Part shown: positions 1 through 64,000 of the stretch, piece by piece
Numbering within the stretch: position 1 is the first letter of the stretch
Layout of the letters: every line of letters begins with the position of its first letter
Assembly: GCF_054482525.1 (NCBI RefSeq)
Contig: NZ_CM137006.1
Length of the DNA stretch: 64,000 nucleotides
Reading direction: 5' to 3' (one strand)
Program-made: the position numbers and the translations under genes
Notes under the pieces: model-generated
What the model was told of the DNA's origin: nothing
Database searches by the model: none
Seen by the model: the letters and a program-made list of their open reading frames with translations, nothing else

Positions 1-1424
1 CGGGCTACAGCCGCCAGGGTAACCTGTATGCGGGCGACACCCAGAACACCAACTCTGACTCCTATACCCGCTCGAAATATGGCGATGAAACCAACCGTCT
101 GTATCGCCAGAACTACTCGCTGACATGGAACGGCGGCTGGGATAACGGCGTGACCACCAGCAACTGGGTGCAGTACGAACACACCCGTAACTCGCGTATT
201 CCGGAAGGTCTGGCGGGCGGTACCGAAGGGAAATTTAACGAAAAAGCGACACAGGATTTCGTCGATATCGATCTCGATGACGTGATGCTGCACAGCGAAG
301 TTAACCTGCCGATTGATTTCCTCGTTAACCAGACGCTGACGCTGGGTACGGAGTGGAATCAGCAGCGGATGAAGGATTTAAGTTCCAACACCCAGGCGCT
401 CACTGGGACGAATACCGGCGGTGCTATTGATGGCGTGAGTGCCACCGACCGTAGCCCGTATTCAAAAGCAGAAATTTTCTCGCTATTTGCCGAAAACAAT
501 ATGGAGCTGACTGACAGCACCATCGTAACGCCGGGGCTGCGTTTCGATCATCACAGCATTGTTGGCAATAACTGGAGTCCGGCGCTGAACATCTCGCAAG
601 GTTTAGGCGATGACTTCACGCTGAAAATGGGCATTGCCCGTGCTTATAAAGCGCCGAGTCTGTACCAGACTAACCCGAACTACATTCTCTACAGTAAAGG
701 TCAGGGCTGCTATGCCAGCGCGGGCGGCTGCTATCTGCAAGGTAATGATGACCTGAAAGCAGAAACCAGCATCAACAAAGAGATTGGTCTGGAGTTCAAA
801 CGCGACGGCTGGCTGGCGGGCGTCACCTGGTTCCGTAACGATTATCGCAATAAGATTGAAGCGGGCTATGTGGCTGTAGGGCAAAACGCAGTCGGCACCG
901 ATCTCTATCAGTGGGATAACGTACCGAAAGCGGTGGTTGAAGGTCTGGAAGGATCGTTAAACGTACCGGTTAGCGAAACGGTGATGTGGACCAATAACAT
1001 CACTTATATGCTGAAGAGTGAAAACAAAACCACGGGCGACCGTTTGTCGATCATCCCGGAGTATACGTTGAACTCAACGCTGAGCTGGCAGGCACGGGAA
1101 GATTTGTCGATGCAAACAACCTTCACCTGGTACGGCAAGCAGCAGCCGAAGAAGTACAACTATAAAGGTCAGCCAGCGGTTGGACCGGAAACCAAAGAAA
1201 TCAGCCCGTACAGCATTGTTGGCCTGAGCGCGACCTGGGATGTAACGAAGAATGTCAGTCTGACCGGCGGCGTGGACAACCTGTTCGACAAACGTTTGTG
1301 GCGTGCGGGTAATGCCCAGACCACAGGCGATCTGGCAGGAGCCAACTATATCGCCGGTGCCGGGGCATATACCTATAACGAGCCGGGACGTACGTGGTAT
1401 ATGAGCATTAATACTCACTTCTGA
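1..1424 (+). CDS. fepA: Ferric enterobactin outer membrane receptor FepA, 3-prime partial (C-terminal ~474 aa; gene starts before the window)
   Basis: Open frame from window start (codon phase 3) to stop at 1422-1424; translation GYSRQGNLYAGDTQ...RTWYMSINTHF has a TonB-dependent receptor C-terminus ending in F; recognised as FepA from memory. Confidence 0.9.
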   Translation, partial: GYSRQGNLYAGDTQNTNSDSYTRSKYGDETNRLYRQNYSLTWNGGWDNGVTTSNWVQYEHTRNSRIPEGLAGGTEGKFNEKATQDFVDIDLDDVMLHSEVNLPIDFLVNQTLTLGTEWNQQRMKDLSSNTQALTGTNTGGAIDGVSATDRSPYSKAEIFSLFAENNMELTDSTIVTPGLRFDHHSIVGNNWSPALNISQGLGDDFTLKMGIARAYKAPSLYQTNPNYILYSKGQGCYASAGGCYLQGNDDLKAETSINKEIGLEFKRDGWLAGVTWFRNDYRNKIEAGYVAVGQNAVGTDLYQWDNVPKAVVEGLEGSLNVPVSETVMWTNNITYMLKSENKTTGDRLSIIPEYTLNSTLSWQAREDLSMQTTFTWYGKQQPKKYNYKGQPAVGPETKEISPYSIVGLSATWDVTKNVSLTGGVDNLFDKRLWRAGNAQTTGDLAGANYIAGAGAYTYNEPGRTWYMSINTHF

Positions 1425-1463
1425 TGCTAACGTCAGATTGTTGACAAAGTGCGCGTCGTTCAT

Positions 1464-1561
1464 GCCGGATGCGGCGTGAACGCCTTATCCGGCCTACAAA
1501 AATCTTGCCAATTCAATATATTGCAGGACCACGTAGGCCTGATAAGCGTAGCGCATCAGGC
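1464..1561. repeat. REP pair with central IHF-like site (RIP/BIME-type element)
   Basis: gccggatgcggcgtgaacgccttatccggcctac ... aatcaatatattg ... gtaggcctgataagcgtagcgcatcaggc; a near-identical copy lies at 63293-63390. Confidence 0.8.
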
Positions 1562-1598
1562 AGTTTTGTGTTTGTCATCATTCTCTAATATGGTCGAC

Positions 1599-2219
1599 AT
1601 GAAAACTACGCATACCGCCCTCCCCTTTGCAGGACATACGCTGCATTTTGTTGAGTTTGATCCGGCGAGTTTTCGCGAGCAGGATTTACTCTGGCTGCCG
1701 CACTACGCGCAACTGCAACACGCTGGACGTAAACGTAAAACAGAGCATTTAGCCGGACGGATCGCTGCAGTTTATGCGCTGCGGGAATATGGCTATAAAT
1801 GTGTGCCCGCAATCGGCGAGCTACGCCAACCTGTGTGGCCTGCGGAGGTATACGGCAGTATTAGCCACTGTGGGGCTACGGCATTAGCCGTGGTATCTCG
1901 TCAACCGATTGGCATTGATATCGAAGAGATTTTCTCTGTACAAACCGCAAGAGAATTGACAAACAACATTATTACACCAGCAGAACACGAGCGACTCGCA
2001 GAATGCGGTTTAACCTTTTCTCTGGCGCTGACACTGGCATTTTCCGCCAAAGAGAGCGCATTTAAGGCAAGCAAGATACAGGCCACTCAAGGTTTTCTGG
2101 ATTATCAGATAATTAGCTGGAATAAACAGCAGATCATCATTCGACTAGAGGATGAGCAGTTTGCTGTGCACTGGCAGATAAAAGAAAAAATAGTCATAAC
2201 GCTGTGCCAACACGATTAA
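1599..2219 (+). CDS. entD: Phosphopantetheinyl transferase EntD (enterobactin synthase activation)
   Basis: 206-codon ORF starting MKTTHTALPFAGHTLHFVEF, downstream of fepA as in K-12; track ORF 1449..2219 has an in-frame upstream extension. Confidence 0.88.
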   Translation: MKTTHTALPFAGHTLHFVEFDPASFREQDLLWLPHYAQLQHAGRKRKTEHLAGRIAAVYALREYGYKCVPAIGELRQPVWPAEVYGSISHCGATALAVVSRQPIGIDIEEIFSVQTARELTNNIITPAEHERLAECGLTFSLALTLAFSAKESAFKASKIQATQGFLDYQIISWNKQQIIIRLEDEQFAVHWQIKEKIVITLCQHD

Positions 2220-2329
2220 TTGACAACATCTGGTACGATTCGCCCGCAGCCATCACTGACCACGGGCGAAAGTGTAAAGCAGGTGCCTTACCATCCTGAC
2301 CTGACAACCGGATATGCGGGGATTACTCC

Positions 2330-3668
2330 CATAAGCGCTAACTTAAGGGTTGAACCATCTGAAGAATGCGACGCCTCGGTGCCTCGTTAAGACGATGCCT
2401 CGCGTTCTTCAATTGCGTTTTGTAGGCTGTCAGGGATACTGTCCCACGAATGGCCACCTGTAAGCTCCAGATGACCATTTTTGTTATTCTCCACAACGAG
2501 TTAGTTCTTCTTTTCGGATCCGGCACTTCTGGGGGGGAAATCCAGCGATGGCTGGATTATGTCGTCAATTAAAAATGCGGCGAGTAGATTAGCAAATATC
2601 CACGCTTTCGCGAGTTCAGGTTCCTTTGCACGCAAAGCATCCAGGTGCAGCAAACTTTTGAGCCGCTTAAAAGCCAGTTCAATTTGCCATCGCAGACGGT
2701 AACAATCAGCCACTTGCTCTGCTGAATATTCATCTTCCGGTAATGATGTTAGCAATAGCACATGGCCCGCTGCTTCCAGCGTTTCCGCCTGAACTACTCG
2801 TCCTTTTCGACGATTCTCGCTGAGCAGTCGGGTTTTACTGATTAATGCTTTTTCGGGAGGAAGTGATACGGCAATGAGACGTGCCGGAAAGGGAGCTCCG
2901 GCTTTTTTATTACCTGAATTGCCTATCATTACAGTGGTTTCACCGTTCTTACCGCAATCCAGCCCGCGCAGAAAACCCATCATGTCAAAGCGCATTCCTT
3001 CTGCAGTTAACCAGCGCAATCCTCGCCAGTGAACCCGGACGATATAATCAGCTTCTCCAAAAGCAAGTGAGCGGATACATTCGGGACGCGAACCGAATCC
3101 CCGGTCAGCAATGCGTATCTCGTCTGCCGTTTGCGCAAATCGGTCCAGCCGTTCAGCGTCTCTGCTGTCGGTTAGCTCAAAATCAGTGAACTGACAGGTA
3201 TGAGGATCATATCCCATATGTAGTCGCCATTCAGCGCTGCCGCCCCCGGGCGCACTGATTGCTGTTCCATCGACAAGACGCAATCTCTTTCCGCTTGTAC
3301 AACCCGTAACTGCGGCGCGTACAGCAAGTGTTTGTGCGGCAAGTATGCCAAACCAGTCGGCGGCATTCCGCAGCCGCTTCAGGAGAGCCACGTCAGATAA
3401 TGTTGCAACGTCATGGAGCTGAGCCCATGCAGTGACTTCACGTAATGACATCCCCCCGGGGCCGTAAGCCAGCCCCAGACGTAGCAGAGTTGCAGCATCA
3501 CGAATTTCGCGGCGGCGGGTTAGAGCCCCGGCATTACGTGCCGAAGTATCCAGTTCTTCGGGCTTACCAATATGGGCCAGAATTGCTGACCAGTTATCGT
3601 GAGAGTAATTCATCGGCACGTTAAATCATATCAGGCGTAATACCACAACCCTTAAGTTAGCGCTTATG
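2330..3668 (-). mobile_element. IS186 (IS4 family), copy 1, 1339 bp
   Basis: Terminal inverted repeats cataagcgctaacttaagggttg (2330-2352) and its reverse complement (3646-3668); flanked by direct repeat ggattactcc (10-bp target duplication) within a GGGG-N6-CCCC hotspot. Confidence 0.92.
2501..3619 (-). CDS. insL: IS186 transposase InsL
   Basis: 372-aa ORF MPMNYSHDNWSAILAHIGKPEEL... (canonical start probably at MNYSHD, 3613); identical protein to the copy-2 ORF. Confidence 0.92.
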   Translation of the reverse strand: MPMNYSHDNWSAILAHIGKPEELDTSARNAGALTRRREIRDAATLLRLGLAYGPGGMSLREVTAWAQLHDVATLSDVALLKRLRNAADWFGILAAQTLAVRAAVTGCTSGKRLRLVDGTAISAPGGGSAEWRLHMGYDPHTCQFTDFELTDSRDAERLDRFAQTADEIRIADRGFGSRPECIRSLAFGEADYIVRVHWRGLRWLTAEGMRFDMMGFLRGLDCGKNGETTVMIGNSGNKKAGAPFPARLIAVSLPPEKALISKTRLLSENRRKGRVVQAETLEAAGHVLLLTSLPEDEYSAEQVADCYRLRWQIELAFKRLKSLLHLDALRAKEPELAKAWIFANLLAAFLIDDIIQPSLDFPPRSAGSEKKN

Positions 3669-3689
3669 GGATTACTCCCCGCACAACGG

Positions 3690-3842
3690 CTACTTCTTCG
3701 GTTCGTAAGCGAGAACAGCCTTAAACTCAATATTACGTTCCTTCACCGTAAACTCACACAGCGAGTCGCGGACCAGAAGCGTAAATCCCAGCACCGTTAA
3801 ACACAGCACTATGACTGCCACAAGGGCATATTTCGTCAGCAT
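3690..3842 (-). CDS. Hok-family type I toxin (hokE-like paralog, locus 1), 50 aa
   Basis: [50 protein letters not shown]; single TM helix plus the conserved R-D-S-L-C-E motif of Hok/Gef peptides; stop 21 bp from the IS186 end. Confidence 0.85.
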
Positions 3843-3987
3843 GTTTATATTGCCTCCATGCGAAGAAGGGACTACCATCCGAGTTGTTGAGGTTCGGAGT
3901 GGCAGCCCCAGGATTGATAGAAATATCTCCTGGGGCTTCATCTTTCCAGACCTCAGAGTAAACCTGAAACCGGAAAGCTTCAGGCAC
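3754..3987 (-). CDS. mok-like overlapping reading frame (locus 1); canonical mok ATG is shifted into the hok frame here
   Basis: 77-aa track ORF in the mok frame from a GTG at 3987; the ATG that starts Mok in locus 2 (atgaagccccag) is in frame with hok in locus 1 because of a 1-nt indel, giving the 83-aa track ORF 3690..3941. Confidence 0.4.
3885..3945 (+). ncRNA. Putative Sok-type antisense RNA (locus 1)
   Basis: Plus-strand promoter-like TTGCCT (3850-3855), 17-bp spacer, TACCAT (3873-3878), antisense to the hok/mok leader; placement by analogy to K-12 sokE/hokE spacing. Ends are approximate. Confidence 0.35.
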
Positions 3988-4181
3988 CCGCTGTTATCTT
4001 ACCCTTCCTTAGCAAAATAACTGTTTATTTATACAGCTAGTCCTGTTTCGGACTTCTGTTGGCAACACTCGTTATTGCTCGTAAAACGACATCGCCCGCA
4101 GCCATTGCTGACCGCGGGCGAAAGTGTAAAGCAGGTGCCTTACCACCCTGACCTGACAACCGGATATGCGGGGATTACTCC

Positions 4182-5520
4182 CATAAGCGCTAACTTAAGG
4201 GTTGTGGTATTACGCCTGATATGATTTAACGTGCCGATGAATTACTCTCACGATAACTGGTCAGCAATTCTGGCCCATATTGGTAAGCCCGAAGAACTGG
4301 ATACTTCGGCACGTAATGCCGGGGCTCTAACCCGCCGCCGCGAAATTCGTGATGCTGCAACTCTGCTACGTCTGGGGCTGGCTTACGGCCCCGGGGGGAT
4401 GTCATTACGTGAAGTCACTGCATGGGCTCAGCTCCATGACGTTGCAACATTATCTGACGTGGCTCTCCTGAAGCGGCTGCGGAATGCCGCCGACTGGTTT
4501 GGCATACTTGCCGCACAAACACTTGCTGTACGCGCCGCAGTTACGGGTTGTACAAGCGGAAAGAGATTGCGTCTTGTCGATGGAACAGCAATCAGTGCGC
4601 CCGGGGGCGGCAGCGCTGAATGGCGACTACATATGGGATATGATCCTCATACCTGTCAGTTCACTGATTTTGAGCTAACCGACAGCAGAGACGCTGAACG
4701 GCTGGACCGATTTGCGCAAACGGCAGACGAGATACGCATTGCTGACCGGGGATTCGGTTCGCGTCCCGAATGTATCCGCTCACTTGCTTTTGGAGAAGCT
4801 GATTATATCGTCCGGGTTCACTGGCGAGGATTGCGCTGGTTAACTGCAGAAGGAATGCGCTTTGACATGATGGGTTTTCTGCGCGGGCTGGATTGCGGTA
4901 AGAACGGTGAAACCACTGTAATGATAGGCAATTCAGGTAATAAAAAAGCCGGAGCTCCCTTTCCGGCACGTCTCATTGCCGTATCACTTCCTCCCGAAAA
5001 AGCATTAATCAGTAAAACCCGACTGCTCAGCGAGAATCGTCGAAAAGGACGAGTAGTTCAGGCGGAAACGCTGGAAGCAGCGGGCCATGTGCTATTGCTA
5101 ACATCATTACCGGAAGATGAATATTCAGCAGAGCAAGTGGCTGATTGTTACCGTCTGCGATGGCAAATTGAACTGGCTTTTAAGCGGCTCAAAAGTTTGC
5201 TGCACCTGGATGCTTTGCGTGCAAAGGAACCTGAACTCGCGAAAGCGTGGATATTTGCTAATCTACTCGCCGCATTTTTAATTGACGACATAATCCAGCC
5301 ATCGCTGGATTTCCCCCCCAGAAGTGCCGGATCCGAAAAGAAGAACTAACTCGTTGTGGAGAATAACAAAAATGGTCATCTGGAGCTTACAGGTGGCCAT
5401 TCGTGGGACAGTATCCCTGACAGCCTACAAAACGCAATTGAAGAACGCGAGGCATCGTCTTAACGAGGCACCGAGGCGTCGCATTCTTCAGATGGTTCAA
5501 CCCTTAAGTTAGCGCTTATG
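4182..5520 (+). mobile_element. IS186 (IS4 family), copy 2, 1339 bp, inverted relative to copy 1
   Basis: Same 23-bp terminal inverted repeats (4182-4204 and 5498-5520); same ggattactcc flanking duplication in a second copy of the hok 3-prime region; internal ORFs are identical to copy 1. Confidence 0.92.
4231..5349 (+). CDS. insL: IS186 transposase InsL
   Basis: 372-aa ORF identical to the 2501..3619 protein. Confidence 0.92.
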   Translation: MPMNYSHDNWSAILAHIGKPEELDTSARNAGALTRRREIRDAATLLRLGLAYGPGGMSLREVTAWAQLHDVATLSDVALLKRLRNAADWFGILAAQTLAVRAAVTGCTSGKRLRLVDGTAISAPGGGSAEWRLHMGYDPHTCQFTDFELTDSRDAERLDRFAQTADEIRIADRGFGSRPECIRSLAFGEADYIVRVHWRGLRWLTAEGMRFDMMGFLRGLDCGKNGETTVMIGNSGNKKAGAPFPARLIAVSLPPEKALISKTRLLSENRRKGRVVQAETLEAAGHVLLLTSLPEDEYSAEQVADCYRLRWQIELAFKRLKSLLHLDALRAKEPELAKAWIFANLLAAFLIDDIIQPSLDFPPRSAGSEKKN

Positions 5521-5541
5521 GGATTACTCCCCGCACAACGG

Positions 5542-5694
5542 CTACTTCTTCGGTTCGTAAGCGAGAACAGCCTTAAACTCAATATTACGTTCCTTCACCG
5601 TAAACTCACACAGCGAGTCTCCGACCAGAAGCGTAAATCCCAGCACCGTCAAACACAGCACTATGACTGCCGCAAGGGCATATTTCGTCAGCAT
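5542..5694 (-). CDS. hokE: Hok-family type I toxin HokE-like (locus 2, adjacent to ybdK), 50 aa
   Basis: [50 protein letters not shown]; position next to ybdK matches K-12 hokE; has G where locus 1 and other Hok peptides have R. Confidence 0.8.
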
Positions 5695-5794
5695 GTTTAT
5701 ATTGCCTCCATGCGAAGAAGGGACTACCATCCAAATTGTTTGGGTTTGGAGTGGCAGCCCCAGGGTTGATAGAAATATCGTCCTGGGGCTTCAT
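5606..5794 (-). CDS. Mok (modulation of killing) overlapping reading frame, locus 2
   Basis: 62-aa [65 protein letters not shown] starting upstream of hok and ending inside it in a different frame, the canonical hok/mok arrangement. Confidence 0.55.
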
Positions 5795-5797
5795 CTT
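5737..5797 (+). ncRNA. sokE: Putative Sok-type antisense RNA (sokE-like, locus 2)
   Basis: Plus-strand TTGCCT (5702-5707), 17 bp, TACCAT (5725-5730); predicted transcript is antisense to the mok start region. Ends are approximate. Confidence 0.4.
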
Positions 5798-6125
5798 TCC
5801 AGACCTCAGAGTAAACCTGAAACCGGAAAGCTTCAGGCACCCGCCGTTATCTTACCCTTCCTTAGCAAAATGGCTGTTTATTTATACAGTAAGTCCTGTT
5901 TCGGACTTCTCAATCCTCATTTGATCAACTGAAGCTGAACCCGTTTTTTTCTGCATGCCTCAATCGTCAAAATTCTTCGCCACCAGTCCGCACTGCCATA
6001 ACTTGTCATATTGCAAAATGTAGCCAATTTGCTTCAGTCACCATCATCAAAAAAAAACATTCCAGAACTTCCGCATCTCGCCCAGTCGCTCCCACTTCTA
6101 TACTGAATAGAAAACGCCAACATAA

Positions 6126-7253
<1,128 letters not shown>

Positions 7254-7318
7254 GCCGGGAATTGCCTTACAGAAGAATATCCCTGACAATGGTGTTTTAA
7301 CTTACATTTAACAATGTT

Positions 7319-7567
7319 ATGAAACACCCTTTAGAAACCTTGACCACCGCAGCAGGCATTTTGCTGATGGCTTTCCTTTCTTGCCTGCTGCTGCCCGCCC
7401 CCGCACTGGGGCTGACGCTGGCACAAAAACTGGTGACCATGTTCCATCTGATGGATCTTAGCCAGCTTTACACTTTATTGTTTTGTCTGTGGTTTTTAGT
7501 GCTGGGCGCTATTGAGTATTTTGTTCTGCGCTTTATCTGGCGACGCTGGTTCTCGCTGGCGGATTAA
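7319..7567 (+). CDS. ybdJ: Small inner-membrane protein YbdJ
   Basis: 82-aa hydrophobic ORF in the K-12 ybdJ position. Confidence 0.75.
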
Positions 7568-7631
7568 ACGTCGATTATCGCCGTACTTCGCGGCATACTT
7601 TGCTTATTCTCCTTCGCCTAAAGGAACGTTT

Positions 7632-8000
7632 ATGGATAAGCAATCACTGCGCGAAACGGCGAAACGCCTGGCCCTTGAGTTACCCTTTGTCGAGCTTTGC
7701 TGGCCTTTTGGCCCGGAGTTCGATGTTTTTAAAATTGGCGGCAAGATTTTTATGCTGTCGTCGGAGCTGCGCGGCGTCCCCTTTATCAATCTGAAGTCCG
7801 ATCCACAAAAATCCCTGTTAAATCAGCAAATATACCCGAGCATCAAGCCAGGGTATCACATGAATAAAAAGCACTGGATTTCAGTGTATCCCGGCGAGGA
7901 AATCTCCGAAGCGTTACTTCGCGATCTGATCAACGATTCGTGGAATCTGGTGGTTGATGGTCTGGCTAAACGCGATCAAAAAAGAGTGCGTCCAGGCTAA
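7632..8000 (+). CDS. ybdF: Uncharacterised protein YbdF
   Basis: 122 codons from [21 protein letters not shown]; the longer track ORF 7512..8000 is an in-frame upstream extension. Confidence 0.8.
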
Positions 8001-8093
8001 AGCGGAAATCTATAGCGCATTTTTCTCGCTTACCATTTCTCGTTGAACCTTGTAATCTGCTGGCACGCAAAATTACTTTCACATGGAGTCTTT

Positions 8094-8747
8094 ATGGATA
8101 TCATTTCTGTCGCCTTAAAGCGTCATTCCACTAAGGCATTTGATGCCAGCAAAAAACTTACCCCGGAACAGGCCGAGCAGATCAAAACTCTCCTGCAATA
8201 CAGCCCATCCAGCACCAACTCCCAGCCATGGCATTTTATTGTTGCCAGCACGGAAGAAGGTAAAGCGCGTGTTGCCAAATCCGCTGCCGATAATTACGTG
8301 TTCAACGAGCGTAAAATACTTGATGCCTCGCACGTCGTGGTGTTCTGTGCAAAAACCGCGATGGACGATGCCTGGCTGAAGCTGGTTGTTGACCAGGAAG
8401 ATGCCGATGGCCGCTTTGCCACGCCGGAAGCGAAAGCCGCGAACGATAAAGGTCGCAAGTTCTTCGCCGATATGCACCGTAAAGATCTGCATGATGATGC
8501 GCAGTGGATGGCAAAACAGGTTTATCTCAACGTCGGTAACTTCCTGCTCGGCGTGGCGGCTCTGGGTCTGGACGCGGTGCCCATCGAAGGTTTTGACGCC
8601 GCCATCCTCGATGAAGAATTTGGTCTGAAAGAGAAAGGCTACACCAGTCTGGTGGTTGTTCCGGTAGGTCATCACAGCGTTGAAGATTTTAACGCTACGC
8701 TGCCGAAATCTCGTCTGCCGCAAAACATCACCTTAACCGAAGTGTAA
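8094..8747 (+). CDS. nfsB: Oxygen-insensitive NAD(P)H nitroreductase NfsB
   Basis: 217 codons from [26 protein letters not shown]...; nitroreductase family. Confidence 0.9.
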
Positions 8748-8806
8748 TTCTCTCTTGCCGGGCATCTGCCCGGCTATTTCCCCTCAGATTCTCCTGATTT
8801 GCATAA

Positions 8807-10102
<1,296 letters not shown>

Positions 10103-10103
10103 T

Positions 10104-10141
10104 TAAAAAAACCGCTCTCATCGAATGGATGAGAGCGGTTT
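10104..10141. terminator. Bidirectional rho-independent terminator between convergent ybdG and pheP
   Basis: A-run, stem ccgctctcatc / gatgagagcgg with loop gaatg, then T-run. Confidence 0.75.
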
Positions 10142-10182
10142 CGGATGGTTGACATCATTTTGTCGGATACGGCGCGAATGCC

Positions 10183-11559
10183 TTATTTCCGACGCAGCGT
10201 TTTAAACGCTACAAACAGGAATACAATCCACACTGGCAGCAGAATCGCTGACAAGCGCATATCATCCATCGTGCACATCAGCAGCAAAATCATGCCGAGG
10301 AAGGCGATGCAAAGATAGTTGCCGAACGGATAGAGCAGCGCCTTAAACTGTGTTTCACGTCCCTGACGTCGCATCGCCGCGCGAAAACGCAGATGCGCCA
10401 GGCAGATCATAATCCAGTTCAATAGCAGCGTTGCTACCACCAGCGCCATCAGCAGACCAAACGCTTTTTGCGGCAGCAGATAGTTGATTAACACCACCAG
10501 CGAAGTGATGGCTCCGGAAAGCATCAGCGAGTTAATCGGCACGCCGCGACGGCTGACGCGAGTCAAAAACTTCGGCGCATTACCCTGCACAGAAAGGCCA
10601 AACAGCATGCGGCTGTTAGAGTAAACCCCGCTGTTATACACCGATAATGATGCTACCAGAATGACGAAGTTCAGCGCAGAAGCCACCACGTTGCTGTCGA
10701 GATTATGGAAAATCATCACAAACGGGCTACTGTTGGATTTCACTTCCACCCACGGATAGAGTGCCAGTAAAACCACCAGTGAACCGATGTAAAACAGCAG
10801 GATGCGATACACCACCTGATTCACTGCTTTAGGGATGCTTTTTTCCGGAGCGCGCGCTTCAGCGGCAGTAATCCCAATCAGCTCCAGCCCGCCGAAGGAG
10901 AACATAATCACCGCCAGCGACAAAATCAGCCCATTCCAGCCGGTGGCAAAAAAACCACCGTAGCGCCAGAGGTTATCGATACTGGCTTTCTCGCCGCCGT
11001 GACCAGAAAACAGCAGCCACAGACCAAAGCCGATCATGCCGATGATCGCCAGCACTTTAATCAGCGCAAACCAGAACTCGGTTTCGCCATATAAGCGCAC
11101 GTTCACCAGGTTAACGGCGTTGATGATAATAAAGAAGGCGGCAGCCCAAATCCACGTTGGAACATCCGGGAACCAGTACTGCATATAGATGCCCGCAGCG
11201 GTCAGCTCTGCCATTCCCACCAGCACGAACATTACCCAGTAGTTCCAGCCAGAGAGGAAGCCCGCAAACGGTCCCCAGTATTTATAGGCAAAGTGGGCAA
11301 ATGAACCGGATACCGGCTCCTCAACCACCATTTCGCCAAGCTGGCGCATAATCAGGAAAGCGATGATCCCGGCGACGCCGTAGCCCAGCAATACAGCCGG
11401 ACCCGCCATCTGAATCGCCGGGCCAATGCCAAGAAACAGACCAGTACCAATTGCGCCACCCAGCGCAATCAGTTGAATATGACGGTTATGTAATCCGCGA
11501 TGAAGCGTCGGCTCTTGATTCGACGCAGTATCTTCCGATACGGTTGACGCGTTTTTCAC
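10183..11559 (-). CDS. pheP: Phenylalanine-specific permease PheP (APC family)
   Basis: Track ORF 10183..11595; probable GTG start at 11559 giving about 458 aa (..KNASTVSEDTASNQEPTLHRGLHNRHIQLIALGGAIG..). Confidence 0.88.
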   Translation of the reverse strand: MKNASTVSEDTASNQEPTLHRGLHNRHIQLIALGGAIGTGLFLGIGPAIQMAGPAVLLGYGVAGIIAFLIMRQLGEMVVEEPVSGSFAHFAYKYWGPFAGFLSGWNYWVMFVLVGMAELTAAGIYMQYWFPDVPTWIWAAAFFIIINAVNLVNVRLYGETEFWFALIKVLAIIGMIGFGLWLLFSGHGGEKASIDNLWRYGGFFATGWNGLILSLAVIMFSFGGLELIGITAAEARAPEKSIPKAVNQVVYRILLFYIGSLVVLLALYPWVEVKSNSSPFVMIFHNLDSNVVASALNFVILVASLSVYNSGVYSNSRMLFGLSVQGNAPKFLTRVSRRGVPINSLMLSGAITSLVVLINYLLPQKAFGLLMALVVATLLLNWIMICLAHLRFRAAMRRQGRETQFKALLYPFGNYLCIAFLGMILLLMCTMDDMRLSAILLPVWIVFLFVAFKTLRRK

Positions 11560-11660
11560 GCCTTTCCCCTGTGTGTCTTTTTTGTTGAGGGGCACCTTTT
11601 AACATTTAGTGCCCATCGTCGCAAGACACAATCCACACGGTTAAACCGGGTATCCTGCTT

Positions 11661-14600
11661 TTATTTCCGTACCCGATGTCGGTGCAGCCACATCAGCTTA
11701 TACGCCGCCGGGATAATAAACAGCGACAGCAAAGGCGCGGTGATCATGCCGCCAATCATCGGCGCGGCAATCCGGCTCATCACCTCTGATCCTGCCCCCG
11801 TTCCCCACAGAATCGGCAGCAGACCAGCGATAATCACCGCCACCGTCATCGCTTTCGGGCGCACGCGCAGGACCGCGCCGTGATACAACGCCTCATCCAG
11901 CTTCTGCTCGCTGAATGTTTGCGGATTATTCAACGACGGCTCGGCCTCTATGGCGTGACGTAAATACATCAGCATCACCACGCCAAATTCGGCGGCGACC
12001 CCGGCAAGGGCAATAAAACCGGTGCCCGTCGCCACGGAAAGATGAAAGCCCATCCACCACAGCAACCAGATGCCGCCCACCAGCGCAAACGGTACGCTGC
12101 TGATAATCAGCAACGCTTCGCCCACCCGACGGAACGCCAAATACAACAGCACGAAGATGATCATCAACGTCATCGGCACCATGAGTTTCAGCTTATGGTT
12201 GGCGCGTTCCAGTAGCTCGAACTGCCCGGAGAATGCCACGCTGGTGCCCGGTTTTAACTGCACTTTTTCAGCTATCGCTTTTTGCAGATCGTGAACCACC
12301 GACACCATGTCACGATCGCGGGCATCGATATAAATCCAGCTCGTCGGGCGCGCATTCTCGGTTTTCAGCATCGACGGTCCGGTAGAGACTTTAACGTCGG
12401 CCACGTCTGCCAGGGTGATTTGCTGCTTCATCGGCGTCAGGATCGGCAACTGGCGCAGTGCCTGCGGACTATCGCGCCAGCTTTGCGGATAACGCAGATT
12501 AATTGGATAACGGGCAATCCCTTCCACCGTTTCGCCAACCATCGCCCCGCCCACCGCAGAAGTCACAAACAACTGCACATCCGCCACCGTCATACCGTAA
12601 CGCGCGGCTTTTTCACGGTTAATCTCAACGTTGATATAGCGCCCACCTTCCAGACGCTCGGCAAGCGCAGAAGCTACGCCTGGCACCGTTCGCGCCACTT
12701 CTTCAATTTGCTCCGCCATCGCGTCGATATCCGCCAGCACAGTGCCGGAAACTTTAATGCCGATGGGGCTTTTAATGCCAGTCGAGAGCATATCGATACG
12801 GTTACGAATTGGCGGCACCCACAGATTCGCCAGCCCCGGCAGCCGCACGGTGTTATCCAGTTCCTCGATGATTTTGTCCATCGTCATGCCTGGCCGCCAC
12901 TGATCTTGTGGCTTAAGCTGGATGGTCGTTTCTACCATCTCCAGCGGAGCAGAATCGGTGGCGGTTTCCGCTTTCCCGGTTTTGCCAAATACCCGCGCCA
13001 CTTCAGGTACGCTCATAATCAGCTTGTCGGTTTTTTGCAGCATACTCGCCGCCTCTGCTGCGGAAATCCCCGGCAGCGTCGATGGCATATACAACAAGTC
13101 GCCTTCATTGATCTGCGGTAAAAATTCCCCGCCAACTTTATTGAGCGGCCAGAGAACCGTCAGCACCGAAAGCGCCGCCACCAGCAGCGTGGTTTTCGGC
13201 CAGTGCAGTACTTTCAGCAACAGCGGATGATAAACACGAATCAAAAAGCGATTGAGCGGGTTACTGCTTTCCGGCGGAATTTTGCCACGGATCCAGTAGC
13301 CCATCAGGATAGGGATCACTACGATCGCCAGCAGCGCCGCACCCGCCATCGCATACGTTTTGGTGAACGCCAGCGGGCCAAACAGATGCCCTTCCTGCCC
13401 TTCCAGGGTGAAGATCGGGATAAACGACAACGTGATAATCAGCAGACTGATAAACAGCGCCGGCCCCACTTCAACAGATGCATCGGTGATCACCTGCCAG
13501 CGCGTTTTATTATCCAGCGTGGCGTCAGGATGCTGGTGCTGCCACTCTTCCAGCCGTTTATGTGCATTCTCGATCATGACGATAGCGGCATCGACCATCG
13601 CCCCGACGGCAATCGCAATACCGCCCAGCGACATAATATTGGCGTTCAGTCCCTGAAAGTGCATGACAATAAAAGCAATACACAACCCCAGCGGCAACGA
13701 AATAATCGCCACCAGCGCCGAGCGCACATGCCAGAGAAACAGCGCACAGACTACCGCCACCACAATAAACTCTTCCAGCAACTTGCCGCTGAGGTTGTCG
13801 ATGGCGCGGTCAATGAGCTGGCTGCGATCGTATGTTGTAACTATCTCCACGCCTTCCGGCAGACTGCTTTTCAGCGTTTCCAGTTTGTCTTTCACGGCGG
13901 CGATCACTTCTCGGGCGTTTTTGCCGGAGCGCAGGATCACCACCCCGCCCGCCACTTCGCCTTCGCCGTTCAGTTCGGCAATGCCCCGGCGCATCTCCGG
14001 GCCAATCTGGACCTTCGCAACATCGCGCAGATAAACGGGCACGCCATTTTCACTGGCTTTTAAAACGATGTGATTAAAGTCGTCGAGCGTTTGCAGATAG
14101 CCGCTGGCGCGCACCATATATTCCGCTTCCGCCAGTTCGATCGACGAACCGCCCGCTTCCTGGTTTGAAGCATCCAGCGCGCTTTTTACTTCGGCGAGAC
14201 TGATGCCATATTGCGCCAGGCGCTGAGGATCGATAACCACCTGATACTCTTTCACCACACCGCCTACCGACGCCACTTCCGCAACGTCAGGAATGGTTTT
14301 CAGCTCATATTTGAGAAACCAGTCCTGCAATGAGCGTAAATCGGCAAGATCGTGCTTACCGCTGCGATCCACCAGTGCATATTCATAGATCCAGCCAACA
14401 CCCGTGGCATCTGGCCCCAGCTCGGCGCTGACTCCCGCAGGCAGCTTACCCTGTACCTGGTTGAGGTACTCCAGCACCCGCGAGCGCGCCCAGTATGGAT
14501 CGGTGCCATCTTCGAAAATGACATACACATAAGAGTCGCCAAACTGCGAGAAACCGCGCACAGTCTTCGCGCCAGGCACCGACAACATAGTGGTGGTTAG

Positions 14601-14804
14601 CGGATAAGTCACCTGATTTTCAACGATTTGCGGTGCCTGACCGGGATAGCTGGTTTTAATAATCACCTGCACATCGGAGAGATCCGGCAGCGCATCCACT
14701 GGCGTGTTAATGATGGTCCAGGTGCCCCAGATACTCAGAAACAACGCGCCCATCAGCACCAGAAAACGGTTCGCCACCGAGCGACGAATAATCCATTCAA
14801 TCAT
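11661..14804 (-). CDS. cusA: Cu(I)/Ag(I) efflux RND transporter CusA
   Basis: 1047-aa ORF; RND permease; operon context cusCFBA. Confidence 0.93.
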
Positions 14805-14815
14805 TGGTTATTCCC

Positions 14816-16039
14816 TCAATGCGCATGGGTAGCACTTTCAGAGCGCATCCGCTCCAGTGCGCCAGAAATATTGGCTTCGGAATCAATCAGGAACAGGCCG
14901 CTGGAAACCACCTTTTCACCTTCCGCCAGACCAGAGCGTAATGCGGTGACGCCTTGCGATGCCTGGAAAACGGCAACGCGTTTCGGTACAAAGCGCCCGT
15001 CGGCATCAACGGTAATCACCCGCTGTTCGCTGCCGGTATCAATCAGCGCTTGTGACGGAATGAGCAGCATCGGTTCGCTGGCGGTGTTGAGTTGCAACCA
15101 GGCGTTCATTCCCGGCTTTAGCGCCTCGTCGGTGTTGTCGACTTCCAGGCGCAGCTGCAGCGTGCGGGTTGCGGCATCCACGCCGGGTAGCAGCGTCCAT
15201 TTGCGGATGGTGAGTGTTTTATCAGGTCGCGCCGGAACGGTGAGCGTAAACTGCGAGGCATCTTTCACCAGCCAGGCGATGGACTCCGGGATCGCGGCAG
15301 TGATCCACACCGGGTCCATACCCTGAATTTTCGCGACCACGTTATCTTTGGCGATATTCATTCCCGCGCGCAGATCAAACGCGGTGATCACGCCATCAAT
15401 GGGCGCTTTGAGCGTAAAGCGAGTCTGTATTTTTTGCGTGGCGATCAGGCGGCGAATATCCGCCTCCGGCATTCCCGCCAGTCGCAGTCGCTCAAGAATG
15501 CCTTCAGTCTGGGTCGCCGTACCGCCGGTTTCGCGCAGCAGTAAATACTCACTCTGCGCTTCCACCCAGTCGGGAATGGTCAGGTCGAGAAGCGGTGTGC
15601 CCTTTTGCACTTTATCGCCCACGGTAAGCGGATACACCTTGTCGATAAACCCGGCAGCGCGAGCCTGCACAATGGCATACTGATACTCGTTGTAACTGAC
15701 ATTCGCCGGGAAACTCTGGGCAAAAGTCAGCGGTCCGCGCGTGACGGTAGCCGTTTTCACCCCCAGATTCTGCGTCTGGGTCGGGTCAATGCGTACACCA
15801 GACGCAGAACTCTCTTCATCGGCATATTTCGGCACCAGATCCATATCCATAAACGGCGATTTACCTGGTTTATCGAACCGCGTATTGGGATACATCGGGT
15901 CGTACCAGAATAAGATTTTACGTTCTGCGGTCGGCGTTTTTTCTGCGGGCGGTTCAGCCTTTGCAAACCAGGTAAAACCTGCCGCAGAAATAATACCGCC
16001 CGCGATCATGCTGCCGATAATAAGCGCGATTTTTTTCAT
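14816..16039 (-). CDS. cusB: Cu(I)/Ag(I) efflux membrane fusion protein CusB
   Basis: 407-aa ORF with signal peptide, immediately upstream of cusA. Confidence 0.92.
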   Translation of the reverse strand: MKKIALIIGSMIAGGIISAAGFTWFAKAEPPAEKTPTAERKILFWYDPMYPNTRFDKPGKSPFMDMDLVPKYADEESSASGVRIDPTQTQNLGVKTATVTRGPLTFAQSFPANVSYNEYQYAIVQARAAGFIDKVYPLTVGDKVQKGTPLLDLTIPDWVEAQSEYLLLRETGGTATQTEGILERLRLAGMPEADIRRLIATQKIQTRFTLKAPIDGVITAFDLRAGMNIAKDNVVAKIQGMDPVWITAAIPESIAWLVKDASQFTLTVPARPDKTLTIRKWTLLPGVDAATRTLQLRLEVDNTDEALKPGMNAWLQLNTASEPMLLIPSQALIDTGSEQRVITVDADGRFVPKRVAVFQASQGVTALRSGLAEGEKVVSSGLFLIDSEANISGALERMRSESATHAH

Positions 16040-16054
16040 CTCATTAAACCTGGG

Positions 16055-16387
16055 TTACTGGCTGACTTTAATATCCTGTAATAAAGAAAGGTTGCCCTGC
16101 TGGACAAAATTAAACGCCACTTTGTCGCCGGTTTTAATTTCACTCATTTTCGTCTGCGGGGTGATGGTAAAGCGCATGGTCATCTCCGGCCAGTTCACGG
16201 CAGCAATCGGATCGTGATGGATGGTGATTTTTTTGCTTTCCAGATCAATACCTTTTACCACGCCAGTGGCGCTAATAACCTGTGGTTGTGCTTCGCTCAT
16301 GGTTTCATGATGATGTTCGTTAGCCTGGGCATTAAAGCCAATAACAGTAAACAGACTGAACATTACGACTTGCAGTGCTTTTTTCAT
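16055..16387 (-). CDS. cusF: Periplasmic copper/silver chaperone CusF
   Basis: 110-aa ORF with signal peptide and His/Met-rich motif (ANEHHHETMSEAQPQ). Confidence 0.9.
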   Translation of the reverse strand: MKKALQVVMFSLFTVIGFNAQANEHHHETMSEAQPQVISATGVVKGIDLESKKITIHHDPIAAVNWPEMTMRFTITPQTKMSEIKTGDKVAFNFVQQGNLSLLQDIKVSQ

Positions 16388-16414
16388 TTATTCTCTCCTG
16401 GAGTTAAAAGTCAT

Positions 16415-16540
16415 ACTCTAAATAATTCGAGTTGCAGGAAGGCGACAAGCGAGTGAGTCCCCAGGAGCTTACATAAGTAAGTGACTGGGGTGAGCGAACG
16501 CAGACGCAGCACATGCAACTTGAAGTATGACGAGTATATT
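16415..16540. repeat. ERIC (IRU) repetitive element in the cusF-cusC intergenic region
   Basis: Contains gtgagtccccaggagcttacataagtaagtgactggggtgagcg, matching the ERIC core from memory. Ends are approximate. Confidence 0.75.
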
Positions 16541-16544
16541 GCTG

Positions 16545-17918
16545 TCAACCGCCACCAAGTGCGGCATATAAAGAAATTTCGTTAACCTGACGGGCATAAT
16601 TCAGGTCAAGTAAAGTTTGTCGGGTTGCAAATAAAGAACGTTCGGCATCCAGCACTTCCAGATAGCTTACTGCGCCGTGCTGATATAATGCCCGCGCCCG
16701 TTGCAAAGTAATTTGCAGCGACGCCAGATAACGCTGCTGGGCGCTGATTTGATCGTTCAGGCTTTGACGTAATGCCAGCGCATCTGCCACTTCTTTAAAG
16801 GCGTTCTGGATTTTCTGTTCATAATTCACCACCGATTGCTGCTGGCGAATTTCGGCGATATCCAGATTGGCCTGGTTGCGTCCGGCATTAAAAATGGGGA
16901 TCTCAATTTTAGGAATAAAATTCCACATCCCGCTGCTGGCGTTAAATAATGACGACAGATCGCTGCTGGCGGTTGATATTCCGCTGGTCAGGCTTATAGA
17001 TGGGAAAAATGCCGCGCGTGCGGCCCCAATATTGGCATTAGCCGCCATTAACGCGTGTTCAGCTTCCATAATATCCGGGCGCTGCAATAAGATTTGCGAC
17101 GACAAGCCCGCCGGTAATTTAACGCTTTGCAGGCTGTCGCTGTTTACTGTCTGCGCTTGCGGCAGCTTGCCGTAGCTTCCCAATAACAGTTGCAATGCAT
17201 TATTCGCCTGCGCCAGTTCCCCCTGACGTTTAGCGATGTCGCTGCGGGTACTTTCAATCACCCCGCGAGCCTGTTCCAGCGCCAGAACATTGCTGCTACC
17301 TGTCAACAGTTGTTTTTCGACAAACGCATATGACTGCTGATAATTACGCAGCGTTTCTTCGGCGATTTGCAATTGCGCATACGCCAGCTGCTGATTGAAA
17401 TAGCTTTGCGCGACATTAGAAACCAGCAGAATATGCACCGCGCGCTGGGCTTCCTCAGTGGCTAAATAATTTTGGCGCTCGGCTTCGCTCATGTTCTTTA
17501 AGCGACCGAAAAAATCGAGATCAAAGCTGGCGTTAAGGCCAGTCGAGAACTCCCGCGTCGTGGCTGAATCGCCTTTAAGATTGCCGCTCCAGCTGCCGCT
17601 GCCCTCGCCATTGAGCTGTGGGTAGCGGTCGGCATCGGTCAGACGATATTGCGCCCGCGCTTCCTGCACTTTCAGCGTCGCCATGCGCAAATCCCGGTTA
17701 TTCACCAGCGCCTCGCTAATCAGCGTCTTCACCTGATTATCAACAAAAAAGGTGCGCCAGCCCGCGTTCTGGTAGTTATCTGCTGCGTTAACCAGGCCGT
17801 TCTGGTTGAGTGAGAACTGCTGCGGCACGGGCATTGCCGGGCGCTGATAATCCGGTGCCAGTGAACAACCGGTTAGCGCAAGGGCCACACAAAATGGCAG
17901 AAGTTTACAAGGAGACAT
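16545..17918 (-). CDS. cusC: Outer membrane efflux channel CusC (TolC-like lipoprotein)
   Basis: 457-aa ORF with lipoprotein signal (LTGCSLA). Confidence 0.92.
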   Translation of the reverse strand: MSPCKLLPFCVALALTGCSLAPDYQRPAMPVPQQFSLNQNGLVNAADNYQNAGWRTFFVDNQVKTLISEALVNNRDLRMATLKVQEARAQYRLTDADRYPQLNGEGSGSWSGNLKGDSATTREFSTGLNASFDLDFFGRLKNMSEAERQNYLATEEAQRAVHILLVSNVAQSYFNQQLAYAQLQIAEETLRNYQQSYAFVEKQLLTGSSNVLALEQARGVIESTRSDIAKRQGELAQANNALQLLLGSYGKLPQAQTVNSDSLQSVKLPAGLSSQILLQRPDIMEAEHALMAANANIGAARAAFFPSISLTSGISTASSDLSSLFNASSGMWNFIPKIEIPIFNAGRNQANLDIAEIRQQQSVVNYEQKIQNAFKEVADALALRQSLNDQISAQQRYLASLQITLQRARALYQHGAVSYLEVLDAERSLFATRQTLLDLNYARQVNEISLYAALGGG

Positions 17919-17986
17919 AGGCTCATAATTTCTGGTGATTTTATGCCGCCAACTTTACTCGCCAGGCTCTGATTTTCCGGTGACAG

Positions 17987-18008
17987 GAAAATGACAAAAT
18001 TGTCATTT
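17987..18008. promoter_or_regulatory. CusR box palindrome in the divergent cusC / cusRS promoter region
   Basis: Perfect inverted repeat aaaatgacaa-aa-ttgtcatttt. Confidence 0.7.
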
Positions 18009-18074
18009 TGCCAATAAGCGATTGCCATCTGATCCCGCTACTCTAGAATTGCCCGGGCAACATGCGGAGGAAAT

Positions 18075-18758
18075 ATGAAACTGTTGATTGTCGAAGATGA
18101 AAAGAAAACCGGAGAATACTTGACCAAAGGGTTAACCGAAGCCGGTTTTGTGGTCGATTTGGCCGACAACGGGCTGAATGGCTACCATCTGGCGATGACC
18201 GGTGATTATGACCTGATAATCCTCGATATTATGCTGCCGGACGTGAACGGCTGGGATATCGTGCGCATGTTGCGCTCCGCCAATAAAGGGATGCCGATTC
18301 TGTTGCTTACCGCGCTTGGCACCATTGAACATCGCGTCAAGGGGCTGGAGTTGGGGGCAGATGACTACCTGGTGAAGCCGTTCGCTTTTGCTGAACTGCT
18401 GGCGCGGGTGCGCACTCTACTGCGGCGCGGGGCGGCGGTGATTATCGAAAGTCAGTTTCAGGTTGCCGATCTGATGGTCGATCTCGTCAGCCGCAAAGTC
18501 ACCCGCAGCGGTACGCGCATCACTCTGACCAGTAAAGAGTTTACTCTGCTGGAGTTTTTCCTTCGCCATCAGGGCGAAGTGCTGCCCCGCTCGCTTATCG
18601 CCTCGCAGGTATGGGACATGAATTTTGACAGCGATACCAACGCTATTGATGTGGCGGTGAAGCGGCTACGCGGCAAAATCGACAACGACTTTGAGCCGAA
18701 GCTAATTCAGACCGTGCGCGGCGTGGGTTACATGCTTGAGGTGCCGGATGGTCAGTAA
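18075..18758 (+). CDS. cusR: Copper-responsive response regulator CusR (OmpR family)
   Basis: 227-aa [23 protein letters not shown]... Confidence 0.93.
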
Positions 18759-20190
18759 GCCATTTCAGCGCCCGTTTTCGCTGGCAACCCGCCTGACCTT
18801 TTTTATCAGCCTGGCCACCATCGCGGCTTTTTTCGCCTTTGCATGGATCATGATCCACTCAGTAAAAGTGCATTTTGCCGAGCAGGATATTAATGATTTA
18901 AAAGAAATTAGCGCCACCCTTGAACGGGTACTTAATCATCCTGACGAGACGCAAGCCCGACGCTTAATGACGCTGGAAGATATCGTCAGTGGTTATTCCA
19001 ATGTGTTGATTTCCCTGGCAGATAGCCACGGTAAAACGGTGTATCACTCCCCCGGTGCGCCGGATATCCGTGAGTTTACGCGTGACGCCATACCCGATAA
19101 AGACACGCGGGGCGGCGAGGTGTATCTCCTTTCCGGCCCGACGATTATGATGCCAGGGCACGGTCACGGGCATATGGAACACAGCAACTGGCGGATGATT
19201 AACTTGCCAGTTGGCCCGTTGGTGGACGGCAAACCGATTTATACGCTTTACATCGCGCTTTCGATCGATTTTCATCTTCATTACATAAATGATTTGATGA
19301 ATAAACTTATTATGACCGCATCGATCATCAGCATCCTGATCGTCTTTATCGTGCTATTGGCGGTACATAAAGGTCACTCGCCGATCCGCAGCGTCAGCCG
19401 TCAAATCCAGAACATTACCTCGAAAGATCTAGACGTTCGCCTTGACCCGCAGACCGTGCCGATTGAGCTGGAACAGTTGGTACTGTCGTTCAACCATATG
19501 ATCGAGCGTATTGAGGATGTCTTTACCCGCCAGTCCAATTTCTCAGCGGATATCGCCCACGAAATTCGTACACCAATTACGAATCTCATAACGCAAACCG
19601 AAATCGCCCTCAGCCAGTCGCGCAGCCAGAAGGAACTGGAAGATGTGCTCTACTCTAATCTCGAAGAGCTGACGCGAATGGCGAAAATGGTCAGCGATAT
19701 GCTGTTTCTCGCTCAGGCCGATAACAACCAGTTAATCCCCGAAAAGAAAATGCTCAACCTGGCGGATGAAATCGGCAAAGTGTTCGATTTTTTCGAGGCG
19801 CTAGCGGAAGATCGCGGCGTGGAACTGCGGTTTGTTGGCGACAAGTGTCAGGTCGCGGGCGATCCGCTGATGCTGCGTCGGGCGTTAAGCAACCTGCTTT
19901 CTAATGCCCTGCGTTATACGCCCCCCGGAGAGGCAATTGTAGTGCGCTGCCAGACGGTCGATCACCAGGTGCAAATTACCGTCGAAAACCCCGGTACGCC
20001 CATTGAGCCCGAACACTTACCGCGATTGTTTGACCGTTTCTATCGCGTTGACCCCTCCCGCCAGCGAAAAGGTGAAGGTAGCGGTATTGGCCTGGCGATA
20101 GTGAAATCGATTGTTGTCGCACATAAAGGCACGGTTGCCGTAACGTCAGATGCGCGGGGAACAAGGTTTATTATCACATTACCCGCTTAA
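18748..20190 (+). CDS. cusS: Copper-sensing histidine kinase CusS
   Basis: About 480 aa from [10 protein letters not shown]; two TM segments, HAMP and HisKA/HATPase motifs; overlaps the cusR stop. Confidence 0.92.
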
Positions 20191-20339
20191 TTATTCAGCA
20201 AACGGCAACTTTTATAACCAGTGTAAAAATAACGTGCCGCAATAGTCATACCTATTAATGATAAAAAGCTGTCACAATTCATAAAAAACCTTAATATACG
20301 CCACCCTAAACATAACCAGCGTTAATGTAAGGTTTTTGT

Positions 20340-22576
20340 GTGGACTGGCTTCTTGATGTTTTTGCTACCTGGCTCTACGGCTTAAAAGTAATCGCGATAA
20401 CGTTAGCGGTCATCATGTTCATCAGCGGGCTGGACGATTTTTTTATTGATGTCGTCTACTGGGTACGCCGCATTAAACGCAAGTTGAGTGTTTATCGCCG
20501 CTACCCGCGAATGAGTTACCGCGAACTGTATAAACCAGATGAAAAACCGTTAGCGATTATGGTTCCGGCGTGGAATGAAACGGGCGTCATCGGCAATATG
20601 GCCGAGCTGGCGGCGACCACGCTCGACTATGAAAACTATCATATCTTTGTTGGCACCTACCCCAACGACCCCGATACTCAGCGTGATGTTGACGAAGTGT
20701 GCGCTCGCTTCCCAAACGTGCATAAGGTAGTCTGCGCGCGTCCTGGCCCCACCAGCAAAGCCGACTGCCTGAACAACGTGCTGGACGCCATCACCCAGTT
20801 TGAGCGTAGCGCCAATTTCGCATTTGCTGGTTTTATTCTGCATGACGCCGAAGATGTGATTTCACCGATGGAATTGCGTCTGTTCAACTATCTGGTCGAG
20901 CGTAAAGATCTGATTCAGATCCCGGTGTACCCATTCGAACGCGAATGGACGCACTTCACCAGCATGACTTACATTGATGAGTTTTCAGAACTGCATGGCA
21001 AAGATGTTCCGGTGCGTGAAGCCCTTGCCGGACAGGTGCCCAGCGCAGGCGTCGGCACCTGTTTCAGCCGCCGCGCCGTGACCGCACTGTTAGCTGACGG
21101 TGACGGTATTGCTTTCGACGTGCAGAGTCTTACTGAAGATTACGACATTGGTTTCCGCCTGAAAGAAAAAGGTATGACGGAAATTTTTGTCCGTTTTCCG
21201 GTGGTGGACGAAGCCAAAGAACGCGAGCAGCGTAAATTTTTACAGCACGCGCGGACGTCAAACATGATCTGCGTGCGCGAATATTTCCCCGATACCTTTT
21301 CGACTGCGGTTCGACAAAAATCTCGCTGGATCATCGGCATTGTTTTCCAGGGCTTTAAAACCCACAAATGGACCTCCAGTCTGACGCTGAACTACTTTCT
21401 CTGGCGCGACCGCAAAGGGGCAATCAGTAACTTTGTCAGCTTCCTCGCGATGCTGGTGATGATCCAGCTTTTGCTGTTGCTGGTGTATGAAAGTTTGTGG
21501 CCCGATGCCTGGCATTTCCTTTCTATTTTCAGCGGCAGCGCATGGTTAATGACTCTGCTGTGGCTAAACTTTGGCTTGATGATTAACCGCATCGTGCAGC
21601 GGGTGATTTTCGTTACTGGCTACTACGGCCTGACGCAGGGGCTGCTATCTGTCCTGCGTCTTTTCTGGGGCAACCTGATTAACTTCATGGCCAACTGGCG
21701 CGCGTTAAAACAGGTACTTCAACACGGCGATCCACGTCGCGTCGCGTGGGATAAAACAACGCATGACTTCCCCAGCGTGACTGGCGATACCCGCTCGTTG
21801 CGTCCGTTAGGTCAAATCCTGCTGGAAAATCAGGTCATCACTGAAGAACAACTCGATACAGCACTGCGTAATCGCGTCGAAGGTCTACGCCTGGGCGGTT
21901 CAATGCTGATGCAGGGGCTGATTAGCGCCGAACAGCTGGCACAGGCGCTGGCAGAGCAAAACGGCGTGGCGTGGGAATCCATCGACGCCTGGCAGATCCC
22001 GTCCTCGCTGATTGCCGAAATGCCGGCCTCCGTGGCGCTGCATTATGCAGTGCTGCCGCTGCGTCTGGAAAATGATGTGTTAATTGTCGGCAGTGAAGAT
22101 GGTATTGACCCGGTTTCGCTGGCAGCCCTGACGCGTAAAGTCGGACGCAAAGTGCGTTACGTCATTGTTCTGCGGGACAAATTGTCACGGGGTTACGTCA
22201 CTGGTATGCACGCCGACGCGGTCACGATCCGCGGGCAATGTTGTACAATGCGGTTCAGCATCAGTGGCTCACGGAACAGCAGGCCGGTGAAATCTGGCGG
22301 CAATATGTGCCGCATCAGTTCCTGTTCGCCGAAATACTGACCACGCTCGGTCATATTAATCGTTCAGCAATTAACGTGTTGTTATTGCGCCATGAACGCA
22401 GTTCTCTGCCGCTCGGCAAGTTTTTGGTCACCGAAGGCGTTATCAGCCAGGAAACGTTGGATCGCGTCCTGACAATTCAACGCGAATTACAAGTTTCGAT
22501 GCAATCACTATTACTCAAAGCAGGTTTAAACACAGAACAGGTTGCGCAACTGGAGTCCGAAAATGAAGGAGAATAA
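20340..22576 (+). pseudogene. nfrB: nfrB (phage N4 adsorption protein B, family 2 glycosyltransferase) with an apparent -1 frameshift near 22200-22240
   Basis: N-terminal 666-aa ORF (20340..22340) and C-terminal 112-aa ORF (22238..22576) are in different frames; total span is 2237 nt, not a multiple of 3; both parts read as one NfrB-like protein. Confidence 0.7.
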
Positions 22577-25535
22577 CCTTAATCGCGTCATCGGATGGTC
22601 TGGTTTACTGCTGACGTCTTTATTGAGTACCAGCGCACTCGCAGACAATATCGGCACCAGCGCAGAAGAGCTGGGGCTGAGCGATTATCGCCATTTTGTT
22701 ATTTATCCCCGTCTCGACAAGGCGCTGAAGGCACAGAAAAATAACGACGAAGCAACCGCCATCCGCGAATTTGAATATATACACCAGCAGGTGCCGGATA
22801 ATATTCCGCTAACTTTATACCTTGCGGAAGCCTATCGCCATTTTGGTCATGATGCCCGGGCGCGGCTGTTGCTTGAGGATCAACTGAAACGTCACCCAGG
22901 AGATGCCCGACTTGAGCGCAGTCTGGCGGCTATTCCAGTTGAAGTGAAAAGCGTTACGACTGTTGAAGAACTGCTTGCCCAGCAAAAAGCGTGCGACGCT
23001 GCGCCGACCCTGCGTTGTCGCAGTGAAGTTGGGCAGAATGCCCTGCGGCTGGCACAATTACCTGTCGCCAGAGCGCAACTGAACGATGCGACGTTTGCTG
23101 CATCGCCGGAAGGAAAAACGCTGCGAACCGATCTGCTGCAACGCGCAATCTACCTGAAACAATGGTCCCAGGCAGATACGCTATACAATGAAGCACGCCA
23201 GCAGAACACATTAAGCGCGGCAGAACGCCGCCAGTGGTTTGATGTGCTTCTTGCCGGGCAGCTGGACGATCGGATCCTGGCGCTGCAATCACAGGGGATC
23301 TTCACCGATCCTCAGTCATATATTACTTACGCGACCGCGCTGGCTTATCGTGGCGAAAAAGCACGCCTCCAGCGTTATCTCATTGAAAATACTCCGCTAT
23401 TTACCACGGACGCACAAGAGAAAAGTTGGCTCTATCTGTTATCTAAATACAGCGGCAACCCCGTTCAGGAGTTGGCGAATTATACGGTACAGTTTGCCGA
23501 CAACCGCCAGTATGTTGTTGGCGCGACGCTACCGGTGCTGTTAAAAGAAGGTCAGTACGACGCAGCGCAAAAACTGCTCGCCACCCTCCCCGCCAATGAA
23601 ATGCTTGAGGAGCGTTATACCGTTAGCGTAGCGACCCATAACAAGGCTGAAGCTCTGCGTCTGGCACGATTGCTGTATCAGCAAGAACCGGCAAATCTTA
23701 CCCGCCTGGATCAACTGACCTGGCAACTGATGCAGAACGAGCAGTCACGCGAAGCTGCCGATTTATTGCTGCAACGCTATCCTTTCCAGGGCGATGCGCG
23801 TGTCAGCCAGACTTTAATGGCGCGACTGGCGTCTCTGCTGGAAAGTCATCCTTACCTGGCAACGCCGGCGAAGGTGGCGATTTTATCGAAACCCTTACCG
23901 CTGGCGGAGCAACGTCAGTGGCAAAGTCAGTTGCCGGGTATTGCAGATAATTGCCCGGCAATAGTTCGCTTGCTGGGCGATATGTCGCCTTCCTACGATG
24001 CCGCCGCCTGGAACCGTCTGGCAAAGTGTTATCGGGACACGCTACCCGGTGTGGCGTTGTATGCATGGCTTCAGGCCGAACAACGACAACCGAACGCCTG
24101 GCAACATCGTGCGGTAGCCTATCAGGCGTATCAGGTTGAGGACTACGCCACCGCACTGGCGGCCTGGCAGAAAATCAGTCTTCACGACATGAGCAATGAG
24201 GATCTGCTTGCTGCTGCCAATACCGCCCAGGCGGCAGGAAATGGTGCGGCTCGCGATCGCTGGCTTCAGCAGGCAGAACAACGTGGGCTGGGAAACAATG
24301 CCCTCTACTGGTGGCTGCATGCGCAACGTTACATTCCTGGTCAGCCGGAACTCGCACTGAACGATCTCACGCGCTCAATCAATATTGCGCCTTCTGCCAA
24401 CGCTTACGTTGCGCGGGCGACAATTTATCGCCAACGTCATAATGTCCCGGCGGCGGTGAGTGATTTGCGCGCCGCTCTGGAACTGGAACCGAATAATAGC
24501 AACACCCAGGCAGCGCTCGGTTACGCCTTGTGGGATAGCGGTGATATCGCACAGTCGCGGGAAATGCTCGAACAGGCGCATAAAGGGCTACCGGACGATC
24601 CGGCACTTATCCGACAACTGGCCTACGTGAACCAGCGTCTGGATGACATGCCTGCGACGCAGCACTACGCCCGGCTGGTGATTGATGACATTGATAATCA
24701 GGCGCTGATAACCCCACTGACCCCAGAGCAAAATCAGCAACGCTTCAATTTCCGCCGTCTGCATGAGGAGGTCGGTCGCCGCTGGACGTTCAGTTTCGAT
24801 TCTTCTATCGGCTTGCGTTCCGGCGCAATGAGTACCGCTAACAATAATGTCGGCGGCGCAGCGCCAGGGAAAAGCTATCGTAGCTACGGGCAACTGGAAG
24901 CCGAGTACCGTATCGGACGCAATATGCTGCTGGAAGGCGACCTGCTCTCAGTTTATAGCCGCGTCTTTGCCGATACCGGTGAAAACGGGGTGATGATGCC
25001 GGTGAAAAATCCGATGTCCGGCACCGGTCTGCGCTGGAAGCCGCTGCGCGATCAGATCGTTTTCCTCGCCGTCGAACAGCAGTTGCCGCTGAACGGGCAA
25101 AATGGCGCATCCGATACCATGCTGCGCGCCAGCGCCTCATTCTTTAATGGCGGCAAATACAGCGACGAATGGCACCCGAACGGTTCAGGCTGGTTTGCCC
25201 AAAACCTGTACCTCGATGCGGCGCAATATGTCCGCCAGGATATTCAGGCGTGGACGGCAGATTATCGCGTAAGCTGGCATCAGAAGGTGGCGAACGGACA
25301 GACTATTGAGCCTTACGCTCACGTTCAGGACAACGGTTATCGTGATAAAGGCACTCAGGGCGCGCAGCTTGGCGGTGTCGGGGTCCGCTGGAATATCTGG
25401 ACCGGCGAGACGCACTACGACGCCTGGCCGCACAAACTCAGTCTCGGCATCGAATATCAACATACCTTTAAGGCGATTAATCAACGTAACGGAGAGCGCA
25501 ACAACGCGTTTCTCACCATTGGAGTGCACTGGTAA
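22563..25535 (+). CDS. nfrA: Phage N4 receptor outer membrane protein NfrA
   Basis: 990 codons from MKENNLNRVIGWSGLLLTSLLSTSALA (signal peptide); TPR-like region and C-terminal beta-barrel-like segment. Confidence 0.9.
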   Translation: MKENNLNRVIGWSGLLLTSLLSTSALADNIGTSAEELGLSDYRHFVIYPRLDKALKAQKNNDEATAIREFEYIHQQVPDNIPLTLYLAEAYRHFGHDARARLLLEDQLKRHPGDARLERSLAAIPVEVKSVTTVEELLAQQKACDAAPTLRCRSEVGQNALRLAQLPVARAQLNDATFAASPEGKTLRTDLLQRAIYLKQWSQADTLYNEARQQNTLSAAERRQWFDVLLAGQLDDRILALQSQGIFTDPQSYITYATALAYRGEKARLQRYLIENTPLFTTDAQEKSWLYLLSKYSGNPVQELANYTVQFADNRQYVVGATLPVLLKEGQYDAAQKLLATLPANEMLEERYTVSVATHNKAEALRLARLLYQQEPANLTRLDQLTWQLMQNEQSREAADLLLQRYPFQGDARVSQTLMARLASLLESHPYLATPAKVAILSKPLPLAEQRQWQSQLPGIADNCPAIVRLLGDMSPSYDAAAWNRLAKCYRDTLPGVALYAWLQAEQRQPNAWQHRAVAYQAYQVEDYATALAAWQKISLHDMSNEDLLAAANTAQAAGNGAARDRWLQQAEQRGLGNNALYWWLHAQRYIPGQPELALNDLTRSINIAPSANAYVARATIYRQRHNVPAAVSDLRAALELEPNNSNTQAALGYALWDSGDIAQSREMLEQAHKGLPDDPALIRQLAYVNQRLDDMPATQHYARLVIDDIDNQALITPLTPEQNQQRFNFRRLHEEVGRRWTFSFDSSIGLRSGAMSTANNNVGGAAPGKSYRSYGQLEAEYRIGRNMLLEGDLLSVYSRVFADTGENGVMMPVKNPMSGTGLRWKPLRDQIVFLAVEQQLPLNGQNGASDTMLRASASFFNGGKYSDEWHPNGSGWFAQNLYLDAAQYVRQDIQAWTADYRVSWHQKVANGQTIEPYAHVQDNGYRDKGTQGAQLGGVGVRWNIWTGETHYDAWPHKLSLGIEYQHTFKAINQRNGERNNAFLTIGVHW

Positions 25536-26426
25536 ATGCGTAAGTTCATTTTCGTATTGCTGACACTGCTTTTGGTCAGCCCTTTTTCCTTTGCGATGAA
25601 AGGTATTATCTGGCAGCCACAAAACCGTGATAGTCAGGTTACCGATACCCAGTGGCAGGGGCTGATGAGTCAGTTACGTTTGCAAGGCTTCGATACCCTG
25701 GTTTTGCAATGGACCCGTTACGGCGATGCATTCACCCAGCCAGAACAGCGCGCGTTATTGTTTAAGCGTGCCGCAGCTGCGCAACAGGCTGGCCTGAAGC
25801 TGATTGTCGGGCTGAATGCCGATCCGGAATTTTTTATGCACCAGAAACAGTCATCCGCGGCGCTGGAAAGCTATCTTAACCGCCTGCTGGCTGCCGATCT
25901 CCAGCAAGCCAGATTATGGAGCGCCGTACCTGGCGTAACGCCGGATGGCTGGTACATCAGCGCGGAAATTGACGACCTGAACTGGCGCAGCGAAGCCGCC
26001 CGTCAGCCTTTGCTGACATGGTTAAACAACGCGCAGCGGTTGATTAGCGATGTTTCAGCAAAACCGGTTTATATCAGTAGTTTTTTCGCCGGAAACATGT
26101 CGCCCGATGGCTATCGCCAACTGCTGGAACACGTTAAAACAACCGGCGTTAATGTCTGGGTACAGGATGGCAGCGGCGTGAATAAACTTACCGCTGAACA
26201 GCGTGAACGTTATCTACAGGCCAGCGCCGATTGCCAAAGTTCCGCCCCTGCCAGCGGCATTGTTTATGAACTGTTTGTCGCCGGCAAAGGCAAAACCTTT
26301 ACAGCGAAACCGAAACCGGATGCAGAGATCGCCTCGCTGTTAGCGAAACGTTCCTCTTGCGGTAAAGACACGCTCTATTTCTCTCTGCGCTATTTGCCCG
26401 TTGCGCACGGCATTCTCGAGTATTAA
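25536..26426 (+). CDS. ybcH: Uncharacterised exported protein YbcH
   Basis: 296-aa ORF with signal peptide, start overlapping the nfrA stop. Confidence 0.85.
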   Translation: MRKFIFVLLTLLLVSPFSFAMKGIIWQPQNRDSQVTDTQWQGLMSQLRLQGFDTLVLQWTRYGDAFTQPEQRALLFKRAAAAQQAGLKLIVGLNADPEFFMHQKQSSAALESYLNRLLAADLQQARLWSAVPGVTPDGWYISAEIDDLNWRSEAARQPLLTWLNNAQRLISDVSAKPVYISSFFAGNMSPDGYRQLLEHVKTTGVNVWVQDGSGVNKLTAEQRERYLQASADCQSSAPASGIVYELFVAGKGKTFTAKPKPDAEIASLLAKRSSCGKDTLYFSLRYLPVAHGILEY

Positions 26427-26608
26427 ATCTCCTCCAGGTAAGTCGGGTACGACCTGGCTTACCTCTTTCGCTCTCGTCAGAATTCCATCAAGATTAATTG
26501 CTAAAAAGCGTGCTAAAGAAAGAAGATCGTTATCGGCGAACGGGCCGATCACTCATGCAGGAAGCATAGATCCTTTGAGCGGAGTTTCTGATATCTGAGG
26601 AGTGCGAA

Positions 26609-27370
26609 ATGCAATTGAGCAGTAGTGAACCTTGCGTGGTGATCCTGACCGAAAAAGAGGTAGAGGTAAGCGTTAATAACCATGCTACGTTTACCCTTCC
26701 GAAAAACTACCTGGCCGCCTTCGCGTGCAACAATAACGTCATTGAACTCTCAACGTTAAATCACGTATTAATCACCCACATCAACCGTAACATCATCAAC
26801 GATTATCTGTTGTTTTTAAATAAGAACTTAACCTGCGTAAAGCCCTGGTCGCGGCTGGCAACCCCGGTTATCGCTTGTCATAGCCGTACACCGGAAGTGT
26901 TCCGGCTAGCCGCCAACCACAGCAAGCAGCAACCCAGCAAACCCTGCGAAGCGGAGTTGACGCGCGCATTGCTTTTTACCGTATTGTCTAACTTTCTTGA
27001 GCAATCGCGGTTTATTGCCCTACTGATGTATATCTTACGCAGTAGCGTCCGCGACAGCGTCTGCCGCATTATTCAAAGCGATATTCAGCATTACTGGAAT
27101 CTGCGAATTGTCGCCAGTTCGCTATGTTTAAGCCCCAGCCTGCTCAAAAAGAAATTAAAAAACGAAAATACCAGCTATAGCCAGATTGTCACAGAGTGTC
27201 GTATGCGTTACGCCGTACAGATGTTATTGATGGATAACAAAAATATCACTCAGGTAGCGCAATTATGTGGCTATAGCAGCACGTCGTACTTTATCTCTGT
27301 TTTTAAGGCGTTTTACGGCCTGACACCGTTGAATTATCTCGCCAAACAGCGACAAAAAGTGATGTGGTGA
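26609..27370 (+). CDS. envY: AraC-family transcriptional regulator EnvY
   Basis: 253-aa ORF with C-terminal AraC-type HTH (..YSSTSYFISVFKAFYGLTPLNYL..). Confidence 0.88.
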   Translation: MQLSSSEPCVVILTEKEVEVSVNNHATFTLPKNYLAAFACNNNVIELSTLNHVLITHINRNIINDYLLFLNKNLTCVKPWSRLATPVIACHSRTPEVFRLAANHSKQQPSKPCEAELTRALLFTVLSNFLEQSRFIALLMYILRSSVRDSVCRIIQSDIQHYWNLRIVASSLCLSPSLLKKKLKNENTSYSQIVTECRMRYAVQMLLMDNKNITQVAQLCGYSSTSYFISVFKAFYGLTPLNYLAKQRQKVMW

Positions 27371-27415
27371 AGGGCAAAGCGGAAACAGATAAGACGGGCA
27401 TAAATGAAGAAGAAA

Positions 27416-27492
27416 TGGCGCGCCCTGCAGGATTCGAACCTGCGGCCCACGACTTAGAAGGTCGTTGCTCTATCCAACTGAGCTAAGGGCGC
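27416..27492 (-). tRNA. argU: tRNA-Arg (anticodon UCU), argU
   Basis: Reverse complement reads GCGCCCTTAGCTCAGTTGGATAGAGCAACGACCTTCTAAGTCGTGGGCCGCAGGTTCGAATCCTGCAGGGCGCGCCA; cloverleaf with TCT anticodon and encoded CCA end. Confidence 0.95.
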
Positions 27493-27734
27493 GTTGATAC
27501 CGCAATGCGGTGTAATCGCGTGAATTATACGGTCAACCCTTGCTGAGTCAATGGCTTTTGATCTGTTTGCTGAACAAGTGAACGACCGCGTCTGATTTTC
27601 TGATTTATTTCGCTATAGCGGCAAACAAACGTACACCGCTGCGCGTCTGAATCAAGAAAACCCGTATTTTCATGTATCAAAGTACAATTTCCCGCCCTAA
27701 CGGAAAATTGTCCGATCCTATGAGACTGGTAACT

Positions 27735-28367
27735 ATGAAACCAACGTCGGTGATCATTATGGATACTCATCCTATCATCAGAATGTCTATTGAAGTTCTG
27801 TTGCAAAAAAACAGTGAATTGCAAATTGTCCTGAAAACGGATGATTATCGCATAACCATCGATTATCTCCGAACCCGTCCTGTTGATTTAATCATTATGG
27901 ATATAGACTTGCCCGGAACAGACGGTTTTACCTTCCTGAAAAGGATCAAACAAATCCAGAGCACAGTGAAAGTATTATTTTTATCATCGAAATCAGAATG
28001 CTTTTATGCTGGCAGAGCGATACAAGCTGGTGCTAACGGTTTTGTCAGTAAATGCAATGATCAGAATGATATTTTTCACGCCGTTCAGATGATCCTCTCC
28101 GGATACACTTTTTTCCCCAGCGAAACGCTCAACTATATAAAAAGCAATAAATGCAGTACGAATAGTTCAACGGTCACGGTGCTATCTAATCGTGAAGTGA
28201 CCATATTACGTTATCTGGTTAGCGGATTATCCAATAAAGAAATTGCCGATAAGTTATTACTTAGCAATAAAACAGTTAGTGCGCATAAATCTAATATTTA
28301 TCGCAAGCTAGGTTTGCATTCAATTGTAGAGCTTATCGACTACGCCAAATTATATGAATTAATATAA
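27735..28367 (+). CDS. fimZ: LuxR/FixJ-family response regulator FimZ
   Basis: 210 codons from MKPTSVIIMDTHPIIRMSIEVLL...; receiver domain plus C-terminal LuxR HTH. Confidence 0.9.
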   Translation: MKPTSVIIMDTHPIIRMSIEVLLQKNSELQIVLKTDDYRITIDYLRTRPVDLIIMDIDLPGTDGFTFLKRIKQIQSTVKVLFLSSKSECFYAGRAIQAGANGFVSKCNDQNDIFHAVQMILSGYTFFPSETLNYIKSNKCSTNSSTVTVLSNREVTILRYLVSGLSNKEIADKLLLSNKTVSAHKSNIYRKLGLHSIVELIDYAKLYELI

Positions 28368-28369
28368 TA

Positions 28370-28885
28370 TTAATTATAATTGATCATAAATATCGCATCC
28401 GCTTTCGCCACACCTGGCTGAACACCGCTGGCTAACGCTCGATAATTGGCAAAAAAGTTTAGTGTGACATTGCCATTTGCATCTACTTCCTCAGTCGGGC
28501 TCGCCTCCCCCAGTGCGAGCCGGGAGCGATCGCTATTACGTAATTCGATGGCGACGGTTTGTGCCATTGCGGGATCATCCAAAGCCAGCAGGTTGGCATC
28601 AGCTGCCGGCGTTCCCGTAAATAAAATCGCAACTGAACCCGGAGGACATCCCTCCAGCCGCAGGCTAAAAGGGACGAGTGCCGTGGTATCGCCAGCGCTC
28701 AGTAATTGTGTCGTAGGCCATCTGCCTAAATCTACCGTCTTATCCTTATCCGCTGTGTTTACGGTACAGGAGAAATCAACAACGTTACCGTGCAAATTGA
28801 TATTAATCGTTCCTAAAGGGTCAACTGCCCATCCACTGGAACTCCACAGTAGCCCGCAGAAACAGCTAAAGAGTACTCTTCTCAT
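28370..28885 (-). CDS. sfmF: Fimbrial-like subunit SfmF
   Basis: 171 codons from MRRVLFSCFCGLLWSSSGWA; fimbrial subunit C-terminus. Confidence 0.85.
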   Translation of the reverse strand: MRRVLFSCFCGLLWSSSGWAVDPLGTININLHGNVVDFSCTVNTADKDKTVDLGRWPTTQLLSAGDTTALVPFSLRLEGCPPGSVAILFTGTPAADANLLALDDPAMAQTVAIELRNSDRSRLALGEASPTEEVDANGNVTLNFFANYRALASGVQPGVAKADAIFMINYN

Positions 28886-28895
28886 TCTCCGTACC

Positions 28896-29903
28896 TCATT
28901 GATAATCGACGCGTAAATACCCCAGCGCGCTAAACGGCCCTTCGGTCGGTTTTTGACCGGTAATACTGATAGGCCAGGCGCGAAGTGTGACATTGGCTGC
29001 CGCAGCTGCATCCAGACGGAAAGGAATAACGCTATTGAGATCGTTAGGCGTGATCGGCGTATCGTTCTGATCGGCCACAATAAAACCTAAATCCTGATTG
29101 TCCGACACCATCGCCTGACCAGAAACGGCACTGGCTTCCAGACGCATTGTTAAATAAGCCTGCGCAGCAACATTCGTACATTTGATCGCAATGCTCTTGG
29201 TTTGCGGCATGACACCAGCTGGTCGATTCCCCGGCCCTGCCGCACTAAATAACGATGCGCCGATATCACCAAAATCAAATTCAACAATTTGCCCGGCATT
29301 TAATTCGCAGTTTTGCGGTACTTCAACCCGGCCCCCAAAACTAATGGTATAAACAGGTGTAACCAACGGATCGTTAGGCGTTGATGTCACATACACGGTA
29401 AACATCACCTGTCTGGGGATCTCCACCATGTTAATAAAGGGACGAATAACCTTTAAACGAAATATCAAACGAGAATCCATCACCCCGAACGGAAGGTTTT
29501 GCGAAACGTTAGGATCTGTTCCCATACGAATATAATTTTGCGGGGGGAATTGAATATCCATCACGCTATCAACCAGACTCATCGCACCTAATAGATAATC
29601 ATTTAATTGCATATATTTATAATTATCGATAGTTTCCTGAACAATAAAGTTGGTGACATAACTACGGTATGTATAATTCACCAGCGTGCCGGGTGGACAA
29701 ATTGCTGACACACCTACCCAGCCGGATTTTTCCGGTAAAACAACAATCTGGCCTGGCTGGTTATTGGTGCTATTAAAGACATTTGAGAGATCATAGTGTT
29801 CATCTTCTGCTACGCCAGTACTATTTGCACAAACAGTAGCCCAGGATATGTTTGCCAGACACAAACATGCCATTGCCAATAATAATCTGCAGATTATCTT
29901 CAT
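28896..29903 (-). CDS. sfmH: Fimbrial tip adhesin-like protein SfmH
   Basis: 335-aa track ORF (a start at MACLCLANISWA would give 325 aa); FimH-like position in the operon. Confidence 0.85.
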   Translation of the reverse strand: MKIICRLLLAMACLCLANISWATVCANSTGVAEDEHYDLSNVFNSTNNQPGQIVVLPEKSGWVGVSAICPPGTLVNYTYRSYVTNFIVQETIDNYKYMQLNDYLLGAMSLVDSVMDIQFPPQNYIRMGTDPNVSQNLPFGVMDSRLIFRLKVIRPFINMVEIPRQVMFTVYVTSTPNDPLVTPVYTISFGGRVEVPQNCELNAGQIVEFDFGDIGASLFSAAGPGNRPAGVMPQTKSIAIKCTNVAAQAYLTMRLEASAVSGQAMVSDNQDLGFIVADQNDTPITPNDLNSVIPFRLDAAAAANVTLRAWPISITGQKPTEGPFSALGYLRVDYQ

Positions 29904-29915
29904 TGATAATTTCCT

Positions 29916-32525
29916 TTATGAGCCAGGATGTGTGCAAACTGCCGAAATAACAGTGACGGCTTGCTGTAAGCTTTGCTTCGGCAATACATAGTGCGCAATG
30001 CAGCGTGAGTTCGCGCCGTCTCCCCACTGAACCAGTAATTCACCAGACAATGGCGCACCGCTTAAATAAACTTGCCCGTCATCACCCACCATACTGGTTA
30101 TTCCGGTACTGTTTTCCCGTACCAGTGATCCAAACGGCACCGGTTTTCCGCCCTGGGTAACGGTAATGAGCGCCCGCACGCCTATGCGGGTATCAAAATT
30201 GGCACGAACCAACGCGCCTTGCGTCGGCACAACGCTGCTAATATTTTTTTCAACATCGATGGAATTCCCCATCGTATTGGTATCAAGCGCGATACGGTTA
30301 TACCGATAAACCGTGGCATACGGCATCACCGCATAGCCGCGCCAGTCGGTTAAAATGCCAGTTTGATTTTCAATGCGTACACCGCCTGCGCCAGGCGCTT
30401 TAATCAAAACATTGGTATCCCCTAAAGGCTGGCTCAGCGTTATGCCATTTTCATGTCCGACCACACCGCCAGACAGCTGCCAGTTAACGTCATGTTGATC
30501 GCGGTCGTAGTTATACCCGACCCCCAGCGTACCGTAAGCGGCCTGCCAGTTTGCCGTGGCGCTGCCCGTATACCCATTATTCGAGGTATCGCCCTGGCTT
30601 ACGTGATAACTCAGGTTGTGGCCTTCCAGTAAGGTCCCACCAACGCCTGCCAGCCAGCTATTTTGCCCGTTGCTGTTACGGTTGGCGTTAAAGGAGGCAT
30701 AAGCGCGGTCGAGCGCATTTTCCCGGGTGTAGCGACGTTTGGTCAGAACATTGAAAGGCACTGAAACATTAAGTCCGACAATACGTTCGTTATCGGGGAT
30801 CCCTACAGATTCATTCCACGAAAATGAGAGTGAATAACTGATGCCAACCCAGCTGCTGGTATACCCCACCTGATACCAGGTATCTGAATCCGAAGTATTC
30901 CAGTATTTTTGATGGGTACCAGAAATATAAAGCGAGCCAAAGTCATTAAGTGATTGTGAAATATTTAACTGTAAACGGTCTTTACGACTAAAGCGTAAAT
31001 TGTGGTAATTCACGATTATCGGTTCATCGCGATGCTCACCGTCATAATCGTAATCATATTCGTACCCCTCCATTCGACGATACGCAACATCATCAAGGGT
31101 ATAAAAACCTTGTGTCGAATAGCGGTAACCCATTAACTGAAAATTGGTGCCGAAAGTGTTCATTGATTTCGCATAGAGGAAGCGAATGGAATCCCCCTCA
31201 TGACGACTGTCGTCGGCTAACTGACTGCGCGCATGCGTTACATCCAGCGACACTGCGCCCCAGTTCCCGAGATTGCGCCCCAGCCCTAATAAAAAGGCGG
31301 TGTAATTGGCAGATAATTGCGTCCCGCCGTAGGCAGTAAATTCCTGTGGTAAACCGCCGAGTGCCGTGCCCTGAAAAAAGAAAGGCGACGATTGCTGACT
31401 ATTACCGCTACGAAAATCGCCCGCCGTCAGGTCAAATTTGAAACGCCCTTCGCGTTGTAAAATCGGCACTGTTGAATACGGAATTGTATAATTCTGCTGA
31501 TTGCCATCGCGCTCGTCGATGGTGACATCCAGATCGCCATTTGAAGATGTCGGGTGCAAATCTGTAATTTCAAAAGCGCCGGGGGAAACATAGCTTTGAT
31601 AGATAATAAAACCATTTTGCCGAATCGTTAGCTGGGCCGCCGTACGGGCAATCCCACGTACCGTTGGGGCAAACCCTTGCTGGCTATCAGGATACATATT
31701 ATCGGAAGAATAAAGCCGTACACCACGAAATCCAACGCCATCGAAAATATCACTTCCTGTATTGCCGTCTCCCATTACCAGTTCACTTTTCAGCGGAATA
31801 ATGGCGCGCTGTACCCAGGTGCCAATATTATTCCACTGTTCTGAATGATATCCATTTCCGCGAAAATAGTTCCAGGAACCATTGTTGCGTAAACGCCACG
31901 GGCCAATATTAATCCCGCTGAGCTCACTAAAAAAATAGCTATCGTTACCATTACCTCTGTTACCGGTGAAATTATAATTCAGGAGTAAAGCAGGAATACC
32001 TTCATCCCACTCTTCAGGCGGAATGTAACCGTGAGCGCTACTCAACAACGCTATCTGAGGAATAGTGATGTTCAGGCGCATCGCTGCAAAATCAAAGTTA
32101 ATTGTGGCATCAGGTACAGCTTTCAGTAAATTAATGCATTTATTATTTTGCTGCTGGGCTAACTCGGGGAATGCACTGCTATTAAGGCCAATTCGTTCAA
32201 GGAGTGCCTGATTAAAACAAGGCATTAACCCACCTGATTTATCACCTGTATTTACTGTCGTCGATTCAAATACGATATCCTGTGAACCAATGAACTCATC
32301 ATTACGCCAGAGATCCACCCGATACACGCCCGCAGGTTGATGATTACCTCTCTCAAAGCGCGATAAATCAGCAACGGATGTGCCATTCTCTAATAAAAAT
32401 GCCGGGTTGAAATAACTTTCCGCATAGCTTAAAAAGGAGGGTAAAATGGCAAGAGATGAATAACAAATTCCGGCCAGACACCAGGTATACCTCTGCGGAA
32501 TATCCGTAGTAGTGGGTATTTTCAT
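29916..32525 (-). CDS. sfmD: Fimbrial outer membrane usher SfmD
   Basis: 869-aa ORF, usher family. Confidence 0.92.
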
Positions 32526-32555
32526 AATTAGCTCTGATATTGTCAGATGATTCGG

Positions 32556-33248
32556 TTAGTTTAAGTTCACTTCTCTGACCGGGGTTACTGAACCATAATC
32601 ATTAACGGTCTGAAATTTCAGCTTTCCCTGCACTCCTGAGGGTAAGGGAATTTGTGAATTAACTCTGGGTGCAGCCATAGCATTCCCCAGTTTTTGGCTG
32701 CCCACTTGCAAGTTAACCAGGGTGACATAAAAAGGTGATGGATTATGAACATTGATATAGTTACCGGATCGCGAAAACTTGAGTGTGTCCGGCGCTTCTG
32801 CGGGTAATTCTTGTAATTGAATTGGACGGAGAAATAATTTCATGCGCGATAAAATCGCCAGTTGCAAAACATTCCTGCCGTTCAATGCATTTTTATCTAC
32901 CGAAGGGATCGTCTTAACATTCATCCAGAACAGAGACTCACGATCTGCCGCCAGCGGTGGACCGGTGTAAATAATACGCAAAGTATTTTCGCTTTTGGGT
33001 TCACTAACAAACAGTGGCGGTGTAATGATGAATGACTTTTCTTTTACACCGCTGCTGTTTTCAATCCATGAATTGACCAGAAAGCGCTCATTGGTATGGC
33101 TATTTCTAATCCATACCGCAGTCTGTTTAGCATCAGCGGGATAAATAATACGCGTGGCACCTAATGCGATCCCTCCGGCAGCATGGGCGCTGGTCGAAAT
33201 GATTAAATAAAATATAATGAGCATCAATAACTTTATTTTAGTCATCAT
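32556..33248 (-). CDS. sfmC: Fimbrial periplasmic chaperone SfmC
   Basis: 230-aa ORF with signal peptide; PapD-like. Confidence 0.9.
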
Positions 33249-33467
33249 AGTTAATACGCCTTGTGTATTCCTGACGGCAAAAATAAGGAGTATAAAGAAA
33301 TGATTGCTTTGGTTTCTTACAACACATCATTCCCTTTTCATTTAATAAAGCGGCATGATACAAAGTGAACATGATTTCGATTTACATTGCCACCATACCG
33401 CTTCAGACAACCGGTACATTACTTTGTTATAAGACGTGATATATAATTCAAAACAACGTGGTTTTGA

Positions 33468-34010
33468 TTATTCGTATCTCATAATAAAAGTCGCGTCAGC
33501 ATTTGCTTGCCCTGCTGATGCACTTGTACCGGTGCCTTTATAACGTGCAGAAAAATGAAGAACGTTGGTCCCGGGGATCAAGTTCTGGTTGGTTGAGAAG
33601 CTATTCCCATCAGGTTTGAGAATTGCGGATGTATTATCAAGTATTTCAATACCGACACCCGTTGCTGTTGTTGTATTAGTACTGGATGCAATGGCCAATA
33701 AATTATCATTGATTGCATCCGCCTGACCAGAAAATGCAACGGCAGCATTAGCGGCAACGACAGGATCGCAGTCGTTCAACTGTATAGTGAATGGAATTAA
33801 TGCAGAGGTATTACCAACAGCATTGAAAATATCGGTACGATATTGACCGAGTGTGACAACCTGGTCTGCCGAGTCAGTATTCACTGAACAGGCAGCATTC
33901 ACCAGTTCGCCTTCAAAGTGAATTGTACCGCCATCTACAACGGCAGCATAACTACCCGTAGCGGCGAATAGTGCGGCGGCCAGCGCAGACGAAATAAATC
34001 TTAATTTCAT
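33468..34010 (-). CDS. sfmA: Type 1-like major fimbrial subunit SfmA
   Basis: 180 codons from [22 protein letters not shown]. Confidence 0.88.
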
Positions 34011-34480
34011 ATATATTCCTTCAATCTCATTTATCGACTCCACATCCGTATATAACCGATTACTTTATTTAAGACACTGATAGTAGTAAATTCCTTTTTA
34101 TCCTCTAAGAATGTCTTAATTGAAAATATGCACTCTATTCTAAAAAACAGAGAGCCCCGTTAGATGAATACTTCCGCGCAAAATATATTCAACACAAATA
34201 TAGACCTGAAGCGGTAAATTACCAGACTGAAAATTCTTTTTATATTGTCAGGTATTTCTTAAATTATCTTAATCCTTTGACAAGGAAATAAGTCAGTTCC
34301 AGATTTACAACGCCATCATGGACGAAAAATGAAGCTTTCAATCTCAGCGACAGTGCGCCTCACCTTCGCACGAGGTCGCTTCACGCGATAAATCTGAAAC
34401 GAAACCTGACAGCGCGTCCCGCTTCTGACAAAATAGGCGCATCCCCTTCGACCTACGTAACAGATGGAATCCTCTCTCTG

Positions 34481-35347
34481 ATGGCAGCAAAGATTATTGA
34501 CGGTAAAACGATTGCGCAGCAGGTGCGCTCTGAAGTTGCTCAAAAAGTTCAGGCGCGTATTGCAGCCGGACTGCGGGCACCAGGACTGGCCGTTGTGCTG
34601 GTGGGTAGTAACCCTGCATCGCAAATTTATGTCGCAAGCAAACGCAAGGCTTGTGAAGAAGTCGGGTTCGTCTCCCGCTCTTACGACCTCCCGGAAACCA
34701 CCAGCGAAGCGGAGCTGCTGGAGCTTATCGATACGCTGAATGCCGACAACACCATCGATGGCATTCTGGTTCAACTGCCGTTACCGGCGGGTATTGATAA
34801 CGTCAAAGTGCTGGAACGTATACACCCGGACAAAGACGTAGACGGTTTCCATCCTTATAACGTCGGTCGCCTGTGCCAGCGCGCGCCGCGTCTGCGTCCC
34901 TGCACCCCGCGCGGTATTGTCACGCTGCTTGAGCGTTACAACATTGATACCTTCGGCCTCAACGCCGTGGTGATTGGCGCATCGAATATCGTTGGCCGCC
35001 CGATGAGCATGGAACTGCTACTGGCAGGTTGCACCACCACCGTGACTCACCGTTTCACTAAAAATCTGCGTCACCACGTAGAAAATGCCGATCTATTGAT
35101 CGTTGCCGTCGGTAAGCCAGGCTTTATTCCCGGTGACTGGATCAAAGAAGGCGCAATTGTGATTGATGTCGGCATCAACCGTCTGGAAAATGGCAAAGTT
35201 GTGGGCGACGTCGTGTTTGAAGACGCGGCTAAACGCGCCTCATACATTACGCCTGTTCCCGGCGGCGTTGGCCCGATGACGGTTGCCACGCTGATTGAAA
35301 ACACGCTACAGGCGTGCGTTGAATATCATGATCCACAGGGTGAGTAA
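34481..35347 (+). CDS. folD: Bifunctional methylenetetrahydrofolate dehydrogenase/cyclohydrolase FolD
   Basis: 288-aa [22 protein letters not shown]... Confidence 0.95.
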
Positions 35348-35348
35348 C

Positions 35349-35561
35349 ATGGCGACATTTTCTTTAGGTAAACATCCGCACGTTGAGCTGTGCGACTTGC
35401 TGAAACTGGAAGGCTGGAGCGAAAGCGGCGCGCAGGCGAAAATCGCGATTGCCGAAGGCCAGGTGAAAGTCGACGGTGCGGTTGAAACGCGCAAACGCTG
35501 CAAAATCGTTGCCGGGCAGACAGTGAGTTTTGCCGGTCACAGCGTACAGGTTGTTGCCTGA
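35349..35561 (+). CDS. ybcJ: S4-like RNA-binding protein YbcJ
   Basis: 70 codons from MATFSLGKHPHVELCDLLKLEGW...; the track ORF is extended upstream. Confidence 0.8.
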   Translation: MATFSLGKHPHVELCDLLKLEGWSESGAQAKIAIAEGQVKVDGAVETRKRCKIVAGQTVSFAGHSVQVVA

Positions 35562-35668
35562 TCCCTTTCCCGGCCTGTAACAACAGGCCGGTTCTCTTTT
35601 CAGACTTTTGCCCTCTACGCCCCGTTCATCCATGCTGATAGCATCGACATTTTGCCGAAGCGACCATC

Positions 35669-36190
35669 ATGCCAACCGTTATTACGCACGCAGCCGTTCC
35701 CCTTTGCATTGCTTTAGGGTTGGGTTCGAAAGTCATCCCTCCGCGCCTGTTATTTGCCGGAATCATCCTGGCGATGCTGCCCGATGCCGACGTCTTGTCG
35801 TTTAAATTTGGCGTTGCTTACGGCAATGTTTTTGGTCATCGCGGGTTTACCCATTCGCTGGTGTTTGCGTTTGTTGTCCCGCTGTTATGTGTGCTGATTG
35901 GACGCCGATGGTTCAGGGCTGGGCTGATTCGCTGCTGGCTGTTTTTAACCGTCTCGTTGCTATCGCACAGCTTGCTGGATTCGGTAACCACTGGCGGTAA
36001 AGGGGTTGGCTGGCTGTGGCCGTGGTCAGATGAACGCTTTTTCGCTCCCTGGCAGGTGATTAAAGTCGCGCCGTTTGCATTGTCTCGTTACACCACGCCG
36101 TACGGGCATCAGGTGATTATTTCTGAATTGATGTGGGTGTGGTTGCCGGGGGTGCTACTGATGGGAATGTTGTGGTGGCGCAGACGATAA
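35669..36190 (+). CDS. ybcI: Inner membrane protein YbcI (DUF457)
   Basis: 173-aa hydrophobic ORF. Confidence 0.8.
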   Translation: MPTVITHAAVPLCIALGLGSKVIPPRLLFAGIILAMLPDADVLSFKFGVAYGNVFGHRGFTHSLVFAFVVPLLCVLIGRRWFRAGLIRCWLFLTVSLLSHSLLDSVTTGGKGVGWLWPWSDERFFAPWQVIKVAPFALSRYTTPYGHQVIISELMWVWLPGVLLMGMLWWRRR

Positions 36191-36225
36191 CCGGATGCGA
36201 AAACTCGCATCCGGCAATAGCGCAA

Positions 36226-37611
36226 TTACTTACGACGCCAGGTGGTCCCTTGCGGGCCATCTTCCAGCACGATCCCCATCTCGTTAAGACGATCACGCGC
36301 CGCATCTGCCGCCGCCCAGTCTTTCGCTTTACGGGCATCCAGACGCTGTTGAATTAACGCTTCAATCTCAGCCACTTCGCTGTCGTCTGCCTGCGCGCCG
36401 CTTTGCAGGAACGCTTCCGGTTCTTGCTCCAGCAGGCCCAATACGGCGGAAAGTTTACGCAGATGAGACGCCATCGCGTTCGCCGCTGCCATATCTTCTG
36501 CTTTCAGACGGTTTACTTCACGCGCCATATCAAACAGTACGGAATAGGCTTCCGGGGTGTTGAAATCGTCGTCCATCGCTTCAATAAAGCGCGCTTCAAA
36601 CGCTTCGCCACCGGCAGGCGCAACGGTTTTATCTGTGCCACGCAGCGCAGTGTAGAGACGCTCCAGCGCCGCACGCGCCTGCTTCAGGTTCTCTTCGCTA
36701 TAGTTCAGCTGGCTGCGATAGTGGCCTGACATCAGGAAGTAACGCACGGTTTCCGCGTCGTAGTATTTCAGCACATCGCGCACGGTAAAGAAGTTCCCCA
36801 GCGATTTCGACATCTTCTCGCGGTCAACCATTACCATCCCGGAGTGCATCCAGTAGTTCACATACTGACCATCATGGGCACAGGTGGACTGCGCGATTTC
36901 GTTTTCGTGGTGCGGGAACATCAGGTCTGAACCGCCGCCGTGGATATCAAAGTGGTTACCCAGCTGCTTGCAGTTCATTGCCGAACATTCAATGTGCCAG
37001 CCTGGACGGCCCGCGCCCCACGGCGACGGCCAGCTCGGTTCGCCCTCTTTCGACATCTTCCACAGAACGAAGTCCATCGGGTTACGTTTGTCATCGACCA
37101 CGTCAACGCGCGCGCCTGCCTGCAGCTGGTCGAGATCCTGACGCGACAGCACGCCATAAGTTGGATCGGTCGGGACGTCGAACATCACGTCGCCGTTGTC
37201 CGCCACATAAGCGTGACCTTTGGCGATCAGTTGTTCAGTGAGTTCAATAATTTCTGCGATATGGTGCGTCGCGCGCGGCTCCATATCCGGGCGCAAAATG
37301 TTCAAAGCATCAAAATCTTTGTGCATTTCGGCGATCATGCGATCCACCAGCGCCACAAAGCTTTCGCCATTTTCATTGGCGCGTTTGATGATTTTGTCAT
37401 CGATATCGGTAATGTTACGCACATACTTCAGCTTATAGCCGAGGAAACGCAGGTAACGCGCAACCACGTCAAAGGCAACAAAGGTACGCCCGTGACCGAT
37501 ATGACAGAGATCGTAAACGGTGATTCCACACACGTACATGCCGACTTCCCCGGCGTGAATAGGCTTAAATTCCTCTTTTTGGCGTGTCAGAGTATTGAAG
37601 ATTTTTAGCAT
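36226..37611 (-). CDS. cysS: Cysteine--tRNA ligase CysS
   Basis: 461-aa ORF with class I HIGH motif ([16 protein letters not shown]) and KMSKS. Confidence 0.95.
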
Positions 37612-37784
37612 CGAAGATTCCGTTTAGACATGTGTGGGTAATTGAGTTGCGTATAATACCCATATTTCCCGCGCGAATCAGCATACATTGCGTGATGATC
37701 CGATCGTGCGGTTATGCTATAACACCACCCTATATATGACCCGAACCGGGTTGAAGCACCAATCAAACGGAACAGGATGCAAAA

Positions 37785-38279
37785 ATGGTTACTTTCCACA
37801 CCAATCACGGCGATATTGTCATCAAAACTTTTGACGATAAAGCACCTGAAACAGTTAAAAACTTCCTGGACTACTGCCGCGAAGGTTTTTACAACAACAC
37901 CATTTTCCACCGTGTTATCAACGGCTTTATGATTCAGGGCGGCGGTTTTGAACCGGGCATGAAACAAAAAGCCACCAAAGACCCGATCAAAAACGAAGCC
38001 AACAACGGTCTGAAAAATACCCGTGGTACACTGGCAATGGCCCGTACTCAGGCACCGCACTCTGCAACTGCACAGTTCTTCATCAACGTGGTTGATAACG
38101 ACTTCCTGAACTTCTCTGGCGAAAGCCTGCAAGGTTGGGGTTACTGCGTGTTTGCTGAAGTGGTTGAAGGCATGGACGTGGTAGACAAAATCAAAGGTGT
38201 TGCAACCGGTCGTAGCGGTATGCACCAGGACGTGCCAAAAGAAGACGTTATCATTGAAAGCGTGACCGTTAGCGAGTAA
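37785..38279 (+). CDS. ppiB: Peptidyl-prolyl cis-trans isomerase B (cyclophilin) PpiB
   Basis: 164-aa [30 protein letters not shown]... Confidence 0.95.
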
Positions 38280-38281
38280 TC

Positions 38282-39004
38282 GTGGCGACACTCTTTATTG
38301 CAGATCTTCATCTCTGCGCGGAAGAACCGGCGATCACCGCCGGTTTTCTGCGTTTTTTAGCGGGGGAAGCCTGCAAGGCCGACGCGCTGTATATTCTTGG
38401 CGATCTGTTTGAAGCGTGGATTGGCGACGACGATCCCAACCCACTCCATCGCCAGATGGCGGCAGCGATCAAAGCGGTGTCCGATTCCGGCGTTCCCTGT
38501 TATTTCATTCATGGCAACCGTGATTTTCTGCTCGGCAAACGCTTTGCCCGTGAAAGCGGCATGACGTTATTGCCGGAAGAAAAGGTGCTCGAACTGTATG
38601 GTCGCCGGGTGTTGATTATGCATGGCGACACGCTGTGCACCGATGACGCCGGTTATCAGGCTTTTCGCGCCAAAGTCCACAAACCCTGGCTGCAAACGCT
38701 ATTCCTCGCCCTGCCGTTGTTTGTGCGCAAACGCATTGCCGCGCGAATGCGAGCGAACAGCAAAGAAGCCAACAGCAGTAAATCGCTGGCGATCATGGAC
38801 GTTAACCAAAACGCGGTGGTCAGTGCGATGGAAAAACATCAGGTGCAATGGCTGATCCACGGGCATACCCATCGCCCGGCGGTGCATGAACTTATCGCCA
38901 ATCAGCAACCTGCTTTTCGCGTGGTACTCGGTGCCTGGCATACGGAAGGTTCAATGGTGAAAGTCACGGCAGATGACGTTGAGCTGATTCATTTTCCGTT
39001 TTAA
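38282..39004 (+). CDS. lpxH: UDP-2,3-diacylglucosamine hydrolase LpxH
   Basis: 240-aa ORF (GTG start) with metallophosphoesterase motifs (DLHL, GDLFE, GNRD). Confidence 0.92.
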
Positions 39005-39033
39005 ATACCCGCAACTTTGCTGATTTCACAGCC

Positions 39034-39049
39034 ACGCAACCGTTTTCCT
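39034..39049. promoter_or_regulatory. Candidate PurR operator upstream of purEK
   Basis: acgcaaccgttttcct resembles the PurR box consensus ACGCAAACGTTTGCGT. Confidence 0.5.
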
Positions 39050-39120
39050 TGCTCTCTTTCCGTGCTATTCTCTGTGCCCTCTAAAGCCGAGAGTTGTGCA
39101 CCACAGGAGTTTTAAGACGC

Positions 39121-39630
39121 ATGTCTTCCCGCAATAATCCGGCGCGTGTCGCCATCGTGATGGGGTCCAAAAGCGACTGGGCTACCATGCAGTTCGCCGC
39201 CGAAATCTTCGAAATCCTGAATGTCCCACACCACGTTGAAGTGGTTTCTGCTCACCGCACCCCCGATAAACTGTTCAGCTTCGCCGAAAGTGCCGAAGAA
39301 AACGGTTATCAGGTGATTATTGCGGGCGCAGGCGGCGCAGCGCACCTGCCTGGCATGATTGCCGCCAAAACGCTGGTGCCAGTGCTGGGCGTGCCAGTAC
39401 AGAGCGCCGCACTGAGCGGTGTCGATAGCCTCTACTCCATCGTACAAATGCCGCGTGGCATTCCGGTGGGTACACTGGCGATTGGTAAAGCTGGCGCGGC
39501 AAACGCGGCGTTACTGGCAGCACAAATTCTTGCAACTCATGATAAAGAGCTACACCAGCGTCTGAATGACTGGCGCAAAGCCCAGACTGACGAAGTGCTG
39601 GAAAACCCGGACCCGCGAGGTGCGGCATGA
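39121..39630 (+). CDS. purE: N5-carboxyaminoimidazole ribonucleotide mutase PurE
   Basis: 169 codons from [20 protein letters not shown]. Confidence 0.95.
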
Positions 39631-40694
39631 AACAGGTTTGCGTCCTCGGTAACGGGCAGTTAGGCCGTATGCTGCGTCAGGCAGGCGAACCGTTAGGCAT
39701 TGCTGTCTGGCCGGTCGGACTGGACGCTGAACCGGCGGCGGTGCCTTTTCAACAAAGCGTGATTACCGCTGAGATCGAACGCTGGCCGGAAACCGCATTA
39801 ACCCGCGAGCTGGCGCGCCATCCGGCCTTTGTGAACCGCGATGTATTCCCGATTATTGCTGACCGTCTGACTCAGAAGCAGCTTTTCGACAAGCTTCACC
39901 TGCCGACCGCACCGTGGCAGTTACTTGCCGATCGCAGCGAGTGGCCTGCGGTGTTTGATCGTTTAGGTGAGCTGGCGATTGTTAAGCGTCGCACTGGTGG
40001 CTATGACGGACGCGGTCAATGGCGTTTACGCGCCGATGAAACCGAACAGTTACCGGCTGAATGCTACGGCGAATGTATTGTCGAGCAGGGCATAAACTTC
40101 TCTGGCGAAGTGTCGCTGGTTGGCGCGCGCGGCTTTGATGGTAGCACCGTGTTTTATCCGCTGACGCATAACCTGCATCAGAACGGTATTTTGCGTACCA
40201 GCGTCGCTTTCCCGCAGGCCAATGCGCAGCAGCAAGCGCAAGCCGAAGAGATGCTGTCGGCGATTATGCAGGAGCTGGGCTATGTGGGCGTGATGGCGAT
40301 GGAGTGCTTTGTCACCCCGCAAGGTCTGCTGATCAACGAACTGGCTCCGCGTGTGCATAACAGTGGTCACTGGACGCAAAACGGTGCCAGCATCAGCCAG
40401 TTTGAGCTGCATCTGCGGGCGATTACCGATCTGCCGTTACCGCAACCAGTAGTGAATAGTCCGTCGGTGATGATCAACCTGATTGGTAGCGATCTGAATT
40501 ATGACTGGCTGAAACTGCCGCTGGTGCATCTGCACTGGTACGACAAAGAAGTCCGTCCGGGGCGTAAAGTGGGGCATCTGAATTTGACCGACAGCGACAC
40601 ATCGCGTCTGACCGCGACGCTGGAAGCCTTAATCCCGCTGCTGCCGCCGGAGTATGCCAGCGGCGTGATTTGGGCGCAGAGTAAGTTCAGTTAA
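39627..40694 (+). CDS. purK: N5-carboxyaminoimidazole ribonucleotide synthase PurK
   Basis: 355-aa ATP-grasp ORF overlapping the purE stop. Confidence 0.95.
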
Positions 40695-40722
40695 CCTGGT
40701 GCTCATTTGATTGCCGGATGCG

Positions 40723-40792
40723 GCGTGAACGCCTTATCCGACCTGTGGAAACAGTGATATTTCCAGGTCGGATAATCAGCATCGCATCAGGC
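40723..40792. repeat. REP pair (BIME) downstream of purK
   Basis: gccggatgcggcgtgaacgccttatccg ... cggataatcagcatcgcatcaggc. Confidence 0.7.
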
Positions 40793-40813
40793 ACAAATAC
40801 CGAATGCCTACGA

Positions 40814-41707
40814 CTACAGCGAAATACAGGTCCCCGCTTCGCCCGCCAGCGTCTCTTCAATCCGCGATAACGCCCCAATCCACGCGGGTTTACCACGGCT
40901 TCTGACATAGCCACTCACCGCCATTACCTTCGGCCCCATCGAACCATCGGCTTTGGCAAATGGCGCTAAATCATCCGGTGTGGCACGGCGAATGGCGCGT
41001 TGCTGCGGCGTTCCCCAGTTTTCATATACCGCATCAGCATCGGTGAGGATCACCAGCCCATCGGCGTTAATCTGCTCAGCGAGCAACGCAGCGGCGAGAT
41101 CTTTATCAATCACCGCTTCACTCCCTGCCCCATCTTCCGTCACAGGCACACCGCCGCCGCCACTGCAAATCACCACATGCCCCTCTTTGAGCAACAACTC
41201 GATGGCTTCACTGTCGAGAATTTTACGTGGTTGCGGAGACGCCACCACCCGGCGTAAATATTTACCATCACGTTTCATCTGCCAGCCGTAAGCCGCTTCC
41301 AGTGCCTTTTGTTCTCCTGGCTGATAAACCGGACCGATAAACTTCTCTGGCTGCAAAAACGCCGGATCATCAGGCGAAACTTCAATGCGCGTCAGCACTG
41401 TCGTGACAGGCGGCATCTGCGGCTGTGCGCTCAAGCTCTGCGCCAGCATATAGCCAATCATCCCCTGGCTTTCCGCCACCAGCACATCCAGCGGATACGG
41501 TTCTACCTCTTTCCACGCCAGATTCTGTAACGCCAGCAGCCCCACCTGTGGCCCGTTGCCGTGAACAATCGCCAGCCGATAAGAACGGGCCAGGCGCGCC
41601 AGCGCGGGTACAGCACTGGCAATATTGCGATATTGATTTTCTGCCGTCAGCGCCTCACCGCGCTGGAGTAAGGCGTTGCCCCCAAGAGCCACAACCAGTG
41701 TTTTCAT
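40814..41707 (-). CDS. ybcF: Carbamate kinase-like protein YbcF
   Basis: 297-aa [23 protein letters not shown]... (amino-acid kinase fold). Confidence 0.88.
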
Positions 41708-42519
41708 GGTTTTCCTTGTAATAATTGTTGGCCAAGCCAGAACCCCAGCAGCGTATCGGCCCCTGATGTATGCCCCAGCGCCAGCAGCGAATCAATCGCA
41801 ACAGCGGTACGTTTCGGGCAACTCAGAGCATGAACAAAGTGCAGGAGTGGCGAGGCGAAATATCCTTGCGCGGCATAACGTAAATAATTAACGCTCACCG
41901 CTGTGGTAACGAGTTGAAGATTGTCGGAACAGGCAAAAAACGGGCGACCGGAGCGCGCATCTAAAGCGCCATAATACCAGGCCGCCAGCAGCATTCCGCT
42001 CAGCGTGTCATCATGACTCGGCGTTAATCCCGGACCTTTGCCCAGCCAGTGCCGCCAGTCGGTCTTCACGCCATTGAGCGTGGCCTGAAAACAGTGGCGA
42101 AACTGGCGTAATTCAGCAGGAAGCGGATCGCCTGCCGCCAACGCCAGTGGCCCGAAAAGCCCGGTTTCCTCCGCGCGTTGCATCCATGCCGCTGCAAGCG
42201 GTTGAGGATGCGCAGGCGGCGTAATACGCAGCAAACAATAACGCTGTGGCTGTTTAACCGTGAAACGCCCGAGGCGAATCCCTTGAGCCACAACCTGTGG
42301 TCGTTCATTGCCGCATAATCCACCGCATAACGCATCGAATTGCGCGCGGCGAAGCACCCATCCTCCGGGGCCGAAACCACTACCCTGACGATGCAGCGTT
42401 AACAGTTCGCCGCTTTCCGTCATCAGGTTAATCGCCCGTCGCCACACGCCCGCTAACCGCCAGGACTGGCAATAATTCGGTGCGCTACGGCTGGCAAGCA
42501 GAGGATGGATGATCGTCAT
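41704..42519 (-). CDS. ylbF: Uncharacterised protein YlbF (DUF2877)
   Basis: About 271 codons from [16 protein letters not shown]; the track ORF extends upstream to 42612. Confidence 0.8.
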
Positions 42520-42529
42520 TGCGCGTTCC

Positions 42530-43789
42530 TCAACCAATCCCCATGCTTTCAGCCAGTGCTTCCAGCGCCTGTTCAAAGCAGGCCAACGATGCCCGCACAG
42601 TGCCTGCGCCAATCTGCCCGATCCCCGCCTCTTTATGGGCGATTCCGGTATTGATGAGCGGCGTAATGCCGGTTTCTACCACGCGACGAATGTCCAGTCC
42701 CAGGCACGCGCCCTGAAAATCCCAGCCTGGGATCTGCAACTGCATATTGCGTTCAAGGTAAATTTCCGCCATCTCTTCAGATACCGCTCTGGCCGCTTCC
42801 ATGCCACCCGCACCGACAAAGCGCGTTACGCCAGGCGCTGCGATCATTGCCGCTCCGCCAATACCAAAGGTTTCGGTAATTGCGCTATCGCCCATATCCG
42901 GGTTCGCCTGCTCCTGCGAGAAGCCGGTGAAAAACAGACCTTGGGGAGTGTTTACAGGCGCAGTAAACCAGCGTTCGCCCAGCCCGCTGACCCGAATCCC
43001 GAACATATTGCCGTTGCGGGTCATTGCCGTGACGATGCTGCCTGCACGGATCATCGCACCAGCATCCATCGCCGCCTTACAGTAAGCCATCGCGAGGTTA
43101 AGGAAGAACTGATCGGTCACGCTGAGGAAATCCATCACTTCCGCGATGTGCTGTTTATCATGATCGAGGCGAGCAATTTGTGGGGCCAGCGCACGCATTA
43201 ACAGTGCTGAGGAAGCAATATTGCGTTGATGGAACTCATCGCCCATGGTAATGCCCTGCGCCATCATTGCCGTGAGATCGATACCGCGCTCCATGCGCCC
43301 CAGCGCCGCGCTTAATACTGGCATTAACACATCGCGCATCCAGCGATGGCGAGTCAGGACATCTTCGCCGTAAGCGCCAAAACGCATCACTTTGCCGATA
43401 CCTTCGTTGAGGTTGCAGTACGCCCGGTTGCCGTCGGTCACGTTCTCGACCACCAGCATCGGCATACTGGCAGAAGTAATACCGCCCATTGGCCCGACGG
43501 CATTCACATGGTGACAAGGAATGAAGTTCACTTCCCCCTGCTCCAGTATTGCCAGCGCCTGCGCTTCATCTTTCGCCCAGCCTTCGAACAGACATGCGCC
43601 CACGCACGCCCCTTTCATGGGTCCGGTCATCTCCTGCCAGCGCATTGGCGGCCCGGCGTGAAGCAGTGTTTTGCCCTCGTTTAGTTCGCTGATAAGTGAA
43701 GAAGCCGGTTGCACATCCAGCCAGTGTGGACGAGCGCGACGAATTTGTTCGATAACCGTAGCATTGGCTTGCGCCACTGATGTAAACAT
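42530..43789 (-). CDS. ylbE: YlbE (DUF1116), intact 419-aa form
   Basis: Single uninterrupted 419-aa ORF. Confidence 0.85.
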
Positions 43790-43798
43790 GGGAACCCC

Positions 43799-45466
43799 TT
43801 ATTGCAAACGTTCTAATAAACGAGCCAGTTTTTTATTGCCGCCGGCGACTGGCGACCATTGGTAATGCACAACCGGTTTGCTGGCGCTTTGTAGCTCCAG
43901 CGCAAAGCTGCGTAATCCGATGTTAATCACGGCGACGTTTTCCAGTAATGACGGTGTGTGTTGCTGAGTGGCAGGCGAAAGCGGATGAATCAGCGCCGCT
44001 GCCAGCAATGTGGCTTCCGGCAGCGAACTCACTACCGCGATCCCCGCATCTTCCAGCGTGGCGATTTGTTGCGAGCGGCATTGCGGGTCACGTTCGGTGC
44101 CTGTCACCGTGGCAATGGCGTACAGCGGTTGGCTGTCTGAACGCGCGGCACAGGCTTTTTGCCAGGCGCTCACCAGCGAGGCGGCAGGATCGGCGGTCGC
44201 GCCGAAGCCAATCACGACATCAAGTAGCAATACGCGCACTGACGGTTTAGCGCCGAGATCGGCAATTAACTGGTTGCGTAAGGTTGGGTCGATCATCGGA
44301 TGGGGACGCCCGACGGTGTAGAAATCATCGCCGAGGTCAATGATCTGGTGACCATCGGCGTCGAGCATCATACCGTGATGATGGGTATCGTCGGCTACCA
44401 TACCAAGGTGCCCGGCAAGTAATCCCGCCGCTTCGGCGGCCAGCGTACCGCCGGTATACAAGCCGCAAATAAGTCCGCTGCTGACAGGTGCTATTGCGTT
44501 ACGTCGCGCCGTAATGCGTGAAAGCAGGCAAGACAGGCGAGCGGCCTCATCCAGCGAGGAGGCAAACCAGACATTCTCGTCGCGGGCCACCGCCGGGGTA
44601 TAACCTAAAAACAGCGCCACCGTCGGTTTGCCGGTTGCTTTCATGGCATTAACAATTTTCAGACGCACAGCTTCGGCAGGTGGTTTTGAAACAAATGCCA
44701 GCACCTCGCTTTTCGCATCGGCGCTTAACATTTCCAGCGCCGTTAGCGCACTGATGCCGCCCACTTCACGGCTGAGATCGCGCCCGCCAAGACCAATCGC
44801 GTGGGTAATTCCCTCCCCTGCCAGCGCAATCTGTGAGCACAGCTCCTGAATCCCGGTACCGGAAGCGCCAATGACGCCAATGTTGCCTTCCGGCATCACG
44901 TTAGCAAAAGCCAGCGGCGTGGCGGCAATCATTGACGTACCGCAGTCCGGCCCCATCACCAGCAAGCCTTTATCGCGTGCGCGGGTTTTGAGTTGGATTT
45001 CATCTTCCAGCGTGACGTTATCGGAGAACATCATCACGTTGAGGTTGCGATCCAGCGCCTGATTCGCCAGCTCCGCCGCATATTCGCCAGCCACTGAAAT
45101 CAGCGCCAGACTGGCGTCGGGTAATTTCTGACAGGCACTGTCCCAGCGACGCACCTGCGTCAACGCCTGGCTGCTGGCTGACCCCTGCGCCAGTTGTTTT
45201 AGCGCCTCTTCAAGCTGCTGCATAATCGCCTGCGCGATCCCCGCATCCGCCGCTTCGCTACGAATTGCCACGCAAATATCGTTCGGCGTGGCGTTATTAA
45301 AATCGTCATGCCAGAAACCTGTGGTATCTAATAACGCTTTATTGGCGGGCGTACCCATCATTACGGAAACATCATCAACATTTTCTGATTCGCTGAGTTT
45401 TCGTGAAATAATCATTAAACTGACCGAATCCTGAAAACACCCTTTTTTAATAAAGGCGTGGATCAT
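43799..45466 (-). CDS. fdrA: FdrA (CoA-ligase-like / succinyl-CoA synthetase alpha-like)
   Basis: 555-aa ORF MIHAFIKKGCFQDSVSLMIISRKL... Confidence 0.88.
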   Translation of the reverse strand: MIHAFIKKGCFQDSVSLMIISRKLSESENVDDVSVMMGTPANKALLDTTGFWHDDFNNATPNDICVAIRSEAADAGIAQAIMQQLEEALKQLAQGSASSQALTQVRRWDSACQKLPDASLALISVAGEYAAELANQALDRNLNVMMFSDNVTLEDEIQLKTRARDKGLLVMGPDCGTSMIAATPLAFANVMPEGNIGVIGASGTGIQELCSQIALAGEGITHAIGLGGRDLSREVGGISALTALEMLSADAKSEVLAFVSKPPAEAVRLKIVNAMKATGKPTVALFLGYTPAVARDENVWFASSLDEAARLSCLLSRITARRNAIAPVSSGLICGLYTGGTLAAEAAGLLAGHLGMVADDTHHHGMMLDADGHQIIDLGDDFYTVGRPHPMIDPTLRNQLIADLGAKPSVRVLLLDVVIGFGATADPAASLVSAWQKACAARSDSQPLYAIATVTGTERDPQCRSQQIATLEDAGIAVVSSLPEATLLAAALIHPLSPATQQHTPSLLENVAVINIGLRSFALELQSASKPVVHYQWSPVAGGNKKLARLLERLQ

Positions 45467-45782
45467 AACAACTCCTTAAAAATTGCACCCATGGCAATTG
45501 CACGAGCAGTGTTAATGTGGCAATTACGGTATCGATGGTCGGTGACAAATAAGGTGATGAATATCACACAGAGATTATTAACAAAAGAATTCAAATAACC
45601 GCCACGCTATTACGTGTTATTTTTTAATAAGCGTGGTTGTTTTAAAAACCAGGTTAAAAGCGAGCGGATTATCAAATAAATTCTAACTATATTTTTTTGC
45701 CTGTCTGGATCACATAATCCAGATATTTTCCCTGTATGTTAATTGCAGTCATGCTTCACACCGTCGTTAAAAAGGAAGACAG

Positions 45783-46832
45783 ATGAAAATCAGTCGGGAA
45801 ACACTCCACCAGCTAATCGAGAATAAACTCTGCCAGGCTGGGTTAAAACGTGAGCACGCTGCAACCGTGGCTGAAGTATTGGTTTACGCCGATGCCAGAG
45901 GGATCCACTCTCATGGCGCGGTGCGTGTTGAATACTACGCAGAACGCATTTCAAAAGGCGGCACCAACCGTGAACCGGAATTTCGTCTTGAAGAAACCGG
46001 GCCGTGTTCGGCAATTTTACATGCCGACAATGCCGCCGGACAGGTCGCGGCGAAAATGGGTATGGAACATGCCATCAAAACCGCCCAGCAAAATGGCGTT
46101 GCGGTGGTCGGTATCAGCCGGATGGGTCACAGCGGCGCAATCTCTTATTTTGTACAGCAGGCAGCTCGCGCCGGGTTAATTGGCATTTCGATGTGCCAGT
46201 CCGATCCAATGGTGGTGCCGTTTGGCGGCGCGGAAATTTACTACGGAACTAACCCACTGGCCTTTGCCGCGCCGGGAGAAGGCGACGAGATCCTTACCTT
46301 TGATATGGCGACTACCGTACAGGCATGGGGAAAAGTGCTCGACGCCCGCTCGCGTAATATGTCTATCTCGGATACCTGGGCGGTCGATAAAAACGGAGCA
46401 CCAACAACCGATCCATTTGCAGTTAACGCCCTGCTCCCTGCCGCCGGACCGAAAGGGTATGGCCTGATGATGATGATTGACGTCCTCTCAGGCGTCTTAC
46501 TCGGCTTACCGTTCGGGCGACAGGTTAGTTCGATGTATGACGATTTACACGCCGGGCGTAATTTGGGGCAATTACATATCGTTATTAACCCGAACTTTTT
46601 CTCCTCCAGCGAACTATTCCGTCAACATCTTAGCCAGACCATGCGCGAATTAAATGCCATAACCCCCGCGCCCGGTTTTAACCAGGTTTATTATCCCGGA
46701 CAGGATCAGGATATTAAACAACGCAAAGCCGCCGTCGAAGGCATCGAAATTGTTGATGATATTTACCAGTATTTAATTTCCGACGCGCTTTATAACACGT
46801 CATACGAAACGAAAAATCCCTTTGCGCAATAA
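45783..46832 (+). CDS. allD: Ureidoglycolate dehydrogenase AllD
   Basis: 349-aa ORF, Ldh_2 family. Confidence 0.9.
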   Translation: MKISRETLHQLIENKLCQAGLKREHAATVAEVLVYADARGIHSHGAVRVEYYAERISKGGTNREPEFRLEETGPCSAILHADNAAGQVAAKMGMEHAIKTAQQNGVAVVGISRMGHSGAISYFVQQAARAGLIGISMCQSDPMVVPFGGAEIYYGTNPLAFAAPGEGDEILTFDMATTVQAWGKVLDARSRNMSISDTWAVDKNGAPTTDPFAVNALLPAAGPKGYGLMMMIDVLSGVLLGLPFGRQVSSMYDDLHAGRNLGQLHIVINPNFFSSSELFRQHLSQTMRELNAITPAPGFNQVYYPGQDQDIKQRKAAVEGIEIVDDIYQYLISDALYNTSYETKNPFAQ

Positions 46833-47155
46833 TTATTGAGACAGGACTTTCTTATGATTACACATTTTCGTCAAGCCATAGAAGAAACGCTGCCCTGGCT
46901 TTCCTCTTTTGGCGCTGACCCAACGGGTGGGATGACCCGTTTACTTTATTCGCCGGAATGGCTGGAAACTCAGCAGCAATTTAAAAAAAGAATGGCAGCA
47001 AGCGGGCTGGAAACACGTTTCGATGAAGTGGGGAATTTATATGGTCGCCTGAGTGGCACCGAATATCCACAAGAAGTGGTTCTGAGCGGTTCGCATATCG
47101 GGTGATGCTGCCAACTTACTGATTTAGTGTATGATGGTGTTTTTGAGGTGCTCCA

Positions 47156-47431
47156 GTGGCTTCTGTTTCTATCAGCTGTCCCTCCTGTTCAGCTACTGAC
47201 GGGGTGGTGCGTAACGGCAAAAGCACCGCCGGACATCAGCGCTATCTCTGCTCTCACTGCCGTAAAACATGGCAACTGCAGTTCACTTACACCGCTTCTC
47301 AACCCGGTACGCACCAGAAAATCATTGATATGGCCATGAATGGCGTTGGATGCCGGGCAACTGCCCGCATTATGGGCGTTGGCCTCAACACGATTTTACG
47401 TCACTTAAAAAACTCAGGCCGCAGTCGGTAA
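47156..47431 (+). CDS. insA: IS1 protein InsA
   Basis: 91-aa [43 protein letters not shown]... Confidence 0.93.
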
Positions 47432-47853
47432 CCTCGCGCATACAGCCGGGCAGTGACGTCATCGTCTGCGCGGAAATGGACGAACAGTGGGGCTATGTCG
47501 GGGCTAAATCGCGCCAGCGCTGGCTGTTTTACGCGTATGACAGTCTCCGGAAGACGGTTGTTGCGCACGTATTCGGTGAACGCACTATGGCGACGCTGGG
47601 GCGTCTTATGAGCCTGCTGTCACCCTTTGACGTGGTGATATGGATGACGGATGGCTGGCCGCTGTATGAATCCCGCCTGAAGGGAAAGCTGCACGTAATC
47701 AGCAAGCGATATACGCAGCGAATTGAGCGGCATAACCTGAATCTGAGGCAGCACCTGGCACGGCTGGGACGGAAGTCGCTGTCGTTCTCAAAATCGGTGG
47801 AGCTGCATGACAAAGTCATCGGGCATTATCTGAACATAAAACACTATCAATAA
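47350..47853 (+). CDS. insB: IS1 InsB reading frame (expressed as InsAB-prime by -1 frameshifting)
   Basis: 167-aa ORF in the -1 frame overlapping the insA 3-prime end. Confidence 0.88.
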
Positions 47854-48876
47854 GTTGGAGTCATTACCCGCATATCGATACCGTGGTTAACGGCGGTAAC
47901 CTCGACGGGCAATTCGGCGCGCTGGCGGCGTGGCTGGCAATTGACTGGTTGAAAACGCAATACGGCGCGCCGTTACGTACGGTCGAAGTGGTGGCGATGG
48001 CAGAAGAAGAAGGCAGCCGCTTCCCGTATGTCTTCTGGGGCAGTAAAAATATCTTTGGGCTGGCGAATCCTGACGACGTGCGGAATATCTGTGATGCCAA
48101 AGGAAATAGTTTTGTCGATGCGATGAAGGCTTGCGGATTTACTCTGCCGAACGCCCCACTAACTCCGCGTCAGGATATTAAAGCCTTTGTCGAACTGCAT
48201 ATCGAACAGGGCTGTGTGCTGGAAAGTAATGGGCAGTCAATTGGCGTGGTGAATGCAATTGTCGGGCAGCGTCGTTATACGGTGACGCTGAATGGCGAAT
48301 CAAACCATGCAGGCACCACGCCGATGGGTTATCGTCGTGATACGGTTTACGCTTTCAGTCGCATTTGCCATCAGTCGATCGAAAAAGCGAAAAAGATGGG
48401 CGACCCGCTGGTGCTGACCTTTGGCAAGGTGGAGCCGCGCCCGAATACGGTGAATGTGGTACCGGGTAAAACCACGTTCACCATTGATTGTCGTCATACC
48501 AACGCTGCCGTGCTGCGCGATTTCACCCAGCAGTTAGAAAACGACATGCGGGCGATTTGCGATGAAATGGACATTGGTATTGATATCGATTTATGGATGG
48601 ACGAAGAACCCGTGCCGATGAATAAGGACCTGGTCGCCACCCTGACAGAATTGTGTGAAAGAGAAAAACTGAATTACCGGGTGATGCACAGTGGTGCCGG
48701 GCACGACGCGCAAATTTTCGCGCCTCGCGTACCAACCTGCATGATTTTTATCCCCAGCATCAACGGGATCAGCCATAACCCGGCGGAACGCACCAATATT
48801 ACCGACCTTGCCGAAGGGGTCAAAACGTTGGCACTCATGCTTTATCAACTTGCCTGGCAGAAATAAGGAGTCATAA

Positions 48877-49662
48877 ATGGGATATTTAAATAACGTCACC
48901 GGTTACCGCGATGATTTACTGGCTAACCGTGCGATTGTTAAACACGGTAATTTCGCACTGTTAACCCCGGATGGTCTGGTAAAAAATATTATTCCGGGCT
49001 TTGAAAATTGTGACGCGACAATCCTCTCCACGCCAAAGCTGGGGGCCTCTTTTGTTGATTATCTGGTCACACTGCATCAAAACGGTGGCAACCAACAGGG
49101 CTTCGGTGGCGAAGGCATTGAAACGTTCCTGTATGTGATCTCTGGAAATATCACTGCCAAAGCCGAAGGCAAAACATTTGCCTTAAGCGAAGGTGGCTAT
49201 CTTTATTGCCCACCAGGCTCCTTAATGACGTTTGTTAACGCCCAGGCCGAAGACAGCCAAATCTTTTTATATAAGCGCCGCTATGTTCCGGTAGAAGGCC
49301 ATGCACCGTGGCTGGTTTCTGGCAATGCCAGCGAACTGGAACGCATTCACTATGAAGGTATGGATGATGTGATCCTGCTGGATTTTCTGCCCAAAGAGTT
49401 AGGTTTTGATATGAACATGCATATCCTCTCTTTTGCACCAGGTGCCAGCCACGGTTATATCGAAACACACGTCCAGGAACACGGTGCCTATATTCTTTCC
49501 GGTCAGGGGGTTTATAACCTCGACAATAACTGGATCCCGGTGAAAAAAGGCGATTACATCTTTATGGGCGCTTATTCTTTACAGGCTGGTTATGGCGTAG
49601 GGCGTGGTGAAGCGTTCAGCTATATTTACTCGAAAGATTGCAACCGCGACGTAGAGATTTAA
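48877..49662 (+). CDS. allE: (S)-ureidoglycine aminohydrolase AllE (YlbA), cupin
   Basis: 261-aa ORF MGYLNNVTGYRDDLLANRAIVKHGNF... Confidence 0.88.
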   Translation: MGYLNNVTGYRDDLLANRAIVKHGNFALLTPDGLVKNIIPGFENCDATILSTPKLGASFVDYLVTLHQNGGNQQGFGGEGIETFLYVISGNITAKAEGKTFALSEGGYLYCPPGSLMTFVNAQAEDSQIFLYKRRYVPVEGHAPWLVSGNASELERIHYEGMDDVILLDFLPKELGFDMNMHILSFAPGASHGYIETHVQEHGAYILSGQGVYNLDNNWIPVKKGDYIFMGAYSLQAGYGVGRGEAFSYIYSKDCNRDVEI

Positions 49663-49704
49663 GTCATACCACTCGCCTGATTATTTTTAGCTATGTTGGA
49701 TTTT

Positions 49705-49731
49705 GCCACGGTTTATACCGTGGCTTTTTTT
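49705..49731 (+). terminator. Rho-independent terminator after allE
   Basis: Stem gccacgg / ccgtggc followed by a T-run. Confidence 0.7.
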
Positions 49732-49791
49732 GCGGTAAATTCAGGTAAAAAACGGATGCGGGATAAAATGCATCCACTCTAATGGCAAGAG

Positions 49792-50937
49792 TCAGTTTTT
49801 AATTCCCTGACCTATTTTAATGGCGCAGGCAATATTTCGTGCGCTGTTGAAGAGATTGGTTTCACCGCTGGCGAGCACTTCGGCTAAAGGTGCCAGACGT
49901 GGCAAAATGCTGAACACCGCATCAATGCCGTACTGGTGCACCACTTCCACGCCATCACCCAATACGCCAGCAATCCCAATCACCGGGACATTAAACTGCT
50001 TCGCCACCGACGCCACGCCCAGCGGCGCTTTACCGCCTGCCGTTTGCGAGTCGATGCGCCCTTCCCCGGTGATCACCAGTGCTGCGCCCTGCACTGCCTG
50101 CGCAAGATTGACCGCATTCAACACAATCTCAATACCCGGTTTAATATCCGCATTGAGAAATACCGCCGCCGCAATACCCATCCCGCCCGCCGCGCCGCCG
50201 CCCGCCATCTGGCAGACATTAATTTCAGTTTGCTGTTGTAAAACACGGGCGTAATTTTGCAGCCCCTGTTCCAGCTCTTCGACCATTTCCGGCGTTGCCC
50301 CTTTTTGCGGGCCAAACACCGCCGCCGCGCCGCGTGCCCCTACCAGCGGGTTATCAACGTCACATGCTACTTCAATATGGCAGTTCGCCAGACGCGGATC
50401 GCATTCCTCCATCTCAATGCTTGCCACGCGCGCTAAATTGCCGCCGTTAGCCGCCAGCACCTGGCCGTCGGCATCGAGAAAACGCACACCAAGCGCCTGC
50501 GCCATGCCCATACCGCCGTCGACCGTCGCACTGCCGCCAATGCCGAGAATAATATGGCGAATGTCGTTATCCAGCGCATGCCGAATTAACTCCCCCGTAC
50601 CAAAACTGGAGGCCAGCAACGGATTACGCTTTTCAGGCGCGACCAGCATCAGGCCACTTGCTGCCGCCATCTCAATCACCGCTGTTTTCCCGTCGCCGGT
50701 AAGGCCATAAAAAGCATTCACTTTTTCGCCCATCGGCCCGCAGACTTCAAGCGTCACGATGTTACCACCCGTCGCGGCGACCATCGCATCCACCGTCCCT
50801 TCGCCGCCATCCGCTATCGGCAAACAGATATAGTTCGCATCGGGAAAGAGGGTCGAAAACCCGGCTTTAATTGCCTGACAACATTTTTCTGCACTTAAGC
50901 TCTCTTTAAAAGAGTCTGGCGCAATGACAATCTTCAT
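49792..50937 (-). CDS. glxK: Glycerate 2-kinase GlxK
   Basis: 381 codons from [20 protein letters not shown]. Confidence 0.9.
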
Positions 50938-50958
50938 TATCAATCCTTTTTCAACAAA

Positions 50959-52260
50959 TTATTCGATGCGTTCCCACGGAATAAGGTTATCCATAAGAAC
51001 AGCCAGTAAAATCCCGACCAATAAGCCGTTACTGAGCAGAGGACGAAGCGTTAATGGAAGGTCTTGCAGATACACAGGCGGTAATGCCATTAAAAATATG
51101 CCGACAAATAACGGCAATGCGAGTCGATAAATATTGCGAGCGGTAAACGTTATTTGCTGGCTAAACACCAGCGCCGAAAAGAGTAAAGGCAGATAAGAAA
51201 CCAGCATAACCGCGCTACTCACGGGTAAAGGGATACTGCAAAACAGTCGTGTGAGTGCCGGAACCAGTGCCACCAGCAGGCAAATAACGCTGCCATAAAT
51301 AAACGAACGCCGCGTGTAATCGCCAGTCTGGGTTAATAAACCAATGGATGAAACAAACGGTGAAAATGGAATTACCGCCAGCGGTACGGTTATCAGCGTC
51401 ATAAATCCGGTCGCCACAAAGCTACGACGATAACGCGTATTCCCCGCGCCCTGCTGCGGATAAAAAACATCCGTGCCCCGAATCGCACCGTAGGTATTGC
51501 TGATATTTACCAGACCTGTAATCACCGCCGTCAGAATAATCCCCGGCGACAAAGCACCGCCACTGCCGAGCGGGAACCACTGCCAGTGCAACTCACCGGA
51601 GAGCGAATGCGAAGAAGGAAAGCAAAAGTACCACAACAACCAGCCGGTTATGGTACCGACCAGCAGGCCATAACGGGCAAAACGTTGCGGCAGAAAGATA
51701 ATCATCGCCAGTACCAGGCACATCACCGCGACCGAGAGCGCGAACGGCGGTAACTGAATTTTAAAATTCGGGTCGGCTATGCCAAACGGCAGCCCGAGCA
51801 TACCTTTGAAAAAGATAGTGGTCAGCTGCGCGCCCAGCATCAACATAAACAAGACCATCACCGACGGCGTAAATAACCGTGCCAGACGATGACCTAATCC
51901 GCTAAAACCAATCAACATCGTCAACACGCCAGAGAGCGCAATTCCCACCGCCAGGCTGGTAGCGATATCGTTGATCGGTGTCCCGCGCGATGCTTCGCCA
52001 AGGGTGATAGTAAGGATGGTTCCCCACCACAGGCCGCCTGGCCCTTCCATAATAGCGCGACGATGACCGCAGAACGCCTGAGCGAAGCAGGCCAGTGCGG
52101 TAGCAAGAAAAGCATATTGCGTGAGCGTAAGCAGGCTACTTTGCGGCAACTGAAAAGCAGAAAGTAGCGTAGGAGGAACCACAACAGTGTTGCAAAAAAT
52201 AAAGAAAAACCACTGAAATCCTGATAACAGGCTTTCGCGGCTGACTGCAAAATTGAACAT
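50959..52260 (-). CDS. ybbY: Putative purine/nucleobase permease YbbY (NCS2 family)
   Basis: About 433-aa multi-TM ORF in the allantoin cluster. Confidence 0.85.
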   Translation of the reverse strand: MFNFAVSRESLLSGFQWFFFIFCNTVVVPPTLLSAFQLPQSSLLTLTQYAFLATALACFAQAFCGHRRAIMEGPGGLWWGTILTITLGEASRGTPINDIATSLAVGIALSGVLTMLIGFSGLGHRLARLFTPSVMVLFMLMLGAQLTTIFFKGMLGLPFGIADPNFKIQLPPFALSVAVMCLVLAMIIFLPQRFARYGLLVGTITGWLLWYFCFPSSHSLSGELHWQWFPLGSGGALSPGIILTAVITGLVNISNTYGAIRGTDVFYPQQGAGNTRYRRSFVATGFMTLITVPLAVIPFSPFVSSIGLLTQTGDYTRRSFIYGSVICLLVALVPALTRLFCSIPLPVSSAVMLVSYLPLLFSALVFSQQITFTARNIYRLALPLFVGIFLMALPPVYLQDLPLTLRPLLSNGLLVGILLAVLMDNLIPWERIE

Positions 52261-52316
52261 AAACACACCTTAACCGGAGAATGCCCGCCGCAAGGACGGG
52301 CATTGCAGGGGCCAGA

Positions 52317-53678
52317 TTACTGCTGATGTTTAAGGATAAATTGACCTTTCGGCGCAACAGGGAAGCCCTGTTCAATGTCGTAAATCACATCACCACGTAA
52401 GATGGTTTTCGTGATACGCGCGCCAATGGTACGGCCAACATACGGGCTGACTTTGTGGCGATATTCCAGATCGTCATTGGTAAGAACATAGCTGCTATTC
52501 GGCTGAATGAAGACGAAGTCGGCATCTTTTCCTGGGGCGATACGGCCTTTTTGCTGCAGACCGAAAATATCTGCTGCGTTAGTCGCCATTAATTTGCCGA
52601 ACATTGGCAGAGACATTCCGCGTTTCTGTACCGCTTCATCGAACATCACGTCCATACAGTTTTGCAGACCGGCAATACCGCCCCATGCTTCCATGATGTT
52701 GCCGGCTTTCATTTCCGGAGGGCATGGTGAGTGGTCGGAAACCAGGCAGTCGATTTCACCGTTAAATAGTTTTTCCCACATGCCTTTCTGGTTTTCCAGA
52801 TCGCGGATCGGCGGTGAACACTTCGCCAGAGTACCGATTTCTTCGAACTGATCGGTATCCAGTACAAAGTAATGCGGGCAGGATTCACAGGTAACATCCT
52901 GGCCTTCCTGACGTGCACGAGTCACTTCCTCAACACCTTCCGGGCTGCTGATATGGCAAACGTGCAGACGGCAACCAGCAACTTTCGCCAGGTACAGCAC
53001 GCGGCGAATCGCTTCCACTTCGGTAAATACCGGACGCGAAGCCACATAGTCATGTGCGGTTACGCGACCTTCACTTTTCGCTTCTTCGCCCAGTGCATCA
53101 CAGATCAGCGCGTTTTCGCAGTGAACCAGCACCGGCTGCCCCAGTTCGCCCAGCTTCTGCGCACCTTTGAAGAACTGCCAGTCGTTTACATCACGGAAGT
53201 CGTTGTCGATACCGCGATCGCCACAGGTCGCAACGAAGCATTTGAAGCCGACAACGCCCACTTCATCCAGCTCATGCAGACGGTCGATGTTGTAAGACAC
53301 CAGGCCACCGAGTTGTGCCGCATCGATAGTCAGCTTGCCTTTGGCGGCATCAAACTTCAGTTCAATCGATGCGCGGTCAACCGTTGCAGGCAGCTGGTTG
53401 AGCGGCATTTCGATCATGGTGGTGATACCGCCTTTTGCCGCTGCGCGAGTGCCAGTTTCATAACCTTCCCAGTGGCTACGACCCGGTTCAGAAATATGGG
53501 TGTGCGCATCAACCATGCCCGGCGAAACCACCAGACCAGACGCATCCATCACTTCTTTTGCATCACCCAGATCCTGACCGATAGCAGCAATTTTCCCGCC
53601 TTTAACGGCGATATCTACAACGCGAGCTTCGTTTTCTAAAATAACGGTGCCGTTTTTAATGATTAAATCAAAAGACAT
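52317..53678 (-). CDS. allB: Allantoinase AllB
   Basis: 453-aa amidohydrolase [37 protein letters not shown]... Confidence 0.93.
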
Positions 53679-53737
53679 AACAAACTCCTTGTAAAATACA
53701 GATTGGTTTTTAACTCAATGTTCAATATCGGGATTAA

Positions 53738-55192
53738 TTAACCTATGGTTTTTTGCTCTCCTGTTTTTTCTGCTGTTGTACGTTTCTTTAATAAGGCGTA
53801 GGCCGCAAAGGCGACGATGACGCCGACAAACCATGAAACACGAGATAACGGTTCCATAAAGGGAATAAACTTACCGCCAAGAGATAAAATAACGGCCACC
53901 AGAGTTACTGAAAACGCAGTGAGGTTAAAACCGTTATCGTAATATTTATAATCGCCAGGTGCGGTGTACAGTTCATCAAGATTAATTTGCCCACGCATCA
54001 CCACAAAATAATGCGCCATCATGACACCAATTACCGGACCCAGCATCCCGCCGATAATATCGAGGAACAGATAAATACTGTCCTGATTTTCCATTAATTT
54101 CCACGGGCAGATCACCAGGCTGATAATACTGGCAATCAGTACGCCGTTTTTATAGGTCAGTTTCGTCGGTGCAATAGCGGCAATCTGATAACCGGCCGGA
54201 ATAATATTACCGGTGGCGTTAGTGGAAATGGTCGTCATCAGAATAACCAGTACCGCAAAGAACGAGGCAAACAGGCTGTCCCAACGCTGAACAATATCCA
54301 GCACGTTCCAGGTGTCAGCGCCGTAATGAATACTGGCTCCGGCAATAATACATACCCCCGCGACCGCAAACAGAATATAGGCCACAACTAAACCCAGCGT
54401 TTGCCCCAGCGCTTGCTCACGAAACGAGTGGGCGTTTTGCGTAAAGTCGGATGCGCTCACCGCCGGTGCCGCCCAGACCGCAACTACCGCGTTAATCACC
54501 ACCAGGAACAGGAAGCCACTGTTTTCTGCTTTCTGAATACCGCTCGGAATGTAGTCAAAGATTGGACCAAGCCCGACCAGCGAAATCGCCCAAATCGCCA
54601 TACCGCCGAAAACGATATAGATGCACGGGTTAAGAATGGCGGTGAATTTATTTAAAACTTTGCCACCGCCGAAACCGATTCCGACGTTCACCAGCCAGAA
54701 GAGTAAGAAAGTGATTAAGCCCGGTAGAGAAAGCCCTAACAGGGTAAAATCACCACCGAGAGTTAAAAATCCCGGCCAGATTTTGCCAATCAGGATCAAG
54801 CAGGCCAGCGATCCAGCGTAACATTGCAGGCCAAACCACATAATGGCAGCAATCCCGCCTCTTAATAATCCGGGAAACAGTGCACCACGTACGCCGTAAG
54901 AAGCACGCAGGATCATGGCAAAAGGCACACCGTATTTACTGCCCGCAGCACCGTTTAATACCATTACCGCGGCAATGAAAAAGGCGCTGAGGATAATTGC
55001 CAGCATAATACTAAAGGTAGACAAGCCGAGAATAAAAAAGCCGCCGACCATCACATAATTGGGAACGTTATGAACCGAACCCATCCATAAGGTAAAATAG
55101 TTAAATGTTTTCCAGGTCCGCTGGCTTTGCGTTTTCGGCAATAGATCTTCGCTATAGCCGCGTTGCTGGAATAGTTTTCTCTGATGTTCCAT
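53738..55192 (-). CDS. ybbW: Allantoin permease YbbW (AllW), NCS1 family
   Basis: 484-aa multi-TM ORF. Confidence 0.9.
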   Translation of the reverse strand: MEHQRKLFQQRGYSEDLLPKTQSQRTWKTFNYFTLWMGSVHNVPNYVMVGGFFILGLSTFSIMLAIILSAFFIAAVMVLNGAAGSKYGVPFAMILRASYGVRGALFPGLLRGGIAAIMWFGLQCYAGSLACLILIGKIWPGFLTLGGDFTLLGLSLPGLITFLLFWLVNVGIGFGGGKVLNKFTAILNPCIYIVFGGMAIWAISLVGLGPIFDYIPSGIQKAENSGFLFLVVINAVVAVWAAPAVSASDFTQNAHSFREQALGQTLGLVVAYILFAVAGVCIIAGASIHYGADTWNVLDIVQRWDSLFASFFAVLVILMTTISTNATGNIIPAGYQIAAIAPTKLTYKNGVLIASIISLVICPWKLMENQDSIYLFLDIIGGMLGPVIGVMMAHYFVVMRGQINLDELYTAPGDYKYYDNGFNLTAFSVTLVAVILSLGGKFIPFMEPLSRVSWFVGVIVAFAAYALLKKRTTAEKTGEQKTIG

Positions 55193-55361
55193 AAATCCCT
55201 CTTAATTTCACGTATCGAATAACGTCTTTTTAATCTAGCTATGAGGAACAAATAAAATAAAAATATTATTTTTAATACTGAAGCAACATCTTTGGCTGCT
55301 TTCTTTTTTTAATATTGCTGGCCGATTCATTTTCTGATATCGGCCATTTTTATTGCGGGTA

Positions 55362-56240
55362 TCAGGCCAGTTTATGGTTAGCCATTAATTCCAGCGCCTG
55401 CACTAACGCAGAGTGATCCAACTGGCTACCACCGTTTGCCGCACAGGTATTAAACAATTCCTGGCAGGTCGCGGTGTTTGGCAGATTCAGCGCCAGTGCT
55501 TTCGCACTTTGCAGTGCCAGGTTGAGATCTTTCTGGTGCAGCGCAATTTTAAAACCTGGATTAAAGGTGCGTTTAATCATGCGCTCACCGTGAACTTCCA
55601 GAATACGTGAGGAAGCAAAGCCGCCCATCAGCGCCTGGCGCACACGTACCGGGTCCGCACCGGCTTTTGAAGCAAATAGCAGGGCTTCAGAAACCGCTTC
55701 AATATTGAGCGCCACAATAATCTGATTTGCCACTTTGCAGGTTTGACCGTCGCCGTTACCGCCGACGAGGGTGATATTTTTACCGAGCAGTTCAAACAGC
55801 GGTTTAACACGTTCAAATACCGCTTCATCACCGCCAACCATAATCGACAACGTCCCTTCACGCGCACCGATTTCACCGCCGGAGACTGGCGCATCGAGAT
55901 AATCGCCGCCCAGTTCATTCACCTGACGAGCGAAACGCTTAGTTTCAATCGGGGAAATGGAGCTCATATCAACAATGGTTTTGCCCTTCAGCGAGGCTTT
56001 GGTACAACCATTTTCACCAAACAGAACTTCTTCAACCTGTGGTGTGTCCGGCACCATAATAAAAATGATGTCCGCTGCTTCCGTTACCTGGCGCGCAGTT
56101 TCAACACTGACGGCACCCAGTGACAGTAATTCATCAGCAACCGGACCAATGGTTGTGACATGCAGTTGATGACCGGCTCGCGCCAGATTAATGGCCATCG
56201 GTGTACCCATAATGCCTAAGCCAATAAATCCCAGTTTCAT
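55362..56240 (-). CDS. glxR: Tartronate semialdehyde reductase GlxR
   Basis: 292-aa ORF with NAD-binding GxGxxG N-terminus (MKLGFIGLGIMG). Confidence 0.92.
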   Translation of the reverse strand: MKLGFIGLGIMGTPMAINLARAGHQLHVTTIGPVADELLSLGAVSVETARQVTEAADIIFIMVPDTPQVEEVLFGENGCTKASLKGKTIVDMSSISPIETKRFARQVNELGGDYLDAPVSGGEIGAREGTLSIMVGGDEAVFERVKPLFELLGKNITLVGGNGDGQTCKVANQIIVALNIEAVSEALLFASKAGADPVRVRQALMGGFASSRILEVHGERMIKRTFNPGFKIALHQKDLNLALQSAKALALNLPNTATCQELFNTCAANGGSQLDHSALVQALELMANHKLA

Positions 56241-56339
56241 AATTAACCTCTTTTAAATTTCGCTTTTCCTGAATTCAGACAACACGATCCCCTGCCAACT
56301 TAGCGGCCTAAAAAAGCATTGTCTGAATAGCGTTACGTT

Positions 56340-57116
56340 TTAACGGTACGGATCCATCCAGCCTAAACCAGCTTCCGTGGTGGTTTGGGGTTTATATTCA
56401 CAGCCAACCCAACCGTTGTAGTCAGAATTTTCAATTACCGTAAAGAGATATTCGTAATTAATTTCTCCGGTTCCCGGTTCGCCGCGATGCGGATTATCGG
56501 CAATTTGCAGGTGACCAATTTTATCGGCCCATTGAGTCATAGTGTTGGTTAATTCACCTTCCATCCGCTGCATATGATAAATGTCATACTGAATTTTCAA
56601 ATTGCAGCAACCGACATCATCAATCAGTTTCAGCGCCTGCCGAGTTCCGGTGAGATGGAAACCAGGAATATCAAAATGGTTGATAGGTTCAATCAGTAAT
56701 AAAATATCTTCTTTCATCAGCATATTCGCGGCATAACGCAGGTTTTCTACAAGCGTTGCGTGAATCTGTTCACTGCTGAAACCAGCCGGCGTTTTACCGA
56801 CCAGACAGTTAATTTTTTTATTACCCAGCGCACGGGCATAACGAATCGCTGCTGCTACGCCATCCCGAAACTCTTCTTCACGGCCAGGAATACAGGCAAT
56901 ACCGCGCTCCCCCGCCGCCCAGTCACCCGCCGGTAAATTGTGCAGCGTATGTTCGAGTTTATTACTCACCAGTACCTGTTTTAATTCTTCAATGTCGTAG
57001 TCATAAGGGAACATAAATTCAACACCGCGAAAACCACACTGCGCAGCTTTCTCAAAACGGGCGAGAAAATCATATTCACCAAATAACATCGATAAATTAG
57101 CAGAGAAACGTAACAT
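56340..57116 (-). CDS. hyi: Hydroxypyruvate isomerase Hyi
   Basis: 258-aa ORF MLRFSANLSMLFGEYDFLARFEKAAQCGF... Confidence 0.92.
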   Translation of the reverse strand: MLRFSANLSMLFGEYDFLARFEKAAQCGFRGVEFMFPYDYDIEELKQVLVSNKLEHTLHNLPAGDWAAGERGIACIPGREEEFRDGVAAAIRYARALGNKKINCLVGKTPAGFSSEQIHATLVENLRYAANMLMKEDILLLIEPINHFDIPGFHLTGTRQALKLIDDVGCCNLKIQYDIYHMQRMEGELTNTMTQWADKIGHLQIADNPHRGEPGTGEINYEYLFTVIENSDYNGWVGCEYKPQTTTEAGLGWMDPYR

Positions 57117-57128
57117 TATTTATCTCCC

Positions 57129-58910
57129 TTATTCATAGTGCATGAAGCAGGTTTCAGTCGGTGCGTCCACTGCGTTATCGGCGATATCTTCAAATTCCAT
57201 GACGTTATCCAGTTCGCTGCCCATCGAAATATTGGTCACACGCTCGAGAATAACTTCCACGACTACCGGTACCCGATATTGCGCCATTAAGGCTTTCGCC
57301 TGTTCAAAGGCTGGTGCAATATCTTCCGGTTTGAAGACCCGAATCGCTTTACAACCTAAACCTTCCGCTACTTTTACGTGGTCGACGCCGTAACCGTTCA
57401 CTTCACTGGAGTTAATATTTTCGAACGCGAGCTGTACGCAGTAATCCATATCAAACGCGCGCTGCGACTGGCGAATCAGCCCCAGATAGGCGTTATTGAC
57501 CAGTACATGGATGTACGGAATGTTGAACTGTGCGCCAACGGCCAATTCTTCAATCAGGAACTGAAAGTCGAAGTCACCGGAAATCGCCACCACTTTGCGC
57601 TCTGGATCAGCGGCACACACGCCCAGCGCCGCCGGAATGGTCCAGCCCAACGGGCCTGCCTGCCCACAGTTGATCCAGTGGCGGTCTTTAAAGACATGCA
57701 GCATTTGTGCCGCAGCGATTTGTGACAGACCAATGGTGGTGACATAACAAACATCGCGACCAAAGGCTTTGTTCATCTCTTCATACACGCGCTGCGGTTT
57801 CACCGGCACGTTGTCGAAGTGGGTTTTGCGCAGCAAAGTGCGTTTGCGCTGCTGGCAGTCGGCGACCCATTCTTTACGACACGGCAGACGACCCGCTTTT
57901 TGCATCTCCTGCGCCACTTCAACCAGCAGTGTCAGCGCCGCTTTAGCATCAGAGACAATGCCGAGATCCGGACACAGCACGCGGCCAATTTGCGTCGGCT
58001 CAATATCGATATGAACGATTTTGCGCCCTTCGGTGTATTTCTCTACCGAACCGGTATGACGGTTCGCAAAACGGTTACCGATACCAAACACCATGTCGGA
58101 CGCCAGTAGCGTTGCGTTACCGTAACGATGTGCGGTTTGCAGACCCACCATCCCGGCCATCAGTTCATGATCGTCCGGGATACAGCCCCAGCCCATCAGC
58201 GTTGGGATCACCGGAACGCTGGTCAGTTCAGCAAACTGTTGTAACAGTGCAGCTGCGTCAGCATTGATTACCCCGCCCCCGGCAACAATCACCGGACGTT
58301 CGGCCTGGATTAACATTTCTACCGCTTTTTCGATCTGCATACGGCTGGCAGCAGGTTTGTAGACCGGCAGCGGTTCGTACATGTCAGGATCAAACTCGAT
58401 TTCCGCAACCTGAACGTCGAACGGTAAATCCACCAATACCGGACCCGGACGACCAGAACGCATCAGGTGAAATGCCTGTTGCAGCACGCGAGGCACCAGC
58501 GCCGCTTCACGAACTGTAACCGCCATTTTGCTGACCGGTTTAGCAATTGCTTCAATATCTACGGCCTGAAAATCTTCTTTATGCAGACGGGCGCGCGGTG
58601 CCTGGCCGGTAATGCACAGAATAGGAATGGAATCAGCAGAAGCGGAATAGAGCGCGGTGATCATGTCCGTGCCCGCAGGACCGGAAGTCCCCAGACATAC
58701 GCCGATATTCCCTGCCGTTGCGCGGGTATAACCTTCCGCCATGTGCGAAGCACCTTCCACATGACGCGCCAGAATGTGACGAATACCGCCGTGCTTACGC
58801 ATCGCTGAGTAGAACGGATTGATTGCAGCTCCCGGAACGCCGAAGGCGGTGGTGATACCTTCTTTCTCCAGCACATACATTGCCGCGTCAACGGCTCTCA
58901 TTTTTGCCAT
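57129..58910 (-). CDS. gcl: Glyoxylate carboligase Gcl (TPP enzyme)
   Basis: 593 codons from [27 protein letters not shown]; the track ORF extends upstream to 59000. Confidence 0.93.
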
Positions 58911-58929
58911 TTTATTCCTACCTCTATTA

Positions 58930-58946
58930 ATTGGAAAAATTTTCCA
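58930..58946. promoter_or_regulatory. Candidate AllR operator in the gcl promoter region
   Basis: Palindrome ttggaaaaattttccaa; a similar palindrome lies in the allA-allS intergenic region. Confidence 0.55.
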
Positions 58947-58999
58947 ACTTTCAAATTTTGTCAAAAAAACCCGCTCCGCAGAGCGGGATGCGACAGACA

Positions 59000-59815
59000 C
59001 TATGGATGTGCTTTCAGTCCCAACGCCGTGCTGATATCGCGGGCGGTGTCTCTGACCAGCTCACCCTGACTGACAAAACGATCTTCTGTCAGTCTTGATG
59101 AAGGCCCGGAGATGGAGATAGCGGCAACAACGCTACCTACATCATCGTAAATTGCTGAAGCTATGCAATTCAGACCTACAACATGCTCTTCTTTATCTAC
59201 GGTATAGCCCAGTTCACGCGCTTGTTCCAGGTCCTTCAGCAAGGTGGGCATATCCACAAGCGTAGTTGGCGTAAACTGCTGCAAACCGGTTTGCAGAATG
59301 ATGCTCATCAACTCCTCTTCCGCCAGCGGATAAAGCAACGCCTTGCCCGCACCGGAAGCATGCAGCGGCAGACGACTGCCCAGTGGCGCACACATCCTGA
59401 CCATCGATTTACACTCTAACTGACCAATTAATACTGCTTCATTGCCGTTACGAATCGCGACATTGACCGTTTCGCCGGAAAGTAACATCAGGCGGCGCAT
59501 AAACGGCCCGGCGACGGAGAGGACATCGCGGTTATGGATGTACGCCGCACCGACATTAAAGACACCTAATCCTATATGCCACCAGCCTAACTGACTGTCC
59601 TGATAGACAAAATCCGCTGCCTGTAAAACCTTCAGCAAGCGAAAGGTCGTGGAGAGCGGCAAATCCAGATTGAGAGAAATATCGCTAACCGACGAACTCC
59701 CCCCACTTTTTTCCAGATATTGCAGAATCGCAATTCCCCGCTCTAACGCCTGTGCGCCCTTCTGTGCCACAGGCTCCGCCTGTCCTGGCCTGCCGCGCCG
59801 TCTAACTTCCGTCAT
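59000..59815 (-). CDS. allR: IclR-family repressor of allantoin/glyoxylate genes AllR
   Basis: 271-aa ORF; followed on the minus strand by a terminator hairpin (cccgctc/gagcggg plus T-run) at about 58961-58992. Confidence 0.92.
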
Positions 59816-59892
59816 ACCTACGTTAACTCCGACCTACAAGTGAGCATAAACAATGAACAATTAGTTTATCTTATGCAAGTCGGTTGCAGGCG

Positions 59893-60375
59893 TCACGCAA
59901 AACAGAGTTCCTGTTCAGGAATACTTTCAACATCACAGTTGTCACTGCCGCCGCGATCGATGGTCAGAAAATCGGTGACGCGCTGCCAGGCGAAAAGTGG
60001 GTGATGCCAGACGTTACGATGGTAATTCACTCCCTGTTCGCCGTTGGTAATAAACGCCCGCAGCGTTGACAGGTCTGGTTTGTCGTCACCTAACGCCACG
60101 ACCACCACAAACACTTCACCTTTCATCGGGATAAACGCCTGTGTACCCAGCGGATGACGTTCGAGTTCGTGAATGGTCAGCGGCAGATTCGCCGGTTGCG
60201 CGCGGTTAATGCTGATGAGCGTACGGTCTTGCTCAAGAATCTCAACCAGCGCCAAATCGTGGTAACGCTCCACCAGGCCATTGTTAATATGGAAAAAATC
60301 CCGTTGCTGCGTTTCGATTACGTCGCCATAAGCACTAAAGGCTTCCTGACTTAACGGTAATACCTGAAGTTTCAT
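59893..60375 (-). CDS. allA: Ureidoglycolate lyase AllA
   Basis: 160-aa [36 protein letters not shown]... Confidence 0.92.
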
Positions 60376-60480
60376 CTTTTTGTCCTTATAACATAATTCC
60401 GTTCAACCACCGCCGACCGGTCAGCTTGGTTTCAATAACAGGCAATCTAAAACCTTAAGAGAACAACATCAACACAAAAG

Positions 60481-60497
60481 TTGGAATATTTTTCCAA
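60481..60497. promoter_or_regulatory. Candidate AllR operator in the allA / allS divergent region
   Basis: Palindrome ttggaatatttttccaa. Confidence 0.5.
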
Positions 60498-60604
60498 AAC
60501 TAGATTTAGTCCACAAATTGAACAGGGTTATCATGTAAAAATACTGATAAATCAGAGGATAAGAAAATCACGCAACTTGCGGATTTAAAAGGGGATACCT
60601 GAAG

Positions 60605-61531
60605 ATGTTCGATCCAGAAACCTTGCGGACTTTCATTGCGGTTGCTGAAACAGGAAGTTTTTCAAAAGCGGCAGAACGATTATGTAAAACCACGGCGACG
60701 ATCAGTTATCGCATTAAACTTCTGGAAGAGAATACCGGAGTGGCGCTGTTTTTCCGCACGACTCGCAGCGTGACGTTGACAGCGGCTGGCGAGCATCTAC
60801 TTTCTCAGGCCAGAGACTGGCTGAGCTGGCTGGAAAGTATGCCCAGCGAGCTGCAACAGGTGAATGATGGCGTGGAACGCCAGGTGAATATTGTCATCAA
60901 CAACCTGCTCTACAACCCCCAGGCCGTCGCCCAGCTGCTGGCGTGGCTGAATGAACGTTACCCCTTTACCCAGTTTCACATCTCCCGACAAATCTATATG
61001 GGCGTCTGGGACTCGCTATTGTACGAAGGTTTTTCACTGGCTATCGGCGTCACGGGAACCGAGGCGCTGGCAAATACCTTTAGTCTTGATCCCTTAGGAT
61101 CGGTGCAATGGCGCTTTGTCATGGCGGCGGATCATCCGCTGGCGAACGTTGAAGAGCCGCTAACAGAAGCTCAGTTGCGTCGCTTTCCGGCGGTCAATAT
61201 TGAAGACAGCGCCCGCACCTTAACCAAACGCGTCGCCTGGCGATTGCCAGGGCAAAAAGAGATTATTGTTCCTGATATGGAAACGAAAATCGCCGCCCAT
61301 CTGGCGGGCGTTGGCATTGGTTTTTTGCCAAAATCACTTTGCCAGTCAATGATTGATAATCAACAACTGGTCAGCCGGGTAATCCCAACGATGCGCCCGC
61401 CTTCGCCATTGAGTCTGGCATGGCGCAAATTTGGCAGCGGCAAAGCGGTAGAAGATATTGTGACCTTGTTTACCCAACGCAGGCCGGAAATCAGCGGATT
61501 TTTAGAAATTTTCGGCAACCCACGCAGTTAA
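60605..61531 (+). CDS. allS: LysR-family activator AllS
   Basis: 308-aa [45 protein letters not shown]... (LysR HTH). Confidence 0.92.
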
Positions 61532-61584
61532 AAATCAAGTTTCCTTGCGCGTTGGCGCGTAAAATAGCGCGCAAGCTGATTTGA

Positions 61585-62694
<1,110 letters not shown>

Positions 62695-62754
62695 TGGGCG
62701 GTATTCTGAAACGGCGATTGTCGTGAGAACAGAATGGTTGCACCAGAATACAGA

Positions 62755-62784
62755 TATAAAAAAACCGACATGACAGTCGGTTTT
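62755..62784. terminator. Bidirectional rho-independent terminator downstream of selU
   Basis: A-run, stem ccgac / gtcgg with loop atgaca, then a T-run; a degenerate second copy lies at 63236-63261. Confidence 0.8.
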
Positions 62785-62845
62785 TTTATTTTTTCCGCCC
62801 AAGACTTGGTGGTTCCGGGCAGAAATGAAACAGTCCTCATCTAGC
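62755..62845 (-). ncRNA. Candidate small antisense RNA (putative type I antitoxin)
   Basis: Near-consensus sigma-70 promoter on the minus strand (-35 TTGAAT at 62880-62875, 17-bp spacer, -10 TATAAT at 62857-62852), predicted start about 62845, ending at the 62755-62784 terminator; contains gctagatgaggactg, complementary to cagtcctcatctagc at 63017-63031 upstream of the small ORF. Confidence 0.45.
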
Positions 62846-63105
62846 AAGTGAATTATAAGTCAGGATGCCTACATATTCAAACAGCTATGTTGGCGATACA
62901 ATCCCGACGCTAGTAGTGATACTGCCTCAAGGGATTACCGCAGTGCGGAAAAGTACTTTTAAGTCCTGGTCAGGATACAGGTGGTGCTGATTCTGGTGCT
63001 CTAATTTGGAGAGAGGCAGTCCTCATCTAGCACATGAAGAAAATCATAGTTACAGGCAACGTAAGGGTAAGCTGTGATTGTCTTTCTCCCTTAAGGGAGC
63101 AACGG

Positions 63106-63189
63106 ATGAAAACTTTTCTCGATAAAGTTCTCATCGTTCTTAAGGCGCTAATCGCGCTGCTGGAACTGATCCGTCAGTTTATTGAATAA
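63106..63189 (+). CDS. Candidate 27-aa single-helix membrane peptide (putative type I toxin, DinQ/ZorO-like)
   Basis: ATG preceded by GGGAG; MKTFLDKVLIVLKALIALLELIRQFIE is one amphipathic/hydrophobic helix; followed by hairpin aaggccgaagg/ccttcggcctt; shares ALIALLELIR with E. coli DinQ as recalled from memory. Confidence 0.5.
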   Translation: MKTFLDKVLIVLKALIALLELIRQFIE

Positions 63190-63292
63190 CTGAGGAAACG
63201 TAGCTAAGGCCGAAGGTTTACCACCTTCGGCCTTTAAAAAAACCGACATGACAGTTGGTTTCATATTTATTGCCAAAATGCACACTGTTCAT

Positions 63293-63390
63293 GCCAGATG
63301 CGGCGTAAACGCCTTATCCGGCCTACACAATCTTGCAAAATCAATATATTGCACGATCCTCGTAGGCCTGATAAGCGTAGCGCATCAGGC
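63293..63390. repeat. REP pair with central IHF-like site (RIP/BIME-type element)
   Basis: gccagatgcggcgtaaacgccttatccggcctac ... aatcaatatattg ... gtaggcctgataagcgtagcgcatcaggc; near-identical to the element at 1464-1561. Confidence 0.8.
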
Positions 63391-63406
63391 AATCTAACGC
63401 CTGTCA

Positions 63407-64000
63407 TCATCCCGCAAACTGCCTGAACAGCGCCTTACCCTTAACCAGTCGCGCACCCAGCCAGCCGCCGAAAAGCGACAGCAGCAGCGCACCGCTGCAC
63501 GGCAGCACAATCCACAATCGCCAGTCTGGCTCCCACGGGAAATCAAACACTTTCGCCTGCAACACTGCCAGCGCCGTTTCCGCACCAATTGCGGCTACCA
63601 GGCCAGAAACAAACCCAAGCATGGCGAACTCACACCACAATGTCGTGCGCAGCAGTTTTTTCCCCGCTCCGAGTGTGCGCCACACCACCAGCTCCTGATG
63701 ACGCTGACGCATTCCCACCTGCACCTGTGCCAGCAACAGCAACATACCGCAGGCGGTGACCAGCACCACCATCACTTCCAGCGCCCGACTTACCTGCTCC
63801 AGCACCTGGCCGACCTGTTTTAAAATCGCGCCAATATCTAACAGGCTAATTGTCGGGAACTGGCGGTTGAGTTGCGTCAACATGCCGTTGCCATTCTCCC
63901 AGCGGAAACTGGTAAGCCAACTCTGCGGTTGTCCGTCTAATGCCCCTTCAGGGAAAATAAAATAGAAATTAGGCCGCAGACTTTCCCAGTCCACTTTGCG
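63407..64000 (-). CDS. ybbP: ABC transporter permease YbbP (FtsX-like), C-terminal part; gene continues beyond the window end
   Basis: Open frame to the window edge; hydrophobic C-terminal segment with stop at 63407. Confidence 0.8.
   Translation of the reverse strand, partial: RKVDWESLRPNFYFIFPEGALDGQPQSWLTSFRWENGNGMLTQLNRQFPTISLLDIGAILKQVGQVLEQVSRALEVMVVLVTACGMLLLLAQVQVGMRQRHQELVVWRTLGAGKKLLRTTLWCEFAMLGFVSGLVAAIGAETALAVLQAKVFDFPWEPDWRLWIVLPCSGALLLSLFGGWLGARLVKGKALFRQFAG

Follow-up and report, generated by a model that had tools for sequence, protein, structure and literature searches.

A conserved element within an inverted repeat upstream of allD in Escherichia coli, probably contacted by an activator of the allD promoter

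The fdrA-allD intergenic region and its inverted repeat

The allantoin regulon is a textbook system of E. coli. The stretch of DNA analysed here (64 kb, referred to as the window) is from this species: the 651 bases around the repeat described below match PCN033, among other strains, at 100% identity, and the repeat region is carried by 5358 of the 5426 complete E. coli genomes. The window includes the whole allantoin cluster, allS too. The genes fdrA (allF) and allD, named in agreement with the annotation of other E. coli genomes, diverge from a spacer of 316 bp. In K-12 MG1655 this spacer is likewise 316 bp long, without any difference from the window between 45662 and the allD ATG. The genes and the parts of the repeat are as follows.

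43799..45466, minus strand: fdrA/allF coding sequence, oxamate carbamoyltransferase subunit, ATG at 45466 (annotation)
45783..46832, plus strand: allD coding sequence, ureidoglycolate dehydrogenase, ATG at 45783 (annotation)
45704..45710, plus strand: left arm of the repeat, TCTGGAT, read from the sequence
45711..45716, plus strand: spacer of the repeat, CACATA, its first four bases within the invariant GATCACA core
45717..45723, plus strand: right arm of the repeat, ATCCAGA, Escherichia-specific, read from the sequence

A perfect 7-bp inverted repeat had been noted in this divergent region at about 60 bp before allD, and both the structure and the distance were borne out: TCTGGAT-CACATA-ATCCAGA occupies 45704-45723 and ends 59 nt from the allD ATG. 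The complementarity of the arms is 100% and no further Watson-Crick extension is possible. When the AT-rich 316-bp region was shuffled 5000 times with dinucleotides preserved, a perfect 7-bp inverted repeat appeared in 19.5% of the shuffles with a spacer of at most 6 and in 31% with a spacer of at most 12. Across the whole 64-kb window 55 such repeats were counted, corresponding to 0.27 per 316 bp. Because shuffled sequences yield equally good repeats at this frequency, significance of the repeat by itself was rejected, and the repeat alone is no evidence of function. A second copy of the exact motif was not found in the 64-kb window, even with up to 2 mismatches allowed. A regulon of like palindromes or of CTGGATCACAT copies in the allantoin cluster was also rejected, as none was found in regulatory DNA.

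The same gene cluster contains operators of AllR (TGGAA-N7-TTCCA), at the following positions.

58931..58947: AllR operator TTGGAAAAATTTTCCAA, upstream of gcl, as expected
60481..60496: AllR operator TTGGAATATTTTTCCA, between allA and allS, as expected

The repeat likewise has a TGGA...TCCA symmetry but differs from these operators in half-site (CTGGAT) and in spacing. Its identity as an AllR operator was rejected, since the TTGGAAAA(A)TTTTCCAA palindrome matched only at the two positions listed. Deletion of allR has been reported to be without effect on allF-lacZ (PMC12535856).

Downstream of the region, a 768-bp IS1 was observed inside allC (47101-47868), with 9-bp target duplications, CGCATATCG, at 47092-47100 and 47869-47877 and with the open reading frames InsA (47156-47431) and InsB (47350-47853). 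Strain PCN033, otherwise identical, is without the allC IS1. The allDCE operon of the window strain is therefore broken after allD, and the use of allantoin as a nitrogen source by this strain has probably been lost.

Conservation of the left half and the predicted allD promoter

Eighty loci encoding relatives of AllD were retrieved. In 33 loci of the Enterobacterales fdrA and allD were divergent neighbours, 295-507 bp apart; the genera were Escherichia, Citrobacter, Klebsiella, Raoultella, Superficieibacter, Atlantibacter, Buttiauxella, Serratia, Erwinia, Pantoea, Budvicia, Pragia, and Providencia. The comparisons cover 34 fdrA-allD intergenic regions, and an alignment of 18 genomes (A2) has a mean column identity of 71%. 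The full palindrome is confined to Escherichia, being perfect in the window, in K-12 and in locus L004 and matching at 6/7 in E. whittamii. The right arm was not found in 32 other Enterobacterales loci, including those of Citrobacter, Klebsiella, Serratia, and Erwinia; at its position Citrobacter has ATCAATT or TTAGATT. An inverted repeat of at least 5 bp at the repeat region is absent from 24 of the 32 non-Escherichia loci. Conservation of the palindrome across the Enterobacteriaceae, which had been named as a check on the original prediction, did not hold, with the right arm in Escherichia only.

The left arm is largely kept outside Escherichia, as TCTGGAT or nCAGAT. GATCACA, which runs from the left arm into the spacer, is the sole 7-mer common to all 34 intergenic regions and is invariant in alignment A2. 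The idea that the repeat is a regulatory site for allD can be retained in part: the left half is very probably regulatory, whereas the palindrome as a whole is not conserved. Of 5318 E. coli genomes, 4840 show no difference over 45680-45760, and three sampled variants have changes in the T-run at 45694-45698 with the repeat untouched; this identity proves no constraint, as the species is too uniform. Inverted repeats of the form CTGGA...TCCAG surround GATCACA in three loci of Serratia proteamaculans and Erwinia (L081, L041, and L047), with spacers of 9 and 15 nt versus 8 in E. coli. Their recurrence may be a chance reappearance of the 5-mer.

Two conserved elements outline a predicted allD promoter.

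45708..45714, plus strand: invariant core GATCACA, the proposed functional unit, spanning -39 to -33 relative to the predicted allD start
45735..45740, plus strand: predicted allD -10 hexamer TATGTT, a conserved TAnnnT at fixed spacing

The TAnnnT lies exactly 20 nt past GATCACA in 32 of the 34 sequences. It takes the form TATGTT or TATTTT in the Enterobacteriaceae and TACATT in Serratia, Erwinia, and Providencia, and the bases G,T,A,T,n,n,T of this region are invariant in A2. If 45735-45740 is read as the allD -10, transcription is predicted to start near 45747 with a 36-nt leader, and relative to this predicted start the repeat covers -43 to -24. The sequence 17 bp upstream of the -10 is ACATAA, which is no -35 hexamer, so the allD promoter should depend on an activator. 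A leftward promoter returned by a scan, CAGACA-16-TAGAAT, was considered less likely than the rightward one, as its spacing is 16 in Escherichia versus 18 in Serratia and that of the rightward promoter is fixed. In E. coli GCEC19 (L086) an IS1 was observed in the repeat spacer, at about window position 45711, which parts GATCACA from the allD -10; the allD promoter of this strain is probably inactivated.

The left half of the repeat coincides with the most conserved element of the control region, and an activator probably makes contact with this element near -35 of the allD promoter. We have considerable confidence that the palindrome is incidental and that its conserved left half serves an activator or the -35 region.

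CRP-type elements at the allD and allF promoters

The element at allD resembles one half of a CRP site, and a complete CRP palindrome is found at the divergent allF promoter.

45704..45717, plus strand: extended element TCTGGATCACATAA, matching the extended CRP half-site consensus TCTAGATCACATTT
45553..45568, no strand assigned: complete CRP palindrome GGTGATGAATATCACA, near position -41.5 relative to the predicted allF start
45526..45531, minus strand: predicted allF -10 hexamer TACCGT, with a predicted start near 45519

At allD, 10-13 of the 14 bases of this element agree with the extended half-site consensus in each of the 34 genomes, and the reverse complement of TCTGGATCACA, TGTGATCCAGA, is a perfect CRP half-site with a consensus-like inner spacer. 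TCACA makes a proximal half without mismatch; GCCTG, in the distal position (45699-45703), scores 0/5. In all 34 species the distal half TGTGA has only 0-2 of 5 matches at this position. A two-half site of the form TGTGA-N6-TCACA at the allD element was rejected on the 0/5 score. Scored with a CRP weight matrix as a dimer site, the 20-mer reaches 1.3 bits and rank 247 in the window, which is outside the range of 39 known CRP training sites (minimum 9.7 bits, median 17.0). The allD element is not among the <10 nM sites in Table 1 of the Footprint-seq study (PMC12871828). The same study lists ~10 nM CRP sites with one good half, for example TCCGC...TCACA, so that single-half-site CRP binding is documented. 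The study reports 1,217 CRP-bound regions (PMC12871828, Table S2). Literature searches for an allD start site or for CRP dependence of allD found nothing. The published growth conditions, glycerol plus DMSO, are compatible with active CRP.

At allF, GGTGATGAATATCACA ranks first among the CRP weight-matrix matches of the window, at 18.5 bits, and GTGA-N6-TCAC was found in 31 of the 34 intergenic regions. A 2026 preprint has reported the site as a novel in vitro CRP site with a Kd of 9.8 nM, at K-12 position 546586 and under the label 'allD / fdrA' (PMC12871828, Table 1). The TAnnnT of the allF promoter is fixed at 22 nt past the TCAC of the palindrome across genera, and in A2 the T, A, C, and T of the allF -10 are invariant. 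As the allF start is predicted near 45519, the palindrome would be at about -41.5, a class II position. The arrangement at allD is alike, TCACA preceding the -10 by 20 nt, and only the proximal half is present.

Two further observations concern the allF side. The palindrome at 45553-45568 lies inside the -142/-83 fragment that was shifted in a published study and assigned to ArcA, for which sites were predicted at -117, -134, and -163; CRP is unmentioned there (PMC12535856). The repeated motifs AATTGCAC / GCAATTGCAC (AATTGCACCCATGGCAATTGCACGAGCA) at 45481-45508 stand immediately before the ribosome-binding site of allF, within its predicted 5' leader. They are kept in most Enterobacteriaceae of A2, and a scan reports them as a terminator-like hairpin on the minus strand.

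In the mechanism proposed here, the functional unit at allD would be the left arm plus the spacer, TCTGGATCACAT, with GATCACA as its core, and the palindrome would be an Escherichia-only by-product. GATCACA at -39 to -33 would be at the contact position of an activator that overlaps the -35 region with RNA polymerase. A cAMP-CRP dimer may dock via one specific half-site, with its centre at ~45706.5 (near K-12 546,440), about -40.5 from the predicted allD start, and may then activate allD by a class II mechanism. AllS bound upstream, at the box at 45672-45686 and/or at the published site near 45647, would assist CRP, and the arrangement would mirror that of the divergent allF promoter with its full palindrome. 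The allD and allF start sites, CRP occupancy of the half-site and the cooperation of AllS are what we infer. CRP as the protein at the conserved allD element is a tentative identification, somewhat short of probable.

The candidate can be compared with class II CRP promoters, which have the site centre within about 1 bp of -41.5 (e.g., galP1), and specifically with the allF site. The allD promoter resembles them in having TCACA 20-21 nt before a weak -10 and in lacking a -35 hexamer. It resembles them further in that the half-site match runs into the spacer and the A/T flank and in that the layout is kept across Enterobacterales. As a candidate CRP promoter it differs from them in having one half-site and a score far below known sites.

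AllS, other explanations and implications

AllS is the sole activator so far shown to be necessary for allD, and three features bear on its site.

60605..61531, plus strand: allS, LysR-type activator of allD and allF (Pfam HTH_1 and LysR_substrate), divergent from allA
45610..45669, no strand assigned: published AllS-binding fragment, allFp -203/-144 (PMC12535856, converted coordinates)
45667..45687, plus strand: conserved box GATTATCAAATAAATTCTAAC, a candidate LysR-type (AllS) recognition site (A2 and an anchored alignment)

Expression of allD requires AllS (Rintoul 2002, as cited in PMC12535856). In a PRODORIC scan, Kim & Kim (2025) placed the centre of an AllS site, scored 1.0, at -181 relative to the allF ATG, and they observed a shift of the 60-bp fragment -203/-144 by AllS-containing lysate (PMC12535856); the assay used crude lysates with only unrelated protein as control and is modest evidence. 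OxyR (-224) and SoxS (-237) sites were also predicted in that study, and the mutants were without real effect. The allF-based positions were converted to window coordinates via the equal 316-bp intergenic length in K-12, which places the predicted AllS centre at ~45647, at an AT-rich dyad TTTTAA-N8-TTAAAA (45640-45659).

The repeat had been proposed as the AllS site for allD, and comparison with the published mapping does not support this. In allF coordinates the repeat runs from -238 to -257, beyond the AllS fragment; its centre (45713.5) is ~66 bp from the AllS centre, and the two sites share the intergenic region and the regulon. As a dyad the repeat is 20 bp long (7-N6-7) versus ~15 bp for LysR-type sites; the trivial T-N11-A is present (T45704...A45716).

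The published AllS region is poorly conserved outside Escherichia in A2. In Serratia the cluster is arranged alike, and the LysR gene that diverges from allA encodes a protein with 58% identity to AllS and a recognition helix identical to that of E. coli AllS; AllS sites should therefore be conserved between E. coli and Serratia. A better-conserved candidate than the published site may be the GATTATCAAATAAATTCTAAC box, judged from sequence comparison. It contains a dyad TCA-N9-TAA (45672-45686) centred at about -68 of allD, and its equivalents are a perfect dyad TTCAAA-N5-TTTGAA in Erwinia and TTA-N9-TAA in Klebsiella. For YdhB, an E. coli paralogue of AllS, the motif TsttwTCAAwAwwwTTGaaGGCA has been proposed (bioRxiv 10.1101/2020.05.03.074617), and the box resembles its TCAA-N5-TTGA.

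Several sequence details of these two regions were also observed. K-12 has T at 45649 and 45661, which gives a TCA-N9-TGA dyad (TCAGGTTAAAAGTGA) within the published AllS region; in the window strain the two positions are C (CCA...CGA), and both halves of the dyad are weakened. In the region of the conserved box an exact ATA-N9-TAT is present at 45676-45690. The octamer TCAAATAA of the box recurs 81 bp away on the allF side, at 45591-45598.

LysR-type operators have a recognition site near -65 and an activation site near -35, and the activation site is usually the least conserved part. GATCACA could accordingly be read as the promoter-proximal activation site of AllS, with an AllS tetramer on the -68 box (TCAAATAAATTCTAA, 45672-45686) and on a weaker -35 site; this is a serious competitor of the CRP reading, albeit a less likely one. 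The requirement of allD for AllS agrees with such a reading, the box at ~-68 and the element at ~-36 suit the layout known from the operators of BenM, CbnR, and AtzR, and the box is both conserved and YdhB-like. Box and GATCACA are conserved together, whereas the published AllS region is not. Against this, GATCACA is more conserved than the putative recognition box and has only TCA in common with its half-sites. The fragment shifted by AllS is also farther upstream and does not contain GATCACA, and the centre of the published site is 60-65 bp off.

It is less likely still that GATCACA is bound by another factor, neither CRP nor AllS, or marks an unusual polymerase contact. The distal CRP half is present in none of the 34 species and GATCACA is little like the LysR-like box, both of which leave room for another protein, and the invariant GATC in the core is a Dam methylation site. 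Expression of allD is moreover anaerobic only, and the responsible regulator and the cause of aerobic silencing are unexplained (PMC12535856). However, FNR (TTGAT-N4-ATCAA), ArcA direct repeats, the sigma-54 -24/-12 elements and AllR were unmatched by eye, and the match to the CRP half-site consensus in 34 genomes would have to be coincidence. Motifs of FNR, ArcA, sigma-54, IHF, MarA/SoxS, and Fur were rejected by eye against their consensus sequences, the conserved bases being unmatched. An ArcA-like TGTTAATTG at 45737-45745 was rejected as it is not conserved outside Escherichia and Citrobacter in A2.

An improbable alternative takes the 7-6-7 palindrome as a true Escherichia operator for a dimeric regulator, for example an aerobic repressor of allD acting over -43 to -24. 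In its favour, E. coli and L004 have both arms in perfect symmetry (6/7 in E. whittamii), none of the E. coli variants sampled departs from it, the palindrome coincides with part of the core promoter, and the aerobic silencing of the allD promoter lacks an explanation (PMC12535856). The repeat is, on the other hand, statistically ordinary and without a second copy within the 64-kb window, its right arm is missing in all other genera despite conserved promoter architecture, and the uniformity of E. coli makes conservation within the species uninformative. We know of no E. coli regulator motif that matches the full palindrome. The extended proposal, that completion of the palindrome in Escherichia created a dimeric-repressor operator (-43 to -24 of the allD promoter) that silences allDCE aerobically and hence restricts allantoin use to anaerobiosis, is slightly more improbable again.

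A hairpin in RNA or DNA (terminator, attenuator or 5'-UTR stem-loop) is very improbable: a terminator scan flags 45702-45725 followed by TTTTCCC, the RNA fold reaches -10.9 kcal/mol (z = -3.2), and the alternative E. coli -10 TATATT (45688-45693) would place the repeat in the 5' UTR with the hairpin at +5 to +24, but no plus-strand gene ends upstream (fdrA is on the opposite strand), just 3 of the stem pairs are G-C and the U tail is 4 long, neither the right arm nor the hairpin is conserved or replaced by compensatory alternatives, TATATT is not positionally conserved in A2 or the anchored alignment, and with the conserved -10 downstream of it the repeat is probably not transcribed from the allD promoter. 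An intrinsic terminator was rejected on context and lack of conservation.

Promoters of the allantoin regulon are poorly mapped. For the proposed CRP-type arrangement, the comparison yields an architecture for both divergent promoters that can be tested, a CRP-type element ~20 nt before a weak -10. The allF promoter has both halves of this site; allD has a single half-site, and a conserved LysR-like box lies at ~-68 of allD. Genera in which AllS carries an identical recognition helix do not conserve the DNA at present regarded as the AllS site. If true, the architecture would be a new site in a known regulon and not a new kind of system; the AllS operator would be relocated or extended, and control by carbon status, through cAMP-CRP, would be added to a nitrogen-scavenging pathway.

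Follow-up and report, generated by a model that had tools for sequence, protein, structure and literature searches.

The allantoate amidohydrolase gene allC of the source strain is a pseudogene, interrupted at codon 83 by a complete IS1 at a 9-bp site that appears to be a hot spot for this element. The insertion lies in a stretch of 64,000 nucleotides (assembly GCF_054482525.1, contig NZ_CM137006.1), referred to here as the window. In our reading, a canonical IS1 of the IS1A/consensus type would have moved into allC of an Escherichia coli strain very close to PCN033, duplicating the 9-bp target CGCATATCG and splitting the enzyme at codon 83, so that both fragments would be inactive. Placed between the allD promoter and allE, the element would also bring allE expression down. 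The step from allantoate to (S)-ureidoglycine would then be blocked, and anaerobic growth on allantoin nitrogen lost. The site would have been chosen by the target preference of IS1, the knockout of a dispensable pathway being neutral or mildly deleterious and not selected. We consider it very probable that this account holds as a whole, that is, an IS1 knockout of allC at an intrinsic hot spot, with a pathway block, driven by target preference. In kind, the event is an ordinary, routine IS1 knockout of a dispensable catabolic gene, to which the hot spot adds something small but concrete.

The IS1 element and the split allC gene

The features of the interrupted operon are, in order along the window:

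45783-46832, + strand: allD (ureidoglycolate dehydrogenase), intact, first gene of the allD-allC-allE operon
46854-47100, + strand: allC 5′ fragment, nt 1-247 (codons 1-82 and the first base of codon 83)
47092-47100, no strand: target-site duplication, left copy, 9 bp, CGCATATCG, allC nt 239-247
47101-47868, + strand: IS1, 768 bp, same direction of transcription as allC
47101-47123, + strand: IS1 left inverted repeat (IRL), GGTGATGCTGCCAACTTACTGAT
47156-47431, + strand: insA, 91 aa, identical to K-12 InsA
47350-47853, + strand: insB frame, open, 167 codons, DDE catalytic part of InsAB′
47407-47413, + strand: A6C (AAAAAAC) programmed -1 frameshift motif, joining insA to the insB frame
47846-47868, - strand: IS1 right inverted repeat (IRR), GGTAATGACTCCAACTTATTGAT on the minus strand
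47869-47877, no strand: target-site duplication, right copy, 9 bp, CGCATATCG
47878-48866, + strand: allC 3′ fragment, nt 248-1236
48877-49662, + strand: allE ((S)-ureidoglycine aminohydrolase), intact sequence, last gene of the operon, now downstream of IS1

The boundaries of the element and both copies of the repeat were obtained by direct reading and by a script, which agree and give exactly 768 bp; the interval 47092-47877 comprises the element together with both repeats in full. The two ends match at 18 of their first 23 positions, forming imperfect inverted repeats of about 23 bp, and they start with GGT(G/A)ATG. InsAB′, modelled through the -1 frameshift, is a protein of 232 aa that scores 243 bits against the NCBIfam IS1 transposase model NF033558 (cut-off 100), with a match over the full model length, and it also matches the Pfam families Zn_ribbon_InsA, HTH_Tnp_IS1 and DDE_Tnp_IS1, the last covered at positions 1-131 of 131. 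The element therefore has all the sequence-visible defining traits of the IS1 family, and the complete 768-bp IS1 with intact insA and insB described in the first-pass annotation is borne out by direct reading, script and frameshift model alike.

The element is one nucleotide apart from K-12 IS1A (IS1 position 262, silent in insA), and many annotated IS1A copies in E. coli chromosomes and plasmids match it at 100% identity over the 768 bp. It is apparently able to transpose, as judged from its intact ends and transposase. With IS1A and IS1E of K-12, the source of nearly all IS1 transposition in that strain (PMC12428005), it shares the length of 768 bp, the inverted repeats, InsA, the A6C site (described in PMC12428005), InsAB′ and the 9-bp target duplication; it differs from them in chromosomal location, as no K-12 reference copy lies in allC.

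The 5′ frame of allC enters IS1 and ends at the TGA at 47103-47105, which gives an 83-aa product ending in LSGSHI plus a glycine. This fragment covers positions 1-82 of the allantoate deiminase model NF006768. The frame of allC is not continuous, with 777 extra bases after nt 247, and deletion in silico of 47101-47877 (IS1 and one repeat) restores an open reading frame of 1236 nt and 411 aa without a stop, in agreement with the earlier claim that allC is broken after LSGSHI. The reconstructed gene and K-12 allC are 29 nt and 6 aa apart. The product of the reconstructed gene, identical to that of PCN033, reaches 831 bits with NF006768, where the cut-off is 532, and 765 bits with TIGR03176, where it is 598, and aligns end to end (1-411) with PDB 1Z2L (E = 3e-284), which together with 2IMO represents the solved E. 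coli allantoate amidohydrolase. The Pfam Peptidase_M20 domain of AllC begins at residue 79, and the cut at codon 83 falls within the conserved SGSHID motif, at the very start of the M20 catalytic domain. In M20 amidohydrolases, the conserved SGSH-I-D motif bears a metal ligand.

An assembly artefact, in which a multicopy IS1 was misplaced into an intact allC, has to be considered, given that IS1 copies are frequent places of breaks and false joins in short-read assemblies and that the draft assemblies carrying the allele all end inside IS1. A mis-join would not, however, yield a perfect 9-bp duplication whose removal restores the reading frame exactly, and the same junctions are present in the independent finished genomes NCTC9967 and 1008S19. 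We regard an artefact as extremely improbable, and take the insertion as real.

The gene lies between allD and allE, in the same gene order as in K-12 and PCN033. The rest of the cluster had been described as intact, and a comparison of each gene with the PCN033 annotation confirmed this: allS, allA, allR, gcl, hyi, glxR, allW/ybbW, allB, ybbY, glxK, allE and allD are without internal stops, and each cluster protein is identical to, or one residue apart from, the annotated PCN033 protein. The genes fdrA-ylbE-ylbF-ybcF (allFGHK) are likewise without internal stops, and their products too are at most one residue apart from those of PCN033. Their intactness, the probable reduction of allE expression and the recurrent IS1 hot spot are additions to what the first-pass annotation had reported.

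Expected consequences for allantoin use

AllC converts allantoate to ureidoglycine as the second enzyme of allantoin breakdown, and the allD-allC-allE operon is expressed only anaerobically, under activation by AllS (PMC12535856). AllC activity should be lost in the source strain, with the enzyme split at residue 82/83, and neither fragment should be active because the split falls at the beginning of the M20 metallohydrolase domain. The pathway is expected to stop at the conversion of allantoate to (S)-ureidoglycine, without anaerobic growth on allantoin nitrogen, in line with the prediction of the first-pass annotation.

The insertion would be phenotypically silent if the 3′ fragment were expressed by read-through from IS1 and active, or if a substitute enzyme were present. 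The longest open reading frame in the 3′ fragment starts at GTG 47883 and encodes 327 aa, lacking the first 84 residues; it retains positions 86-411 of NF006768 and on its own still scores 659 bits, over the cut-off for allantoate deiminase. The element is co-oriented with allC, so that read-through transcription is conceivable, and the sequence covers only 64 kb of the genome, so that another allantoate-degrading enzyme could, formally, be encoded beyond the window, be it on the chromosome or a plasmid. Against this, the residues missing from the 3′ product include the start of the Peptidase_M20 domain, and a promoter scan of IS1 predicted no promoter facing outward from its right end toward the allC 3′ fragment and allE. 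The only promoter-like match inside the element is at 47108-47135, in IRL, where the insA promoter is expected. E. coli is not known to have a second allantoate amidohydrolase. A ΔallC strain has been employed to prevent allantoate catabolism (PMC10163214). A silent insertion is thus very unlikely, and we retain the reading in which AllC activity is lost. Since the score of the 3′ fragment exceeds the NCBIfam cut-off, automatic annotation might nevertheless label this fragment allC.

The expression of allE is probably lowered as well. IS1 insertions are classically polar, and here the element separates allE from the allD promoter, with no outward promoter at its right end. Some allE expression could persist if transcripts from the allD or insA promoters read through the element. 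For the source strain, these changes would mean the loss of anaerobic allantoin nitrogen use and, by analogy with ΔallC K-12 cells, which recover more slowly after long nitrogen starvation (PMC7417836), a slower recovery from such starvation.

Recurrent insertion at the 9-bp target

The empty site is preserved in PCN033, the closely related genome used for comparison, where allC is uninterrupted and the sequence reads ...GGTTCGCATATCGATACC... without break. The two alignment blocks of PCN033 with the window overlap by exactly 9 bp, which corresponds to the duplication; the 9-bp repeat noted in the first-pass annotation is thus present on both sides of IS1 and in single copy in PCN033. The flanks are more than 99.98% identical to PCN033 over 36 kb, with three mismatches in 20,000 bases on the left (window 27101-47100) and one in 16,132 bases on the right (window 47869-64000), that is, four SNPs. 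The IS-free 9.1-kb stretch beside the insertion (window 47878-57000) is 100% identical to PCN033 and to ten other complete genomes. From these near-identical flanks and the empty site, we infer a recent insertion, confined to the lineage of the window. The junction in + orientation was absent in one piece from the 5,426 complete RefSeq E. coli genomes, and a + orientation allC::IS1 junction on a PCN033-like background was likewise found in 0 of these 5,426. A 30-nt junction pattern, searched in both orientations, had no match in species-representative genomes or JGI metagenome contigs, which is expected because assemblies break at IS copies.

The four SNPs are all nonsynonymous: 28302 (fimZ G190R), 42589 (ylbE/allG P401S), 46368 (allD P196S) and 61090 (allS E162D). 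The allD change is private to the window in comparison with PCN033, K-12 and three other assemblies, and the window strain carries the derived state for both allD P196S and fimZ G190R, while at allS E162D the window carries the K-12 base. Three of the four lie in all-genes, and relaxed constraint on the allantoin genes was considered, but the bias is not significant, since about half of the 36 kb under comparison consists of all-genes and PCN033 has the derived state for at least one change.

The same target is occupied by IS1 in other strains. In NCTC9967 and 1008S19, IS1 is at the identical position with the same duplication CGCATATCG, in the opposite orientation; their elements are 38 nt and 2 nt apart from that of the window, respectively, and 37 nt apart from each other. 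In SC516, the right junction matches that of the window, and an IS1-bounded deletion reaches fdrA. Close by, ES3 has an IS1 insertion 5 bp upstream of the 9-bp target, and in the FORC_031/ETEC lineage the right junction of IS1 is 27 bp upstream of the target, with a deletion.

Further carriers were sought with the exact sequence of the truncated AllC product, since either orientation of IS1 yields an end in SHIG followed by a stop. The product of the window allele was found in three further contigs, all with IS1 in + orientation, in which the 3.2 kb upstream differs from the window at 102-114 positions. For the K-12 allele, 48 blocks of the collection list the product; among the ten such places that we examined, IS1 occurs in both orientations and in a third variant. 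Beyond NCTC9967, 1008S19 and SC516, nine further assemblies or read sets carry IS1 at the target, some of them with an engineered, tetR-bearing element in genomes of about 4.0 Mb, and the backgrounds of these other carriers show 15-40 differences in 1300 bp of flank. The alleles of NCTC9967, 1008S19, SC516 and the draft and metagenome assemblies thus share with the window the insertion point, the 9-bp duplication CGCATATCG, the length of the truncated product and its SHIG end, whereas they differ in host background, several in orientation, and in IS1 variant, by up to 38 nt. Flank haplotype, orientation and IS1 variant define distinct combinations; with each counted as one event, at least 10 independent IS1 insertions have occurred at the identical 9 bp.

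Four assemblies of about 4.0 Mb (GCA_047154665.1, GCA_047157725.1, GCA_047158125.2 and GCA_047157565.1) have at the target the left end of IS1, about 335 bp of foreign sequence, an IS1 transposase and tetR. Judging from this structure and the genome size, they are probably MDS42 lines of an IS-activation evolution study (Kanai et al. 2025, PMC12065110), a paper that makes no mention of allC. The engineered high-activity IS1-YK2X8 of that study and its IS-free host of about 4 Mb match the four assemblies; unlike the IS1 of the window, IS1-YK2X8 is synthetic and inducible.

Repeated loss could also mean that E. coli is under positive selection to inactivate allC, with IS1 merely the mutagen most readily at hand; the recurrence would then reflect a convergent, adaptive loss of the allantoin pathway. 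In allD, allC and their neighbourhood there are indeed many independent insertions of IS1 and deletions bounded by it, and several of these events, in K-12 J53, KMi006, FORC_031 and SC516, remove large parts of the cluster. The frequency of IS1 in or near a gene was determined in the 5,426 complete E. coli genomes with chimeric queries, composed of 1236 bp of the gene plus an internal IS1 fragment in both forward and reverse-complemented form, for which 80% coverage is reached only with IS1 in or near the gene. The resulting counts are lower bounds, since no more than 40 pieces were counted per record, and NCTC9967 and 1008S19 escape this design. At least 56 genomes have IS1 in or near allC, but allC is not exceptional, with at least 41 for allB and at least 91 for sfmD, a cryptic fimbrial usher gene, whereas no genome reached the same coverage for cusA with this query design. 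With about 60,000 chromosomal IS1 places distributed uniformly, the expected number is similar to the allC count. IS1 around allC is not in excess relative to other dispensable genes, and enrichment or selection at the level of the gene was rejected after the allB, sfmD and cusA controls.

The position of the insertions also speaks against selection, which would spread them over allC instead of placing at least 10 independent events in the identical 9 bp. Other IS1 insertions in allC are scattered, at about nt 1-9, 39-47, 93, 175, 220, 358-366, 382-390, 411, 537 and 813. In addition, an engineered IS1 has hit the target in lines that seem to come from laboratory culture in rich medium (PMC12065110), and about 5,290 of the 5,426 genomes keep at least 80% of the 9.1-kb segment from allC to hyi (window 47878-57000). 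Adaptive loss is therefore an unlikely explanation. The scatter at the level of the gene, the extreme concentration at a single site and the hit by a laboratory construct instead point to target preference, and given the recurrent use of the site we read the event in the window as driven by this preference, not selected for.

These observations support the 9-bp site in allC as an intrinsic IS1 hot spot, used in both orientations and in unrelated strains. We consider it likely that CGCATATCG and its local context form a hot spot specified by sequence or structure, beyond a preference for AT-rich DNA, and hit both in nature and in the laboratory. No clear target motif is known for IS1 besides this preference (PMC5009759). 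The target region has 43-47% A+T, and the site is at the 41st percentile within allC; AT-richness is not supported as the cause, the site not being AT-rich. Nor is an IHF site supported, as no match to WATCAANNNNTTR with at most one mismatch was present nearby. At either end of the duplication there is G/C, and its ATAT core lies in a partly symmetric TCG-N5-CGA arrangement; in our own reading this symmetry, the only visible feature of the target, is a candidate determinant. The IS186 hot spots at GGGG(N6/N7)CCCC (Lee et al. 2016, PMC5009759) are similar in the repeated insertion at the same site, in either orientation and with single-nucleotide precision, but differ in having a defined motif.

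In a literature search, we found no paper naming allC together with IS1. The hot spot, if true, would offer a defined substrate for the study of target choice by the IS1 transposase, and would make the loss of allC a predictable, recurrent event in E. coli populations. It also calls for caution in comparative genomics, as strains with identical allC::IS1 alleles may have acquired them independently.

Other features of the window and of related genomes

Several losses in the allantoin region of other genomes are bordered by an IS1 in allC or allD: from allC to ybbP in K-12 J53, from allC to hyi in KMi006, and from allC back into fdrA in FORC_031 and 11 related ETEC genomes, SC516 and CUPF09. 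From their borders, these look like IS1-mediated adjacent deletions.

The window also contains two IS4-family elements of about 1.34 kb, at about 2330-3668 (- strand) and 4182-5520 (+ strand), which are inverted relative to each other, 99.7% identical and both absent from PCN033. Each encodes a 372-aa transposase, assigned by NCBIfam to the IS4 family, which we take to be InsL of IS186. The two elements sit in GGGG-ATTACT-CCCC, each beside one of two tandem hokE loci, and both sites fit the IS186 target motif GGGG(N6)CCCC (PMC5009759).

Compared with PCN033, nfrB (window 20340-22340), which encodes a c-di-GMP-activated glycosyltransferase of the phage N4 adsorption pathway, lacks 1 bp near 22175; this deletion shifts the frame and the open reading frame ends at 22340, so nfrB is probably a pseudogene in the window strain. 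Of the 57 differences from PCN033 in 22.5 kb, 55 are within the 4.7 kb at window 21554-26282 (3′ end of nfrB, nfrA and ybcH), as against four SNPs in the 36 kb to the right; from this density, the patch looks like a recombination import. Finally, an intergenic repeat of about 105 bp is present in two copies with 91.5% identity, one at 1458-1562 (fepA/entD) and the other at 63287-63391, downstream of a dinQ-like small open reading frame, and may be of the ERIC/IRU type.

What the first reader, a model, noticed from the sequence alone, without database searches (positions are those of the whole stretch)
62750..63265. Candidate type I toxin-antitoxin cassette between selU and ybbP
Seen in sequence: a 27-codon ORF (63106-63189) with a GGGAG Shine-Dalgarno encodes one hydrophobic helix, MKTFLDKVLIVLKALIALLELIRQFIE. 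About 250 bp upstream on the opposite strand is a near-consensus promoter (TTGAAT, 17 bp, TATAAT) whose transcript would run into the selU terminator, giving an RNA of roughly 90 nt. That RNA carries 15-16 nt of perfect complementarity to cagtcctcatctagc, which is repeated at 63017-63031 in the presumed 5-prime leader of the ORF. The cassette is bracketed by 26-nt direct repeats of the terminator (aaaaaaaccgacatgacagtYggttt at 62755-62780 and 63234-63259), suggesting an insertion or duplication. The arrangement matches dinQ/agrB, zorO/orzO and tisB/istR; the peptide resembles DinQ from memory (about 14 of 18 identities in the core). It may be a known but rarely annotated Zor/DinQ-family locus or a new family member.
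Basis: partly seen in the sequence, partly recalled or inferred. Interest (0 to 1): 0.72.

Follow-up and report, generated by a model that had tools for sequence, protein, structure and literature searches.

The report
Second DinQ/AgrB toxin-antitoxin copy
The region holds a small membrane-toxin gene and its antisense-RNA antidote from the known DinQ/AgrB family; it is a second, apparently SOS-independent copy that about a quarter of E. coli strains carry and that RefSeq already annotates, so it is real but ordinary.

Summary
Window 62757-63242 is a complete type I toxin-antitoxin module of the DinQ/AgrB (dinQ-like, 'dql') family. The 27-aa ORF passes NCBIfam's DinQ model (40.9 bits, cut-off 30). 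The minus-strand RNA passes Rfam's AgrB model (53.6 bits, gathering 40). The leader, -10 box, Shine-Dalgarno hairpin and terminator align with K-12 dinQ and with plasmid and Serratia relatives. The RNA's 5' end pairs with the leader at 63008-63030 (-39.3 kcal/mol; shuffles -21.6 ± 2.6). Across 14 related loci this pairing covaries: 21 of 32 pairs carry compensatory changes. It is not the canonical dinQ. It lies between mnmH(selU) and ybbP, where K-12, B and O157 carry the rhsD island, it has one agr gene rather than two, and it lacks the LexA operator. It occurs in 1332 of 5426 complete E. coli genomes, almost all of which also hold the arsR-gor dinQ. RefSeq already labels it 'dinQ', as a probably over-long 51-aa ORF. 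The dql family was described in 2016, and a plasmid DqlB/agrB pair was validated in 2025. About 14% of carriers have a 108-nt deletion that removes the toxin's start. One genome lacks the 478-bp unit exactly between the terminator repeats. Toxicity and antisense control at this locus remain untested. Novelty: already known. Interest: low.

The parts
62757..62844 (-). AgrB-type antisense small RNA of about 88 nt, the putative antitoxin. Its 5' tail (nt 1-23) is the recognition sequence.
   Evidence: Rfam RF02891 AgrB scores 53.6 bits against a gathering score of 40, full length 1-84. The 5' end is homologous to the K-12 agrB start and lies 7-8 nt after the -10 box.
62852..62880 (-). Sigma-70 promoter of the small RNA: TTGAAT, 17 nt, TATAAT.
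   Evidence: It matches 10 of 12 consensus positions and is the only promoter-like site in 62650-63450.
62756..62789 (.). Bidirectional intrinsic terminator (14-bp stem, A-run and T-run). It ends the small RNA and, on the other strand, mnmH/selU. It is also the left copy of the 40-nt direct repeat.
   Evidence: The stem AAAAAAACCGAC/GTCGGTTTTTT is shared with the K-12 agrA and agrB terminators.
62897..62902 (+). Predicted -10 box (TACAAT) of the toxin mRNA.
   Evidence: It aligns with the conserved GTATAAT/GTATGAT -10 column of 11 related loci. No good -35 box is present, and the simple scan did not call this site.
62909..63242 (+). Predicted primary toxin mRNA of about 330 nt. G62909 aligns with the mapped +1 of K-12 dinQ.
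   Evidence: MAFFT alignment of 12 loci. K-12 numbering was derived from PMC5066626.
62922..62929 (+). Leader 'element 1' (ACUGCCUC). In the full-length mRNA it pairs with element 2. Together with the 5'-end stem GCUAG (62909-13):CUAGC (63027-31), it locks the mRNA in an inactive form.
   Evidence: MFE fold of the full-length RNA. This is analogous to duplex 1:2 and the a/a' stem of K-12 dinQ (PMC5066626).
63008..63030 (+). Target of the small RNA in the 5' UTR. It includes 'element 2' (GGAGAGAGG, 63008-63016).
   Evidence: The duplex has 14 contiguous Watson-Crick pairs and pairs at 22 of 23 positions overall, at -39.3 kcal/mol. Shuffles give -21.6 ± 2.6 with a minimum of -31.6. It is the best non-self site in the whole window. 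The exact 16-mer repeat is shown.
63081..63099 (+). Elements 3 and 4. CUUUCUCCC pairs either with the Shine-Dalgarno GGGAG (63095-63099), closing the ribosome binding site, or with element 2.
   Evidence: Predicted P(unpaired) of the SD is 0.01 for the full-length RNA, 0.14-0.17 for 5'-truncated forms, and 0.01 for the truncated form with the target blocked. The K-12 control gives 0.05, 0.20 and 0.02.
63106..63189 (+). 27-aa DinQ-family toxin ORF, MKTFLDKVLIVLKALIALLELIRQFIE.
   Evidence: NCBIfam NF041472 toxin_DinQ scores 40.9 bits against a cut-off of 30. BLASTP gives 15 of 19 identities with K-12 DinQ. This start position is conserved in 13 related loci, whereas the upstream ATG at 63034 used by RefSeq is not.
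63206..63237 (+). Terminator hairpin of the toxin mRNA (AAGGCCGAAGGT / ACCTTCGGCCTT, then TTT).
   Evidence: 12-bp perfect inverted repeat. It aligns with the dinQ/dql terminators.
63235..63274 (+). Second, decayed copy of the agr terminator. It is the right copy of the 40-nt direct repeat and lies 478 nt from the left copy.
   Evidence: E. coli AR_0077 lacks everything between the two copies.

Best explanation
This is a chromosomal type I toxin-antitoxin module of the DinQ/AgrB family. It is a paralogue ('dinQ-like') of E. coli's canonical dinQ-agrB. The proposed mechanism is inferred from homology and in-silico folding; none of it was shown experimentally for this locus.

- The plus strand yields a primary mRNA of about 330 nt (62909-63242). 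This RNA is translationally inert. Its 5' end pairs with the target region (elements 1:2 and the a/a' stem), and the Shine-Dalgarno GGGAG is shut in a local hairpin (elements 3:4).
- Removal of roughly the first 20-50 nt frees element 2 to pair with element 3. That loosens the SD and allows translation of a 27-aa hydrophobic peptide, which inserts into the inner membrane and is toxic.
- A small RNA of about 88 nt is made constitutively from the near-consensus minus-strand promoter. Through its 5' tail it pairs with 63008-63030. This sequesters element 2, re-closes the SD hairpin, and probably creates an RNase III substrate. The toxin therefore stays off.
- Unlike canonical dinQ, this copy has no LexA operator. 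It is probably not SOS-induced, and its recognition sequence is largely orthogonal to agrB/dinQ.
For: - Family assignment: the peptide scores 40.9 bits on NCBIfam DinQ against a cut-off of 30. The small RNA scores 53.6 bits on Rfam AgrB against a gathering score of 40. BLASTP gives 15 of 19 identities with K-12 DinQ.
- Collinear DNA homology with the K-12 arsR-gor locus covers the sRNA, the leader, the CDS and the region after the stop codon. In a 12-locus alignment the -10 box, the +1 region, the leader blocks GTGGTGC..GTGCTCT..GGAG and GTGACAGGCA, the SD hairpin and the terminator are all conserved.
- Small RNA signals: a promoter matching 10 of 12 positions and a terminator.
- Specific duplex: -39.3 kcal/mol against shuffles of -21.6 ± 2.6, and the best non-self site in 64 kb.
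- Cognate pairs are the best or joint-best in a 10x10 sRNA/mRNA matrix.
- In a 14-locus pairing alignment, 94.4% of cells pair and 21 of 32 pairs carry compensatory changes. None of 500 shuffles reached this, and slid controls paired at 36-43%.
- The SD-accessibility pattern in silico mirrors that of the experimentally characterised K-12 dinQ.
- The cassette is almost invariant. More than 1300 E. coli genomes are at least 99% identical, and Escherichia sp. E1V33 differs by one synonymous change.
- Relatives are experimentally validated: dinQ/agrB (PMC3567139, PMC5066626) and the plasmid DqlB/agrB pair, including compensatory mutations (PMC12365149).
- No CTG-N10-CAG motif occurs anywhere in 62695-63300, whereas canonical dinQ has one at its promoter.
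Against: - No transcript, toxicity or rescue data exist for this locus. K-12 and B strains lack it.
- The duplex is the weakest of the family. It scores -39 to -42 kcal/mol against -46 to -60 for most relatives (three IncX-type plasmid loci are similar, at about -41 to -48), and it is about as strong as K-12 agrA:dinQ (-41.9). AgrA does not repress dinQ (PMC5066626).
- The conserved 3' half of the family's interaction region has decayed here.
- The toxin promoter has a weak -35 box and was not called by the consensus scan.
- The predicted SD opening on truncation is modest, from 0.01 to about 0.15.
- About 14% of carriers have deleted the toxin's start. The toxin is therefore dispensable and may be decaying.
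Confidence: 0.85

Rival explanations
1. The locus is a decaying relic. The sequences are homologous to dinQ/agrB, but the module no longer works as a toxin-antitoxin pair: either the antisense control is lost or the toxin is not expressed.
For: - The duplex is shortened and G-U-rich, with an energy like that of the non-functional agrA:dinQ pair.
- The toxin promoter has a weak -35 box.
- About 179 of 1314 carriers have a 108-nt deletion that removes the target, SD and start codon.
- One genome has lost the whole unit.
Against: - In 1135 genomes the ORF, SD, hairpin, both terminators and the sRNA promoter are intact and at least 99% identical.
- A separate Escherichia species differs by one synonymous change in 478 nt, while the flanking REP region differs more.
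- 14 contiguous Watson-Crick pairs at the sRNA's very 5' end form a better seed than agrA has. The longest uninterrupted agrA run is 9 bp.
- The leader, the sRNA and the mRNA 5' end changed together relative to K-12: UAAC to UAGC, UUAG to CUAG, and GUUAG to GCUAG.
Confidence: 0.1
2. The small RNA's main role is cross-talk. It would regulate the canonical dinQ mRNA or other trans targets rather than, or in addition to, its neighbour.
For: - The window sRNA paired with K-12 dinQ mRNA gives -33.9 to -35.5 kcal/mol, slightly beyond the most extreme of 500 shuffles (-31.6).
- At least 1328 of the 1332 carriers also hold the canonical locus.
- The sRNA gene is retained in the toxin-deleted alleles.
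Against: - The cognate site is clearly better (-39.3 to -42.3). It is also the best non-self site in the window.
- K-12 agrB pairs poorly with the window mRNA (-27.1).
Confidence: 0.05

Closest known systems
[quoted passage not shown]
   Same: - A 27-aa single-helix peptide with the core ..DK..IVL.ALIALLELIR.
- A divergent, non-overlapping AgrB-type sRNA whose 5' end pairs with the leader upstream of the ribosome binding site.
- A primary mRNA of about 330 nt.
- An SD closed in a hairpin, and the logic of four leader elements.
- Matching terminators.

   Different: - A different chromosomal site, mnmH-ybbP.
- One agr gene instead of two.
- No LexA operator.
- An ATG start instead of GTG.
- Three extra N-terminal residues and a shorter C-terminus.
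- A duplex of 22 of 23 positions with 4 G-U pairs, instead of about 31 of 32 Watson-Crick pairs.
- A distinct recognition sequence.
dql (dinQ-like) genes of Enterobacteriaceae chromosomes and plasmids, groups dqlA and dqlB (Kristiansen 2016, PMC5066626). DqlB/agrB of pOXA-48 was validated as an addiction module (PMC12365149).
   Same: - The same family and architecture.
- No LexA operator was found at the promoter in the relatives examined here.
- The paper notes that strains can hold dql together with dinQ.
- AgrB-type sRNAs were found upstream of all 8 plasmid loci examined.
   Different: - It is not DqlB. NF041473 scores 24.5 bits against a cut-off of 35, and the product is 27 aa rather than 31 aa.
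- Its nearest relatives are chromosomal Serratia loci (KT[FL][IL]DKVLIVLKAL..).
- Whether this exact locus is among the 14 Dql peptides in that paper's Figure 3 could not be checked, because figures and supplements are not held.
zorO-orzO and tisB-istR1 (other type I modules with a divergent, non-overlapping sRNA)
   Same: - The gene arrangement.
- A long, processed 5' UTR.
- A small hydrophobic toxin.
   Different: - No membership signal. Rfam OrzO-P scores 24.1 and 19.5 bits against a gathering score of 60.
- Only the DinQ and DqlB models appear in NCBIfam at E-values up to 10.

Membership tests
DinQ/AgrB (including Dql) type I toxin-antitoxin family | Small (27-31 aa) hydrophobic peptide with the DinQ signature (..IIVL..A.IALLELIR..) | tested here: met
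   NCBIfam NF041472 scores 40.9 bits against a cut-off of 30. BLASTP gives 15 of 19 identities with K-12 DinQ. K-12 DinQ itself scores 54 bits.
DinQ/AgrB (including Dql) type I toxin-antitoxin family | AgrB-type small RNA encoded upstream of the toxin gene, on the opposite strand and not overlapping it, with its own promoter and terminator | tested here: met
   Rfam RF02891 scores 53.6 bits against a gathering score of 40 at 62756-62844 (-). The promoter matches 10 of 12 positions and a terminator is present.
DinQ/AgrB (including Dql) type I toxin-antitoxin family | The 5' end of the sRNA is complementary to the toxin mRNA leader upstream of the ribosome binding site, and the complementarity is maintained by covariation | tested here: met
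   Duplex energy -39.3 kcal/mol against shuffles of -21.6 ± 2.6. The cognate/non-cognate matrix is diagonal-dominant. 21 of 32 pairs are compensatory across 14 loci, with 0 of 500 shuffles reaching this. The duplex here is shorter than in other members.
DinQ/AgrB (including Dql) type I toxin-antitoxin family | A leader with four elements that form mutually exclusive structures: the SD is closed in the primary transcript, opened after 5' processing, and re-closed by the sRNA | tested here: inconclusive
   In silico only. P(unpaired) of the SD goes 0.01, then 0.14-0.17, then 0.01, which parallels the K-12 control at 0.05, 0.20 and 0.02. The leader blocks are conserved. No probing data exist.
DinQ/AgrB (including Dql) type I toxin-antitoxin family | The peptide is toxic when expressed, and the sRNA neutralises it by base pairing | not testable with these tools
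   This needs induction and rescue experiments. It has been shown for K-12 dinQ/agrB (PMC3567139) and for pOXA-48 DqlB/agrB (PMC12365149).
dinQ proper (the 'damage-inducible' orthologue, as RefSeq names this ORF) | A LexA operator at the promoter, giving SOS induction | tested here: not met
   No CTG-N10-CAG motif occurs in 62695-63300. K-12 and Escherichia sp. E1V33 canonical dinQ have TACTGTATGATTATCCAGTT or a close variant.
dinQ proper (the 'damage-inducible' orthologue, as RefSeq names this ORF) | [quoted passage not shown] | tested here: not met
   The locus lies between mnmH and ybbP and has a single agr gene. The canonical locus is present separately in 5422 of 5426 genomes.
DqlB subgroup | A 31-aa peptide matching NF041473 | tested here: not met
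   24.5 bits against a cut-off of 35. Plasmid DqlB scores 67 bits.
Zor/Orz | An OrzO/OrzP-type sRNA | tested here: not met
   Rfam RF02083 scores 24.1 and 19.5 bits against a gathering score of 60, and both hits fall on the terminator hairpin only.

The most novel reading that the evidence does not exclude
The 478-bp agr-dql unit, bounded by 26-40-nt copies of its own terminator, may be a gain-and-loss cassette that alternates with the rhsD island at the mnmH-ybbP junction. It would work as an SOS-independent DinQ-type module with its own orthogonal recognition code, giving carrier strains a second membrane-toxin switch that responds to a signal other than DNA damage. The common toxin-start deletions would then record selection against that switch in some lineages.
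Probability: 0.12. Interest if true: 0.4.

Novelty: already known. Interest (0 to 1): 0.15.

Why it matters
The importance is modest. The result shows that E. coli's 'dinQ' annotation covers two different loci. The copy at mnmH-ybbP lacks the LexA operator, so the RefSeq product name 'damage-inducible' is probably wrong for it, and the 51-aa gene model is probably too long. The standard laboratory strains K-12 and B carry the rhsD island at this site instead. This paralogue has therefore escaped experimental study, even though about a quarter of sequenced E. coli carry it. It offers a natural pair of related but largely orthogonal sRNA/toxin modules in one cell. It also offers natural toxin-minus and cassette-minus alleles for studying what chromosomal type I systems are for.

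Tried and rejected
- A LexA box was sought with CTG-N10-CAG and a 20-mer consensus score across 62695-63300. None was found.
- Zor/Orz and other sRNA families gave only sub-threshold Rfam hits, all on the terminator hairpin.
- PADLOC defence models gave no hits for this peptide or three relatives.
- The 51-aa RefSeq ORF was rejected as the product, because its upstream ATG is not conserved in related loci.
- RNAduplex with the full-length sRNA and mRNA was uninformative, because it ignores intramolecular structure. It was replaced by the sRNA's 5' 30-32 nt.
- The genome-contig scan with a 20-mer from the CDS returned mostly chance hits in GC-rich genomes. Only 8 of 70 loci were relevant.
- The supplements and figures of Kristiansen 2016 are not held. 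I could therefore not check whether this exact locus is one of its 14 listed Dql peptides, or whether it is called dqlA.
- My first estimate of about 18 genomes with the 108-nt deletion was wrong. It was corrected to about 179 by a dedicated search.
- REL606 was checked as a possible carrier with published transcriptomes. It has rhsD instead.

Full report
**Setting**

The finding lies in the 713-nt gap between mnmH/selU (61600-62694, plus strand) and ybbP (ends at 63407, minus strand). The gene order matches E. coli. RefSeq strain Ecol_316 is 100% identical over 62700-63300.

**Observation**

- The 27-codon ORF at 63106-63189 has GGGAG 6 nt upstream of the ATG.
- The minus-strand promoter TTGAAT-17-TATAAT (62880-62852) matches 10 of 12 positions.
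- A bidirectional terminator lies at 62756-62789.
- The exact 16-mer CAGTCCTCATCTAGCA occurs twice, at 62831-62846 and 63017-63032. The chance expectation is 0.03 even when 2 mismatches are allowed.
- The terminator is directly repeated. The correct coordinates are 62758-63783's left copy at 62758-62783 and the right copy at 63236-63261, and the repeat extends to 40 nt at 83% identity with a spacing of 478 nt.

**What it is**

The peptide matches only two NCBIfam models. It passes toxin_DinQ at 40.9 bits (cut-off 30) and fails DqlB at 24.5 bits (cut-off 35). BLASTP gives 15 of 19 identities with K-12 DinQ.

Rfam's AgrB model matches the minus strand at 62756-62844, full length, with 53.6 bits (gathering 40).

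A BLASTN comparison with the K-12 arsR-gor region gives collinear patches of 75-85% identity. They cover the sRNA body and terminator, part of the leader, the CDS core and the stretch after the stop codon.

A 12-locus MAFFT alignment used K-12, Escherichia sp. E1V33, six plasmid dql loci, and Serratia and Pantoea chromosomal loci. It shows the following conserved features.

- A conserved -10 box, which is TACAAT at 62897-62902 in the window.
- A conserved transcript start. G62909 aligns with the mapped +1 of K-12 dinQ.
- Conserved leader blocks, the SD hairpin, the start codon position and the terminator.

**Known status**

RefSeq/PGAP annotates this ORF as 'dinQ: damage-inducible type I toxin DinQ', using a 51-aa model at 63034-63189.

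Kristiansen et al. 2016 (PMC5066626) defined the 'dql' (dinQ-like) genes, dqlA and dqlB, in chromosomes and plasmids of Enterobacteriaceae. They noted that some strains carry dql together with dinQ.

A plasmid DqlB/agrB pair was shown in 2025 to be toxic and to be neutralised by pairing, with compensatory mutants (PMC12365149).

**How it differs from canonical dinQ**

The canonical arsR-gor locus is present in 5422 of 5426 complete E. coli genomes. The window-type locus is present in 1332. At least 1328 genomes must therefore carry both. Escherichia sp. E1V33 also has both, as L064 and L065.

K-12, REL606 and O157:H7 have the rhsD island at this junction instead. Homology breaks at about 62744 on one side and about 63400 on the other.

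The window locus has one agr gene, not two. It has no CTG-N10-CAG anywhere in 62695-63300. K-12 and E1V33 canonical dinQ carry the LexA operator over their -10 box. The product name 'damage-inducible' is therefore transferred by homology and is probably wrong here.

The upstream ATG used for the 51-aa model is not conserved in 13 related loci, many of which have in-frame stops. The 27-31-aa start is conserved. The peptide's nearest relatives are Serratia chromosomal loci, (V/M)KTLIDKVLIVLKALVALLELIRQFID and METFIDKVLIVLKAL...

**Antisense pairing**

With the sRNA starting at 62844, its nt 1-23 pair with mRNA 63008-63030. There are 14 contiguous Watson-Crick pairs, then 2 G-U pairs, 2 Watson-Crick pairs, one A-A mismatch, and 4 more pairs of which 2 are G-U. 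The energy is -39.3 kcal/mol.

For comparison, 500 dinucleotide shuffles of the mRNA give -21.6 ± 2.6, with a minimum of -31.6. The next-best site in the whole 64-kb window, on either strand, scores -31.7.

K-12 agrB:dinQ gives -57.4. K-12 agrA:dinQ gives -41.9, and AgrA is not a functional antitoxin (PMC5066626). The energy of the window pair alone is therefore not proof of function. AgrA's pairing, however, is interrupted: its longest uninterrupted run is 9 bp.

In a 10x10 matrix of sRNA 5' ends against mRNAs, the cognate pair is the best or joint-best in every row. The window pair is well separated at -42.3, against -21 to -28 for foreign sRNAs on its mRNA.

I built a 14-locus pseudo-alignment of target plus sRNA. 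It shows 94.4% of cells paired, against 80.9% in shuffles. 21 of 32 pairs have changes on both sides, and 0 of 500 shuffles reach this. Sliding the partner by 1-3 columns gives 36-43% paired.

One caveat applies. The target in each locus was chosen by best complementarity. It nevertheless falls at the homologous leader position in every locus.

Relative to K-12, three changes in the recognition sequence occur in both the sRNA gene and the target. One of them is also mirrored at the mRNA 5' end: GUUAG becomes GCUAG, which keeps the a/a' stem (62909-13 with 63027-31).

**Leader switch, in silico**

The full-length RNA pairs element 1 (62922-62929) with element 2, and the SD is closed, with P(unpaired) 0.01.

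RNAs starting at 62930-62960 mostly (four of the five starts tested) pair element 2 (63008-63016) with element 3 (63081-63089). SD accessibility rises to 0.14-0.17.

Blocking 63008-63030, as the sRNA would, returns accessibility to 0.01.

The same calculation on K-12 +1, +44 and +44 with agrB gives 0.05, 0.20 and 0.02. This reproduces the direction of the published experimental result. The window locus therefore behaves like the characterised system, but this remains a prediction.

**Population variation**

1314 genomes cover at least 80% of the locus, but only 1135 contain 63018-63125. About 179 genomes, roughly 14%, therefore lack that segment. In the allele I aligned, a 108-nt deletion removes the target, the SD, the start codon and six further codons while retaining the sRNA gene. 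Its end points lie in the imperfect repeat AGTCCTCATC / AGTTCTCATC.

One genome, AR_0077, has a single terminator copy and nothing else between the repeats. Its flanks are essentially identical to the window's. This fits loss of the 478-bp unit by recombination between the repeats.

The terminator stem is shared with the K-12 agr genes. The right-hand copy is therefore best read as a remnant of another agr copy, in the manner of the tandem agr-dqlB units on plasmid pKKo009_3. This last point is inference.

**Verdict**

It belongs to a described family and is already annotated. The remaining unknowns are experimental: expression, toxicity, SOS independence and cross-talk.

Noticed in passing
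window 62784-63261; L086 (E. coli AR_0077, NZ_CP026755.1) 1501-1653: One complete genome has an 'empty' mnmH-ybbP junction. It holds a single copy of the 26-nt terminator repeat, and the 478-bp agr/dql unit is missing exactly between the repeats. Its flanks are essentially identical to the window's.
   Followed up: yes
window 63018-63125: About 179 of about 1314 carrier genomes lack this 108-nt segment, which holds the sRNA target, the SD, the start codon and six codons. They keep the sRNA gene. In the allele examined, the deletion end points lie in the imperfect direct repeat AGTCCTCATC (63018-27) / AGTTCTCATC (63126-35).
   Followed up: yes
window 63126-63135: The sequence AGUUCUCAUC inside the ORF (codons 7-10) could pair with sRNA nt 4-13 through 9 Watson-Crick pairs and 1 G-U pair. 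It is a possible second, weaker binding site. The same sequence is present in the Serratia relatives.
   Followed up: no
window 63034-63189: RefSeq/PGAP models the toxin as a 51-aa protein starting at ATG 63034. That start is not conserved in 13 related loci, whereas the 27-31-aa start with its SD is. The public gene model is probably too long, and the name 'damage-inducible' is unsupported because there is no LexA box.
   Followed up: yes
window 63290-63395: REP/BIME-like palindromes lie between the cassette and ybbP. Rfam ES036 (CssrF) matches 63327-63369 on the plus strand at 40.3 bits, above its gathering score of 37.6. naRNA4 matches are sub-threshold.
   Followed up: no
window about 62744 to about 63400, compared with L004, L006 and L085: This 657-nt segment (cassette plus REP elements) is the alternative occupant of the junction that holds the rhsD island in K-12, REL606 and O157:H7. 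Homology to those strains stops about 49 nt after the mnmH stop codon and right at the ybbP stop codon.
   Followed up: partly
L064 and L065 (Escherichia sp. E1V33): A separate Escherichia species carries both the window-type locus and the canonical dinQ locus. The cassette differs from the window's by one synonymous change, while the adjacent REP region differs at several positions.
   Followed up: partly
L011 (plasmid pKKo009_3) 10-1145: Two agr-dqlB units lie in tandem on an IncX1 plasmid. This shows that the family can form head-to-tail arrays in which an agr terminator follows a toxin terminator, as in the window's right-hand repeat.
   Followed up: partly

Follow-up and report, generated by a model that had tools for sequence, protein, structure and literature searches.

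In E. coli K-12 the interval between ybbP and selU is occupied by the rhsD element, whereas in the 64,000-nucleotide stretch of DNA analyzed here (the window) the same two genes stand close together. This raises the question of whether the short junction is the scar of a lost element or one of several forms in which this interval exists, and of what the DNA that it does contain may be. At 100% identity, the window corresponds to chromosomal DNA of E. coli PCN033, a porcine strain of the extraintestinal pathogenic type that belongs to serogroup O11 and phylogroup D (PMC4578781). An initial annotation, made from the sequence alone, had placed the two genes about 710 bp apart, with only a small cassette and a RIP element between them. 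Both statements agree with our measurements. The genes are convergent, their stop codons are separated by 712 bp (62695-63406), and this gap is made up of a 14-bp spacer, a 570-bp cassette and a remainder that includes the RIP element (Table 1). The longest ORF inside the gap has 51 aa, and the GC profile gives 42-46% for the cassette and 55-60% for the flanks.

In K-12 MG1655, ybbP ends at 522830 and selU at 530132, and the 7,301 bp between them hold rhsD, ybbC, ylbH', ybbD', ylbI' and ylbG, where ylbH, ybbD and ylbI are pseudogenes and ylbG is IS-related. The position of rhsD stated in the initial annotation is thus correct, and the alignment it had proposed with MG1655 and other genomes confirms that K-12 does not have the short junction (7,301 bp against 712 bp). 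Similarity between K-12 and the window ends within a few bases of either stop codon. No Rhs relic was found in the 64-kb window by tblastn with K-12 RhsD, YbbC and YlbG or by blastn with the 7.3-kb island, and the gap does not hold the large rhs core ORF (a YD-repeat protein of about 1,400 aa) that, with a variable C-terminal tip and a downstream immunity gene or orphan tips, marks an Rhs element.

Presence or absence of rhsD at this place is a real strain difference that has already been published. Jackson et al. (2009, PMC2935791), who cite earlier work on the Rhs locus from the group of C. W. Hill, surveyed 20 strains and found rhs in some but not in others at the site between ybbA and ybbB that they call "position 3"; according to their inference, a duplication of position 6 gave rise to this site once the B2/D strains had split off. 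Their position 3 (rhsD; ybbA/ybbP to ybbB, which is selU) is the same chromosomal slot as ours, and the window represents its non-rhs state. An origin of position 3 after that split fits the absence of rhsD from PCN033, a phylogroup D strain. The occupants of the slot when rhsD is absent are not described in that study, whereas here they have been identified and counted in 5,426 genomes. The variability of rhsD at this site and the families to which the gap contents belong (dinQ-like and RIP) are known; what is new is the allele census, the exact empty site of the cassette, the missing LexA control and a deficit of diversity in the cassette.

Table 1. Features of the selU-ybbP gap and its borders in the window.
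Feature	Position	Strand	Basis
selU/mnmH (tRNA 2-selenouridine synthase), left core-gene border	61600-62694	+	364-aa ORF; PGAP; Pfam Rhodanese
selU stop codon TGA	62692-62694	+	
Spacer TGGGCGGTATTCTG, 14 bp	62695-62708	.	alignments; present as TGGGGGATTCTG in 58-, 140- and 240-bp alleles
dinQ-like/agr cassette, 570 bp	62709-63278	.	insertion relative to 140-bp allele, between ATTCTG and TGCAC; colinear with K-12 dinQ-agrA
Cassette ends: left, ...ATTCTG followed by AAACGGCG; right, TTGCCAAAA followed by TGCAC...			
Bidirectional terminator hairpin ending the agr-like sRNA	62756-62789		terminator scan
agr-like antisense sRNA, putative antitoxin, 89 nt	62756-62844	-	Rfam AgrB RF02891
Sigma-70-like promoter of agr-like gene: TTGAAT, 17-nt spacer, TATAAT	62852-62880	-	consensus match only
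Antisense target in 5' UTR of toxin mRNA	62996-63038	+	direct repeat D2; RNA duplex energy
Shine-Dalgarno AAGGGAG of toxin ORF	63093-63099	+	
Toxin ORF, 27 aa, MKTFLDKVLIVLKALIALLELIRQFIE	63106-63189	+	NCBIfam toxin_DinQ
GC-rich hairpin after toxin ORF (AAGGCCGAAGGT / ACCTTCGGCCTT)	63206-63234	+	inverted repeat I7, 12 nt, 100% complementary
Degenerate second copy of the agr terminator	63235-63274	+	direct repeat D1, 83% identical to 62757-62796
Rest of gap, including the RIP element	63279-63406		
RIP (BIME-1-type)	63293-63391	.	inverted repeat I4; IHF consensus; Rfam
REP	63293-63326		part of RIP
IHF consensus AATCAATATATTG (consensus pattern WATCAANNNNTTR)	63339-63351		part of RIP
Inverted REP	63362-63391		part of RIP
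ybbP 3' end (putative ABC transporter permease), right core-gene border	63407->64000, leaves window	-	ORF; PGAP; Pfam FtsX

The census was carried out with junction-specific BLAST queries and coverage thresholds on 5,426 complete E. coli genomes, a clinically biased collection. A K-12-type ybbP/rhsD junction was found in 2,860 genomes, and a different island, of the ST131 type, in 574; the latter codes for an Hcp plus Tle1-like effector (667 aa) and three DUF2931 proteins. Gaps of all types shorter than 800 bp were found in 1,853 genomes. The cassette of the window is present in 1,325 of these, with its core intact in 1,130 and damaged in about 195, mostly by a 108-bp deletion, and some 528 have a short gap of 58, 140 or 240 bp without the cassette, holding REPs only or nearly nothing. 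Other states, among them IS-mediated deletions, account for about 139 genomes. At least seven allele states were detected between selU and ybbP, several of them with unrelated contents. The proposal that this junction is a variable place for accessory DNA is therefore borne out by the comparison with other E. coli genomes, in which it appears as a multi-allelic slot. It follows that rhsD lies outside the E. coli core genome, the slot being empty or otherwise filled in about half of the sequenced strains. The slot also offers a quantified case in which every alternative content is a conflict module, either a type I toxin-antitoxin system or one of two toxin/immunity islands of type VI secretion.

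The short alleles are related to one another in a simple way. In strain ECE170 the 140-bp allele reads selU stop, TGGGGGATTCTG, TGCACGCTG, RIP element and ybbP stop, which is exactly the gap of the window minus the cassette, and the 140-bp allele is consequently the exact empty site of the cassette. According to the alignments, the 240-bp allele has one extra REP pair, and the 58-bp allele consists of the left part of that same spacer joined to the ybbP-adjacent half-hairpin of the ST131-type allele. In the 58-bp allele (EC9682 and UM146; L004 2024-2053) only the ybbP-proximal half of this hairpin is kept (TACCAGGTAGAAATAAACGGCTTTATCA), and the complete hairpin is found in the ST131-type allele (L007 19960-20002). 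These sequences suggest that the 58-bp allele is a deletion or recombination derivative that arose by loss of that island.

In the ST131 strain 2019_APHA (L007 15832-19834) the slot encodes a 667-aa protein in which Hcp is joined to a Tle1-like phospholipase domain, and the three DUF2931 genes come after it. The end of selU is altered in this allele (mnmH of 1,107 bp instead of 1,095 bp), being 12 bp longer because the island starts inside the last codons of the gene. The gene content matches Hcp-ET2, which, in the summary of Ma et al. (2017) given in PMC6730261, combines a fusion of Hcp and a DUF2235/Tle1 phospholipase with immunity genes of the DUF2931 type. Nothing of this type is present in the window; the Hcp-ET2-type island is an alternative occupant, and, depending on the lineage, the slot can thus contain one or the other of two unrelated type VI secretion effector modules.

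The part of the gap shared by the window and the 140-bp allele contains a RIP, or BIME-1, element with the order REP, IHF site and inverted REP. Two REP palindromes in inverted orientation surround an IHF consensus, and their arms (63313-63326 and 63362-63375) are 93% complementary. The Rfam model for REP-derived ES036 scores 40.3 bits against a gathering score of 37.6, and naRNA4 remains below threshold. The layout, at the 3' ends of convergent genes, is that of known RIP elements, and nothing in it is unusual.

We then considered how such different contents come to lie between the same two genes. There is no tRNA gene in 58000-64000, the ORF list has no integrase-sized frame in the gap, no integrase gene is listed in the annotations of the rhsD and Hcp-ET alleles, and alignments and a repeat scan show neither duplicated bases nor a convincing terminal inverted repeat at the cassette edges. 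An insertion of the integrase/att type was rejected on these grounds: no tRNA gene, no suitable ORF, no target-site duplication and no att-like repeat. Different alleles are found, on the other hand, in near-identical flanks. Strain LD22-1, which has the cassette, differs from strains 774 and RM10042, which have rhsD, at 3 of 1,095 sites in selU and at 13 sites in 3.1 kb of left flank, with the nearest difference 4 bp from the stop codon. Similarly, the SelU accession WP_001157987.1 is identical in STEC276 (cassette) and STEC799 (rhs). The patchy distribution of carriers was judged from flank haplotypes, and divergence of the flanks peaks beside the gap, at 3.7-5%, and is 1-2% at a distance of a few kb. 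Unrelated contents between the same core genes, combined with shared flank haplotypes, are what a hotspot exchanged by recombination presents, and from them we infer that allele exchange proceeds through homologous recombination within selU and ybbP and not through an integrase. The term "insertion point" used in the initial annotation implies site-specific integration; the evidence instead favors allele swapping through recombination in the flanking core genes. Gene-flux hotspots between conserved core genes of E. coli have reportedly been described by Touchon et al. in 2009 and by Oliveira et al. in 2017. The slot resembles E. coli core-gene hotspots in its many alternative contents, in having no need of an integrase and in the raised diversity of the flanks beside it.

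Taken together, these observations make it likely that the gap of PCN033 is one allele of a multi-allelic slot, composed of the 140-bp RIP-only spacer and a DinQ/AgrB-like cassette and exchanged by recombination. The PCN033 allele is a minimal 140-bp RIP-only spacer plus the 570-bp cassette, the K-12 allele is the 7.3-kb rhsD element, and other lineages hold the Hcp-Tle1 (Hcp-ET2-type) island, REPs only, or 58 bp. A different history, in which an ancestor of PCN033 carried rhsD here and lost it by deletion in situ, leaving the short gap as a scar, would agree with the fact that deletions do occur at this place: the 58-bp allele keeps half of the ybbP-adjacent hairpin of the Hcp-ET allele, and deletions bounded by IS1 or ISVsa5 take out not only the island but also selU and portions of the allantoin genes. 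Such a scar should consist of joined ends of the rhsD island, but the gap corresponds precisely to the 140-bp allele with the cassette added, and neither the gap nor the window retains a remnant of Rhs, ybbC, ylbG or the AT-rich rhsD leader. Furthermore, the inferred appearance of position 3 after the B2/D split (PMC2935791) does not favor an rhsD-bearing ancestor for a phylogroup D strain, and we consider loss in situ quite improbable. That the short junction is an assembly collapse or some other artefact has practically no chance of being true and is refuted by the presence of the 712-bp structure in more than 1,000 independent complete assemblies. We therefore return to the multi-allelic slot, with the corollary that PCN033 would lack rhsD since its allele lineage never held rhsD in situ.

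IS-bounded deletions that begin at the junction and extend into the allantoin genes were seen in two strains. Truncated copies of ybbP and allD flank an IS1 in 2018-166, and in OkiPb01677 an ISVsa5 lies between the ybbP side and a truncated gcl; both strains lack selU and some of the allantoin cluster.

The cassette itself is colinear with the dinQ-agrA part of the arsR-gor locus of K-12, with about 70% identity. On its minus strand, the Rfam AgrB model (RF02891) gives a full-length match of 53.6 bits against a gathering score of 40 (E=6.4e-8). A promoter-like sequence with 10 of 12 consensus matches lies 7 nt upstream of the start of this match. On the plus strand, the 27-aa peptide is recognized by the NCBIfam model NF041472 toxin_DinQ, with 38.4 and 40.9 bits against a cutoff of 30, and its core has 15 of 19 residues identical to K-12 DinQ; with the DqlB model it scores 24.5 bits, below the cutoff of 35. 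PGAP gives the name dinQ ("damage-inducible toxin DinQ") to a longer frame of 51 aa (63034-63189). A simple promoter scan of the cassette revealed no promoter for the toxin gene. The hairpin that follows the toxin ORF sits at the position of the K-12 dinQ terminator, with both arms changed relative to K-12.

The antisense relationship between the two genes can be read from a direct repeat. The core of the target, CAGTCCTCATCTAGCA, is repeated at 62831-62846 in the agr-like gene; 20 of the 22 nt of repeat D2 are identical, and the perfect core of 16 nt exceeds a threshold of at least 15 nt for complementarity between the sRNA and the 5' UTR. The predicted RNA duplex has an energy of -73.7 kcal/mol, compared with -44.4 +/- 4.2 for shuffled agr sequences, about 7 SD below these controls. 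The cassette thus combines a hydrophobic single-helix peptide of the DinQ family with a divergent, non-overlapping sRNA of the AgrB type located 5' of the toxin mRNA. This arrangement, with pairing to the 5' UTR, is that of DinQ/AgrB, and the 27-aa peptide has the motif ALIALLELIR in common with DinQ. Toxicity of the peptide and its neutralization by the sRNA have been shown for the relative DinQ (Weel-Sneve 2013, PMC3567139), dinQ-like (dql) genes have been described on chromosomes and plasmids (Kristiansen 2016, PMC5066626), and DqlB-agrB of pOXA-48 was experimentally proven in 2025 to be an addiction module (PMC12365149). By analogy with these systems, we infer that the cassette works like DinQ/AgrB. 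The agr-like sRNA, made constitutively, would bind the toxin mRNA by pairing in its 5' UTR and so prevent production of a 27-aa membrane toxin, with LexA control absent; the predicted toxin-antitoxin activity may help the cassette to persist in the slot.

Other features set the cassette apart from the K-12 dinQ locus. It has a single agr gene instead of agrA and agrB, it lies between selU and ybbP and not between arsR and gor, and 62695-63406 contains no LexA operator (CTG-N10-CAG), although one is present in K-12 where the two loci align. Without this operator, the PGAP label "damage-inducible" is probably a misnomer for this cassette. In addition, a second copy of the agr terminator, without counterpart in K-12, is found downstream of the toxin gene just inside the right cassette edge, and the terminator scan places a terminator-like site within it (63240-63261). 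It may be a working terminator of the toxin mRNA or the vestige of a tandem agr-dql array.

Relatives of the cassette outside Escherichia were seen in chromosomal dinQ-like loci of Serratia oryzae (L024 7572-7867) and Serratia sp. H1w (L068 2251-2513), with 75-76% identity. That the cassette is closer to them (about 76% for the S. oryzae relative) than to K-12 dinQ (about 70%) hints that the cassette lineage did not arise by recent duplication of the dinQ locus of E. coli. A scan of 100,044 species genomes with a 20-mer of the toxin ORF gave 118 matches, mostly chance occurrences in unrelated phyla. Twelve of these 118 loci had a BLAST match to the test sequences: eight in Escherichia, Serratia or Pantoea, two on unbinned contigs with K-12-type dinQ, and two that were weak gor-only matches.

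Within E. coli the cassette has a single location. Its core, at 95% identity or more, was found in 1,316 plus 9 records, and this genome-wide number of 1,325 is equal to the number of carriers at the selU-ybbP junction. A distant BLAST search of 72,556 plasmid records did not find it on any genuine plasmid, where the best real relatives have at most 72% identity over half the length. A plasmid origin was rejected, since the three matches of at least 99% were records of 1.2-4.9 Mb, chromosomes filed as plasmids.

Diversity in the cassette is also much lower than around it. Pairwise comparison of ten carriers gives a mean divergence of 0.68% in the cassette, compared with 3.51% in the last 600 bp of selU, 2.58% in the last 600 bp of ybbP and 2.72% in the RIP element, so that the cassette is 4-5 times less diverse than the flanks. 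Individual carriers whose cassettes differ by 0.2-1.4% have adjacent flanks that are 2.6-6% apart. The zone of low divergence is narrow, reaching only 8-60 bp on the selU side and 3-44 bp on the ybbP side, a tract tighter than a single simple recombination import would leave. The cassette also occupies the selU-ybbP gap of Escherichia sp. E1V33, a genome assigned to a different species, where it is 99.5% identical to that of PCN033 in spite of a selU identity of 94.9%. Canonical dinQ, adjacent to gor, and the cassette occur together in this genome (L058 3253-3817, L059 10374-10884).

Several histories could produce such a pattern. An old cassette, inherited vertically and held constant by strong purifying selection on two structured RNAs and the toxin ORF while recombination scrambled its flanks, would be in keeping with the reliance of type I toxin-antitoxin loci on extensive RNA structure and pairing, and with the conservation across genera of 5' UTR elements in this family (PMC5066626). 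The canonical dinQ-agrAB spacer (876 bp), used as a control, has the same architecture, and yet 2,013 genomes are only 90-95% identical to K-12 in it. With ordinary-to-high divergence in this control, constraint typical of the family is not favored as the cause of the low diversity. Carriers also tolerate changes that kill the toxin, about 195 of them the 108-bp deletion and WS1933D the substitutions L19P and R23L, which speaks against tight constraint on the unit as a whole, and we regard the purifying-selection account as unlikely. A small mobile element of 570 bp, site-specific for the junction of ATTCTG and TGCAC and moved in trans by a REP-associated or other transposase, would explain both why cassettes 0.2-1.4% divergent lie in flanks 2.6-6% apart, including those of Escherichia sp. 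E1V33, and why the low-divergence tract is barely wider than the cassette; a REP element does adjoin it. Such an element should, nevertheless, have left a target-site duplication or terminal inverted repeats, of which there is none and none convincing, respectively, and it encodes no transposase, has no second chromosomal site (1,325 carriers, 1,325 at the junction) and is absent from true plasmids. This makes mobility of the cassette very unlikely.

Recent spread of the cassette by recombination in the flanks is the reading we prefer on the sequence comparisons, although a low-divergence tract hardly wider than the cassette leaves one feature of it unexplained. Going further, and only tentatively, the cassette might be a young selfish allele that has recently spread across diverged E. 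coli and into another Escherichia, its toxin-antitoxin system acting as a "slot holder" against allelic replacement. Always in one slot, it would compete there with the type VI effector islands (rhsD and Hcp-ET2), and addiction-type killing would penalize cells that replace it. The low diversity of the cassette relative to its flanks thus provides a testable case of whether chromosomal toxin-antitoxin systems resist replacement.

The 108-bp deletion, equivalent to 63018-63125 of the window, lies between the imperfect repeats AGTCCTCATC and AGTTCTCATC and was sampled in GMM076 and FDAARGOS_1289. It drops the antisense target, the Shine-Dalgarno sequence and the start codon of the toxin and keeps the agr-like gene, which is left as an orphan antitoxin. 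In WS1933D the toxin ORF has the changes L19P and R23L (window positions 63161 and 63173), the agr region has a 1-bp insertion, and PGAP annotates no dinQ; judged from these substitutions, the toxin is probably inactivated.

Variable contents were also observed in the vicinity of the slot. One further variable slot, at a distance of a few kb, is the spacer between ybbJ and cueR, which holds genes for a YadA-like adhesin and lipoproteins (L006 28436-33254 and L008 28436-31071) or nothing (L007, L009 and L010). In the cueR-ybaT interval, a type I secretion system with a giant adhesin is present in L006 and L008 only.
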